A stretch of 18,927 bases of DNA from IMG/VR virus record IMGVR_UViG_2585427785_000005; one strand, written 5' to 3'. Positions within the stretch are counted from its first letter, which is position 1, and each line of letters begins with the position of its first letter. The notes below the pieces were generated by a model. The model was not told the origin of the DNA. It saw only the letters and a program-made list of their open reading frames with translations, and did not search any database. The translations under genes were made by a program, and so were the position numbers. This stretch comes from a virus (lineage: Duplodnaviria > Heunggongvirae > Uroviricota > Caudoviricetes). Below, in pieces: positions 1-18,927 of the stretch.

Positions 1-171
1 TCAATAAATCCCATCATTGCGATCAACCTCATCCTTAACCATTGATGCGAGCAGTTCTTCCAGTTTCTGCGCTGACAGCTTTACCTGGTGATCTTCAGCA
101 TCTTCCCGGGCTATTGTGGTTCGCGCAGTGGCTGATTTTGCTGACATCACCACAGGGGGCAGACGGACCAT
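1..171 (-). CDS. small hypothetical protein (about 56 aa; 48 aa if started at the ATG at 147)
   Basis: ORF ending in TGA at 1-3 with in-frame ATGs at 171 and 147. The track ORF extends to a TTG at 282 that runs into repeat A and its hairpin, so that extension is doubtful. No motif recognised. Confidence 0.25.
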   Translation of the reverse strand: MVRLPPVVMSAKSATARTTIAREDAEDHQVKLSAQKLEELLASMVKDEVDRNDGIY

Positions 172-235
172 TGAACCATGGCCTCCGGAACAAATAAGGG
201 CAAAAATAACAACCACTATCGAAAGCTCACAAACT

Positions 236-385
236 AACCGCAGCACGTTCCTGCATACGACGTGTCTGCGGCATAATCCCAATGATTACTCCCTGACAGG
301 ATTTGCAGGCCACTCAATATCAGGTACAGTTGATGTATCAACACGATTCAACAATACCCGATATTTATTCCATGCCTCCAGCAAC
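236..385. repeat. direct repeat copy A (~150 bp): 3' end of a tfa gene plus downstream stem-loop
   Basis: Aligns with 1286-1435 at a constant 1050-bp offset, roughly 85-90% identical by eye. Contains an imperfect hairpin CCGCAGCACGT...ACGTGTCTGCGG at 238-272. Confidence 0.8.
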
Positions 386-555
386 GATCTTTCTTCCTCC
401 GTTGCGATTTCCAGATCTACAGCATCCTGCAGTGGCGCAATATACTCACTGAATTCCTGGATGTAGAACTGTGTGGTGACGGTCTTCCAGCCATTCGGCT
501 CCTGCTGTATCGAAGCATACCAGGCTATTTCAATATCGCTATGCTGCGGCAGCAT
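286..555 (-). pseudogene. tfa: tail fibre assembly protein (Tfa), C-terminal fragment, 5'-truncated
   Basis: C-terminus ...[39 protein letters not shown] parallels the C-terminus of the intact Tfa at 3240-3767 (...[34 protein letters not shown]). The N-terminal part is replaced by the promoter region of the opposite-strand methyltransferase. Confidence 0.7.
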
Positions 556-611
556 TTAACCCCTTGTAATTCATCGCCATAATTGATTTAATTCACAAAT
601 AAAACTATAAC

Positions 612-1280
612 ATGGTGAAATCAATGAAAAAAAACACAGATGATGGGGCTAAAATTTACACACCACTTACCCTAAAGCTTTATGACTGGTGGGTTTTGGG
701 AGTATCAAATCGGCTTGCATGGGGATGTCCTACAAAGGAACACCTTCTTCCACACTTTCTGGAACATGTAGGTAACAACCATCTGGATATTGGTGTTGGA
801 ACTGGGTTTTACCTTACTCACGTACCTGAGAGTAGTCTGATATCTTTAATGGATTTGAACGAAGCTAGCCTGAACGCGGCATCTACAAGGGCTGGGGAAT
901 CAAAAATTAAACATAAAATTAGCCATGATGTTTTTGAACCTTATCCCGCGGCGTTACATGGTCAATTTGATTCCATTTCCATGTTTTACCTTCTTCACTG
1001 CCTGCCTGGAAATATATCTACAAAAAGCTGTGTAATACGCAATGCGGCGCAGGCCTTAACTGACGATGGAACTCTATACGGAGCCACAATTCTTGGCGAT
1101 GGAGTTGTGCACAATAGCTTCGGTCAAAAACTGATGCGCATTTACAATCAGAAAGGCATCTTTTCAAACACAAAAGATTCCGAAGAAGGCTTAACACATA
1201 TACTCTCAGAGCATTTCGAGAATGTTAAAACCAAGGTTCAAGGTACTGTAGTAATGTTTTCCGCTTCAGGGAAAAAATAG
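612..1280 (+). CDS. class I SAM-dependent methyltransferase (222 aa), substrate unknown
   Basis: Intact ORF with a glycine-rich motif-I-like LDIGVGTGFY, ending TAG at 1278-1280. From memory it resembles prophage methyltransferases that sit between tfa fragments in E. coli K-12 cryptic prophages (ymfD / ybcY type); this is unverified. Confidence 0.8.
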   Translation: MVKSMKKNTDDGAKIYTPLTLKLYDWWVLGVSNRLAWGCPTKEHLLPHFLEHVGNNHLDIGVGTGFYLTHVPESSLISLMDLNEASLNAASTRAGESKIKHKISHDVFEPYPAALHGQFDSISMFYLLHCLPGNISTKSCVIRNAAQALTDDGTLYGATILGDGVVHNSFGQKLMRIYNQKGIFSNTKDSEEGLTHILSEHFENVKTKVQGTVVMFSASGKK

Positions 1281-1285
1281 CATCC

Positions 1286-1435
1286 AACCGCAGCACGTTC
1301 TTGCTTAAGACGTGCTGCGGCATAATCCCAATGATTACTCCCTGACAGGGTTCGTAGGCCACTCAATATCAGGTGCAGTTGATGTATCAACACGGTTCAG
1401 TAACACCCGATACTTTTTCTAGGCTTCCACCACCA
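1286..1435. repeat. direct repeat copy B (~150 bp): tfa 3' remnant (last ~27 codons) plus perfect 11-bp-stem hairpin
   Basis: Hairpin CCGCAGCACGT-tcttgcttaag-ACGTGCTGCGG at 1288-1320. The minus strand encodes [27 protein letters not shown], the same Tfa C-terminus as copy A. Confidence 0.8.
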
Positions 1436-1436
1436 G

Positions 1437-1685
1437 CACGACAAGATGCCGCATACAGTGAACCAGTCAGTCCAGTTTTCAGACAACCAGTGCGTCACCT
1501 TTTTGAAGGCGCTTTAAAGCACGTTTTAATCCAGGTCGGCCTGTCCTTGTTCCGCTTAATTTATCTTCAAATATTTGTTCATATCCTGCACAAACAAGAG
1601 CGTTTCGTTGCAGATCTGTATTCTGGTCATTTGTTGATACCCTTACATAGCCAATCAGCACGCTGAATCTCCCGTCCAAAAGCAC
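1437..1685 (-). pseudogene. pin: Pin/Gin/Hin-family serine DNA invertase, decayed (N-terminal ~70 codons, two in-frame stops, 3' two-thirds deleted)
   Basis: Translation VLIGYVRVSTNDQNTDLQRNALVCAGYEQIFEDKLSGTRTGRPGLKRALKRLQKGDALVV matches the invertase N-terminus including the catalytic-serine region. It is followed by TGA where Pin has Trp, then KLD, a second stop, and degraded homology LVHCMRHLVVLVVEA that fuses into repeat B. The apparent native start is a GTG at 1659-1661. Confidence 0.85.
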
Positions 1686-1715
1686 AAATCATGCCATGCA
1701 GGCCAGAAACCGCCA

Positions 1716-1741
1716 TTATCTAAAACCTCGGTTTACGAGAA
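1716..1741. repeat. gix/hix-like recombination crossover site (right)
   Basis: TTATCTAAAACCTCGGTTTACGAGAA, a 26-bp imperfect palindrome matching the Gin/Hin/Pin crossover-site pattern as I remember it. It lies just upstream of pin and is inverted relative to the site at 4797-4822. Confidence 0.8.
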
Positions 1742-2674
1742 CTCGGCACAAGCGGGGAGAAAATACCGTTACTCAGTACAGCGAATACCTGGACTAATCG
1801 ACAAACATTCAGCGGTGGCCTTTCTGGTGAACTATCCGGCAATGCTTCTACAGCTGCAAAATTAAAAACTGCCAGGAAAATAAGCAATGTGGCTTTTGAT
1901 GGTTCCTCCGATATCACATTAAAAGCAAGTCATGTTGGTGCGTTTGCCTTAGGGAAAACAGGAAGCACCGTTGCGAATGATAAAGCAGTTGGATGGAACT
2001 GGAGTAGCGGAGCCTATAACGCAACTATTAGTGGTGCATCAACGTTAATTATTCATTTTTATATGGGAGAAGGAAGTTGTCCTGCAGCTCAGTTTCGGAT
2101 TAATTATAAAAATGGCGGTATTTTTTATCGTTCAGCCCGTGATGGTTATGGTTTTGAAGCCGACTGGTCCGAATTTTACACCACCACCAGAAAACCTTCA
2201 GCAGGAGATGTTGGTGCACTGCCGTTATCTGGTGGTCAACTGAATGGTGCACTGGGTATCGGAACATCCAGTGCTCTTGGCGGTAATTCGATTGTATTGG
2301 GTGATAATGACACGGGCTTTAAACAAAATGGCGATGGTAATCTGGATGTTTATGCTAATAACGTCCATGTTATGCGCTTTGTCTCCGGAAGCATTCAAAG
2401 TAATAAAACCATAAATATTACAGGGCGTGTTAACCCCTCGGATTACGGTAACTTTGATTCCCGTTATGTGAAAGATGTTCGACTTGGTTCACAGCAATAT
2501 TATGGAGTGAACAACTGGCAAACATGGAATTTCCAGTGCCCTTCAGGTCATGTATTGTCTGGTATTAATGTTCAGGATACAGGGTCTAACTCTGCCGATA
2601 ATATAGCGGGCGTTTATTACAGACCCGTTCAAAAGTATATAAATGGCACCTGGTATAATGTAGCGAGCGTTTAA
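1724..2674 (+). CDS. silent alternative side-tail-fibre C-terminal coding segment (promoterless, expressed only after inversion)
   Basis: The reading frame is open from inside the gix-like site ([13 protein letters not shown]...) through the track ORF 1889-2674 and ends ...[18 protein letters not shown]. The expressed stf C-terminus ends ...RPLQKYISGNWYNVEQA. Shares the GGNSIxLGDNDTG motif with the active stf. Confidence 0.8.
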
Positions 2675-2675
2675 T

Positions 2676-3209
2676 ATGATGCACTTAAAGAACATAAAAG
2701 CGGGTAATGCTAAAACACTGGAACAGTATGAGTTAACAAAGAAACACGGAGTTATCTGGCTTTACTCTGAGGACGGAAAAAACTGGTATGAGGAAGTGAA
2801 AAACTTTCAGCCAGACACCATAAAGATTGTTTACGATGAAAATAATATTATTGTTGCCATAACCAAAGATGCCTCCACACTTAACCCTGAAGGTTATAGC
2901 GTCGTTGAGATTCCTGATATTACCGCCAACCGGCGTGCTGACGACTCAGGTAAATGGATGTTTAAAGATGGCGCAGTCATTAAACGTGTATATACCGAAG
3001 AAGAGTTGCGCCTACAGACGGAAAACCAGAAAAAAATATTATTACAGCAGGCCAGAGAAAAAACGCAGTTCTGGCAAACACAGCTTACTTTGGGGATTAT
3101 CACTGATTCAGACAGACAGCAACTGATGAACTGGATGCGATACGTGCAACAGGTTGAGACAACTGATACCTCGGTTCTTCCTGTAACATTCCCGGAACCA
3201 CCAGAATAA
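2676..3209 (+). CDS. tfa: tail fibre assembly protein, alternative copy inside the invertible segment
   Basis: 177 aa starting [38 protein letters not shown], paralogous to the Tfa at 3240-3767. Its ATG overlaps the stop of the upstream segment. Confidence 0.85.
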
Positions 3210-3210
3210 G

Positions 3211-3234
3211 AAAAGGCCCGTACGGGCCTTAATT
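3211..3234. terminator. bidirectional intrinsic terminator between the convergent tfa genes
   Basis: Hairpin AAGGCCCG-ta-CGGGCCTT at 3213-3230, flanked by an A-run upstream and a T-rich stretch downstream. Confidence 0.55.
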
Positions 3235-3239
3235 TGTTG

Positions 3240-3767
3240 TTATTCTGGTTTCTGTGGCCATTCAGGCTTTGCAGTATCCACACGGCTGACCATAACGCTG
3301 TAGCGTTCCCATGATTCCAGTCGTGTGCGTTCCTCATCAGTTGCCATATTCAGTCTGACAGCACGTTCCAGCGGTTGAATCACAGACTCCGCTTCGGAAA
3401 GCAAAGCGGCTTTTTGTAACTCTGCCTGCTGTTGCAGTTCCTGTTTTGTATATTCCCGCTTTACTACTTTACCATCCAGAAACTTCCAGTTTCCCGAGAT
3501 ATCGGCGCGACGGTTGGCTGTTATATTCGGTAACTCAACAACACTTAACCCGTCAGGGTTAAGCATTGATACGTCTTTCTCAATACAACGAATAATCCCC
3601 TTCTGGTCATAAGCTATTTTTAAAGTATCATCCTGAAAGTTTTTTAATTCGTCATACCAGTTTTTACCGTCTTCTGTATATAGCCAGATAACGCCAGCTT
3701 TTTTCGTAAGCTGATACTGCTCAATGGTTTTGGGGTTTCCGGCGGTAATATTTTTCAGATGTTGCAT
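3240..3767 (-). CDS. tfa: tail fibre assembly protein
   Basis: 175 aa starting [30 protein letters not shown], with an AGGAGA Shine-Dalgarno sequence before the ATG at 3767. Sits immediately downstream of stf. Confidence 0.9.
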
Positions 3768-3782
3768 ATATTCTCCTGATGG

Positions 3783-6689
3783 CTATGCCTGTTCAACGTT
3801 ATACCAGTTACCAGAAATGTATTTTTGTAGTGGTCGTGACACCATCCAGTCATCTCCATCAACCTCACCAATAATTTGCAATCCTGTTGTCACATGACCA
3901 TTACCTGGTTCGCAAAGTCCTCCGCGATATAATGTGTCAGAACGTCTGCCTCCCAGACGCACATTTCTGATAAAAGAACTATTCAGGTAATCATTTAAGT
4001 TTGAACCCCAGCACCCACCAAATATATTTCCATCGGTGTTATAACGGACGCCACCCGCAATAAGAGCACCCGGTGAAATAAAGGATTTATCGTTCGGGTT
4101 AAAATACCATAAAGCATCATTACCTCCATCGCCACGCATATGAATACATGGAACCGGAAATCCATACTGTTCTGTCAGTAAATACCCAAAGCTGACCGCG
4201 CCGGGATAGCCCTGTCCATTGCGAATGGACAAGCCCTTAACTATCGGCACGTAATGACCACCAGGAGTGGGATTCCAGGCAAACTGCGTCTGAACAAAAG
4301 GCGCGGTGGCATTATTCAACTGGTCTGCAAATGCGCCACTTCCATCAGGAATTATTCCCTGATGAATATATGCAACCCGCTTATAAAAATCAGCAGATGC
4401 GGGTTGAAGCCCAAATGCCAGTTGTCCATTTGAATAGAATAAAAGGACACCGTCGCCGCCCTGTTTAATACCAGTGTCGTTATCTCCGAGAGTAATGGAA
4501 TTACCGCCCAGTGCGTTATCTGTACCAAGCGCCAGCCCACCATCAATTTTGGCCCCGTGGCTGACAGATATAGCACCTGTTCTCAGATTTATAGCGAATG
4601 GCCTTAATGGGCCGATATCACCGTTTTCGCCTTGTCCTTCAGCCGTCGGAATGAAATGAAGAAAATCTTCTGAACGACGGAAAATAAGACCGAAGGCATC
4701 ATTGAAAATTCGCAGCGCATTCACCGTGCCAATTTTCAGTTCTCCGGTCATTTTATCGCCGGAACGCTGAACGGCGTTACCAGCCTTGTTTACCGTTTCC
4801 TGTAAACCGAGGTATTCGATAACGGCGGCAACGGTCGATTTCGCAAGAATATCCCGCCCAACTTTTGTCAGGATTGCCAGACTGGCAACATCATTCCCCG
4901 TAAAATACGGAAACCTGTCTGCCGCAGTAGCAAGCCCGGCCAGCGCCGTCAGGGTGGCATCTTTCGGTTGCTTACCCGCAAGCGCGCTAGTCATGGTGGT
5001 CGCAAAATTCGGGTCGTTGCCCAACGCCGCAGCCAGCTCGTTCAGCGTATTCAGTGCGTCAGGCGACGAGTCCACGAGGGCAGCGATCGCAGCCATAACA
5101 TAAGCCGTGCTTGCGATTTGGGTATTATTCGTTCCCTGTCGCGCAGTTGGTGTTGTTGGCGTTCCGGTCAGTGCAGGACTATTTAAGGGCGCTTTCTTGT
5201 TCGTTTCACCCATTACCGCCTTAACCGCTTTTGGCGTTGCCGCCAGTGACTCGGAAGTGCTGTTGGTCGCACTGCTGAGCTGTACTATCCCCTTTTTCGT
5301 CGTGCTCGCATCCTCCAGCGCCACGGCGGATGCAATATCCTCTGCCCGTTTTGCTGCTGTCTCGGCGCGCGTTGCCGCGGATTCCGCCGTACTTTTGCTC
5401 TGAGCTGCCGCCGTCGCACTACCAGCTGCCTCTGATGCTTTCGTTGTTGCTGTCGTGGCACTACCTTTCGCTGCTGACGCTTGTCTGGTCGCCTCATCTT
5501 TTGAAGCAGACGCAGATGATGCCGATGACGCCGCTGAACTGGCTGACGATGCGGCTGCCGCCTTAGAGGAAGCAGCATTGTCTGCTGAAGTCTTTGCATT
5601 TGTTTCAGAGGTTTTTGCTGCAGAAGCAGACCTCGCTGCTGCAGTGGCTTGCTCAGTGGCTTTGCCAGCCTTCGTTGTGGCTGTTGAAGCGGATGATGCG
5701 GCGCTTTCTGCCGATTTTCCGGCGGCGGTGGCACTGGCTGAGGCCTGCCCGGCACTTGTTGACGCGGCACTGGCAGATAATGCAGCCGCTGTTTTTGAAC
5801 CTGCCGCAGCTGAGGCGCTCTGTCCCGCTGCTGTTTCAGAAGACTTAGCGTTCGTCTCGGACGTTTTTGCCGCCTTCGCGGAATTTCCTGCCGCCGTTGC
5901 CGAGGAAGCTGCACTACTGGCACTTGATGATGCATTCGTTTCTGAAGATTTCGCTGCCTCTTTTGAGGCCGCCGCACCCCGTGCCGAGGTGGCAGCTTCT
6001 GACGCCTTCGTGGTCGCTGTGGATGCAGAAGTGGCTGCCGATTTTTGTGATGCTGCGGCATTCGTTTCTGACGTTTTCGCGGCACTGGCGCTGGTAGCTG
6101 CCGCGCTTTTTGATGACTCTGCAGCAGCAGCACTTTTTGCTGCTTCACGGGCCTTTGTCGATGCCGTTCCTGCGCTGGAAGACGCTGACTGAGCCGACGA
6201 CGCGGCCTGTCCGGCTGACGTGCTGGCGGCACGTGCTGAGGCTGCAGCATCGGTTGCATGAGTTGCCGCCTCGCTGGCTGATGCACTGGCATCGCTGACT
6301 GATTTTTTCGCGGCTGCCGTATTCTGTGCAACCGCGGAGGCGTTACGTGACACCTCTTCTACCATCTGCTCAAAGCGGCGCAGTGCCTCCGGTCGGACAT
6401 CATCCTCCGTCATGGCACCGAGAAAATCATTCAGCGTACCTGGTCTGGAACCTTCATAGACGGTAATGGTCCCGGCATGTGAAGGCGGAAAACCTTCAAC
6501 CAGCAGGGTGACGCTGTACTGACCATGCTCAACATCCATGCTGTAACGTCCGGCTTCATCCGGATTTTCAGAGGCCACCGTGTTCACCACCACCGTGCTG
6601 CTGGTTCGTCTGGCCTTCAGCACAATGGTGCAGTTCTGTACTGGTTTTCCTGTGCCATCTTTAAGCACGCCAGAAATTTTTACTGTCAT
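3783..6689 (-). CDS. stf: side tail fibre protein (968 aa)
   Basis: N-terminus MTVKISGVLKDGTGKPVQNCTIVLKARR...GRYSMDVEHGQYSVTL is lambda Stf-like, followed by a long Ala/Ser/Thr-rich repetitive shaft. The gix-like site lies inside the coding sequence (encoding VIEYLGLQE) at the constant/variable junction. C-terminus ...QKYISGNWYNVEQA. Confidence 0.9.
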   Translation of the reverse strand: MTVKISGVLKDGTGKPVQNCTIVLKARRTSSTVVVNTVASENPDEAGRYSMDVEHGQYSVTLLVEGFPPSHAGTITVYEGSRPGTLNDFLGAMTEDDVRPEALRRFEQMVEEVSRNASAVAQNTAAAKKSVSDASASASEAATHATDAAASARAASTSAGQAASSAQSASSSAGTASTKAREAAKSAAAAESSKSAAATSASAAKTSETNAAASQKSAATSASTATTKASEAATSARGAAASKEAAKSSETNASSSASSAASSATAAGNSAKAAKTSETNAKSSETAAGQSASAAAGSKTAAALSASAASTSAGQASASATAAGKSAESAASSASTATTKAGKATEQATAAARSASAAKTSETNAKTSADNAASSKAAAASSASSAASSASSASASKDEATRQASAAKGSATTATTKASEAAGSATAAAQSKSTAESAATRAETAAKRAEDIASAVALEDASTTKKGIVQLSSATNSTSESLAATPKAVKAVMGETNKKAPLNSPALTGTPTTPTARQGTNNTQIASTAYVMAAIAALVDSSPDALNTLNELAAALGNDPNFATTMTSALAGKQPKDATLTALAGLATAADRFPYFTGNDVASLAILTKVGRDILAKSTVAAVIEYLGLQETVNKAGNAVQRSGDKMTGELKIGTVNALRIFNDAFGLIFRRSEDFLHFIPTAEGQGENGDIGPLRPFAINLRTGAISVSHGAKIDGGLALGTDNALGGNSITLGDNDTGIKQGGDGVLLFYSNGQLAFGLQPASADFYKRVAYIHQGIIPDGSGAFADQLNNATAPFVQTQFAWNPTPGGHYVPIVKGLSIRNGQGYPGAVSFGYLLTEQYGFPVPCIHMRGDGGNDALWYFNPNDKSFISPGALIAGGVRYNTDGNIFGGCWGSNLNDYLNSSFIRNVRLGGRRSDTLYRGGLCEPGNGHVTTGLQIIGEVDGDDWMVSRPLQKYISGNWYNVEQA
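4797..4822. repeat. gix/hix-like recombination crossover site (left), inside stf
   Basis: TTCCTGTAAACCGAGGTATTCGATAA. The reverse complement of the right site is TTCTCGTAAACCGAGGTTTTAGATAA, so the two are inverted repeats sharing the core AAACCGAGGT. Confidence 0.8.
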
Positions 6690-6700
6690 ACTTTTCCACC

Positions 6701-6737
6701 AATAAAAAAAGCCCGCAGCAGTGACGCCACGGGCTTC
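6701..6737 (-). terminator. intrinsic terminator downstream of lom
   Basis: On the minus strand the stem AAGCCCG/CGGGCTT is followed by TTTTTTTATT. Confidence 0.5.
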
Positions 6738-6840
6738 AGGACAGTGTAACTTTACGTTTCCTCAAACGCAGTTCACCCCATAAGGTGGATGAACCTGCGT
6801 ATCATAACAATATTTACAGAAGATAAATCGGCGTCTGTTG

Positions 6841-7440
6841 TCAGAAACGGTATCCGATACCAACAATAAATGCATCCGTTCGCCAGTCGCCACTACCGGA
6901 ACCTTCATAAGCAAGGTCAATGGTCACGGATTCGGTCGGATTAAACTGCACGCCAGCCCCCCACGCCAGAGACGTGTTGCTGTGGCGACCGTCATCACTT
7001 CCGGTCAGCACATCGTGCGTTTTCCCCTTGTTGTCAGTTACGCGGAGATAATCCCCGGAGAAAGTCGACACACGGCTGTAAGCCACACCCACCATCGCAT
7101 ACGCGCTGAACCATTCATTCACGCGTACAGACGGCCCCGCCATCACGCTGAACCAGCGGTTACGCACGGAATCTTCATGCCAGCGGGTATCGCTGTAGCG
7201 CGTTTTTTGCTCATCCTCAGCATTGGCATAACTGAAGGACGTAATCAGCCCCAGCGCGTCCGTAAACTCATAACGGTATTTCACGTTAATCCCGTTCAGA
7301 TCATCACTACCGGGAACGTTCGTCGAGGCATGGAGATACCCCGCGCTCAGCGTGGACTGATGTTCTGCTGCACTCGCTGGCGTAGCAGCGGCGACCTGCC
7401 AGACTACTGCGGACAAAATAACAGCACATAATTTACGCAT
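6841..7440 (-). CDS. lom: Lom/Ail/OmpX-family outer membrane protein
   Basis: 199 aa with a signal peptide MRKLCAVILSAVVWQVAAATPASAAE and a C-terminal ...GIGYRF beta-barrel ending. Sits between J and stf as in lambda. GAGAGGT Shine-Dalgarno sequence before the ATG. Confidence 0.85.
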   Translation of the reverse strand: MRKLCAVILSAVVWQVAAATPASAAEHQSTLSAGYLHASTNVPGSDDLNGINVKYRYEFTDALGLITSFSYANAEDEQKTRYSDTRWHEDSVRNRWFSVMAGPSVRVNEWFSAYAMVGVAYSRVSTFSGDYLRVTDNKGKTHDVLTGSDDGRHSNTSLAWGAGVQFNPTESVTIDLAYEGSGSGDWRTDAFIVGIGYRF

Positions 7441-7461
7441 AATTACCTCTCGCTTTTCTGC

Positions 7462-7488
7462 AATAAAAAAGGCGCCATTTCTGGCGCC
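7462..7488 (-). terminator. intrinsic terminator downstream of J
   Basis: Hairpin GGCGCCA-gaaa-TGGCGCC followed by TTTTTTATTG on the minus strand. Confidence 0.55.
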
Positions 7489-7507
7489 CGTATCTGGGTT
7501 ATAAAAT

Positions 7508-10261
7508 TCAGCTAATCGTGATGCCTGCAGTGGCTTTCTTCATCACCACAACCAGCAAATCGCTGATACTTGCTGTGGGATACCAGTTATTTACCAGCCA
7601 TGCTGACACCGAAAACTCCAGTGTCATGTGACCGTGACCGGCAGGCATATCAATAACACCACTGTAAATCAGCGTATTATCCAGCGCGGTACGGTTATAA
7701 ATTTCAGCACCGTTTTTCCGCACTATCAGACGGCATGAGGAGTAAATATCAGTATGCTCTTTCTCATGTTTAGCGCCGCTGAATGCCACCGCCGGAATAA
7801 CAATCTGCCGGTCAAACGGCTGATCGTCATAAACCCTGACGGTAATGGTTCCTGATGGCCACCGCTCCGGTGCACGGGAGTCCCGGGGGAAAGCTTTGCC
7901 CACTGTTTTAACGAGATCGCCTTCAATCTGGTTCGCGGACAATTTTCCCAGAACCCGACAGTTCTCGTTAATCGTGACGTTGTTGAGCGTCCCGGAGTTC
8001 GCATTCACGTTACCGCTGATATCGGCATTTTTCGCCGTCAGCCGCCCGTCCGGTGTCAGGGAAAATGCCGGAGGATTACCGCCGCTGGTAATGGTGGGAG
8101 CCGTCAGATATTTCAGGAACACTTCATTCATAAATATCTGATCGCCCTGACCAACAAACATCGGCTTTGTGTTGCCATTCGCAGGATTAATCATCGCAAT
8201 CCTGTCTGCCGCCAGCAGCACCTGACTCTGCATTCCTGCTGGCGTATTCTCAATACCGGCACCGATACCCGCAATATAAAGGCGTCCGTCCTGCATCTGC
8301 TGCAGTTTCACGGCCCACATGCTGTTCAGGTTATTATTTGTATCAACCTGAACTTTCTGTATCTGCTGGATTGCCGCACTCTGATTTTCCAGTTTTTTAT
8401 TGACGGTCTGCGTGATTTCATTGCTGACATTCGTAATGGACGTCCTGATTTCAGCCAGGTCCGGCGCAAGCTGACCGTTATCAATCTGCGTCCACAGCTC
8501 CTGGGCCAGATGTGTTTTCCCGATTTCTCCTTTGAAAAAATCCAGGTAACCTTCCGCATCATCGCTCGCCCGACCGACAGCCTCCACGAATGCCGATTTG
8601 CCGACTGTATTCACACTGCGGATATAAAAATAATAATCATGGCCCGGCTTGATATTGATACTGGCAGCTATCCAGTACAGCGCCGAGCCAAGATAGCGGG
8701 CTGCGGTTTCAACCTGCCTGATATCCGCAATCCGCTTTTCTGAGAACCAGAACTCAAACTGTACCGTCGGATCATAAACGGCAAGATACGGCGTGGCGGT
8801 TATCTGAAAATAGCCCGGCGTCAGCTCAATCCGCGACGGCGCTGCCGGTGCGGCAATCCGGAACGATACCGATGCCGGATCGCCCTGCTGCCCCCACGCA
8901 TTTGCCGCCCGGACTGTCAGCCTGTAGTTTCCCAGCGCCAGTTGCGTGAAGCGGTATGTGGTTTCCGTCGTCCTGGCCGTGCTGACCAGCCGCTCACTGC
9001 CGTCATCCGCTGCCACGGTCAGGCGAAGCAGGAAGCTCACGCCCTTCACCACCTTCGGCGTGTCCCAGCGGGCCAGTACCTGATATTCCCCGCTGTCTGC
9101 GGTGACTTCGGCAGTCAGGTGCTGCACCGCTGGCGGCGTGACACCATTCACCGTGCCGCTCTGGTCGCCGTCAAAGTGCGCCCCGTTATCCACGATGGCT
9201 TCTTTTTCCGGTACATGCTGCACGGCGGTGATGGCATACGTGCCGTCATCGTTCTCACGGATACTCACGCAGCGGAACAGGCGCTGGCGCAACGTCGGCA
9301 GCTTCAGCCCCCATACGCTGTATTCAGCAACGCCGTCAGGAACACGGCTCACTTTCACCTTCACGCCGTCGGTGACGGACTGAACCTCCACGCTGACCGG
9401 ACTCCCCTGCCCGTCAACCAGGCTTATCAGCGTGGTGCCGGAAGATGGCAGCGTGATTTCACGGTCGAGCGTCAGCGTCCGGGTCTGGCTGTTTACCGCC
9501 AGCACGCGCCCGCCGGTGCGGATACCGGCATAGTCATCATCGCAGATTTCAATGACATCGCCCGGTACATGGCGAAGCCCTTCGGCACCCACGCTGAAGT
9601 CCACGGTCTGCGTTTCCAGCAGTTCTGTTTTAATCAGCCACAGCCCGGCGCGGTGTGCCTGCCCCCGGCTGGTACAGCCAAAAGCATCCATCTTCGTGAC
9701 GTTACGACCGTAACGGGCAATGGCCTGCGTGTCCTCCACAAGCTCTGTCGCCGTCTCCCAGCCGTTATTCGGGTCAATCCAGTTCACCTCAACGGCATTA
9801 TGGCGGTCCTTCAGGGCGCTGAAGCTGTAGCGGAACGGCGCACCATCATCCGGCATCACCACATTACTGCGGTTATAGGTCCACACCTTATCCGATGGCC
9901 GGTCCTGCACAAACGTCAGCGTCTGCCCGTTCCATACCGGCATACAGCGCATCGCCGAGCAGAAATCACTGAGCACATCCCACGCCTTGCGCTGCGTGGT
10001 CAGGTACGCATTACAGGTAATACGCGGCTCCGTGCCACCAAAGCCATCCGGCACCGACTGGTCGCAATTCTGGCCGATGACATACAGCGCCCATTTATCC
10101 ACATCCGCCGCACCAAGACGTTTCCCCATGCCGTAGCGCGGATGGGTCAGCATATCCCACAGACACCAGGCCATGTTGTTGCTGTATGCCGGTTTAAACG
10201 TTCCGTCCCAGATACCGCTGTACAGTTCATGATGCCAACCTGAAACGGCAGTGTTTCCCAC
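7508..10261 (-). CDS. J: tail tip / host specificity protein J, C-terminal ~900 aa (5'-truncated remnant with an open 917-codon frame)
   Basis: Large ORF in the lambda J position (upstream of lom and stf). The frame is open only from about 10285. The true N-terminal third of J and all head and tail-shaft genes are absent. Confidence 0.8.
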
Positions 10262-10452
10262 CGCCCCGGGGTATAAGACGACTCTTTAGGAAGGTAATAA
10301 TGTTTATTGGCCCACTGAACTGTCGTCAGTGGAACAGGAATAATGAGAGATAAAAGCCCTGTAGCTATCGCACCGGCTGCATTAGCTGCCTTCTGTGCGT
10401 CTGAAATCATCGATCCACCCGCCCACGTTTTCACCGGCCTTAGCTGCAACAT
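10147..10452 (-). pseudogene. A: terminase large subunit (gpA), N-terminal ~75-codon fragment; homology ends near 10213
   Basis: ...[34 protein letters not shown] parallels the lambda gpA N-terminus ([33 protein letters not shown]). After that the frame reads through J-derived sequence in the wrong frame to a stop. Confidence 0.75.
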
Positions 10453-10930
10453 TGGAGGCTTTCGCGATTTCAGTTTTCACCACATCAAGGTGTGATGGTG
10501 AAATGTCCGGATATTTACGCTGTAATGTCAACGGCACACGCACAAGTATCCCCGAAATCTCCTGTGCCACACGTTGCAGAATGAAGGTAAATAGTTCAGT
10601 TTCCAGCACCACTCCGTCTTCACGGGCATTTTTCAGTTCCTGCGCATCTGCCTGCGCTTTTGTGAGCCGGTAGCGTTCATAGTCAATGGTGCCGGGTTGT
10701 AAATCTGACTCCGCTGCCGCACGCAAATCGGCCAGTTCTTTGCGGAGCTTTTCGTTTTCGATATCAGTTTCCCTCTGCGCATACCACTGAATTGCCATGG
10801 CAGTATCAAATACAGATTCAATGCCCTTACTGCCTTTGGAGACGCAAGGGAGCCCCTGAGACTGCCAGCGTTCAATCGTCCGCGGGTCCACGTTAAAAAT
10901 TTCGGCAAGCCTCTTTTTATTAACCTTCAT
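10382..10930 (-). CDS. nu1: terminase small subunit (Nu1-like, 182 aa)
   Basis: [28 protein letters not shown]...[29 protein letters not shown] closely parallels lambda Nu1. Start taken at the ATG at 10930 rather than the track start at 10975. Confidence 0.9.
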
Positions 10931-10939
10931 AGAACAACT

Positions 10940-11120
10940 CATTATCAAATACAAGGCCCGACATGAAAACGCCAAAAAAAGGCATTTTCGGACACTTTCA
11001 TGTCGGACATTTATGAATGCAATATTAAAAAAAACAAAAAGTTATATTCGAGAAGTACCGACACGATTTTCCCTGAAAAATTTTCATAAATAGTGAAAAA
11101 CCGCGAGGTCGCCGCCCCGT
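10940..11120 (-). promoter_or_regulatory. cos site: cosN (cohesive-end sequence at 11106-11117) plus cosB-like repeated TerS-binding elements
   Basis: The minus strand reads GGGGCGGCGACCTCGCGGTTTTTCACTATTTATGAAAATTTT, almost identical to the left end of lambda cos as I remember it. Between cosN and the Nu1 start there are three copies of a TGTCCGAC/TCGGACA-like element (10947-10998). Confidence 0.85.
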
Positions 11121-11340
11121 AACGATCTGGATCACCGGAAAGGACCCGCCAACGACTTTCGCGTGCAGGCATTAAAAATTTTGCAGTTCCATGCCTAGTT
11201 GAAACCTCGATTTCTATAACATCCAATTTTGTAAATTTAGATATAGCTCAACTTTTCCCAATGTTTTCAAGTGTATAAAAACAATTGGCGTTACGCCATA
11301 ACACTATACTTAGGATAAGTAAAGATTTTAAGGAGTTTTA

Positions 11341-12408
11341 ATGAGTCAACATCAATATTATCCACAGCTGAAATGGAAGCCTGCTGAATATGAATCTCTG
11401 ATGCTTTTAGATCAAACTACGCTCTCTGGTTTTACTCCGATCATTACCATTCCAGACATAGACTGGGATTATGAAAACGAATGCTACAAGAAGAGTTTGA
11501 GTTCTTACTTATCTGACTTCGGTATTAACCTTGCGGCATCCTGGAAAGCCAATCGTCCTGTTTTGCTGGATGTTAAATATTTAGATAAACATGGTTCGAG
11601 CCGCCATCATCCTCTAGATATGTGTATCCAAGATGCTAGAGTAAATGGTAAGGAAATTATCCCTGTTGTTTCTCCCGCATATTCAACAAACTATATACAT
11701 GCTGTTCAACGCAACTTAATCAATGGGCTCGCTATATCTATCACCCCCCAGACATGGCACCAATTCACAAGTCTGGTTAACCACTTAAATATTCATCCTA
11801 GTTTAATTGATGTAATCATTGATTTTGGAGATATTCAAAACGCAACTGATAGTTTAAAACAACAAGCATTAAGCATGGTCAACACATTATCAGGCCAAGC
11901 TCCGTGGAGAAACTTGATTTTATCTTCAACCGCATACCCGGCATCACAGGCAGGGATACCGCAACATCAAGTCCATCATATTCCGCGCCATGAATACGAT
12001 CTTTGGATGTACGTAGTACAGAATTTTAGCAATGGAAGAACGCCAAGTTTTAGTGATTATCCCACCGCTAGCTCTACCATTACGAGCGTAGACCCACGCT
12101 TCATGTCTCAGTATGTCTCAGTGAGATATTCGAACGATACCTCATGGATCTTTGTAAAAGGTACCGCAGTTAAAGGAAATGGATGGGGCCAAACTAAAAA
12201 CTTATGTACTACCCTTGTTAGTTCGCCAGAGTATCAAGTCTTTGGCTCCAAATTTAGTTGGGGGGATGATTACATTTACCAAAGATCATTAGGCGCTAAC
12301 AAATCTGGCGGCTCTAAAGAATGGCGTAAAGTTGCACATACGCACCATATTACGTTAGTCGTGAGACAGCTTTATTGGTTGGCGCAGACTCAGCCTGCCA
12401 AGCCTTAA
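11341..12408 (+). CDS. hypothetical protein, 355 aa (moron gene; possibly beta / sce7725-like family, unverified)
   Basis: Intact ORF in low-GC DNA with AAGGAG 7 nt before the ATG and an AT-rich promoter-like region at 11220-11335. No catalytic motif I can name by eye. Confidence 0.7.
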   Translation: MSQHQYYPQLKWKPAEYESLMLLDQTTLSGFTPIITIPDIDWDYENECYKKSLSSYLSDFGINLAASWKANRPVLLDVKYLDKHGSSRHHPLDMCIQDARVNGKEIIPVVSPAYSTNYIHAVQRNLINGLAISITPQTWHQFTSLVNHLNIHPSLIDVIIDFGDIQNATDSLKQQALSMVNTLSGQAPWRNLILSSTAYPASQAGIPQHQVHHIPRHEYDLWMYVVQNFSNGRTPSFSDYPTASSTITSVDPRFMSQYVSVRYSNDTSWIFVKGTAVKGNGWGQTKNLCTTLVSSPEYQVFGSKFSWGDDYIYQRSLGANKSGGSKEWRKVAHTHHITLVVRQLYWLAQTQPAKP

Positions 12409-12970
12409 CTTTCCAGCCTACGCGTTTCTTTAAGGCTGTTCTGACTTCAAGCCTGAGATTCGCTATTGGAATATTTTCCGCAATAATATTCCATAACTCA
12501 AATCGGGGCTTGCTTTTGATTCCTTTGGAATAGCCCCATCGTTCAAGTACGTCGATACATTCATCTTTCCAAAGCAATTGAGCGAGCATCAATGTGTCAT
12601 GGTTTCGATTAAGCTTTTCTCCACGCATGTGCTTTATAAGAATGGCGCCTTTTGGCCCAACAGAAACCGTTTTAACGCCCCACCAACCTGGGATTAACTT
12701 TAATGCTCCCTCAAGGTGTTTCTCAGCTACGACAAGAGTAACCTTGTCCATTACAGAAGAATAATGCTTGATTTGAAGAGGCAAACGCTCCAAAGAGTCA
12801 TATTCACTTTTGAGCTCGTACCCGTGTATAACACCATTTATTACAGCAATGTCTGCTCTACTGGCGCCAAGGGATATGGAAAATTCATCGACCACAAGGC
12901 AGTCTGGATCTAAATGCGATTCTTTCAAAAGCTTATGATGCACCGCGAACCTAACATCTTGATCTTTCAT
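12350..12970 (-). CDS. hypothetical protein, 206 aa, with a PD-(D/E)xK nuclease-like core (possibly sce7726-like, unverified)
   Basis: Intact ORF with AGGAGA before the ATG and a perfect TATAAT (minus strand, 12999-13004) upstream. The N-terminal region has D40-x11-E52-L-K54 in a hydrophobic context (RADIAVINGVIHGYELKSEYD). Confidence 0.7.
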   Translation of the reverse strand: MKDQDVRFAVHHKLLKESHLDPDCLVVDEFSISLGASRADIAVINGVIHGYELKSEYDSLERLPLQIKHYSSVMDKVTLVVAEKHLEGALKLIPGWWGVKTVSVGPKGAILIKHMRGEKLNRNHDTLMLAQLLWKDECIDVLERWGYSKGIKSKPRFELWNIIAENIPIANLRLEVRTALKKRVGWKVKAWQAESAPTNKAVSRLT

Positions 12971-13321
12971 GACTTCTCCTTACTCCCTCCGTTATTGAAT
13001 TATAGCGCACTGCATTTTACTGCATTTGAGAGATTTGACCACTTCAATCACAAAATGCTTATCTGCAGCAACAAGATTCATAGCCATACGACTATGGTGA
13101 TTACCTTTTGTCTGGAAAACTGACCATTCCACGAAGATCAGATAGGTCTATAGAATCTTGGTTTGTCATAGCGTTCGTCTTACTTTGAGATGAACCTTTG
13201 CTGCATAGGAGATCAGCCCGTCAAGGCTCACCAGCACTAACTGACTACTCAAAGGCTCATTCCAAAGGGTTTGGTTCGACGTGGTTGAGTGCGCTGCGGT
13301 GCGCGGTGAAATACCTGTACA

Positions 13322-13349
13322 AAAATGCCCCGCATCTGCGAGGCATTTT
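13322..13349 (-). terminator. candidate terminator after Rz (bidirectional AAAATGCC...GGCATTTT stem)
   Basis: Hairpin with an A/T-run stem about 38 nt downstream of the Rz stop. Confidence 0.4.
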
Positions 13350-13386
13350 CCTGAAAGTCACGTATTAAATTTCAGTGAAATTAAAA

Positions 13387-13860
13387 TTATTTTAAGCACT
13401 GCGTCCTGATGTACTCCTGCAGGTAGTTGACCTGAGCGGTTATCTTGTCGATTCCACTTCGGAGACGGTAATAATTGAGTTCAGCATCTGCTGTAAGTCT
13501 TGGGCTTTCTCCATCGCCCATGCTGCTGGCTCCGGTCGTTGACTTTGCACAGGTGGCGGCGACTTGCAGGCGCTTACGCCCAGCAGAAACATCAGCACGA
13601 AGACTTTCGATAGTCGCGTTAGCATCAGCAAGCTCCTTTGTGTATCTGGCGTCGAGTTCTGCTACATCACGCTGACGCATCTGCATGTCAGTAATTGCCA
13701 CGTTCGCCAGCTTCAGTTCTCTGGCATTTTTGTCGCGCTGGGCTTTGTAGGTAATGGCGTTATCACGGTAATGATTAACAGCCCATGACAGGCAGACGAT
13801 GGTGCAGATAACCAGAGTATAAATAATCGCTGCGACTCTGCTCACTGATCTATCCCCCAA
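13387..13860 (-). CDS. Rz: i-spanin Rz
   Basis: 157 aa with an N-terminal transmembrane segment ([18 protein letters not shown]) then a coiled-coil-like region, closely lambda Rz-like (...[26 protein letters not shown]...). Overlaps the endolysin stop. Confidence 0.85.
13440..13631 (-). CDS. Rz1: o-spanin Rz1 (lipoprotein) embedded in the +1 frame of Rz
   Basis: Embedded ORF with a lipobox-like LLGVSAC followed by a proline-rich stretch [13 protein letters not shown], as in lambda Rz1. Confidence 0.6.
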
Positions 13861-14375
13861 CAGGCTAATGCGCTTTCCTGGTCACGACGAATAACCTGTC
13901 CATAGCAGTTATTTGAACGTATGCGGCAATCGCGCCCACCATCTTTTATCCACCAGCGAATCGCCTCGCATGCGCCCTTACGATCACCGGCATTCAGCCG
14001 CTTATAAAACGTCGACGGGAAACACTTACCGGGGCCAATGTTATAGGGACAGAATGACGCTATACCCGCTTTCTGTGGTTCGGTCAGTGGTACTTTAATA
14101 TTGCGCTCCACCCATGCCAGCGCCTTATCACGTTCAATAGCGTTAACCTGGTCGCATTTTTCCTTCGACAGCTTCATTCCCGGTATGACGGGCTTACCAT
14201 CCACCATTGTGGCACCACGACAGATGGTCCATATACCGGAACCATCGCGGTATGCCGTAGTGTGGTTACCCTCTTTTTCATCCAGAAACTGGTCAAGTAT
14301 TTGAGGAGCAGACGCGCCTGCAGCAATCAGCGCCAGAACAGCAGCTGACAGGCCGTATTTGATTTTTGCGCTCAT
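13842..14375 (-). CDS. R: SAR endolysin (T4-lysozyme-type muramidase, phage 21 R-like)
   Basis: 177 aa with an N-terminal signal-anchor-release region [24 protein letters not shown] and a catalytic E-x8-D-x5-T arrangement ([16 protein letters not shown]). Confidence 0.92.
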
Positions 14376-14430
14376 GGATATTTATCAGGATGCTACCAAT
14401 GAAAGATACTGGAAAGCCAACTGCAAAAAG

Positions 14431-14745
14431 CTAACAACCCGTAATCGAGTTATCAGAACTGTTAATTTTTATGGTATACCGCGCCTCTGAACAGGGGCGC
14501 GTTTCTGGCAACAGCTCGTCCCCTTCACATAACCCGGCAGCAACATCCAGGAAGACCTGTCTGATGCTCCTTCTGGCTGCTGCCTCATAAAACTCCAGCG
14601 CGGCACCTTCAACACGGTCCAGCGAGATGTCCAGGTCAAAAATTTCACCGTCAAAGCGTTTTTTGTCCCGTAACGCTAAAGTTACCGTAACTTTATTCTC
14701 AAAATTGCGGATCCCTTTCACAATCAGTTCATAGTTTTGAGTCAT
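14431..14745 (-). CDS. hypothetical 104-aa protein between holin and endolysin (YdfR / DUF1327-like by position and size, from memory)
   Basis: ORF begins 4 nt after the holin stop, suggesting translational coupling. Acidic, no transmembrane segment. Confidence 0.55.
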   Translation of the reverse strand: MTQNYELIVKGIRNFENKVTVTLALRDKKRFDGEIFDLDISLDRVEGAALEFYEAAARRSIRQVFLDVAAGLCEGDELLPETRPCSEARYTIKINSSDNSITGC

Positions 14746-14749
14746 TGAA

Positions 14750-14965
14750 TTACTCTCCCCGTGCAGCCTTACGACGGTCCTCTCTGATTTTGAAATACAG
14801 GTTAGTCAGATATGTCAGCAGCCCAAACAGCAGACTCCCCAGCACGCCTATTGCCGCCCACTGAGACGGGGAAACCCTGTCCAGCAACTGCAGGAACCAG
14901 TAGCCCGTTCCCACCGCTGACGTGGTGTATGACACACCTGTTGTGATTTTTTCCATCTGGTACAT
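14750..14965 (-). CDS. S: class II holin / pinholin (phage 21 S-like, ~71 aa)
   Basis: [71 protein letters not shown] has two transmembrane segments and a charged C-tail. Dual Met starts (M1, M4) are typical of holin/antiholin pairs. The longer track ORF to 15043 runs through the upstream terminator. Confidence 0.85.
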
Positions 14966-14995
14966 ACCCCATCTCCCGTTATCCGGAAGCTGACA

Positions 14996-15031
14996 ACAAT
15001 AAAAAAAGCCACCAGTTAAGTACTGATGGCT
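14996..15031 (-). terminator. intrinsic terminator between the esterase gene and the lysis cassette
   Basis: Minus strand AGCCATCAG-loop-CTGGTGGCT followed by TTTTTTTATT. Confidence 0.5.
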
Positions 15032-15115
15032 CTGATAACTCATGCAGGCATCTCAGACGACCCACTGACACTACCGGTGAGTTTAACGATACCTTCCATT
15101 TGACTGGCTCACTTT

Positions 15116-16969
15116 TTATGATGATGCCGGTGCATTTATCTCCAGCACCAGACTTTCTATCTCAACGCCATACGCTGCATTTTTTGTAACATCCGTCAGC
15201 GTCAGCGCATTCAGCCCCAGTGTCAGACTGTCTTTTATGACCTGGAATGCCGGGCCAGCCACTCCATTCAGTTTCGGAGTAACCGTGACACTGCCGGCGG
15301 TGAACACCAGCTCCAGCGTCTGCCAGTCGTTACCGTAATCGCCGAACTCCCCCAGCTTCGTGTTTCCGGCTTTCCTGTGATGCATCAGATTCAGTTTGCC
15401 GTCTGTGGTCTGGGTGAAGAACGACATCAGGAACGGGTTACCAGTCCCGGTCATCGCCACGACGTCAGGTAACGCTACATCGGTATACAGATAAATTCCC
15501 AGACCGAACTGGTTGTTGGTCAGTGCGCCTGACAGTCGAAACTTACAGCTCAGTCTGCCACCCCGTGTCAGCAGGGAGACTGCGTCATCCACCGGATGCA
15601 TCAGGGACCAGGTTTTATTGCTCTGCTTGGTGATCTTAAATACACCATCTGACAACTGAATTCCGCCATTCTTAATGCTCCAGCCCTGCGCAGCAGCATC
15701 TCCGGCTGTCGGCAACAGGGAGATTGTGCGTACGGATGCATCTTCAGACGGCCCCGATGGCGTGTCGCCGCCGGGCGAGGGTTTGATTTCCGGTGCCTTA
15801 CCACTAATGAAGGCTAAGGTGCGACCGGCTACGTTCAGAATAGCAGTTGCCATACGATCGGGAATAATGCCACGACGCGCCCATGAGCTGAAATGCGTCG
15901 GGCGATTTGATGATACCCAGTTTTTGTTCGTTCGGGATGCCGAACCGTAATAACCAGACCCGGCAATATCAGGATCTTCTGACGGGTTGTTTGTCGGTGT
16001 ATTAACTCCGCTACCATCGGTCATAAAGGGAACAAAATAAATCTGCTGGGATTCTTTACCTTTATATGCACCATATACCACTTCATATTGCGTACCGTGT
16101 TCTTGTTTCCACGCGTATGTCGTGTCGCCACAAATTCAGGGGACTGATGCCGGACTTCCACCGTGACACTGCGCCGCCAGCCCGGCAAGGTCAGCACGGA
16201 ACTGCTGTACCATTGCAAGAAATGCTGCTGGCTGCTGGGCGTAACTGGCATTCGTCATATCGAATTCCCCCTGCATCCAGCATATCGCCAGCAAAACGTT
16301 TTTCGGGTTTTTCTGCAATGCTGCCTTCGTGCGGAAAAGCAGATCCTGATATAACGGCTTACCCACTCCCCAGCGAGCCGAATCCTGACTGGCCCCCGTG
16401 GACTCGCTGAATGTCCCCTCCGTGCCCTGGGTGAATGCCGAACCACCACGACAGCATGGTACCAGCAGGATCCCCGCGTTATTAGGGATATACGGAAGCA
16501 GTTTTTTGGCAATATGTAAGCCCTGTCCGACACAGCCGTACTGCCCTTTGCTCAGGTCAGCCCGGGGATGATTAATCGTACTCATATCCTGAACATCATG
16601 CAGACAATGGTCAGCAGGAATGATGTCGTTAAATACGCATACTTCACCACCGGGAGTCACTGTGTTACGACGGGCCAGTTGCTTAATGCGCGGATGGGGC
16701 GCATCGTATGAATCCGGAAGCGGAAGCCCTTCACCGTAAGCCATGGCATTGGATTGCCCGGCCAGTACGATGACGTAGTACCACTCCGGCTCAGTTGCAC
16801 CACTGACGACCACATCACCTTCTGCTGCAATCGCCTGCATCAGGGTATAAGGGGTTATGGCCACCGGACTACCAAACGGCTGCCAGCCCTCTTTCAGTTT
16901 ATGTGTCAGCTTTTCCGCAAGATCTGACGGCGACGCCGCCCTGACAACATCATAGTGTTTAAATGCCAT
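15116..16969 (-). pseudogene. NanS-p-like sialate O-acetylesterase (DUF1737 N-terminus plus SGNH-type esterase plus C-terminal domain) interrupted by an in-frame TGA at 16136-16138
   Basis: N-terminus MAFKHYDVVRAASPSDLAEKLTHKLKEGWQPFGSPV and a GQSN esterase motif (YYVIVLAGQSNAMAY). The two track ORFs (16136-16984 and 15116-16081) are in the same frame, separated only by one TGA and 18 sense codons. Confidence 0.75.
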
Positions 16970-17162
16970 GGTTCTTTCCACCATCTGAAAAATGATTCTT
17001 TAAAATACCTGACATGTAATACAGAAAAAACACAAAACCATACCTTAAATAAAAACCTCATCATCAAGCAGATATGCATGGATAAACTACAAGACGAGAT
17101 ATAAACCACCCTGCATTTAAATAAACAATAAACAACATCAGAAAAATAATTCTGCTCTATGG

Positions 17163-17189
17163 TTTACAATCAAAAATATCATTTATACT
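17163..17189 (+). promoter_or_regulatory. candidate sigma70 promoter for the 17230 ORF
   Basis: TTTACA-15 nt-TATACT lying 40 nt upstream of the ATG, in a very AT-rich divergent intergenic region. Confidence 0.3.
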
Positions 17190-17229
17190 TTTCAGAACAT
17201 CACCAGCAAGGCATAAACAAGGAAACTAA

Positions 17230-17565
17230 ATGAAGTGGATTGTGATTGATACAGTTATCCAGCCATCATGCGGAATATCTTTTTCAGTCATATGGAGTAA
17301 AATAAAATTAATAATCTGGTATCAATCGGATGCTTTCTTACCTCCTGAAAGTATATTTACACTGACTCACACAGGCATCATGCTCAATAACAAAGTGCTA
17401 CCTGTAACCATTTACAACGTAGTACCATTCAATAAAACATTCTGGAATTTAATCAAAAACAGCCAGGAATGCCCTACAAATACAGATAACGTATTGAATG
17501 AATGCTTTAATAACCGTTGCACTCTGCAAATATGTCCTTATGGGCTAAAACAACAAAGTCCATAA
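17230..17565 (+). CDS. hypothetical 111-aa protein, AT-rich moron ORF
   Basis: AAGGAAA Shine-Dalgarno sequence 7 nt before the ATG. Very low GC, five Cys in the C-terminal half, no recognisable motif. Opposite strand to the surrounding late genes. Confidence 0.35.
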
Positions 17566-17584
17566 GGAGTTTACTCACATCTGA

Positions 17585-17790
17585 CAAAATCAATATAAAC
17601 AGCCCCTCCGGAGAGGGGCTGGAGAGTGGCGCTATGTGCCATTGCATGGTGCCGGGTGCCTCCCGGTGAATTCAGTACCAGCACCTGAATCCGCGATTAT
17701 CCCATATACCTACTCGCTGATTACCCCTCCGCACAGGGGGATTCACCATGCGAAATTTTTTAACAAACTTCCCGCCGGCCAGACAATAAT
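17585..17790 (-). ncRNA. E1: candidate promoter, ~160-nt structured transcript and intrinsic terminator (minus strand)
   Basis: -35 TTGTCT (17786-17781), 18-nt spacer, -10 TAAAAA (17762-17757). The 5' GCAUGGUG pairs with a 3' CACCAUGC. Terminator hairpin AGCCCCTC-tccg-GAGGGGCT (17620-17601) then a T-rich tail. Confidence 0.35.
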
Positions 17791-18057
17791 CGCCAGCCTG
17801 AATTATGAGCAACGTGGCATTTTACGGGAAAACTGTTTTCTGCAGTAAAAAGGCCCGCCGGAGCGAGCCTGGAAGGATAGCGGTCATGTGATGCCGGTTT
17901 CCCGGTAACTCAGCATCGGTATCTGAGTCAACGTTTTCTCTACTGGGTCATTTCCGATACGTTCCGCCTTCCGGCAGACTTTCATCACGTCAGAAAATAT
18001 AGCACCCTGAGTAACAGGACAGTACTCAGAATTCAGGAAACTGTGACACATCCTGCA

Positions 18058-18255
18058 CAGAAAAGCCCCTCCGGAGAGGGGCTGAAGTATAGCCTAATTT
18101 CTGTCTGTCGCATGGTGCCAGGGGACTCCCGGTAAATTCAGCCTGTCTACTGAATTTGCATGTTCTCTGGATCATACACTTTGCCAGATGCCCCGCCGCT
18201 GAGGGGGATTCACCATGCGATGTAATTTTTAACAAATTCTCCGGCAGCCAGACAA
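18058..18255 (-). ncRNA. E2: diverged tandem copy of E1 with the same promoter, 5'/3' pairing and terminator
   Basis: -35 TTGTCT (18255-18250), 18-nt spacer, -10 TAAAAA (18231-18226). 5' CGCAUGGUG pairs with 3' CACCAUGCG. Hairpin 18083-18064 followed by UUUUC. Confidence 0.35.
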
Positions 18256-18452
18256 TCATCAAGCTGTGGAATTGTGAGGTATTTAAAAATTTCAACGGGT
18301 AACTGATACCCTGCTAATCGCCTGATGCTTTCTTTTTCAGCAACGGGAAAGCAACAACCACACACCCGCCACCAAAACACCATCAGACAGCACCGACATT
18401 ATCCGGCTGCTGAAGTCCACCATCACCACCAGAAACAACAGGAGTGCAACCA

Positions 18453-18498
18453 CAGCTGCTTAGAAGGCAATTGCTCTGTCCGGCTGAGCTAACAACGC
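18453..18498 (-). pseudogene. truncated tRNA-like remnant (5' half, Arg anticodon UCU-like)
   Basis: Minus strand reads GCGTTGT-TA-GCTC-AGCCGGACA-GAGC-A-ATTGC-CTTCTAA-GCAGC (acceptor 5' strand, D-arm, anticodon arm with TCT), but there is no canonical T-arm or matching acceptor 3' strand. Confidence 0.4.
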
Positions 18499-18512
18499 AG
18501 AATACCGATAAA

Positions 18513-18589
18513 TGGACCGCCATCGAGAACTCGAACCCCGCGCAACCAGCTTCGAAGGCTGGCGCTCTATCCCGATGAGCTAATGGTGG
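18513..18589 (-). tRNA. tRNA-Arg (anticodon UCG)
   Basis: Cloverleaf folded by hand: acceptor CCACCAT/ATGGCGG with one mismatch, D-stem GCTC/GAGC, anticodon stem CCAGC/GCTGG with loop CTTCGAA, T-arm CGGGG-TTCGAGT-TCTCG, encoded CCA. Confidence 0.75.
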
Positions 18590-18598
18590 TATGTGATA

Positions 18599-18674
18599 TG
18601 GTGGCCCTTGCTGGATTTGAACCAGCGACCTGGCGATTATGAGTCGCTCGCTCTCACCACTGAGCTAAAGGGCC
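18599..18674 (-). tRNA. tRNA with CAU anticodon (Ile2/lysidine-type or Met; ileX/ileZ-like)
   Basis: GGCCCTTTAGCTCAGTGGTGAGAGCGAGCGACTCATAATCGCCAGGTCGCTGGTTCAAATCCAGCAAGGGCCACCA, 76 nt. Perfect 7-bp acceptor stem, T-loop TTCAAAT, encoded CCA. Close to the E. coli ileX sequence as I remember it. Confidence 0.85.
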
Positions 18675-18723
18675 GGGAGCAGAATAATAATGGTGCGTAA
18701 TTAATTCTGCAATCTCATCCGTT

Positions 18724-18927
18724 TCAAACGATTAAATCCTGAACTTCCCTGACTGTCTGCTCAAAACGTCCGGTCTCCAGTTCAACGCCAATCGCACGAC
18801 GCCCGAGCGCCAGTGCCGCTTTTACCGTTGAACCTGAGCCCATAAAAAAATCTGCAACCAGGTCACCCGGACGACTGCTTGCGCTGATTATCTGCTGCAG
18901 CATTTCTGCCGGTTTTTCGCACGGATG
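18724..18927 (-). CDS. DNA methyltransferase (N6-adenine / N4-cytosine family), C-terminal 67 aa; the gene continues beyond the window
   Basis: Minus-strand translation HPCEKPAEMLQQIISASSRPGDLVADFFMGSGSTVKAALALGRRAIGVELETGRFEQTVREVQDLIV* carries the HPxxKP and D-x-F-x-GSGST (SAM-binding) motifs of beta-class amino-methyltransferases. Confidence 0.8.
   Translation of the reverse strand, partial: HPCEKPAEMLQQIISASSRPGDLVADFFMGSGSTVKAALALGRRAIGVELETGRFEQTVREVQDLIV

Follow-up and report, generated by a model that had tools for sequence, protein, structure and literature searches.

Near one end of a stretch of Caudoviricetes DNA (IMG/VR record IMGVR_UViG_2585427785_000005; 18,927 nt, hereafter the window), a methyltransferase gene stands between two direct repeats, each consisting of the end of a tail-fibre-assembly gene (tfa) and a hairpin. 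This raises the questions of how the gene came to lie between two tfa ends and what its product might do. We argue that it is probably cargo, a "moron"-type module in the b-region of lambdoid prophages, which carries a single joint to a tfa fragment (tfa') and was later recombined at tfa ends. The layout itself is already known and ordinary, being the tfaD-ybcY-tfaX arrangement of DLP12, and represents textbook lambdoid mosaicism at the conserved ends of tail-fibre-assembly genes. Its value is modest: it offers a clean, datable recombination scar, in which one joint has been inherited by all tfa'-bearing loci examined while the outer flanks reassort. The interval and its surroundings comprise the following features.

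1–189, minus strand: C-terminal fragment of a side-tail-fibre gene (stf; DUF4376), tail-fibre debris left of copy A; a RefSeq pseudogene with an internal stop
236–383, minus strand: repeat copy A, the last ~32 tfa codons and a hairpin; from 331 onward common to the phage loci (99%)
238–271, no strand: hairpin A, a conserved stem-loop of the tfa 3' end, here with a 1-nt bulge
286–555, minus strand: tfa' fragment (tfaX-type), an 89-aa ORF matching Caudo_TAP (PF02413) positions 75–130 of 131
556–611, plus strand: candidate promoter region of the methyltransferase, divergent from tfa'
612–1280, plus strand: YbcY-family class I SAM methyltransferase, annotated as a CDS of 222 aa, opposite to stf/tfa
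1286–1432, minus strand: repeat copy B, a hairpin and ~32 terminal codons of the tfa usually found before the methyltransferase
1288–1320, no strand: hairpin B, whose perfect 11-bp stem begins 7 nt past the methyltransferase stop
1433–1661, minus strand: decayed N-terminal remnant of pin (Din-family serine invertase), with a Pfam Resolvase N-terminal domain; a RefSeq pseudogene
1716–1741, plus strand: pix-like crossover site of the adjacent frozen invertible stf/tfa segment, outside the module
~4804–4815, minus strand: partner pix-like site of the same neighbouring segment

The methyltransferase gene is intact and widespread

The 222-aa open reading frame matched Methyltransf_12 in Pfam with 37.5 bits (cut-off 30), as well as Methyltransf_23 (29.0 bits; cut-off 27), Methyltransf_25 (27.7; 27) and Methyltransf_11 (24.6; 21.2). 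The SAM-binding motif I, D59-I-G-V-G-T-G65, and the acidic residue D81 at the end of strand β2 were invariant in 43 homologues, and the protein has the seven-stranded α/β fold of class I (Rossmann-fold) methyltransferases. Pfam, motif I and fold alike agree with the first-pass annotation of the window, which had assigned this opposite-strand gene to the class I SAM methyltransferases. The match to phrog_2132 (E = 4.2e-157) covered profile positions 1–218 of 218, and the gene shared 98.95% nucleotide identity with K-12 ybcY (b0562). Judged by its sequence, the gene belongs to YbcY/phrog_2132 and to the phage-borne Escherichia clade of that family. Translation probably starts at ATG 624 (M5), which would give a protein of 218 aa, since homologues have this length, M5 is invariant and phrog_2132 aligns with residues 5–222.

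Two candidate promoters precede the gene. The hexamers TTAACC-16-CATAAT occupy positions 556–583, and the K-12 ybcY promoter sequence TTGATT-17-TATAAC, which RNAP SELEX lists as a constitutive σ70 promoter of ybcY with an H-NS site (PMC3946193), is present at 583–611. The whole promoter region (556–611) was invariant in seven diverse loci.

The gene is very common and is carried by viable phages: among 5426 complete E. coli genomes, 3836 (71%) have it, in 4882 copies whose DNA identity is 95% or more throughout, and it was also present in 15 phage records. All 93 full-length copies taken from loci were intact, a count biased by the choice of IMG/VR loci as best methyltransferase matches, and pN/pS was 0.27, a weak signal of purifying selection. 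The gene was also kept intact in a DLP12 remnant that has shrunk to int'-tfa'-hairpin-methyltransferase-ompT. That the methyltransferase might be a pseudogene in most homologues, which would have spoken against the initial interpretation of the locus, is not the case, as most copies are intact.

Outside Escherichia and Shigella, the relatives of the gene (at most 75% amino-acid identity) are solitary chromosomal genes. None of 72 loci from other species had a tfa within 3 kb of the methyltransferase homologue, and these chromosomal homologues shared no conserved neighbour or partner gene, showing synteny at the genus level only.

The repeats are ends of tail-fibre-assembly genes

The repeats consist of a block of 29 nt (236–264 and 1286–1314; 90% identical) and a block of 118 nt (266–383 and 1315–1432; 88% identical), offset by a 1-nt indel and spaced by 1050 and then 1049 nt. 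BLAST merged the two copies into a single alignment of 148 nt with 87.8–88.5% identity. The tfa stop codons lie on the minus strand at 286–288 in copy A and 1335–1337 in copy B, each followed by a stem-loop, and copy B contains an in-frame TAG (CTA at 1419–1421 on the plus strand). The original description of ~150-bp direct repeats formed by tfa 3' ends with hairpins was therefore accurate, with ~32 codons in each copy and an identity of ~88%, and the fusions that it proposed were also found. Copy B adjoins the N-terminal remnant of the decayed pin gene, as identified by the Pfam domain and by RefSeq, while copy A forms the 3' end of the truncated tfa, an 89-aa C-terminal fragment. A full-length Tfa, with its variable fibre-binding domain at the N terminus and its conserved C-terminal domain, is encoded by neither, copy A supplying the C-terminal part only and copy B 32 codons and a stop.

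Copy B shared 97–98% identity with full-length tfa genes at their 3' ends, namely those of PhiR26_1 and 2G7b and K-12 tfaD. On the side of copy A, positions 236–330 were found only in the left flank of the type seen in the window (window-type), and the stf fragment at 1–189 shared 72% DNA identity with stf from the phages Rac-SA53 and SerU-LTIIb.

Residues 27–89 of tfa' correspond to the conserved Tfa C-terminal domain. Homology to lambda Tfa begins at residue 27 and covers the last 63 residues of the lambda protein only, while phrog_2341 matches the ORF over its full length. The 5' part of tfa' (463–555) showed no similarity to the neighbouring full-length tfa. The joint can be placed only between ~462 and 528, because tfa' residues 1–26 (478–555) have no traced source. 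Most sampled loci have the 89-aa ORF intact, and it has a PHROG of its own, phrog_2341; across loci it is also broken in at least eight different ways, being truncated, frameshifted, stopped or absent. From this pattern, tfa' is best read as a pseudogene scar, and it may have some residual function.

A recombinant between copies A and B would resemble an ordinary tfa, and a search for the products of such repeat-mediated deletion singled none out. In phage Ayreon, the body of the methyltransferase gene is missing through an internal deletion, not through recombination between the copies.

A hairpin shared by convergent genes

Hairpin B is built of CCGCAGCACGT, an 11-nt loop and ACGTGCTGCGG; the perfect 11-bp stem-loop reported earlier for copy B is thereby located at 1288–1320. 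Its folding energies were -25.1 and -30.0 kcal/mol (z of -5.1 and -4.4 against shuffles), compared with -18.8 kcal/mol on the plus strand and -29.3 kcal/mol on the minus strand for hairpin A (z of about -3.5), so that both fold far better than shuffled sequence (z = -3.5 to -5.1). On the tfa-sense strand, the terminator scan flagged hairpin A, whose tail reads GTTAGTTTGT. For hairpin B it raised no flag on the methyltransferase strand, where no U-tract was found; the U-run of this hairpin starts ~10 nt past the stem, and the U-tracts of the hairpins on the tfa strand are imperfect.

The hairpin 3' of the methyltransferase stop was present in 94 of 95 copies, the remaining one being cut by an IS, and in ten loci homology stops exactly at the hairpin end. 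Of 81 loci whose flanks were long enough, 60 had hairpin A upstream of the gene. The 3' hairpin also occurs in lambda, where a compensatory change has turned a C:G pair of the stem into A:T. These features mark hairpin B as a putative shared 3' element of the convergent tfa and methyltransferase genes. Most likely, it would end tfa and late transcription and stabilise or terminate the convergent methyltransferase mRNA.

The flanks reassort around a constant unit

Clustering of the flanks yielded 11 upstream and 18 downstream clusters, which occurred in many combinations. The window-type left flank was present in 818 genomes, the junction of pin and tfa, a minority variant, in 426; 378 genomes had the complete arrangement, and ~3400 the gene without the pin fusion. 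Viable phages, like about half of the sampled loci, have an intact 194-aa tfa before the methyltransferase.

Inside these flanks, the stretch from the methyltransferase ATG to ~331 was the same in six diverse tfa'-bearing loci. The repeat register was 1047–1050 bp in the window, phage and K-12 types, among the tfa'-bearing loci that were aligned or register-checked. An absence of the repeats from other methyltransferase loci had been named as evidence that would tell against the initial interpretation; they were instead found in the same register in every tfa'-bearing arrangement that was register-checked. The constant unit spans ~529–1326 and comprises the promoter region, the methyltransferase and the hairpin.

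Both outer breakpoints of the window, ~330/331 and 1432/1433, lie within tfa 3' sequence. The first-pass annotation had considered either recombination at the conserved 3' end of tfa genes or insertion into tfa. The former is supported by the independent reassortment of the two flanks, with breakpoints inside tfa 3' sequence. The latter is not, since in these phages and about half of the sampled loci the methyltransferase follows an intact 194-aa tfa, with which it shares the 3' hairpin, in the position of lambda ea47.

Known counterparts

The arrangement in E. coli K-12 cryptic prophages to which the annotation had pointed proved to be that of DLP12, in which tfaD is followed by ybcY on the opposite strand and by tfaX (and further by appY and ompT). 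The methyltransferase there is the same and has the same orientation; a hairpin-bearing tfa 3' end stands to one side of it and a tfa fragment to the other, the inner joint is that of the window, and the repeat register is 1047 bp. However, K-12 ybcY is a pseudogene owing to a 2-nt deletion, tfaX is cut to 61 aa, and tfaD is full length where the window has the fusion to the pin remnant. The left flank of K-12 diverges from ~309 leftwards, towards appY and ompT, and has no second hairpin.

In their b-regions, the viable lambdoid phages PhiR26_1, 2G7b and ev243 (Nesevirus) likewise have tail-fibre genes (J-lom-stf-tfa in PhiR26_1, with a tfa of 194 aa), the hairpin, the opposite-strand methyltransferase and then tfa'. 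The methyltransferase is 99% identical to that of the window, as is tfa' over window positions 331 to 611. Their tfa' differs in having another 3' tail without hairpin A, followed by an alpha/beta hydrolase, ompT and int, and these phages have no pin or invertible segment.

A related layout is found in the b-region of lambda, where tfa/orf-194 and the hairpin are followed by ea47, an accessory gene that is convergent to tfa and shares its 3' hairpin. Lambda differs in having ea47 with neither methyltransferase nor tfa fragment. The methyltransferase was absent from lambda, HK629/630 and mEp460, although tfa and the hairpin were present in them.

Morons and mosaic joints are established concepts for lambdoid phages (Hendrix/Juhala). 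As in a moron, the methyltransferase is present in some related phages and not in others at a given map position, the unit is AT-richer than its surroundings and has a candidate promoter of its own, and a partial gene was left at the novel joint. It departs from the concept in its terminator, which would be provided only through the hairpin shared with tfa.

Origin of the arrangement

The order of events that we infer begins with a single capture of the gene from a solitary chromosomal gene family of Gammaproteobacteria and its placement in the position of lambda ea47, convergent to tfa. The repeats would then derive from the 3' ends of two distinct tfa genes. One of these is the tfa that normally stands before the methyltransferase; viable phages still have it at full length, and copy B would be its end. 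Copy A would be the end of tfa', a fragment left by an illegitimate, out-of-register recombination in which the middle of another phage's tfa became joined to the upstream side of the methyltransferase. This joint would have arisen once and been inherited by every tfa'-bearing locus aligned; that the inner joint is identical in all of them points to a single recombination event. Later, the module would have moved among prophages by homologous recombination within the conserved sequence of the Tfa C-terminal domain. In the ST131-type prophage represented here, the left breakpoint would lie at ~330/331, with another tfa 3' end, its hairpin and stf debris beyond it. On the right, past 1432, the tfa would have been replaced by a pre-existing pin::tfa fusion derived from a dead invertible tail-fibre module. 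A pin::tfa joint also occurs without the methyltransferase, in ETEC O6:H16. The B2-type locus, which lacks tfa', could be either an ancestor or a deletion derivative.

The fixed register of 1047–1050 bp in every arrangement type checked would be expected equally if the repeats were the remains of a tandem duplication of one tfa 3' region in a single phage genome, with the methyltransferase caught between them, and in the window-type flank the hairpins of both copies are indeed of one type. We nevertheless regard such a duplication as unlikely. Identity between the copies is only 85–89% everywhere, against at least 98% conservation of the methyltransferase that they enclose; the 5' part of tfa' does not resemble the neighbouring full-length tfa, and the phage-type tfa' ends in another 3' tail and lacks the hairpin.

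An autonomous mobile cassette of methyltransferase and hairpin, aimed at tfa terminator hairpins and duplicating its target on insertion, would account for the hairpin staying with the gene even where tfa sequence is missing on the right, and for the hairpin on each side in the window-type flank. Versions of the gene that are 87–90% identical also occur in IS-rich, plasmid-like and other contexts. Such a cassette is nonetheless hardly credible: it has no linked transposase or integrase, 21 of 81 loci lack the upstream hairpin, the duplicated stretch of 150–300 bp far exceeds any target-site duplication, and the chromosomal homologues are associated with neither hairpin nor tfa. The identical inner joint again argues for one event.

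That the interval is what remains of a second invertible (Din/Pin) tail-fibre module, as had also been suggested, would fit the pin remnant next to copy B and the genuine invertible stf/tfa segment next door, but this reading is in effect already refuted and its probability is negligible, as the repeats are direct, 236–1435 contains no pix-like site (the pix-like sites lie outside), the module occurs without an adjacent invertase in viable phages and the ~3400 genomes lacking the fusion, and known invertible modules hold stf C-terminal regions and tfa but no methyltransferase. The Din-family segments Mu G, P1 C and e14 P are bounded by inverted crossover sites and adjoin an active invertase; the interval has direct repeats and a pin that is cut at ~codon 86, reaches down to ~1433 and carries two in-frame TGA codons.

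Enzyme class and possible function

The literature on ybcY, tfaX and moron methyltransferases yielded promoter and H-NS SELEX data and no functional study. Assignment to an NCBIfam subfamily was not obtained, the matches to CpaM, RquA and PmtA all being below threshold. Membership of the phospholipid N-methyltransferase PmtA family was rejected at 15.7 bits against a cut-off of 390 (NF045882), and that of RquA at 16.9 bits against 175. YbcY thus falls outside every characterised subfamily.

The AF2 model of the protein had a mean pLDDT of 90.5. Its structural neighbours form a flat list at TM ~0.6 that names no substrate, and profile matches were to JHAMT and UbiG. Bacterial PmtA (8ys9), JHAMT (7ec0), PfPMT (3uj7), Coq5/UbiG and DhpI are 12–21% identical to YbcY, with TM of ~0.55–0.66; for PmtA 8ys9 (TM 0.61–0.66, 15–17% identity) the resemblance is structural only. 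The modelled fold resembles those of small-molecule and lipid methyltransferases, not those of DNA methylases.

Phages often carry orphan DNA methylases, and among the PADLOC defence models the protein gave a marginal match to mad2 alone (E = 0.009). It is still very unlikely that YbcY is an orphan DNA (or RNA) methylase guarding phage or host nucleic acid: the (D/N/S)PP(Y/F/W) and PCQ/ENV motifs are absent from its sequence, 218 aa leave no space for a target-recognition domain, and the chromosomal homologues are solitary, without a restriction partner. No DNA methylase was among the top structural neighbours listed, and a few tRNA/cap methyltransferases appeared low in the flat list.

YbcY most likely methylates a small molecule or lipid to the benefit of the lysogen. 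More tentatively, it might be a lysogenic-conversion enzyme, a phage-spread small-molecule or lipid methyltransferase whose product helps the lysogen or changes the cell surface. Its substrate may be, for example, an envelope amine or phospho-ethanolamine-type head group, or a toxic metabolite. Such a role would explain why ~70% of E. coli genomes have kept the gene intact, including where the prophage has shrunk to ompT and ybcY, and if a substrate is found, YbcY could prove to be an overlooked lysogenic-conversion function. Y16 and H129 of YbcY are spaced along the sequence like the Tyr19/His132 dyad of PfPMT.

Source locus and annotated features

ST131 E. coli genomes such as EC958 (NZ_HG941718) match positions 1-2000 of the window with 100% identity, and in EC958 this stretch lies in a lambdoid prophage adjoining trp/ompW, at its tail-fibre end. 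The RefSeq annotation of the region comprises the following features:

up to 189, minus strand: DUF4376/stf pseudogene fragment
left of the methyltransferase, minus strand: tfa pseudogene fragment
612-1280, plus strand: class I SAM methyltransferase, WP_000240999
1225-1362, minus strand: hypothetical protein of 45 aa, WP_001309429, sharing sequence with the 3' end of the methyltransferase, the hairpin and the region of the tfa stop
1335-1418, minus strand: second tfa fragment
1482-1661, minus strand: recombinase (pin) fragment
right of the pin fragment: stf'/tfa'/tfa/stf block

The 45-aa ORF is probably spurious. Left of the first hairpin (window 1-189; 11045-11874 of the prophage locus), a C-terminal stf (DUF4376) fragment is followed by Rha and ash family genes and a truncated ompW. 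This prophage end is a pile of pieces from several phages.

The repeats and their flanks

The first-pass annotation had described a class I methyltransferase on the opposite strand, bracketed by direct repeats of tfa 3' ends with hairpins, and Pfam bore out the assignment of the enzyme. A repeat search paired 236-264 with 1286-1314 (90%) and 266-383 with 1315-1432 (88%), two blocks in the same orientation set off by a 1-nt indel, which BLAST merged into a single 148-nt repeat of ~88% identity. The left copy (A) and the right copy (B) each close with the stop codon of a tfa gene, followed by a stem-loop. The stem of hairpin B (1288-1320) is a perfect 11 bp, as had been noted, while hairpin A (238-271) has one base bulged; in both, folding is far stronger than in shuffled controls (z = -3.5 to -5.1). 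A codon that reads TGG in copy A and in lambda is TAG in copy B.

The flanks were likewise as described, with a truncated tfa on one side and a decayed pin on the other. In Pfam, the 89-aa ORF on the left (tfa'; 286-555, minus strand) aligns to no more than the C-terminal part of Caudo_TAP, and the ORF to the right of copy B to the N-terminal region of a resolvase/invertase. By direct reading, pin homology extends from 1661 down to ~1433 and is interrupted by two in-frame TGA codons; with these and a cut at ~codon 86, the invertase is dead.

The suggestion that the repeats are a remnant of a second invertible module found no support, as they are direct and most carriers have no invertase beside the gene. 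The sole pix-like crossover sites, 1716-1741 (plus strand) and ~4804-4815 (minus strand), lie outside and bound the neighbouring ~3.07-kb tail-fibre segment (stf C-terminus/tfa and tfa'/stf'). Since both sites survive beside a dead pin, this segment is now frozen in one orientation.

A DLP12-type module

The window methyltransferase is YbcY, with 98.95% DNA identity to K-12 ybcY; the record of the phage PhiR26_1 names its own copy 'YbcY'. The tfa - methyltransferase - tfa-fragment order that the first-pass annotation ascribed to K-12 cryptic prophages proved to be that of DLP12, which reads tfaD, ybcY (opposite strand; pseudogene), tfaX, appY, ompT. Fifteen phage records carry the gene, viable lambdoid phages among them. 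PhiR26_1 has the order J, lom, stf, tfa (194 aa), methyltransferase (opposite strand), tfa' (101 aa), alpha/beta hydrolase, ompT, int, and phages 2G7b and ev243 repeat it from methyltransferase to int past their own tail-fibre genes. In lambda, ea47 occupies the exact position taken by the methyltransferase. These gene orders identify the methyltransferase as an accessory gene of the b-region that runs convergent to tfa. The window arrangement is thus one recombinant variant of the known DLP12-type tfa-ybcY-tfa' module, whose mechanism is ordinary and for which annotation already exists.

The same stem-loop lies behind tfa in lambda (NC_001416, 22558-22615), its stem bearing a compensatory change from C:G to A:T, so that the hairpin is a conserved piece of the tfa 3' end, common to any convergent gene behind it. 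In the lambda tfa/ea47 interval this structural element is apparently unannotated.

Variation of the module across loci

We compared 95 methyltransferase copies from IMG/VR proviruses, phages and selected genomes. The constant part of the module runs from ~529 to 1326 and always includes the methyltransferase; the promoter region is invariant in seven highly diverse loci. A hairpin follows the methyltransferase stop in 94 of the 95 copies, being cut by an IS in the remaining one, and rightward similarity stops precisely at the hairpin end in 10 loci. A full-length tfa (180-220 aa) stands on the right in about half of the loci, and the pin::tfa fusion was found in 426 genomes (~11% of carriers).

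On the left, window positions 331-611 are 99% identical to phage loci, and the match to the flank of K-12 and APEC type begins at 309 (~92%). Left of ~331 the 3' end of a different tfa takes over in the window, carrying hairpin A and followed by stf debris. This flank is present in 818 genomes; phage-type loci have another tail there, without a hairpin. Hairpin A occurs in 60 of the 81 loci having sufficient flank. A B2-type DLP12 remnant (FDAARGOS_1372, NZ_CP070063, 2868-5850) reads argU, int', tfa' (375 nt), hairpin, intact methyltransferase, ompT, the last two being its last intact genes; its left side lacks tfa', and upstream of the methyltransferase the similarity stops at ~528.

Other cargo was seen between the methyltransferase hairpin and a full-length tfa in O157:H7 FRIK2455 (4722-7552; a general-stress, ferritin-like, Mn-catalase cluster) and in APEC O78 (4722-6507; ynaM, ydfK and an intact pin), which makes the hairpin boundary a recurrent insertion point for cargo. 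ETEC O6:H16 2011EL-1370-2 (NZ_CP022912, 3989-4390) has the pin::tfa 3' junction of the window at a different chromosomal site, bioA/ybhB, beside a diguanylate cyclase gene; this locus has neither methyltransferase nor hairpin, and its similarity begins at window 1348, within the tfa 3' end.

Origin of the repeats

Upstream and downstream flank types are freely combined, and the repeats recur at other methyltransferase loci, with a register of 1047-1050 bp in every checked arrangement having both tfa pieces. The shared inner joint and this fixed register indicate one founding event, in which out-of-register recombination probably fused the sequence upstream of the methyltransferase with the central part of a second tfa, leaving the tfaX-type 3' fragment tfa'. 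Homology of tfa' to lambda-type Tfa proteins starts no earlier than residue 27 and its DNA similarity to the neighbouring full-length tfa ends at ~462, placing the joint between ~462 and 528. With lengths of 89, 101, 106, 88, 82, 66, 61, 40, 32, 28 or 11 codons, or none, tfa' behaves as a scar. Later exchanges would have used conserved tfa C-terminal-domain sequence as homology; both outer boundaries of the window module lie inside it, in agreement with the proposed recombination at the tfa 3' end. The C-terminal Tfa domain is the one that North et al. reportedly found in 2019 to be conserved. Lambdoid phages are described by modular and moron models, and on these the history of the module is ordinary mosaicism.

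The first-pass annotation was correct in what it observed and only partly in how it read it: insertion of a cassette into tfa finds no support, given that the phages carry an intact tfa. A within-genome tandem duplication, which would also account for the fixed register, is a minor possibility: identity between the copies is 85-89% everywhere, against at least 98% conservation of the gene they enclose. That the methyltransferase is a mobile cassette targeting hairpins is unlikely: a single joint has been inherited, no recombinase is present, and an upstream hairpin is missing from 21 of 81 loci.

Conservation and predicted activity of YbcY

Of 5426 complete E. coli genomes, 3836 carry the gene, at 4882 places (at most 4 per genome), with every copy at least 95% identical in DNA. 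Decay is not its usual state: among loci chosen by protein similarity, all 93 full-length copies are intact and pN/pS among distinct variants is 0.27, on small numbers (15 synonymous, 14 non-synonymous), and the 222-aa protein cluster has 6589 members versus a few hundred truncated ones. K-12 ybcY is a pseudogene through a 2-nt deletion. In phage Ayreon (MF807953, ~3000-3360) there remain the 3' part of a tfa with the hairpin, the final ~37 nt of the methyltransferase, the region upstream of that gene and the tfa' start. The gene body was lost by an internal deletion of ~670 bp, not by recombination between the repeats, so that the methyltransferase is dispensable for lytic growth.

Relatives at 50-75% identity are widespread in Gammaproteobacteria (Enterobacter, Salmonella, Yersinia, Erwinia, Proteus, Pseudomonas, Xanthomonadales) as solitary chromosomal genes; none of 72 loci has a tfa within 3 kb, and no neighbour is conserved beyond genus level. 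The comparative genomics that had been proposed thus limits the tfa association to a clade of at least 99% identity in Escherichia and Shigella. Versions at 87-90% occur outside any tail-fibre context, adjoining DinI and a CdiI-like immunity gene in Citrobacter freundii and on a CcdAB/integrase/IS-rich contig, probably a plasmid, in Salmonella enterica.

The proposed structural analysis pointed to a class of substrates rather than a single one. AlphaFold modelled the protein with confidence (mean pLDDT 90.5), and the structural neighbours of the model belong to small-molecule and lipid methyltransferases (PmtA, JHAMT, PfPMT, Coq5, DhpI and natural-product enzymes); PDB profiles matched JHAMT and UbiG. 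Neither a DNA-methylase motif, a target-recognition domain nor a partner gene was found in or at the gene, and defence-system models gave no convincing match. Our best guess is that YbcY is a predicted small-molecule or lipid methyltransferase serving the lysogen.

Judged by sequence, translation probably starts at ATG 624 rather than at the annotated ATG 612, since M5 is invariant, homologues are 218 aa long and alignment to the PHROG profile begins at residue 5. The listed K-12 ybcY promoter, TTGATT-17-TATAAC, is found at window 583-611; ATG 612 overlaps its -10 hexamer (TATAAC, 606-611), and GGTGA precedes ATG 624. The gene (38-45% GC) is AT-richer than its left flank, and the K-12 ybcY/tfaX spacer is bound by RpoD holoenzyme and H-NS (PMC3946193).

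Follow-up and report, generated by a model that had tools for sequence, protein, structure and literature searches.

A beta/cII-like gene pair lacking gop at the Rz-cos site of a phage-21-like prophage: a candidate anti-phage module

Introduction

What is the function of the compact two-gene cassette located between the lysis genes and the cohesive-end site of an E. coli lambdoid prophage? The cassette is present in a stretch of viral DNA of 18,927 nucleotides, referred to below as the window, and a sequence-only reading had proposed that it is an undescribed defence or abortive-infection module. Two characterized systems bear on this question. The gop-beta-cII locus of the satellite P4 makes cells resistant to lambda and P1 (Rousset et al., 2022, PMC9122126), leads to cell death upon expression of phage orf184 (bioRxiv 10.1101/2023.04.06.535777), and appears in surveys as a rare three-gene system restricted to Proteobacteria (bioRxiv 10.1101/2024.10.26.620412). 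PD-lambda-2 comprises a HigB-like toxin (A), an Xre-M78 peptidase (B), and a beta-like protein (C); it gives phage resistance, and component C is required for defence (Vassallo et al., 2022, PMC9519451).

Results

Layout and genomic context of the cassette

Two intact open reading frames, reported in the sequence-only reading, were present in the cassette, which is bounded by the genes encoding Nu1 and Rz. The features of the region are as follows.

10382..10927, minus strand: Nu1, terminase small subunit (PF07471, 269 bits), left boundary of the cargo site
11106..11117, minus strand: cosN cohesive-end sequence GGGCGGCGACCT, the lambda cohesive-end sequence, by direct reading
11216..11340, plus strand: upstream block of the beta gene, presumed promoter region, TTAGATaTAGCTCAA...TTTTCA...GTATAAAA, with AAGGAG at 11331-11336
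11341..12408, plus strand: beta family gene, 355 aa, ATG start, predicted TIM-barrel protein
12350..12408, both strands: antiparallel overlap of the 3' ends, 59 nt, corresponding to beta residues 337-355 and cII-like residues 187-206
12350..12970, minus strand: sce7726 / Phage_P4_cII family gene, 206 aa, ATG start
12971..13065, minus strand: upstream block of the cII-like gene, with AAGGAG at 12976-12981, TATAAT at 12999-13004, and TGGTCA-16-TAAAAT at 13014-13041
13321..13349, minus strand: strong hairpin terminator, 13-bp stem and U tract, 38 nt past the Rz stop (-23.5 kcal/mol, z = -4.3)
13387..13860, minus strand: Rz spanin gene (PF03245, 141.7 bits), right boundary of the cargo site

The Nu1 gene displayed 94-97% DNA identity to phage 21, position 1 of the phage 21 record (OL657228) aligned at approximately position 11117 of the window, homology to the phage-21-type cos stopped at approximately 11155, and genes for a lysozyme and a P21-type holin were found past Rz. 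The carrier is a phage-21-like lambdoid prophage, otherwise gutted by extensive deletions, that has retained the cassette. The latter starts about 40-100 nt to the right of cosN, at the right-hand extremity of the phage chromosome, and spans 1.9 kb. The GC content was 0.355-0.435 across positions 11000-13200 versus approximately 0.49-0.52 on either side, around Nu1 and Rz/R. These values and the positions of Nu1, Rz, and cosN confirm the AT-rich location previously proposed between cosN and the lysis genes. The Rz-cos interval of related prophages is occupied by bor/iss, TonB-like, or other genes, in agreement with its description as a hotspot for accessory cargo. The cassette resembles lambda bor/iss and other Rz-cos morons in its insertion site, AT-rich DNA, and own expression signals, but the bor/iss proteins, each encoded by a single lipoprotein gene acting on serum resistance, are unrelated to those of the cassette.

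Comparison of the cassette DNA with 50,697 phage records gave matches confined to the flanks, and no convincing direct or inverted repeats marking a transposon were detected around the cassette. No Rfam family was found within it; the Rfam matches of the window, all located outside the cassette, were tRNAs and STnc100 only.

Expression signals

The Shine-Dalgarno sequences previously assigned to the two genes were confirmed by direct reading, AAGGAG being located 5 nt upstream from the ATG codon in both cases. The two genes had also been credited with their own promoters. The scan for sigma-70-like sites did not substantiate this proposal, since four matches were seen in the region versus 6.1 expected from shuffled sequence, and no site was detected by consensus scan in the beta upstream block. 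The proposal of autonomous expression rests instead on two other observations. First, the upstream blocks, of about 70-100 nt, are kept across five genera in unrelated contexts; the block preceding beta aligns with Edwardsiella, Klebsiella, Pantoea, and Pectobacterium loci that have no other flank in common with the window. Second, the terminator located past Rz insulates the cassette from non-antiterminated transcription of the lysis genes. The convergent orientation of the two genes was also correctly described in the sequence-only reading, which did not mention the overlap of their 3' ends. Neither a terminator nor a stable RNA structure was found in the 59-nt overlap.

The beta and cII-like proteins

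The 355-aa protein had been described as lacking a nameable motif, although the beta family was named as a possible relative. The family named was correct, since the protein matched the Pfam Beta_protein model (PF14350) over its full length (190.4 bits for a cut-off of 27, all 342 model positions being covered), and the family and a predicted TIM-barrel fold can now be assigned. The protein also matched the PADLOC model 'beta' of P4 (37 bits, E = 3.5e-10), the PADLOC PD-Lambda-2_C models PDLC03984 (109.6 bits) and PDLC03983 (87.5 bits), and, by BLASTP, the P4 beta protein over its full length (E = 3e-7, 22% identity). The protein contains conserved acidic, arginine, and histidine residues, several of which map to the C-terminal ends of the predicted barrel strands or close to them. 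No match to specific enzyme families was obtained, and sequence searches of all PDB chains with the beta and cII family profiles returned nothing significant. No NCBIfam model matched the window beta protein or seven of its homologues, including one from Sorangium; the sce7725 model may be absent from the collection or represent another subfamily.

The 206-aa protein matched the NCBIfam model of the sce7726 family (NF033832, 184.1 bits for a cut-off of 70), which had also been named in the sequence-only reading. It matched the PADLOC model 'cll' (106.7 bits) and the P4 cII protein (BLASTP, E = 1e-18, 27% identity), and its close homologues all had a precomputed match to Phage_P4_cII (PF26915). 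The N-terminal PD-(D/E)xK domain of the protein (E29, D40, E52-x-K54, Q66) is followed by a helical C-terminal domain and, over residues 188-206, by a disordered tail. The D40-x11-E52-x-K54 arrangement detected in the sequence-only reading was indeed present; E29, D40, E52, and K54 are invariant, D40, E52, and K54 having been checked in 72 distinct family members. The core displays an alpha-beta-beta-beta-alpha-beta topology, with the aspartate in the second strand and the (D/E)xK motif in the third. Both this core and the placement of the E...D...ExK residues on the expected strands are shared with PD-(D/E)xK nucleases, including the MmcB-like protein SPO1766 (3dnx), Can2, NucS, and type II restriction enzymes. 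Motif invariance and fold thus both back the assignment of the 206-aa protein to the predicted PD-(D/E)xK nuclease fold.

Comparison with gop-beta-cII, PD-lambda-2, and sce7725/sce7726 pairs

The P4 system is represented by the models Rst_gop_beta_cll of DefenseFinder and gop/beta/cll of PADLOC. P4 (NC_001609) and the window have homologous beta and cII genes, the beta proteins being 355 residues long in both, and in both cases beta points away from cos, cII converges on beta, and the locus adjoins cos in the cargo hotspot of a temperate element. The differences are the absence of gop from the window, sequence identities of just 22% (beta) and 27% (cII), a cII protein of 206 versus 264 residues, the 59-nt overlap versus genes spaced 27 nt apart, with an annotated terminator, in P4, and the carrier, a lambdoid prophage versus the P4 satellite. 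In a tblastn search of the window with P4 Gop, a membrane protein of about 133 residues, the best match (E = 0.006) was to a coiled coil at positions 14692-14802, which is not adjacent to the cassette, and no small transmembrane open reading frame was found between cos and Rz. Gop is the known toxic component of the P4 system, and its absence from the window, like the low identity to the validated P4 proteins, counts against a role in defence. On the basis of sequence similarity, the proteins of the window are distant relatives of P4 beta and cII in a gop-less form. The pair can no longer be regarded as undescribed, since both proteins are homologous to components of published defence systems and already have RefSeq names ('beta family protein' for the 355-aa protein).

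The beta protein of the window matches PD-lambda-2 component C better than P4 'beta' (109.6 versus 37 bits), and many environmental loci of the PD-lambda-2 type also hold a convergent, overlapping cII gene. The genes for components A and B are absent from the window, in which the beta start codon lies just 223 nt from cosN and no co-oriented open reading frame of at least 25 codons was found past cosN. A search for homologues of component B, aimed at the original ECOR42 locus of PD-lambda-2, returned at least 7035 proteins, mostly environmental, with no E. coli protein among the 120 matches listed; an E. coli PD-lambda-2 locus of equivalent architecture was located by distant blastn. The E. 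coli-type locus contains beta but lacks cII, and the published PD-lambda-2 clone reached just 396 bp past the beta gene. Therefore, PD-lambda-2 can operate without cII, and the action of beta does not have to go through cII.

Pairs named sce7725/sce7726 by NCBI, found in a Leptospira island and in a Pseudomonas integrative mobilisable element, have the sce7726 member in common with the window, but their partner differs in name from the 'beta family protein' of the window. In the literature, these pairs are mentioned solely as hypothetical genes on mobile elements.

The gene pair across genomes

The conservation of the pair was surveyed in 80 loci from many phyla, chosen by similarity to cII. 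A convergent beta gene adjoined cII in 78 of the 79 evaluable loci, confirming that the neighbourhood is conserved, and the two genes were convergent in all 80. The 3' ends overlapped in 75 of 78 loci, in the same relative frame throughout, and the distance from the cII R183 codon to the beta H336 codon was exactly 39 nt in 68 of the 80 loci. Gop was detected by phmmer in P4 alone, and PD-lambda-2 A/B genes were present upstream from beta in 11 loci (L080 and ten others). The pair ranges over Pseudomonadota, Bacillota, Myxococcota, phages of Actinomycetota, and bacteria of the candidate phyla radiation (CPR). The mean identity was 29% for beta and 43% for cII, indicating that beta evolves faster, with a bias due to the choice of the loci by cII similarity. 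These results indicate that the two genes are passed on together as a unit in many phyla, usually unaccompanied by a third; two-gene loci predominate, and gop is rare.

The pair resided in defence islands and on mobile elements, in the company of integrases, recombinases, IS elements, prophages, and one integrative mobilisable element (IME); for most of the 80 loci, a location in a phage was not obvious. Wherever the pair was encountered in a phage or prophage, cII was co-oriented with the upstream operon. It followed Rz in the window and in two other loci (L014 and L018), the lysis genes in Gordonia phage DumpsterDude, nin-region genes in Rac-SA53, and int in P4. Genes encoding lone sce7726-like nucleases were also observed in lytic phages of Staphylococcus (about 240) and in phages of Bacillus.

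Discussion

On balance, we infer that the cassette functions as a self-contained, horizontally mobile two-gene module for anti-phage defence or abortive infection, corresponding to gop-beta-cII without gop; we regard this as somewhat more probable than its negation. No paper testing the gop-less two-gene form for defence or toxicity was found in the literature. In a lysogen, the pair would act against infecting phages, with the cII-like nuclease as the effector cutting DNA and the fast-evolving beta protein as a sensor or regulator restraining or licensing the nuclease. The latter role would match both the control of Gop by beta in P4 and the requirement for beta in PD-lambda-2-mediated defence. 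In the absence of a terminator between the genes, their transcripts would have to collide across the overlap, and the relative amounts of the two proteins would probably be set by convergent transcription together with 3' antisense pairing. The overlap would also make the loss of one gene difficult without damage to the other. Such a part for the overlap in regulation is conjectural, and dual-coding constraint alone would hold the spacing fixed once it had arisen.

A more tentative proposal, which we consider rather doubtful, is that beta/cII is an ancient autonomous immune module to which lineage-specific toxins (Gop; HigB/Xre-M78) were later joined on the beta side, giving rise to gop-beta-cII and to the cII-containing PD-lambda-2-like loci. 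The 39-nt interlock would then be a functional device, a convergent-transcription or antisense switch coupling expression of the nuclease to that of its regulator and rendering the pair genetically inseparable.

For two validated defence systems, gop-beta-cII and PD-lambda-2, the present results suggest a simpler core in common, namely a TIM-barrel protein and a PD-(D/E)xK nuclease encoded tail to tail on overlapping DNA, and this pair is far more widespread than either system. Detection rules that demand gop or the HigB and peptidase genes would miss the two-gene pair. The window cassette, which is compact, from E. coli, and naturally devoid of gop, offers a test case for determining whether the nuclease is an effector by itself, what beta senses, and whether convergent overlap serves in immune regulation. 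If the pair were inert alone, the add-on toxins would do the killing and the core would be regulatory.

The pair could instead be an addiction or stabilisation module of the toxin-antitoxin kind, retaining its mobile element without any anti-phage role. We consider this unlikely, although the interlocked genes make loss of an antidote gene alone improbable, the pair travels with mobile elements and adjoins hok/mok in Rac-SA53, the cassette persists in a heavily deleted prophage, and gop and beta are treated as a toxin-antitoxin pair in the P4 literature (PMC9122126). However, both related systems that have been tested, gop-beta-cII and PD-lambda-2, give phage resistance, and convergent genes, as found in all 80 loci, are not co-transcribed as in type II toxin-antitoxin operons. 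Moreover, one module could serve both addiction and abortive infection.

An equally improbable alternative is that the pair serves the phage, either through a late-lytic nuclease acting on host or competitor DNA or through tuning of the lysis-lysogeny decision. The cII gene has the orientation of the late lysis operon, as it has that of the upstream operon in the other phage contexts, and antiterminated transcription would read through cII and, in antisense, through beta. The lone nucleases of lytic phages also fit this view, and the historical name cII, which stands for clear-plaque type II, suggests a role in lysis-lysogeny tuning. Against this, a terminator separates Rz from the cassette, cII has its own conserved upstream block, and a location in a phage is not evident for most of the 80 loci. 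In addition, none of these genes is needed for growth of P4, in which they are described as non-essential by Rousset et al. (PMC9122126).

Still less probable is a role in DNA repair or modification, in which an MmcB-like nuclease and a TIM-barrel enzyme acting on DNA or nucleotides would benefit the host under DNA damage. Finally, the absence of gop and the defective state of the surrounding prophage might suggest a decaying, inert remnant of a three-gene gop-beta-cII locus that lost its toxin, but we consider this highly implausible, since both open reading frames are intact with all family-invariant residues, the two-gene form prevails across phyla, and a cassette at least 99% identical is present in 127 of 5426 complete E. 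coli genomes.

Layout of the cassette and its expression signals

The two intact ORFs of the cassette were recovered exactly where the sequence-only reading had placed them, each with its own Shine-Dalgarno sequence (AAGGAG, 5 nt from the ATG). The overlap of their 3' ends (59 nt, 12350-12408) was absent from that reading. The cassette and its neighbors are as follows.

10382-10927, minus strand: Nu1 (Pfam)
11106-11117, minus strand: cohesive-end sequence GGGCGGCGACCT
11341..12408, plus strand: beta gene, intact ORF, 355 aa
12350..12970, minus strand: cII-like gene, intact ORF, 206 aa
13321-13349: strong hairpin terminator just after Rz (z = -4.3)
13387-13860, minus strand: Rz (Pfam)

Pfam also identified a lysozyme and a P21-type holin among the flanks. 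The GC content falls to 0.36-0.43 across approximately 11000-13200, versus approximately 0.50 in the flanking Nu1 and lysis genes, as expected from the AT-rich interval previously noted between the lysis cassette and cosN. Across Nu1 and the cos region, as far as position ~11155, identity to phage 21 is 94-97%. The proposal that the genes have their own promoters gains no support from a consensus scan of the cassette region, which did not detect more sites than in shuffled sequence. It is supported instead by blocks of ~70-100 nt located 5' of both genes, which are kept in Edwardsiella, Klebsiella, Pantoea, and Pectobacterium loci with otherwise unrelated surroundings, and by the terminator following Rz. 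No terminator was predicted within the beta/cII overlap of the window.

Relationship to gop-beta-cII and PD-lambda-2

Profile searches placed both proteins in the families named in the sequence-only reading. The 355-aa protein matched Pfam Beta_protein (PF14350) end to end (190 bits), and the 206-aa protein matched NCBIfam sce7726_fam (184 bits; cut-off 70). In PADLOC, the former matched PD-Lambda-2_C (109.6 bits) and 'beta' (37 bits), and the latter 'cll' (106.7 bits). Homologues of the 206-aa protein carry Pfam PF26915 (Phage_P4_cII). Copies with at least 99% identity to the cassette are present in 127 of 5426 complete E. coli genomes.

In PADLOC, 'beta' and 'cll' stand for two genes of satellite phage P4, beta and cII. 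The P4 record (NC_001609) was used for comparison.

247-648, plus strand: P4 gop
651-1718, plus strand: P4 beta (355 aa, as in the window)
1746-2540, minus strand: P4 cII

The P4 order is cos, gop, beta, cII, and the same convergent beta/cII arrangement is found beside cos in the window. The proteins are distant homologues (22% identity, E 3e-7, for beta; 27% identity, E 1e-18, for cII). P4 Gop is described as a 133-aa membrane protein that is toxic without beta (Ghisotti, 1990, as cited in PMC9122126). The window contained no Gop homologue, and no small membrane ORF was found between cos and Rz. PD-lambda-2 A and B, which encode HigB and the Xre-M78 peptidase, are also absent from the window. 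Because gop and the A and B genes are missing, the cassette is outside both systems as defined, and holds the part that both share. The gop-beta-cII system confers protection from lambda and P1 on E. coli (PMC9122126), and expression of the phage gene orf184 leads to cell killing by this system (bioRxiv 10.1101/2023.04.06.535777). The beta component of PD-lambda-2 (C) is required for defence and dispensable for toxin neutralisation (PMC9519451).

In PD-lambda-2, beta can work without cII, since an E. coli locus of this type (L093; NZ_CP123310, 1619-6168) encodes HigB, an ImmA/IrrE peptidase, and beta without cII, and the published clone extends only 396 bp beyond the beta gene. In L093, the gene convergent with beta, 264 nt away, encodes a 549-aa DUF6119/TIGR04141 'sporadically distributed' protein, which may be an alternative partner.

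The module had been proposed to be undescribed. This does not hold, since RefSeq names are in place ('beta family protein' and 'sce7726 family protein') and the proteins are related to those of P4 and, for beta, PD-lambda-2. Thus, the cassette is not an undescribed system; for the two-gene core and its conserved overlap, no published description was found in the literature. In the latter, sce7725/sce7726 pairs receive passing mentions only, as hypothetical genes on islands, and a DefenseFinder-based survey reported Rst_gop_beta_cll as rare and limited to Proteobacteria (bioRxiv 10.1101/2024.10.26.620412).

Conservation of the interlocked gene pair

A one-genome-per-species scan detected 454 loci with a cII relative, of which 80 were fetched. 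ORFs were called and searched with profiles from alignments made in this analysis. Beta adjoined cII in 77 fetched loci. A beta fragment ended the contig in locus L008, one further locus was not evaluable, and L009 (Xenorhabdus koppenhoeferi, 6001-9409) was the sole evaluable locus without beta within 2.8 kb downstream of cII. The genes were convergent in 80/80 loci (window, compared locus L001, and P4 included). Overlap of the 3' ends was seen in 75 of 78 loci, with a median of 53 nt (range 11-158) and a relative frame that never varied. Counted from first base to first base, the codons for the invariant residues cII R183 and beta H336 had a spacing of exactly 39 nt in 68 of 80 loci, spanning Pseudomonadota, Bacillota, Myxococcota, Acidobacteriota, Gastranaerophilales, and candidate-phyla-radiation (CPR) bacteria. 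The spacing is 78 nt in the enterobacterial clade of the window, corresponding to one extra 13-codon block, and P4 is an outlier (350 nt). Where the spacing is 39 nt, the strand opposite the coding sequence for the conserved C-terminal helix of either protein codes for the tail of its partner, which leaves no room for a terminator.

Among the compared loci, Gop was found in P4 only. The PD-lambda-2 A and B genes were directly 5' of beta in 11 loci. Independent reverse look-ups from PD-lambda-2 B homologues revealed, in 4/4 cases, HigB, the peptidase, beta, and then a convergent Phage_P4_cII gene with a 50-nt overlap; neighboring genes encoded type I restriction-modification, Fic, SocA, KAP/STAND NTPase, and recombinase proteins. 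Since ~58 of 77 loci had no tightly coupled gene upstream of beta, the bare pair is the commonest form. PD-lambda-2 B has more than 7000 homologues at E <= 1e-20, and the ~65% identity among CPR bacteria, Scalindua, and Gammaproteobacteria suggests a recent and wide horizontal spread.

Phage and prophage contexts

The pair was found next to hok/mok in the nin region of Rac-SA53 (where it is annotated 'CII phage-like' and 'beta'), in Gordonia phages DumpsterDude and Powerball, in Mycolicibacterium phage Mycofy1, and, as in the window, directly after Rz in Photorhabdus and Xenorhabdus loci. In all phage contexts seen, cII is co-oriented with the upstream phage operon and beta is opposed to it. 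The Rz-Nu1 interval is a genuine cargo hotspot; related prophages of E. coli have bor/iss, TonB-like, or other small genes there instead. The cos-cassette-lysis block (window 11077-14999) had a 99.8% match in an otherwise different prophage.

In DumpsterDude (MT024859, 4001-4615), the sce7726 homologue, which scores 224 bits against the family profile, is unannotated and a 72-aa ORF is annotated on the opposite strand in its place; the gene was probably left out because it overlaps beta. In ~240 Staphylococcus phages and ~30 large Bacillus phages, distant sce7726-like nuclease domains stand alone, with no beta gene; they share about 27-30% identity over residues 14-145.

Predicted structures and proposed function

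In the AlphaFold2 model of the 206-aa protein (pLDDT 90), strands 25-32, 37-44, and 48-54 are followed by a helix and one more strand; beyond these, the C-terminal domain is helical and the tail (188-206) is disordered. The D40/E52/K54 nuclease motif called from the sequence stands, because these residues, together with E29 and Q66, show 100% conservation among 72 distinct sequences drawn from many phyla. In beta, at least 90% of 67 sequences share D77, D161, D239, R216, H336, and several tyrosines. Several of these residues are at or near the C-terminal ends of predicted strands, which suggests a pocket of an enzyme or ligand-binding protein of unspecified kind. No sequence relative of either family was found in the PDB. 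Mean pairwise identity is 29% for beta versus 43% for cII, indicating faster divergence of beta in a comparison biased by locus choice.

We lean towards the pair being an autonomous defence or abortive-infection module, based on the results published for gop-beta-cII and PD-lambda-2, the fold of the nuclease, the location of such pairs on mobile elements and in defence islands, and the fact that beta diverges faster than cII. The rival explanations are that it is purely an addiction module, that it has a late function serving the phage, that it acts in repair or modification, and that it is an inert remnant. Within the defence reading, the nuclease would be the effector and beta a sensor or regulator, a division of labor that we propose with less confidence than the module itself. 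The interlocked genes might be coupled via colliding transcription or 3' antisense pairing. The cassette is of moderate interest overall, mainly because nature provides in it a minimal construct with which two unexplained defence systems could be dissected, and for its unusual and deeply conserved interlock.

Other features of the window

The prophage is defective, head genes and most tail genes being deleted in 3783-10452.

3783-6689: tail-fibre gene, next after lom
6841-7440: lom, next after J
7508-10261: tail-tip J ORF, 917 aa
10147-10452: terminase large subunit remnant (~100 codons), with Nu1, abutting the J ORF

A nanS-p-like esterase gene (15116-16984) is apparently split by an in-frame stop into two pieces in one reading frame, 16136-16984 (DUF1737 and SASA) and 15116-16081 (DUF6645); its L001 equivalent is a single 647-aa ORF. 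A second AT-rich island (16800-17600, GC 0.32-0.39), probably another moron, encodes an IraM-like anti-adapter protein (17230-17565, plus strand; NF007393, 162 bits). Two STnc100 sRNA copies (~133 bits each), a tRNA-Arg(tcg), and a CAT-anticodon tRNA are located upstream of the lysis region on the minus strand (17591-17779, 18055-18248, and 18513-18674). A SAM-dependent methyltransferase-like ORF of 222 aa (612-1280) is present beside tail-fibre and tail-fibre-assembly genes (1889-3209).

What the first reader, a model, noticed from the sequence alone, without database searches (positions are those of the whole stretch)
17230..17565. Very AT-rich, divergently oriented 111-aa ORF with its own promoter at the cargo locus
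The ORF has a good Shine-Dalgarno sequence (AAGGAAA) and a plausible sigma70 promoter, lies opposite to all surrounding late genes, and has much lower GC than the backbone. This is the signature of a separately acquired, autonomously expressed moron. The product is Cys-rich in its C-terminal half, has no signal peptide, and matches nothing I recognise. Together with E1 immediately downstream (whose hairpin could terminate it) it may form a small unit.
Basis: seen in the sequence. Interest (0 to 1): 0.45.

Follow-up and report, generated by a model that had tools for sequence, protein, structure and literature searches.

The report
iraL, a known prophage RpoS-stabiliser gene
The AT-rich, oppositely oriented 111-codon ORF is iraL, an already characterised prophage-borne gene whose small protein blocks the adaptor RssB and so protects the stress sigma factor RpoS from degradation; the finding is real but ordinary.

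Summary
The ORF at 17230-17565 (+) is real. Its product is 100% identical to IraL of uropathogenic E. coli CFT073 (c1429). IraL is the fourth RssB anti-adaptor; it stabilises sigma-S in log phase (Hryckowian et al. 2014, mBio). The coding DNA is 335/336 identical to CFT073. The 5'-RACE-mapped transcript start matches the window at 17197-17228 (31/32), downstream of a TATACT -10 box.

The protein scores 162 bits on NCBIfam IraM (cut-off 121) and is 62% identical to K-12 IraM. An AlphaFold model superposes on IraM in the IraM-RssB crystal structure (TM 0.90). The same DNA occurs in 1446 of 5426 complete E. coli genomes.

The "moron" reading is right. A 630-nt, 33% GC cassette sits between an STnc100-family sRNA and the nanS-p esterase gene, antisense to the late operon of a defective lambdoid prophage.

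The downstream hairpin ("E1") is not iraL's own. It is the terminator of the convergent STnc100 sRNA and has no U-tract on the iraL strand.

Two points are not found in the papers read. The four C-terminal cysteines are 97-100% conserved across the family. A third paralogue lies next to stx2c in Stx2c phages.

Novelty: already known. Interest: low.

The parts
17230..17565 (+). iraL coding sequence (111 aa plus stop), an RssB anti-adaptor of the IraM/IraL/RssC family
   Evidence: The protein is 100% identical to CFT073 IraL and the DNA is 335/336 identical. NCBIfam NF007393 scores 162 bits against a cut-off of 121. PDB 8twd IraM matches at E = 9e-32. It is 62% identical to K-12 IraM.
17219..17225 (+). 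Shine-Dalgarno sequence AAGGAAA
   Evidence: Read from the sequence. It lies inside the mapped 33-nt 5' UTR.
17197..17229 (+). iraL 5' UTR; transcription start at A17197, by homology to the 5'-RACE-mapped start in CFT073
   Evidence: The paper's 32-nt 5' end matches window 17197-17228 at 31/32; the mismatch is T17227 versus C.
17163..17189 (+). iraL promoter: -10 TATACT (17184-17189) and a -35 candidate TTTACA (17163-17168, 15-nt spacer)
   Evidence: The position relative to the mapped start comes. Natural variants cluster at 17167 and 17169. The exact -35 hexamer chosen in the paper is shown only in a figure that could not be read.
16971..17600 (+). AT-rich iraL cassette (about 630 nt, GC about 33%) with no counterpart in Stx2a phages, which have an unrelated 231-nt spacer here
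   Evidence: BLAST of the window against Stx2a phage L005 aligns only the flanks: 16862-16970 (nanS-p start) and 17601-17767 (STnc100).
17591..17779 (-). STnc100 (RF02076)/PasD-family prophage sRNA gene, convergent with iraL.
   Evidence: Rfam gives 132.5 bits against a gathering score of 47, over the full model length. The terminator scan places it on the minus strand. Folding gives -24.2 kcal/mol, z = -4.5, with a U-rich tail on the minus strand only.
17844..18019 (-). Degenerate STnc100-like copy, below the Rfam gathering score
   Evidence: 30 bits, E = 5e-4. Its terminator-like hairpin is at 17851-17870.
18055..18248 (-). Second full STnc100-family sRNA copy
   Evidence: 132.9 bits. Its terminator hairpin is at 18064-18083.
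15116..16984 (-). nanS-p-type esterase gene (DUF1737 + SASA + DUF6645), the first late-operon gene downstream of iraL. It is interrupted here by an in-frame TGA at 16136-16138.
   Evidence: Pfam hits are. The intact 617-aa homologue in AR_0069 has W where the window has a stop.
18513..18674 (-). Phage tRNA-Arg(TCG) and tRNA-Met(CAT) genes, upstream of the sRNA copies in the late transcription direction
   Evidence: ARAGORN and Rfam tRNA.

Best explanation
The ORF is iraL, a horizontally acquired accessory gene carried in the late region of a lambdoid prophage that is defective here.

Mechanism, steps shown in the literature for the identical protein:
1. iraL is transcribed from its own sigma-70-type promoter during ordinary exponential growth, independently of the phage late promoter.
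2. The 111-aa cytoplasmic protein binds the response-regulator-like adaptor RssB.
3. RssB then cannot deliver sigma-S (RpoS) to the ClpXP protease. Sigma-S half-life and level rise, and the general stress regulon is pre-armed.

Steps inferred here:
- Residues 1-78 adopt the PmrD-like beta-barrel seen for IraM bound to RssB.
- The IraM residues that touch the RssB receiver domain are all conserved in IraL. Those that touch the RssB C-terminal domain and linker are partly changed.
- This fits the published finding that IraL binds only the RssB N-terminal domain.
- Because the gene lies antisense inside the Q-dependent late operon, late transcription after induction of an intact relative would have to run antisense through it.
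For: Identity to the characterised gene:
- The protein is 111/111 identical to CFT073 IraL, the CDS is 335/336 identical, and the upstream 245 nt are 238/245 identical.
- The mapped transcript 5' end matches at 31/32.

Family membership:
- NCBIfam IraM scores 162 bits against a cut-off of 121.
- PDB 8twd IraM matches at E = 9e-32.
- The AlphaFold model has mean pLDDT 89.4. It superposes on 8twd_A at TM 0.90 and rmsd 1.3 A, and on PmrD 4hn7.

Published experiments on the identical protein:
- Deleting iraL halves the log-phase sigma-S half-life, from about 5 to about 2.5 min.
- Complementation with the gene under its native promoter restores stability.
- His6-IraL and CBP-RssB co-purify.
- In a two-hybrid assay IraL interacts with the RssB N-terminal domain only.

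Contact residues taken from the IraM-RssB structure paper, compared:
- Cluster I: 5/5 identical.
- Cluster II: 3/5 identical (T13S, L75I).
- Cluster III: 2/4 identical (H63N, I64V).

Selection and spread:
- dN/dS against iraM is 0.17.
- The exact protein is on at least 1000 contigs.
- The locus is in 1446 of 5426 complete E. coli genomes, always annotated as an anti-adapter.

Context: it is the same as in the CFT073 potB prophage, namely Q, tRNAs, STnc100, iraL in opposite orientation, DUF1737/esterase, holin, lysozyme.
Against: Nothing contradicts the identification. The caveats concern this particular copy.
- The promoter region differs from CFT073 at 17169 (next to the -35 candidate), 17196 (position -1) and 17227 (between the SD and the ATG). 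Expression in this strain is therefore inferred, not shown.
- The prophage is degraded: nanS-p carries a nonsense codon and the head and tail genes are deleted. Antisense control by late transcription may no longer operate here.
- Whether the host of this window has wild-type rssB and rpoS cannot be seen from the window.
Confidence: 0.95

Rival explanations
1. The gene is intact but silent or irrelevant in this genome. It would be a passenger relic in a decaying prophage whose promoter variant or H-NS silencing of the AT-rich island prevents useful expression.
For: The prophage is defective. nanS-p has an in-frame TGA and Nu1 abuts a truncated J gene, with no portal, capsid or tail-tube genes. 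There are three substitutions in the promoter and 5' UTR relative to CFT073. The published work notes that a -35 point mutation in a second iraL copy of strain JJ1886 leaves its expression uncertain. The island is only 29-35% GC.
Against: The -10 box, the TTTACA hexamer, the SD and the whole protein are intact. The identical promoter variant recurs in an unrelated genome, AR_0069. The coding sequence has only one synonymous difference from the functional allele. That is not what neutral decay alongside a broken neighbour would give.
Confidence: 0.1
2. The protein acts as a PmrD-like connector on a response regulator other than RssB, for example by protecting a phosphorylated receiver domain such as PmrA. 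RpoS stabilisation would then be secondary.
For: The model matches PmrD structures 4hn7, 2jso and 2rqx at TM 0.70-0.74. The IraM structure paper notes the PmrD-like fold and says both proteins raise net phosphorylation of their partner.
Against: Sequence identity to PmrD is only 14-21% and Pfam gives no hit. The identical protein physically co-purifies with RssB and changes sigma-S half-life. The RssB-receiver contact residues of IraM are 5/5 conserved.
Confidence: 0.03
3. The ORF is a chance open frame in AT-rich spacer DNA, and the functional element is the nucleotide sequence, for example a regulatory or antisense RNA.
For: None beyond the low GC content. The region is antisense to the late operon.
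Against: The ORF length has P about 3e-4 given its composition. dN/dS is 0.17. It matches a family HMM and has homologues at 24-45% identity across Enterobacterales with invariant residues. Rfam finds no RNA family within 17000-17590.
Confidence: 0.01

Closest known systems
IraL of E. coli CFT073 (c1429 / C_RS06710, WP_000871291.1; Hryckowian et al. 2014, mBio 5:e01043-14)
   Same: The protein is identical (111/111) and the CDS is 335/336 identical. The promoter, mapped start, SD and 3' flank are the same. The prophage slot is the same, between an STnc100 sRNA and the DUF1737/esterase gene, opposite to the late genes.
   Different: There are seven substitutions in the 245 nt upstream, three of them in the core promoter or 5' UTR. 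The window has three tandem STnc100 copies where CFT073 has one. The CFT073 prophage keeps its head and tail genes, whereas the window's does not.
IraM (YcgW/ElbA) of E. coli K-12, the Mg2+-starvation/PhoP-induced RssB anti-adaptor; structure 8TWD
   Same: Same family (NF007393). 62% aa identity with no gaps over 107 residues. Same PmrD-like fold. The same four C-terminal cysteines. It also lies beside prophage DNA, next to e14.
   Different: The upstream region is unrelated. IraM is stress-induced, whereas IraL acts in unstressed log phase. IraM binds both RssB domains, IraL only the N-terminal one. IraL has four extra C-terminal residues.
RssC of Salmonella and the wider IraM-like proteins of Enterobacterales (Citrobacter, Cronobacter, Enterobacter, Kosakonia, Pantoea)
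   Same: Same length class (about 108-125 aa). The same invariant W72, C81, C97 and C102, and near-invariant W3, P12, W30, C92 and P103.
   Different: Only 24-45% identity. About half have Cys at position 11 instead of 14. Their genomic contexts were not examined here.
PmrD (polymyxin resistance connector protein; 4HN7, 2JSO, 2RQX)
   Same: The beta-barrel plus helix fold of residues 1-78 (TM 0.70-0.74). Both are small proteins that bind a response-regulator receiver domain.
   Different: There is no detectable sequence relationship (14-21% identity, no Pfam hit). PmrD lacks the Cys4 tail. Its partner is PmrA, not RssB.
Lambdoid late-region cargo genes (stxAB, lambda bor/lom 'morons')
   Same: It is accessory cargo with foreign composition inserted in the late operon downstream of Q and the tRNAs. 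In Stx2c phage 2851 a paralogue sits directly after stx2cB and STnc100.
   Different: stx is co-oriented with, and dependent on, Q-antiterminated late transcription. iraL is antisense to that transcription and has its own constitutive promoter.

Membership tests
IraM/IraL/RssC anti-adaptor family (NCBIfam NF007393) | Whole-protein score above the curated HMM cut-off | tested here: met
   162 bits against a cut-off of 121, E = 4.7e-48, covering 1-110 of the protein and 1-113 of the 114 profile positions.
IraM/IraL/RssC anti-adaptor family (NCBIfam NF007393) | PmrD-like antiparallel beta-barrel plus helix fold of the N-terminal ~78 residues | tested here: met
   The AlphaFold2 model has mean pLDDT 89.4, and 90-97 for residues 1-80. 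Foldseek against 8twd_A (IraM) gives TM 0.90 and rmsd 1.3 A over 78 columns.
IraM/IraL/RssC anti-adaptor family (NCBIfam NF007393) | Conservation of the IraM residues that contact RssB in the crystal structure | tested here: inconclusive
   Cluster I (RssB receiver face) is 5/5 identical. Cluster II (RssB C-terminal domain) is 3/5 identical. Cluster III (linker / alpha8) is 2/4 identical. The partial divergence agrees with IraL's reported binding to the N-terminal domain only.
IraM/IraL/RssC anti-adaptor family (NCBIfam NF007393) | Physical binding to RssB and stabilisation of sigma-S against ClpXP | not testable with these tools
   This was shown experimentally for the identical CFT073 protein by co-purification, two-hybrid assay and half-life measurement. 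It was not measured for this strain.
IraL lineage (as opposed to IraM) | >=95% nucleotide identity to CFT073 iraL over the whole coding region (criterion used in Hryckowian 2014) | tested here: met
   335/336 nt, compared with 70% nt and 62% aa identity to K-12 iraM.
IraL lineage (as opposed to IraM) | Conserved iraL promoter/upstream region (>=96% to CFT073) with the mapped start | tested here: met
   238/245 (97.1%) upstream identity. 31/32 match to the RACE-mapped 5' end. No similarity to the iraM upstream region.
Phage 'moron' (autonomous accessory gene in a prophage) | Own promoter independent of phage late transcription | tested here: met
   The sequence is identical at the -10 box and at the mapped start of CFT073 iraL, whose native-promoter clone complements the deletion.
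Phage 'moron' (autonomous accessory gene in a prophage) | Composition distinct from flanking phage genes, and absent from otherwise collinear relatives | tested here: met
   GC is 33% against 49%. The flanks are contiguous, 231 nt apart, in Stx2a phage L005.
Phage 'moron' (autonomous accessory gene in a prophage) | Own transcription terminator | tested here: not met
   The only hairpin downstream (17600-17621) belongs to the convergent STnc100 sRNA. It has no U-tract on the + strand.
PmrD family | Sequence membership (Pfam/HMM match to PmrD) | tested here: not met
   Pfam returned no family. There is only fold-level similarity, at 14-21% identity.

The most novel reading that the evidence does not exclude
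The C-terminal tail (residues 79-107) is not a dispensable floppy appendage. It would be a conserved Cys4 module, C81-P-x10-C92-x4-C97-x4-C102-P-Y-G, most simply a zinc knuckle or a redox or metal sensor. Such a module could control the stability or activity of IraL/IraM-type anti-adaptors.

Separately, the gene's antisense placement in the Q-dependent late operon could make it a lysogeny-only gene. The same arrangement is seen next to stx2c in Stx2c phages. Antisense late transcription would then shut the gene off on prophage induction.

Neither idea is raised in the papers read here.
Probability: 0.3. Interest if true: 0.4.

Novelty: already known. Interest (0 to 1): 0.1.

Why it matters
IraL raises RpoS levels during unstressed growth. 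It is enriched in uropathogenic, prostatitis and Shigella isolates, so it is a real fitness and virulence modifier delivered by prophages. For this scan the value is mostly negative: the 'unrecognised Cys-rich moron' is a named, characterised gene that is routinely annotated.

Two by-products could interest specialists in RpoS proteolysis and Stx phages.
- The four tail cysteines are 97-100% conserved in a family whose only crystal structure omitted that tail.
- A third paralogue lies convergent to stx2c in Stx2c phages and is unannotated in several phage records.

Tried and rejected
- Pfam-A gave no family for the ORF. PADLOC gave none.
- The generic sigma-70 scan did not pick up the true promoter, because TTTACA and TATACT are 15 nt apart. 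Its + strand hits at 17122-17150 and 17281-17308 occur at chance frequency and do not fit the mapped start, so they were disregarded.
- The hairpin as iraL's terminator was rejected. There is no U-tract on the + strand, and the hairpin is the 3' end of STnc100 on the minus strand.
- The chance-ORF and non-coding readings were rejected.
- A PhoP box like that expected for iraM was looked for by eye only. Just one half-site-like GGTTTA (17161-17166) was seen. This was not pursued, because the iraL and iraM upstream regions are unrelated.
- The weak PDB hits to Kti11/Dph3 zinc-finger proteins (E 0.26-0.9, residues 9-47) are not significant and do not involve the Cys-rich tail.
It was repeated with alignment A4.
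- The supplementary figures of the IraL paper, which show the exact -35 call and promoter variants, are not held.
- Literature searches linking iraM to zinc or cysteine, or to Stx2c phages, found nothing relevant in the held library. That is not proof of absence.

Full report
OBSERVATION

AAGGAAA lies at 17219-17225.

The ORF is 34.8% GC and the 245 nt upstream are 29.4% GC. The rest of the window is 49.3% GC.

In such AT-rich DNA a 111-codon open frame is unlikely by chance. From its own composition, P is about 3e-4. Only 0.05% of 2000 shuffles of the island gave an ORF this long.

The surrounding genes are all on the minus strand. They are, in order:
- a DUF1737+SASA esterase, 16136-16984;
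- its DUF6645 continuation, 15116-16081;
- a P21-type holin, 14750-15043;
- DUF1327, 14431-14745;
- lysozyme, 13842-14375;
- Rz, 13387-13860.

Five cysteines lie at 14, 81, 92, 97 and 102.

IDENTITY

NCBIfam places the protein in 'anti-adapter protein IraM' (NF007393) at 162 bits against a curated cut-off of 121. Pfam has no model for it.

The PDB sequence search hits IraM of the IraM-RssB complex 8TWD at E = 9e-32. Against K-12 IraM (b1160, fetched) identity is 66/107 (62%) with no gaps.

The published description of IraL (Hryckowian et al. 2014, PMC4045071) reports a CFT073 homologue with 58.9% aa identity to IraM, located on the potB island. I fetched that island from NC_004431.1.
- The CFT073 gene (C_RS06710, c1429) encodes a protein 111/111 identical to the window ORF.
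- The coding DNA differs at one synonymous site, 17544. The 245 nt upstream differ at 7 sites. The 60 nt downstream are identical.
- The 5'-RACE-mapped mRNA start, ACATCACCAGCAAGGCATAAACAAGGAAACCA, matches window 17197-17228 at 31/32.
- This places the start at A17197 and gives a 33-nt leader that contains the SD.
- TATACT (17184-17189) is the -10 box. TTTACA (17163-17168) is the best -35 candidate.

The exact protein is in public databases, where UniRef names its cluster after IRAM_ECO27, and it was seen on at least 1000 contigs. The 601-nt locus is present at >=90% identity in 1446 of 5426 complete E. coli genomes. It was annotated 'anti-adapter protein IraM' in all 30 listed records.

So the finding is iraL.

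IS IT A PROTEIN-CODING GENE UNDER SELECTION?

Between iraL and iraM, pS is 0.65 and pN is 0.215, giving dN/dS of about 0.17.

An exhaustive HMMER scan of 1.84 billion cluster representatives finds only 71 relatives. Sampled clusters come from Citrobacter, Salmonella, Cronobacter, Enterobacter, Kosakonia, Intestinirhabdus and Pantoea.

Full-length members at 24-45% identity align end to end.

MECHANISM

The following were shown in the literature for the identical protein.
- Deleting iraL lowers log-phase sigma-S and halves its half-life, from about 5 to about 2.5 min.
- The gene with its native promoter restores stability.
- His6-IraL and CBP-RssB co-purify.
- In a two-hybrid assay IraL binds only the RssB N-terminal domain, unlike IraM, which binds both.
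- iraL mRNA rises in a fur mutant and on a shift to 37 C.

The following are inferred here.
- An AlphaFold2 model built from 40 family members has mean pLDDT 89.4.
- It superposes on IraM chain 8twd_A at TM 0.90 and rmsd 1.3 A, and on PmrD at TM about 0.7.
- I mapped the three IraM contact clusters from the structure paper onto IraL.
  - Cluster I, the RssB receiver 4-5-5 face, is 5/5 identical.
  - Cluster II, the RssB C-terminal domain, is 3/5 identical (T13S, L75I).
  - Cluster III, the linker and alpha8, is 2/4 identical (H63N, I64V).
- That pattern fits the reported N-domain-only interaction.

The most likely mode of action follows from this. IraL occupies the receiver face of RssB that sigma-S needs, and so blocks hand-off to ClpXP.

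GENOMIC SETTING

The window is a defective lambdoid prophage. Reading in the late (minus-strand) direction it contains:
- the 3' end of a DNA methylase gene, 18724-18903;
- tRNA-Met and tRNA-Arg;
- three STnc100-family sRNA copies: 18055-18248 at 133 bits, 17844-18019 at 30 bits, and 17591-17779 at 132.5 bits;
- iraL, on the opposite strand;
- the nanS-p-type esterase gene, and then the lysis cassette.

After the lysis cassette come a PADLOC 'cll' hit and a Beta_protein/PD-Lambda-2_C-like gene. Nu1 (10382-10975) then abuts a 917-aa J gene (7508-10261). Lom, tail-fibre and tail-fibre-assembly genes follow. Portal, capsid and tail-tube genes are missing.

The same order around iraL is seen in three other records:
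- the CFT073 potB prophage;
- strain AR_0069;
- the induced phage vB_EcoS-640R1.

In a Stx2a phage the order is tRNAs, stx2AB, STnc100, a 231-nt spacer, then nanS-p. BLAST aligns only the flanks of the iraL island to it: 16862-16970 and 17601-17767.

The 630-nt AT-rich cassette is therefore an inserted or swapped module one slot downstream of the stx position. This is the classic anatomy of a moron.

No minus-strand promoter-like site was found between 16800 and 18100. By the established single-late-promoter logic of lambdoid phages, Q-antiterminated transcripts in an intact relative must cross the STnc100 terminators. They must then run antisense through iraL to reach the lysis genes. That step is inferred, not shown.

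THE 'E1' HAIRPIN

The 9-bp GC-rich hairpin at 17600-17621 is the terminator stem of the convergent STnc100 copy.
- On the minus strand it is followed by UUUAUAUUGAUUUUG and folds at -24.2 kcal/mol, z = -4.5.
- On the iraL strand it is followed by GAGAGUGG.

It may still stall or stabilise the iraL 3' end. But it is not iraL's own canonical terminator, and the 'small unit' idea is not supported.

STnc100 and the related PasD sRNAs are known markers of Stx-type prophage late regions.

BEYOND THE KNOWN

- The IraM-RssB structure used residues 1-78. The paper calls the tail less conserved, flexible and proteolytically unstable.
- On average that holds in my alignments: mean column entropy is 2.4-2.5 bits for 79-107 against 2.2 bits for 1-78.
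- However, C81, C97 and C102 are invariant, and C92 is present in 97% of 33 sequences at 24-75% identity. Along with M1 and W72 (invariant) and P12 and P103 (97%), these are the most conserved positions in the family.
- With the family alignment, AlphaFold gives the tail pLDDT 75-81, not disorder.
- None of the three anti-adaptor papers searched mentions zinc or these cysteines.
- A Cys4 zinc knuckle or redox element is a reasonable but untested reading.

(b) A third paralogue.
- It is 74-75% identical to IraL and 65% identical to IraM.
- It occurs in about 40 Stx2c/Stx2 phage records.
- In phage 2851 it is unannotated. It lies directly after stx2cB and STnc100, convergent with them and upstream of nanS-p.

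VERDICT

The feature is real and correctly described. Its interpretation as an autonomous moron is correct.

It is an already known and experimentally characterised gene, iraL, so novelty and interest are low.

Noticed in passing
window 17472-17550 (IraL residues 81-107); alignments A3/A4: The four C-terminal cysteines (C81, C92, C97, C102) and P103 are conserved in 97-100% of IraM/IraL-like proteins at 24-75% identity. The only crystal structure (8TWD) omitted this tail, and its paper calls the tail less conserved and flexible. AlphaFold with the family alignment gives the tail pLDDT 75-81. A possible Cys4 metal or redox module.
   Followed up: partly
L006 (phage 2851, FM180578.1) 4001-4324 (+); about 40 Stx2c/Stx2 phage records: A third IraL/IraM paralogue, 74-75% identical to IraL and 65% to IraM. 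It lies immediately downstream of stx2cB and an STnc100 sRNA, convergent with them. It is unannotated in phage 2851 and many Stx2c phage records. No paper in the held library links iraM and Stx2c phages.
   Followed up: partly
window 18055-18248, 17844-18019, 17591-17779 (all minus strand): Three tandem STnc100 (RF02076)/PasD-family sRNA copies, two full (about 133 bits) and one degenerate (30 bits). Each ends in a CCGGAG-loop terminator hairpin. CFT073 and the Stx2a and Stx2c phages examined have one copy at this place. The + strand ORF 17636-17848, annotated 'hypothetical protein' in phage records, overlaps the sRNA and has no Pfam hit; it is probably spurious.
   Followed up: partly
window 15116-16984 (-), stop codon at 16136-16138: The nanS-p-type sialate O-acetylesterase gene (DUF1737 + SASA + DUF6645) is split by an in-frame TGA. 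The intact 617-aa homologue in AR_0069 has Trp at that position. It is probably a pseudogene or truncated product. Phage 2851 also annotates this gene as two ORFs.
   Followed up: yes
window 7508-10975 (-): The Nu1 terminase small-subunit gene (10382-10975) lies directly next to a 917-aa J tail-tip gene (7508-10261). Terminase large subunit, portal, capsid and tail-tube genes are absent, so the prophage is a deletion remnant that has kept iraL, the lysis cassette and the tail-fibre genes.
   Followed up: partly
window 11341-12408 (+) and 12350-12970 (-): Between Rz and Nu1 sit two convergent, overlapping genes. One is a 355-aa Beta_protein (PF14350) that hits PADLOC PD-Lambda-2_C and 'beta'. 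The other is a 206-aa protein that hits PADLOC 'cll'. Together they may be an anti-phage defence cargo pair in another moron slot.
   Followed up: no
window 17163-17170 versus L003, L004, L001: Natural variation in the iraL promoter is concentrated at the -35 candidate and the base after it: TTTACAAT (window, AR_0069), TTTACATT (CFT073) and TTTATATT (phage vB_EcoS-640R1). The IraL paper mentions a -35 point mutation of unknown effect in a second copy in strain JJ1886.
   Followed up: partly
window 1-3800: A class I SAM-dependent methyltransferase gene (612-1280, +) is embedded among oppositely oriented tail-fibre-assembly genes (2676-3209 +, 3240-3767 -). In AR_0069 a small recombinase gene sits in this region. 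This suggests an invertible tail-fibre host-range segment.
   Followed up: no

Follow-up and report, generated by a model that had tools for sequence, protein, structure and literature searches.

The region between positions 17585 and 18255 of the DNA stretch analysed here (18,927 nucleotides, referred to as the window) most probably contains, with a probability of about 0.75, three tandem sRNA genes of the STnc100/PasD family. The three units, located on the minus strand in the order E2, M, E1 with spacings of 228 and 239 nt, share the same make-up: a promoter-like element, a multi-helix 5' domain of about 105 nt (P1, P2, a variable insert, P4 and P5), a linker of 15-26 nt, and a GC-rich intrinsic terminator. 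Each gene would have its own promoter and terminator, and the linkers are putative seeds of Hfq-loaded RNAs. An sRNA function was one of the two options offered by the initial annotation of this DNA, and it is the one supported by Rfam membership, compensatory base changes, the lack of protein-family matches and the data published on relatives. The family itself is already known from lambdoid and Shiga-toxin prophages and the locus adds little that is fundamentally new. What is modestly new is the third copy (M), the recurrence of arrays of 2-4 copies, the combination of one scaffold with swappable tails, and a copy present in the dicB leader.

E1 and E2 had been described as diverged copies that align along their whole length, and the alignment bears this out: 122 of 169 columns match (72%), with a score of 65 versus -7 +/- 5 for shuffled sequences. 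Both copies carry the same promoter-like motifs, TTGTCT and TAAAAA separated by an 18-nt spacer with a TG one base upstream of the latter, which can equally be read as TTGTCT-17-TTAAAA. The putative promoter of E2 occupies positions 18226-18255 (-35 TTGTCT at 18255-18250, TGtTAAAAA at 18234-18226) and that of E1, an element kept family-wide, positions 17757-17786 (TTGTCT at 17786-17781, TGtTAAAAA at 17765-17757). The long-range pairing proposed earlier is also present in both copies: the initial GCAUGGUG (17751-17744 in E1, 18218-18211 in E2) is complementary to CACCAUGC located 100 nt downstream (17651-17644 and 18117-18110, respectively), and this helix closes the minimum-free-energy folds of E1 (z = -3.25) and E2 (z = -3.79). 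The resulting 5' structured domains, composed of the closing helix P1, P2, a variable region, P4 and P5, extend over 17644-17751 in E1 and 18110-18218 in E2, and score 114.2 and 95.4 bits with our own covariance model of the 5' domain (R1).

The 5' domain is followed in E2 by the linker GACAGACAGAAAUUAGGCUAUACUUC (18084-18109), a candidate seed that is unlike the E1 and M linkers and whose position matches that of the PasD seed inferred from RIL-seq. The E1 linker, AAUGGCACAUAGCGCCACUCUCC (17621-17643), is likewise a candidate seed and belongs to the commonest tail type of the viral loci (37 matches, on 8 different 5' domains). With respect to the terminators, the initial annotation reported an identical hairpin followed by U-rich sequence. 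The hairpin AGCCCCUC-UCCG-GAGGGGCU is indeed identical in E1 (17620-17601) and E2 (18083-18064), according to both the fold and a generic terminator scan, and in E2 it is followed by UUUUCUG, which completes the terminator (18058-18083). The sequence after the E1 hairpin, GUUUAUAUUG, is however a weak U-tract (terminator 17591-17620), so that termination and Hfq loading of E1 may be inefficient. The generic scan detected all three terminators (E2, M and E1).

The two copies are real, but a third and diverged one, M, lies between them and had been missed. It occupies about 17846-18004, with a predicted RNA of about 17990-17846, and shows 59-62% identity to E1 and E2. The Rfam STnc100 model matches M over 17844-18019 with 30 bits (E = 2.5e-4), under the family threshold of 47, and R1 gives 30.5 bits (E = 1.3e-5). 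The next best match of R1 in the window reaches 10 bits, so this model finds exactly three copies there. M is preceded by an extended -10, TGcTATATT (17996-18004), which also precedes all M-type copies at other loci and has no clear -35. Its 5' structured domain (17886-17990; fold z = -2.83) is followed by the linker (A)UGACCGCUAUCCUUCC (17871-17885), a candidate seed that is predicted to be unpaired and is kept in both M alleles, and by the intrinsic terminator AGGCUCGC-UCCG-GCGGGCCU plus UUUUA (17846-17870, hairpin at 17870-17851; terminator scan).

M is a diverged paralogue that keeps the architecture of E1 and E2 by means of compensatory changes. In its P1, ACGUGAUG/CAUCACAU, 7 of 8 pairs are kept, three of them changed on both sides with respect to E1/E2, and there is one mismatch. 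P2 reads UCUGCC-GGAA-GGCGGA and P5 CCGG-GAAA-CCGG; two pairs are changed on both sides in P4 (UGACUCAG/CUGAGUUA), and another two in the terminator stem.

The Rfam search suggested at the outset assigns both outer copies to STnc100 (RF02076) on the minus strand, with 132.9 bits for E2 (18055-18248) and 132.5 bits for E1 (17591-17779), the curated gathering threshold being 47 bits. The E-values of the E1 and E2 matches (2e-29 and 1.6e-29) are far past chance. E1 and E2 are therefore clear members of this catalogued family, which is related to PasD. The consensus helices of STnc100 (the closing helix, the CCCCC/GGGGG hairpin, the GGAUUCAG hairpin, the CCGGG hairpin and the terminator) are reproduced in the E1 and E2 folds, and the Rfam model also includes about 29 nt that probably belong to the promoter. 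The same search detected neither AsxR, AgvB nor any other Rfam sRNA in the window, and the PasA probe sequence was not found in it either. IpeX of DLP12 was considered as an identity and discarded, since Rfam finds no STnc100 in the DLP12 region of MG1655. Scanning genome contigs with the 14-base pattern CATGGTGAATCCNCC gave only chance matches in unrelated phyla.

Different reports have provided experimental data on family members, including Northern, Hfq-CRAC and RIL-seq results (PMC4104026, PMC8550237, PMC5331693). For instance, EcOnc27, located 3' of stx2B in O157 Sakai, was recovered by UV-crosslinking to Hfq and confirmed by Northern blot, and its gene and that of the anti-sRNA AsxR are convergent (PMC4104026, PMC7873438). 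The same RNA is called sRNA103 in EDL933, and fimZ and espA transcripts became more abundant when it was overexpressed (PMC12711010, PMC7873438). This strain possesses 11 STnc100 copies, all of them with RNA-seq reads and one confirmed by Northern blot (PMC5331693). Northern blots show discrete RNAs of about 160-210 nt in lysogens for the relatives EcOnc27/sRNA103, STnc100_4 and PasD, and both EcOnc27 and PasD bind Hfq. Few bacterial sRNA families are annotated as often as STnc100, which has one copy directly 3' of stx2B; the HUS-predictive sequence features of a 2025 machine-learning study overlap this stx2B-adjacent copy (PMC12711010).

A 2026 preprint reports that the EPEC sRNAs PasD1 and PasD2 have common ancestry with STnc100 (10.64898/2026.05.13.724894). 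Our alignments agree with this link, since the promoter type and the first ~100 nt are common to PasD1/PasD2 and E1/E2. Both PasD sRNAs score 43.7 bits with a model built from STnc100-type copies, their 5' domain being homologous. The 5' end of PasD1 defined by RNA-seq and Northern blot (NC_011601, position 1060260) corresponds to the G of GCAUGGUG, which is the start predicted in the initial annotation.

The helices of the 5' domain are upheld by compensatory changes, both within the window (M versus E1/E2) and across homologues. For the covariation analysis, 120 viral contigs were fetched by an exact 16-mer from the RNA 5' end. A MAFFT alignment misplaced the 3' ends of PasD and M; hence a covariance model was built from 20 distinct well-aligned copies of the 5' domain and Infernal was used to align the remaining sequences. 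Among the 121 hits, representing 52 distinct sequences, 97.9% of the cells are paired and 16 of the 26 pairs are changed on both sides, a count that leans towards the structure of the model because the alignment was fitted to it. Controls gave 4.0 +/- 1.4 pairs in column shuffles and 1-7 pairs when the partners were slid by 1-3 columns. All the pairs of P4 (8/8) are changed on both sides, as are 5/8 of P1 and 3/5 of P2; P5 (CCGGGAGGCACCCGG) is nearly sequence-invariant (0/5). Variation is under-sampled in the 5' arms of P1 and P2, which are covered by the 16-mer and thus fixed, so that the changes seen there come from M-type, PasD and other extra copies of the loci.

With respect to the promoters, TTAAAA ends 7-8 nt before the domain in 44 of 51 distinct upstream flanks, and a TTG-type hexamer is present 16-18 nt (mostly 17) upstream of it in 42 of these 44, with a poorly conserved spacer in between. 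Such conserved blocks flanking a variable spacer are what a sigma-70 promoter should show. In M-type copies, TGCTATATT stands in place of TTAAAA. The E-type promoters were not called by a generic promoter scan, because their -10 does not have the usual final T. Salmonella LT2 carries several STnc100 copies; their promoter regions, along with the binding of RpoD and RpoN, are figured in PMC10794520, a ChIP-exo study whose text states that RpoD is bound to all LT2 sRNAs having an assigned sigma factor. From this statement, the conservation of the motifs and the 5' end of PasD, we infer that the elements are probably active promoters.

The window belongs to a lambdoid prophage of E. coli, with the late genes on the minus strand. 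Segment 17100-18700 shows 99.9% identity to many E. coli chromosomes, and 1010 of the 5426 complete E. coli genomes contain a place that covers at least 80% of it. Read in the direction of late transcription, the late region of strain DA33133 comprises antiterminator Q, a small ORF, a DNA methyltransferase, tRNA(CAU), tRNA-Arg, a DUF3927 ORF, the E2/M/E1 region, iraM (on the opposite strand), a SASA-type esterase, holin, lysozyme and Rz. Of this order, the window contains the 3' part of the methyltransferase gene and all that follows. E1-like sequence was found in 354 phage records, mostly Stx-converting. In the Stx2 phage F004 the order is Q, tRNAs, stx2A, stx2B, STnc100, esterase and holin, and the annotation of this record itself places STnc100 between stx2B and the esterase gene. 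In both contexts, DA33133 and F004, the elements are located where STnc100 is expected, in the lambdoid late region downstream of Q and of the moron site. The initial annotation placed E1 and E2 at the position equivalent to that of stx. The late-region neighbourhood is indeed the same, but F004 possesses both stx2 and STnc100, the latter just downstream, which indicates that the element is a conserved neighbour downstream of the toxin/moron slot and not a substitute for stx.

According to the sRNA-gene reading, every unit would possess a sigma-70 promoter of its own, with transcription beginning at the G of the initial P1 arm (A/C near 17990 in M), and each transcript would end at its own terminator, rendering RNAs of about 161 (E2), 145 (M) and 158 nt (E1). 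By homology with EcOnc27 and PasD, expression would take place in the lysogen. The terminator hairpin and U-tail could be the Hfq-loading module, and the linkers of the three RNAs could act as seeds on trans-encoded mRNAs or sRNAs. The PasD seed, inferred to be UGUGAG at about 137-142 of 173 nt, in the 3' linker ahead of the terminator, and the RIL-seq chimeras of PasD, located in the 3' ~50 nt, point by homology to the linker as the pairing region; because the three linkers differ, three target sets would be expected. The 5' domain, probably a stabilising scaffold, would put the very 5' end of the RNA into P1, a helix of 8-10 bp, and pairing of the first nucleotide would hinder 5'-end-dependent decay. 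In the lytic cycle, the three terminators would be overridden by Q-modified RNA polymerase arriving from pR', which would continue into the esterase and lysis genes.

Family members are modular: the 5' domain is conserved, and the linker and terminator are exchanged as a module. At least 25 clusters of tails downstream of P1 can be distinguished among 119 hits, most of them consisting of a 15-60-nt linker, a GC-rich hairpin and a U-tract. Up to 8 different 5' domains carry the same tail, and in one case a moron ORF placed directly after P1 replaces the tail. As terminators are freely swapped, so that the same 5' domain is found on many unrelated ones (the 25 tail clusters), and no conserved alternative sensor-terminator pairing exists, a riboswitch or attenuator was rejected. 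By eye, a P2-terminator cross-pairing is possible in E1 and E2 and absent in M and the other tails.

Tandem arrays are not exclusive to the window. Three copies were counted in 10 of the fetched loci, two in another 2 and four in 1, with spacings of 206-409 nt, and M-type copies are almost always between two E-type copies. Of the 5426 complete E. coli genomes, 673 (about 12%) contain the M-type sequence, which occurs in two allelic forms (100% and about 91% identity). It is unannotated in 29 of 30 records among the matches listed; this diverged subtype thus escapes Rfam-based annotation. The preprint on PasD describes the PasA and PasD copies as distal, not tandem, and does not mention arrays (10.64898/2026.05.13.724894). 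The expansion of the family thus has two sources, the accumulation of prophages and the tandem duplication of copies within a locus.

The conserved part of these RNAs is the scaffold and not the presumed seed, the reverse of what is usual in Hfq-dependent sRNAs, so that the 5' domain may carry the main function. A doubtful alternative builds on this point: the ~105-nt domain would be an RNA module that lambdoid prophages use for an autonomous function, such as that of a decoy or of a site recognised by a protein or RNase that sets stability or processing, the tails being secondary and the transcripts mere vehicles. Conservation is much higher in the domain than in the tails, although homogenising recombination among prophages could partly account for this. 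Besides, P5 is nearly invariant, with no two-sided change, and P4 covaries at every pair, which fits sequence-specific recognition. Two specific proposals were discarded by eye, namely a lambda boxB/nut-like role of P5 and a CsrA sponge acting through the GGA/GGAGG motifs of P2 and P5, since the loops do not fit the respective consensus.

The domain also appears in contexts other than an sRNA gene. It is found upstream of a lipoprotein-like ORF in locus L053 and in the dicF-dicB spacer, where no terminator belongs to it, both in this prophage type (L002, 31808-31933; 48 bits) and in the Qin prophage of K-12 (about 1,649,455-1,649,580; 44 bits). In the dicF-dicB copy P1 reaches a length of about 21 bp, with two-sided changes in the four outermost pairs. 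RNase III processing was rejected as an explanation of this copy, because the published cleavage site is upstream of DicF, outside the structure. Against a function residing in the 5' domain, the Hfq-linked chimeras and the inferred seed of PasD are located in the 3' tail, and PasD has lost the 3' arm of P5 and yet is abundant and interacts with many RNAs. If the domain did have its own function, it would be a cassette for recombined tails of seed and terminator, with arrays displaying several specificities from one scaffold, and a single unrecognised structured element, present also in the dicB leader, would connect the dicBF operon with the STnc100/PasD sRNAs.

A mainly cis-acting role of the units is unlikely. 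They would then form a threefold terminator or insulator that stops read-through from the methylase/tRNA region and thereby silences the esterase and lysis genes in the lysogen until Q-modified polymerase overrides it, the RNAs being by-products. In favour of such a role, the late strand carries three intrinsic terminators in a stretch of no more than 600 nt that lies between the tRNAs and the late genes, and the element is present at the same position, between stxB and the lysis genes, in Stx phages. However, a bare terminator needs about 30 nt, and this proposal leaves unexplained the conserved promoter that precedes each unit, the covarying 105-nt domain and the binding of family members to Hfq.

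The other option of the initial annotation, that E1 and E2 are duplicated late-promoter/Q-antitermination modules producing short pR'-qut-tR'-like transcripts, is very improbable. The resemblance (a promoter, a ~160-nt transcript, a terminator and the location in the late operon) is superficial. In DA33133, whose comparison rests on the segment 99.9% identical to the window, Q ends some 2.9 kb before the putative E2 transcription start and is immediately followed by a lambda-like late promoter, with TTGATT-16-TAAATT, AACGAT in the initial transcribed region and a strong terminator (CCCGCCGCCTGGCGGG-T6) about 60 nt further on. The real late promoter thus adjoins Q, which speaks against E1 and E2 being pR' modules. 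Moreover, one or more genes separate Q from the family members in E2348/69 and in the Stx2 phage F004, and no -10-like pause element was seen by eye in the first 25 nt of E1, M and E2 (GCAUGGUGAAUCCCCC...).

That the repeats are small protein-coding genes or a MITE-like mobile repeat and not RNA genes is hardly credible: ORFs of 50-89 aa do overlap the units, PGAP annotates a pseudo 'hypothetical protein' antisense to E1 in DA33133, and some EDL933 copies show ribosome footprints (PMC5331693), but none of the overlapping ORFs has a Pfam match, the ORF spanning E2 has no counterpart of at least 50 aa over E1, the helix substitutions are compensatory, as expected from the selection on RNA structure rather than coding that had been suggested earlier, and the copies are confined to one lambdoid-prophage position, so that copy number follows prophage number and local tandem duplication.

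Among known systems, lambda 6S RNA and StxS resemble the E1, M and E2 RNAs in being short terminated transcripts of the late operon that Q-modified polymerase would read through, but they start at a Q-dependent promoter located directly after Q and have a pause element, both of which the three units lack. The anti-sRNAs AsxR and AgvB (Tree et al. 2014) occupy the same moron site 3' of pR', and are also built of a conserved part and a short variable specificity part; in Sakai, their genes form convergent pairs with STnc100-type genes. They differ in their length (51-60 nt), in being encoded on the opposite strand, and in having a conserved 3' part and a variable 5' end. As in OmrA/OmrB and PrrF1/PrrF2, adjacent paralogous sRNA genes would each have their own promoter and terminator. 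However, OmrA and OmrB conserve the seed end, whereas E1, M and E2 conserve the scaffold and vary the presumed seed, and they share no known regulator.

The closest systems belong to the family itself. PasD1 and PasD2 of EPEC E2348/69, which are EcOnc13 homologues, share with the E units the promoter type, the 5' start GCAUGGUGAAUCC and the P1, P2 and P4 helices, as well as the neighbourhood, with a DUF3927 ORF just upstream and an esterase or holin downstream. They differ in the absence of the P5 3' arm and in their 3' module, composed of the seed UGUGAG and the terminator GGCUGCGC...GCGCGGCC-U8, which is absent from E1, M and E2. Judging from the sequences, the three units are thus relatives of PasD, not PasD. 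STnc100, in the form of EcOnc27 of O157 Sakai and sRNA103 of EDL933, resembles E1 and E2 in orientation, 5' domain, GC-rich terminator and position, downstream of Q, the tRNAs and the moron and upstream of the nanS-type esterase and holin. In contrast to EcOnc27/sRNA103, three tandem copies are present here and there is no stx, and E1 is convergent with iraM instead of with an anti-sRNA of the AsxR/AgvB type.

STnc100-like 5' domains are also present outside the window, in the spacer that separates DicF from the start codon of dicB. [quoted passage not shown] Our own covariance model of the 5' domain, R1, scores these copies at 48.1 and 43.9 bits, respectively, and the Rfam score of the dicF-dicB domain is 38.7 bits, below the threshold. 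This domain lacks its own terminator. Its closing helix, P1, has been lengthened to some 21 bp and shows compensatory changes. A published paper on dicBF processing makes no mention of the domain.

The largest array among the loci seen is that of the viral contig L009 (2326-3350, minus strand), in which the 5' domain is repeated four times in tandem and the tails (linker plus terminator) are all different.

The prophage of the window appears to have lost the head genes and most of the tail genes, and would therefore be defective. The gene of the small terminase subunit, Nu1 (10385-10975, minus strand), abuts a 5'-truncated gpJ-like tail-tip ORF (7511-10261, minus strand), and homology to the intact DA33133 prophage ends at position 10221. 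The nanS-p-type esterase gene (SASA/DUF1737/DUF6645; 15116-16984, minus strand) is probably a pseudogene, since it carries an in-frame stop at 16136-16138 whereas its DA33133 homologue is intact (618 aa). Between Rz and Nu1 there is a divergent gene pair (11341-12970), a candidate anti-phage defence moron. One of its genes encodes a Beta_protein (PF14350; PADLOC PD-Lambda-2_C/beta) and the product of the other matches PADLOC 'cll' (sce7726 family according to PGAP).

The tRNA with anticodon CAU (18599-18674, minus strand) is assigned to Met by ARAGORN and to Ile by PGAP; it probably corresponds to the ileZ-type tRNA, modified with lysidine, that Stx-like phages carry. The Stx2 phage F004 has three tRNAs and the window only two.

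Just upstream of the sRNA unit E2 there is a 38-aa DUF3927 ORF (18337-18453, minus strand). In EPEC E2348/69 the same ORF is located about 40 nt upstream of both PasD1 and PasD2, indicating that the sRNA gene moves together with this ORF. On the strand opposite to the E1 unit, the 3' end of iraM (17230-17565, plus strand), coding for an anti-adaptor of RssB, converges on the E1 terminator. An iraM read-through transcript would be antisense to E1. The place of iraM in the window is that occupied in O157 prophages by anti-sRNAs of the AsxR/AgvB type.

Follow-up and report, generated by a model that had tools for sequence, protein, structure and literature searches.

The closest described systems are the tRNA clusters of the Shiga toxin (Stx) phages. 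The ileZ-argN-argO cluster was reportedly first described by Schmidt et al. in 1997 and by Plunkett et al. in 1999. In the Stx2a phage 1447 (Stx2a_1447), the order is methylase-ileZ-argN-argO-stx2A-stx2B-STnc100-esterase. In natural stx2i prophages, members of the cluster have been lost or pseudogenised (PMC13641118). Another layout, methylase-ileZ-argN-argO-terminator-tciA(TerB)-tciB-STnc100-esterase, was found in phage Evi, O103:H2 12009, RM14723, G6/7, and MS10858. In phage Evi, an uninterrupted series extends from ileZ through a middle tRNA, an intact argO, and a terminator-like hairpin to tciA (TerB family) and tciB; the methylase-ileZ-argN-argO-tciA-tciB version is present in O103:H2 12009, MS10858, and G6/7. 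The argO-tciA adjacency occurs in 824 of the 5,426 complete E. coli genomes, many EHEC among them.

The DNA analysed here, called the window, is the whole stretch of 18,927 nt. Its late region was read from the sequence alone as a mirror of the late region of the Stx phages, and the comparison bears this out: the window and Stx2a_1447 share the same frame, with 92% identity over 471 nt covering the methylase end and the tRNAs. Gene order, spacing, and the promoter-like leader are like those of the Stx phages (933W/Sakai type), and ileZ is identical. In both, the cluster is placed between the Q/methylase genes and the esterase-lysis genes. However, the window differs in that argO is cut after nt 42, stx is absent, the terminator after argO is gone, and argN has an acceptor mismatch. 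Since argO is only a 42-nt stub, the cluster is a degraded member of the ileZ-argN-argO module. The stx2i variants are different from the window, because they are toxin-carrying phages and other cluster members are affected (PMC13641118). The non-Stx argO-tciA-tciB prophages (12009, MS10858, G6/7, and Evi) have the same module on both sides of the window junction, but with an intact argO, the terminator, tciA, and a full tciB of 54-55 aa. The tRNA module has long been known; its truncated variant recurs in many public genomes, where it is not annotated.

The locus is best explained as the ileZ-argN-argO module of the Stx-type lambdoid phages, located among the late genes of a defective prophage that is free of the toxin. 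The ancestral order was probably tRNA promoter, ileZ, argN, argO, terminator, tciA, tciB, STnc100 element(s), esterase, and lysis genes. Very probably, a prophage of this tciAB type underwent one deletion of about 654 nt without microhomology, and the resulting argO and tciB stubs were spread by recombination. Such a single illegitimate deletion would have removed argO nt 43-77, the terminator, the tciA leader, tciA, and the first seven tciB codons, so that a non-functional 42-nt remainder of the tRNA now adjoins an equally non-functional remainder of tciB. The one event would have been followed by spread among lambdoid prophages through recombination and transfer. Afterwards, the tciB stub would have been frameshifted by 1 nt and, in the window lineage, G3 of argN would have changed to A.

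Layout of the tRNA module

Exactly two tRNAs were called in the window by ARAGORN, both on the minus strand (Table 1). Both exceed the gathering threshold of Rfam RF00005 (29 bits), with 72.5 bits for ileZ and 44.9 bits for argN. The sequence-only reading had counted two intact tRNAs and a truncated third. Both tRNAs are called by the two methods and the third has 42 nt, so the count holds; the word intact has to be qualified for argN because of its A3:C70 mismatch.

Table 1. Features of the late region of the window, with the basis of each assignment.
Feature	Position	Strand	Basis
DNA methyltransferase, 3' end (gene extends beyond the window)	18724..18927	-	Pfam N6_N4_Mtase, 76.7 bits; 'DNA-methyltransferase' by PGAP in 99.9% identical DA33133
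DNA methyltransferase stop codon, TGA	18726-18724	-	End of the methyltransferase frame
Promoter-like element of the tRNA module	18684..18712	-	-35 TTGCAG 18712-18707, 17-nt spacer, -10 TATTAT 18689-18684
ileZ, tRNA with CAU anticodon, ileX-type (tRNA-Ile2)	18599..18674	-	ARAGORN, Rfam; PGAP label tRNA-Ile
argN, tRNA-Arg(UCG), with derived A3:C70 mismatch	18513..18589	-	ARAGORN, Rfam, alignment, allele survey
argO remnant, nt 1-42 of tRNA-Arg(UCU)	18457..18498	-	42-nt identity to Stx2a_1447 argO
Deletion junction ...AAGCA/GCTGT..., no microhomology	18456..18457	-	Breakpoints mapped against five undeleted relatives
tciB (DUF3927) remnant, without codons 1-7, with 1-nt deletion	18337..18456	-	Alignment to JLK-2012 and MS10858 tciB
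STnc100 sRNA-like copy 1 (terminator hairpin 18083-18064)	18055..18248	-	Rfam RF02076, 132.9 bits
STnc100 sRNA-like copy 2 (terminator 17621-17600)	17591..17779	-	Rfam RF02076, 132.5 bits
iraM homologue (anti-adaptor), 34.8% GC	17230..17565	+	NCBIfam NF007393, 162 bits
nanS-p-type sialate O-acetylesterase (DUF1737 + SASA + DUF6645)	15116..16984	-	Pfam

The ileZ gene is identical to K-12 ileX at 68 of 76 positions, and the differences are at paired positions. Its acceptor strands (GGCCCUU/AAGGGCC) give the pairs C4:G69 and C5:G68; together with the CAU anticodon, these are the sequence features expected of a tRNA-Ile2. The C4:G69 and C5:G68 acceptor pairs are TilS determinants of tRNA-Ile2. Judged by these features, ileZ is most likely a lysidine-dependent AUA reader. 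Its sequence is the same in every comparator and in all 31 junction-bearing loci of the allele survey (Escherichia albertii NBRC 107761 and IMG/VR contigs).

As the sequence-only reading supposed, E. coli K-12 is not known to have a tRNA-Arg with a UCG anticodon; its set consists of argQVYZ (ACG), argX (CCG), argU (UCU), and argW (CCU). The window argN has a derived change of G3 to A, which produces the mismatch in the acceptor stem; its T stem contains two G:U pairs. The mismatch may impair argN. The Rfam score of argN is 55.9 bits in the Stx2a phage and 43.0 bits in O103. Between prophages, argN is the most variable member of the cluster (43-56 bits), whereas ileZ never varies.

The middle tRNA position was unstable across the compared prophages. 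In three loci, a tRNA called Lys(UUU) with a low score of 37 bits occupies this position (L005, 4056-4131; L006, 4343-4419; L009, 3848-3924). The scaffold of this tRNA shows clear homology to argN, and the changes in its anticodon stem are compensatory. In two other loci, the position is scrambled, has argN-like ends, and gives no tRNA call (L002, ~7520-7600; L013, ~3045-3125). These variants may reflect anticodon remodelling or decay.

The promoter-like element ends 9 nt before ileZ. About 45 nt on the 5' side of ileZ were kept in seven loci, with either the methylase gene or the Q gene and a terminator upstream. The homology of this leader starts at the -35-like TTGCAG, and TATTAT is invariant in the seven loci. 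A simple consensus promoter scan of the window did not pick up the element. In O157 Stx2 phages, a 'pS tRNA promoter' has been named at the position upstream of ileZ (PMC2858043). The element is probably this pS tRNA promoter of the O157 literature. The ileZ and argN genes would be transcribed from their own promoter and by late read-through, and then be processed to mature tRNAs.

The argO::tciB junction and its undeleted relatives

The argO remnant contains the 5' strand of the acceptor, the D arm, the 5' strand of the anticodon stem, the UCU loop, and 3 nt of the 3' strand. Its match to the argO of Stx2a phage 1447 stops after ...CCTTCTAAGCA, in the 3' strand of the anticodon stem. The remnant and its spacer (55 nt) are 100% identical to Stx2c phages (E=3e-20), which is far beyond chance. 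ARAGORN made no tRNA call and Rfam gave no match at E<=10 for the remnant, which lacks a complete cloverleaf. The stub with its downstream sequence did not fold better than shuffled sequences (z=+1.06), and no residual tRNA-like fold was found. The 3' half of argO was absent from the window in a search allowing 3 mismatches. The earlier description of a third tRNA truncated to its 5' half is therefore correct, and only argO nt 1-42 are present. The stub would form no tRNA and probably has no function.

A junction probe of 133 nt across the end of the stub matched 278 phage records. The Stx2a, Stx2c, Stx2d, and other phages are homologous up to 18457, and argO is intact in them. About 270 of the records are homologous up to this position and divergent beyond it, in agreement with the proposed breakpoint inside the third tRNA. 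The junction was spanned by only 4 of the 278 records, all of them non-Stx vB_EcoS phages. The same truncated element in toxin-carrying phages had been named as an observation against a breakpoint; the truncated argO was not found in any stx-carrying record among the 278.

JLK-2012 matched the probe on the non-tRNA side only, within a gene annotated as tciB, which encodes a small membrane protein. Base-level alignment showed that the argO stub is fused to tciB from codon 8, and not to toxin-related DNA. The tciB gene of JLK-2012 starts with GTG ACG GTA AAA ATG CGT CTG, followed by GCT GTG GTT...; in the window, GCT GTG GTT... directly follows ...AAGCA. The 1-nt deletion in the window stub shifts the C-terminal frame. 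The stub still matches PF13064 (DUF3927) with 42.6 bits (cut-off 25) over profile positions 11-39 of 53, compared with positions 2-49 for the intact gene. PGAP annotates a 38-aa ORF in the stub, starting from a GTG at 18453.

At this locus, the window is shorter than the undeleted relatives by 652-659 nt, and by 654 nt when aligned with MS10858 and G6/7. The segment lost includes argO nt 43-77, the hairpin GGCTCGCTTTTGCGGGCC with a T run, a leader of ~130 nt, all of tciA (432 nt), and the first 21 nt of tciB. The breakpoints are AAGCA/ATCGG and GTCTG/GCTGT; they share no bases, and the sequence is conserved at both. Apart from this hairpin, no terminator-like site lies between argO and tciA, and a terminator scan of the window found none left between the tRNAs and STnc100 copy 1. 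With the terminator gone, transcripts of the tRNA operon should extend to the terminator of STnc100 copy 1. Identity to the best undeleted relatives is 92% across the tRNA flank and 78-94% across the tciB flank. None of them is near-identical at both flanks, so the direct ancestor was not found. A two-step history instead of a single deletion is possible.

The two flanks could also have been brought together by cargo exchange, in which an argO-stx phage recombined with a JLK-2012-type tciAB phage, the toxin was replaced, and the stub marks the site of stx loss. The tciB stub is 93% identical to the tciB of JLK-2012, which is located behind tRNA-Asn/Thr/Gly and not behind argO; the perfect identity of the remnant and spacer to Stx2c phages, and the lack of microhomology expected of illegitimate joining, would also fit such an exchange. 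However, MS10858 and G6/7 share the methylase module and have an intact ileZ-argN-argO with a JLK-like tciB allele (94%) right after it. These two combine both flanks, so a single intramolecular deletion is enough. Moreover, the argO-tciA adjacency is very common, and no stx-derived sequence is left in the window. Cargo exchange is therefore unlikely. The earlier suggestion of a cargo exchange or a deletion survives in its second part, as a deletion of 654 nt in a tciA-tciB-carrying relative whose other breakpoint is at tciB codon 8; the loss or swap of stx does not.

It is extremely unlikely that the stub is half of a tRNA gene split by a mobile element with argO as attachment site. Integrases classically target tRNA genes, and crossover is known to take place in the anticodon stem-loop; the breakpoint lies in the anticodon stem. 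However, when an integrase inserts DNA into a tRNA gene, the tRNA is normally restored and the duplicated part is the 3' one, not the 5' one, and the 3' half of argO is missing from the window. No integrase was found among the classified window ORFs, and the locus lacks the features of an attachment site. The partner of the stub is a truncated tciB, and its missing 5' end and tciA are contiguous with argO in the relatives.

A breakpoint hotspot in argO was also considered. The sole candidate, E. coli 20220828076, has a different deletion of 17 nt at the 5' end of argO, and its argO runs past nt 42, so it was rejected. In this strain, the deletion (L013, ~3040-3050) arose independently and has brought the scrambled middle tRNA directly up to the 5' end of argO. 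This argO was called by ARAGORN but not by PGAP, and it is followed by a different AT-rich cargo and another damaged DUF3927 gene.

Spread of the junction and order of events

The argO::tciB junction was found in 321 of 5,426 complete E. coli genomes, with copies 98.5-100% identical. The exact 28-nt junction ATTGCCTTCTAAGCAGCTGTGGTTGCAC is also present in E. albertii NBRC 107761 and in 30 IMG/VR contigs, the 31 loci of the survey. The segment between ileZ and argO has five alleles in these loci, and at least three upstream contexts were seen. In 15 loci, argN is well formed, with G3 and a T stem of GGGG/CCCC; nine have the argN allele of the window, and four a window-like argN with G3; the remaining three have a scrambled middle segment without a tRNA call. 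The frameshift of the tciB stub was found in 27 of the 31 loci, and the unshifted stub only in the four with the window-like G3 allele. This distribution suggests that the deletion occurred first, the tciB frameshift next, and the G3-to-A change of argN last, in the window lineage. Since the same junction recurs in several contexts, it probably arose once, long ago, and was then redistributed by recombination. The shared junction can serve as a marker for tracing one lineage of the late-region module across E. coli and E. albertii.

E. coli DA33133 is 99.9% identical to the window over 16000-18927. Its PGAP annotation lists a Q antiterminator, a 198-nt ORF, the DNA methyltransferase, tRNA-Ile, tRNA-Arg, a 'DUF3927 family protein', a pseudo fragment, IraM, the SASA esterase, holin, YdfR, lysozyme, and Rz. 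To the left of ~10.2 kb, the window and DA33133 have a different mosaic. E. albertii NBRC 107761 shows 99.16% identity to the window over 12770-18927. In annotated genomes, the 42-nt argO stub is unannotated, and the adjoining 'DUF3927 family protein', called in hundreds of genomes of RefSeq, is a gene fragment damaged twice.

The wide occurrence of the allele (321 genomes and a second species) could indicate a functional fusion. The stub might act as a 5' leader or processing signal for a shortened TciB (38-47 aa) that starts from the GTG 4 nt past the stub, or the loss of the terminator might have been selected for coupling STnc100 to the tRNA promoter. The terminator is indeed lost, and the DUF3927 ORF annotated by PGAP scores above the Pfam threshold. 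However, the frameshift scrambles the C-terminus in 27 of the 31 copies, there is no convincing Shine-Dalgarno sequence ahead of the GTG, and the stub has no stable fold. The divergence among the copies is too low to show selection, and their prevalence can be explained by hitch-hiking in successful prophages. A functional fusion is thus very unlikely, and the junction is better read as the scar of the deletion.

Cargo slot, codon use, and state of the prophage

No DNA homology to stx2AB of Stx2a_1447 was found in the window, in which neither stxA nor stxB was recognised with the queries used, Stx2A and Stx2B. By tblastn with Stx2A/B, no Stx coding potential was found in the window or in 284 kb around the junctions (best E=0.63). 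Nothing points to stx ever having been at this argO site, and the junction is the scar of a plain deletion that does not record a loss of the toxin.

The two STnc100 copies are 72% identical, both end in a strong terminator, and both are above the RF02076 covariance-model threshold of 47 bits. STnc100 sits 75 nt 3' of stx2B in Stx2a_1447, and 3' of tciB in Evi, 12009, and 640R1. Since it follows stx2B or tciB elsewhere, STnc100 is the conserved right border of the slot and not a substitute for the toxin. The Stx-type cargo slot can thus be defined as the region from the tRNA module and terminator to STnc100, which holds stx2AB, tciAB, or almost nothing; in the window, only ~120 nt of tciB remnant are left in the slot proper. 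This definition helps to reconstruct the movement of toxin genes and reveals no new mechanism. The sequence-only reading had placed elements called E2/E1 and an AT-rich ORF at the toxin position. At a guess, E2/E1 are probably the two STnc100 copies, and the AT-rich ORF is most likely the iraM homologue. This placement is not supported, because STnc100 also follows stx2B in the Stx phages and the slot holds the tciB remnant.

In a 2026 preprint, STnc100 near the esterase genes of prophages was tied to the PasD sRNA family, and TerB genes to PasA/PasC; tRNA matches near PasA/PasC/TerB/STnc100 were read as prophage integration hotspots (bioRxiv 10.64898/2026.05.13.724894). In the window and in two compared loci (L008 and L012), the tRNAs beside TerB/STnc100 are the phage-borne ileZ-argN-argO of the late region, not host attachment sites. 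A 70-aa ORF at 17636-17848 (+) is antisense to STnc100 copy 2 and is probably spurious. The iraM homologue lies beyond this copy, on the strand opposite to the late genes, and AUA accounts for 6 of its 13 Ile codons. In K-12, IraM is an anti-adaptor that stabilises RpoS.

Codon use was counted per 1000 codons in 17 window ORFs and in 35 K-12 core genes. ATA (11.6 vs 3.8, p=2e-8), AGA (6.3 vs 1.2, p=2e-8), and AGG (3.9 vs 0.6, p=5e-6) are over-represented in the window. CGA (3.2 vs 3.0) and CGG (6.5 vs 5.2) showed no significant enrichment. Taken together, AUA, AGA, and AGG are enriched 3-6 fold in the window genes. An enrichment of both AUA and CGA in the prophage genes had been expected; it was seen for AUA and not for CGA. 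Phage tRNAs, in the T4-type and other sets, compensate for differences in codon usage. The window is like these sets in its over-represented AUA and AGA/AGG codons, and unlike them in that CGA/CGG, the codons of argN, are not over-represented. ileZ would supply the decoding of AUA, which is over-used about threefold, and argN that of CGA/CGG. The codon demand therefore supports ileZ and the lost argO, not specifically argN. Since CGA/CGG are not enriched, codon supply gives no obvious reason for the retention of argN. Similarly, AGA/AGG are enriched despite the loss of argO, so relaxed demand does not explain this loss.

A different role for the cluster, quite unlikely on present evidence, would be to provide spare tRNAs against host anticodon nucleases (e.g., tRNA-Arg-cleaving toxins), with the loss of argO and the terminator rewiring the tRNA promoter onto the STnc100/PasD-family sRNA. 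This proposal is based on the retention of argN in 28 of the 31 loci, the unenriched CGA/CGG, the invariant ileZ, and the middle position swapped for a Lys(UUU)-like tRNA.

The prophage is decaying and otherwise defective; it carries several lesions, of which the argO::tciB scar is one. The esterase gene is broken by an in-frame TGA at 16136-16138; DA33133 has TGG (Trp) at this site, a difference of a single SNP. The TGA is either a single-base nonsense mutation or a sequencing error. A large internal deletion at ~10221-10385 has brought the terminase small subunit gene (Nu1, 10385-10975), followed by only ~190 nt from the start of the large terminase gene, next to a J tail-tip gene. The J protein matches only positions 255-1163 of lambda TipJ, with ~254 N-terminal codons missing, and its gene is followed by Lom and tail-fibre genes. 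The direct joining of the terminase to a partial J, followed by Lom and tail fibre, indicates that the head genes and most of the tail genes were deleted. This terminase-J junction is absent from all complete E. coli genomes in the collection.

In the interval between the terminase and lysis genes, a 'Beta protein' gene (PF14350, 11341-12408, +) and an sce7726-family gene (12350-12970, -) form a convergent pair, which may be a moron or a defence-type insertion. At the other end of the window, a class I SAM methyltransferase ORF (612-1280, +) is followed by a gp37-like tail-fibre tip and two tail-fibre assembly genes in opposite orientation (1889-3209, +, and 3240-3767, -, for the tip and assembly genes together). 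The arrangement resembles a tail-fibre cassette that is invertible or has been exchanged.
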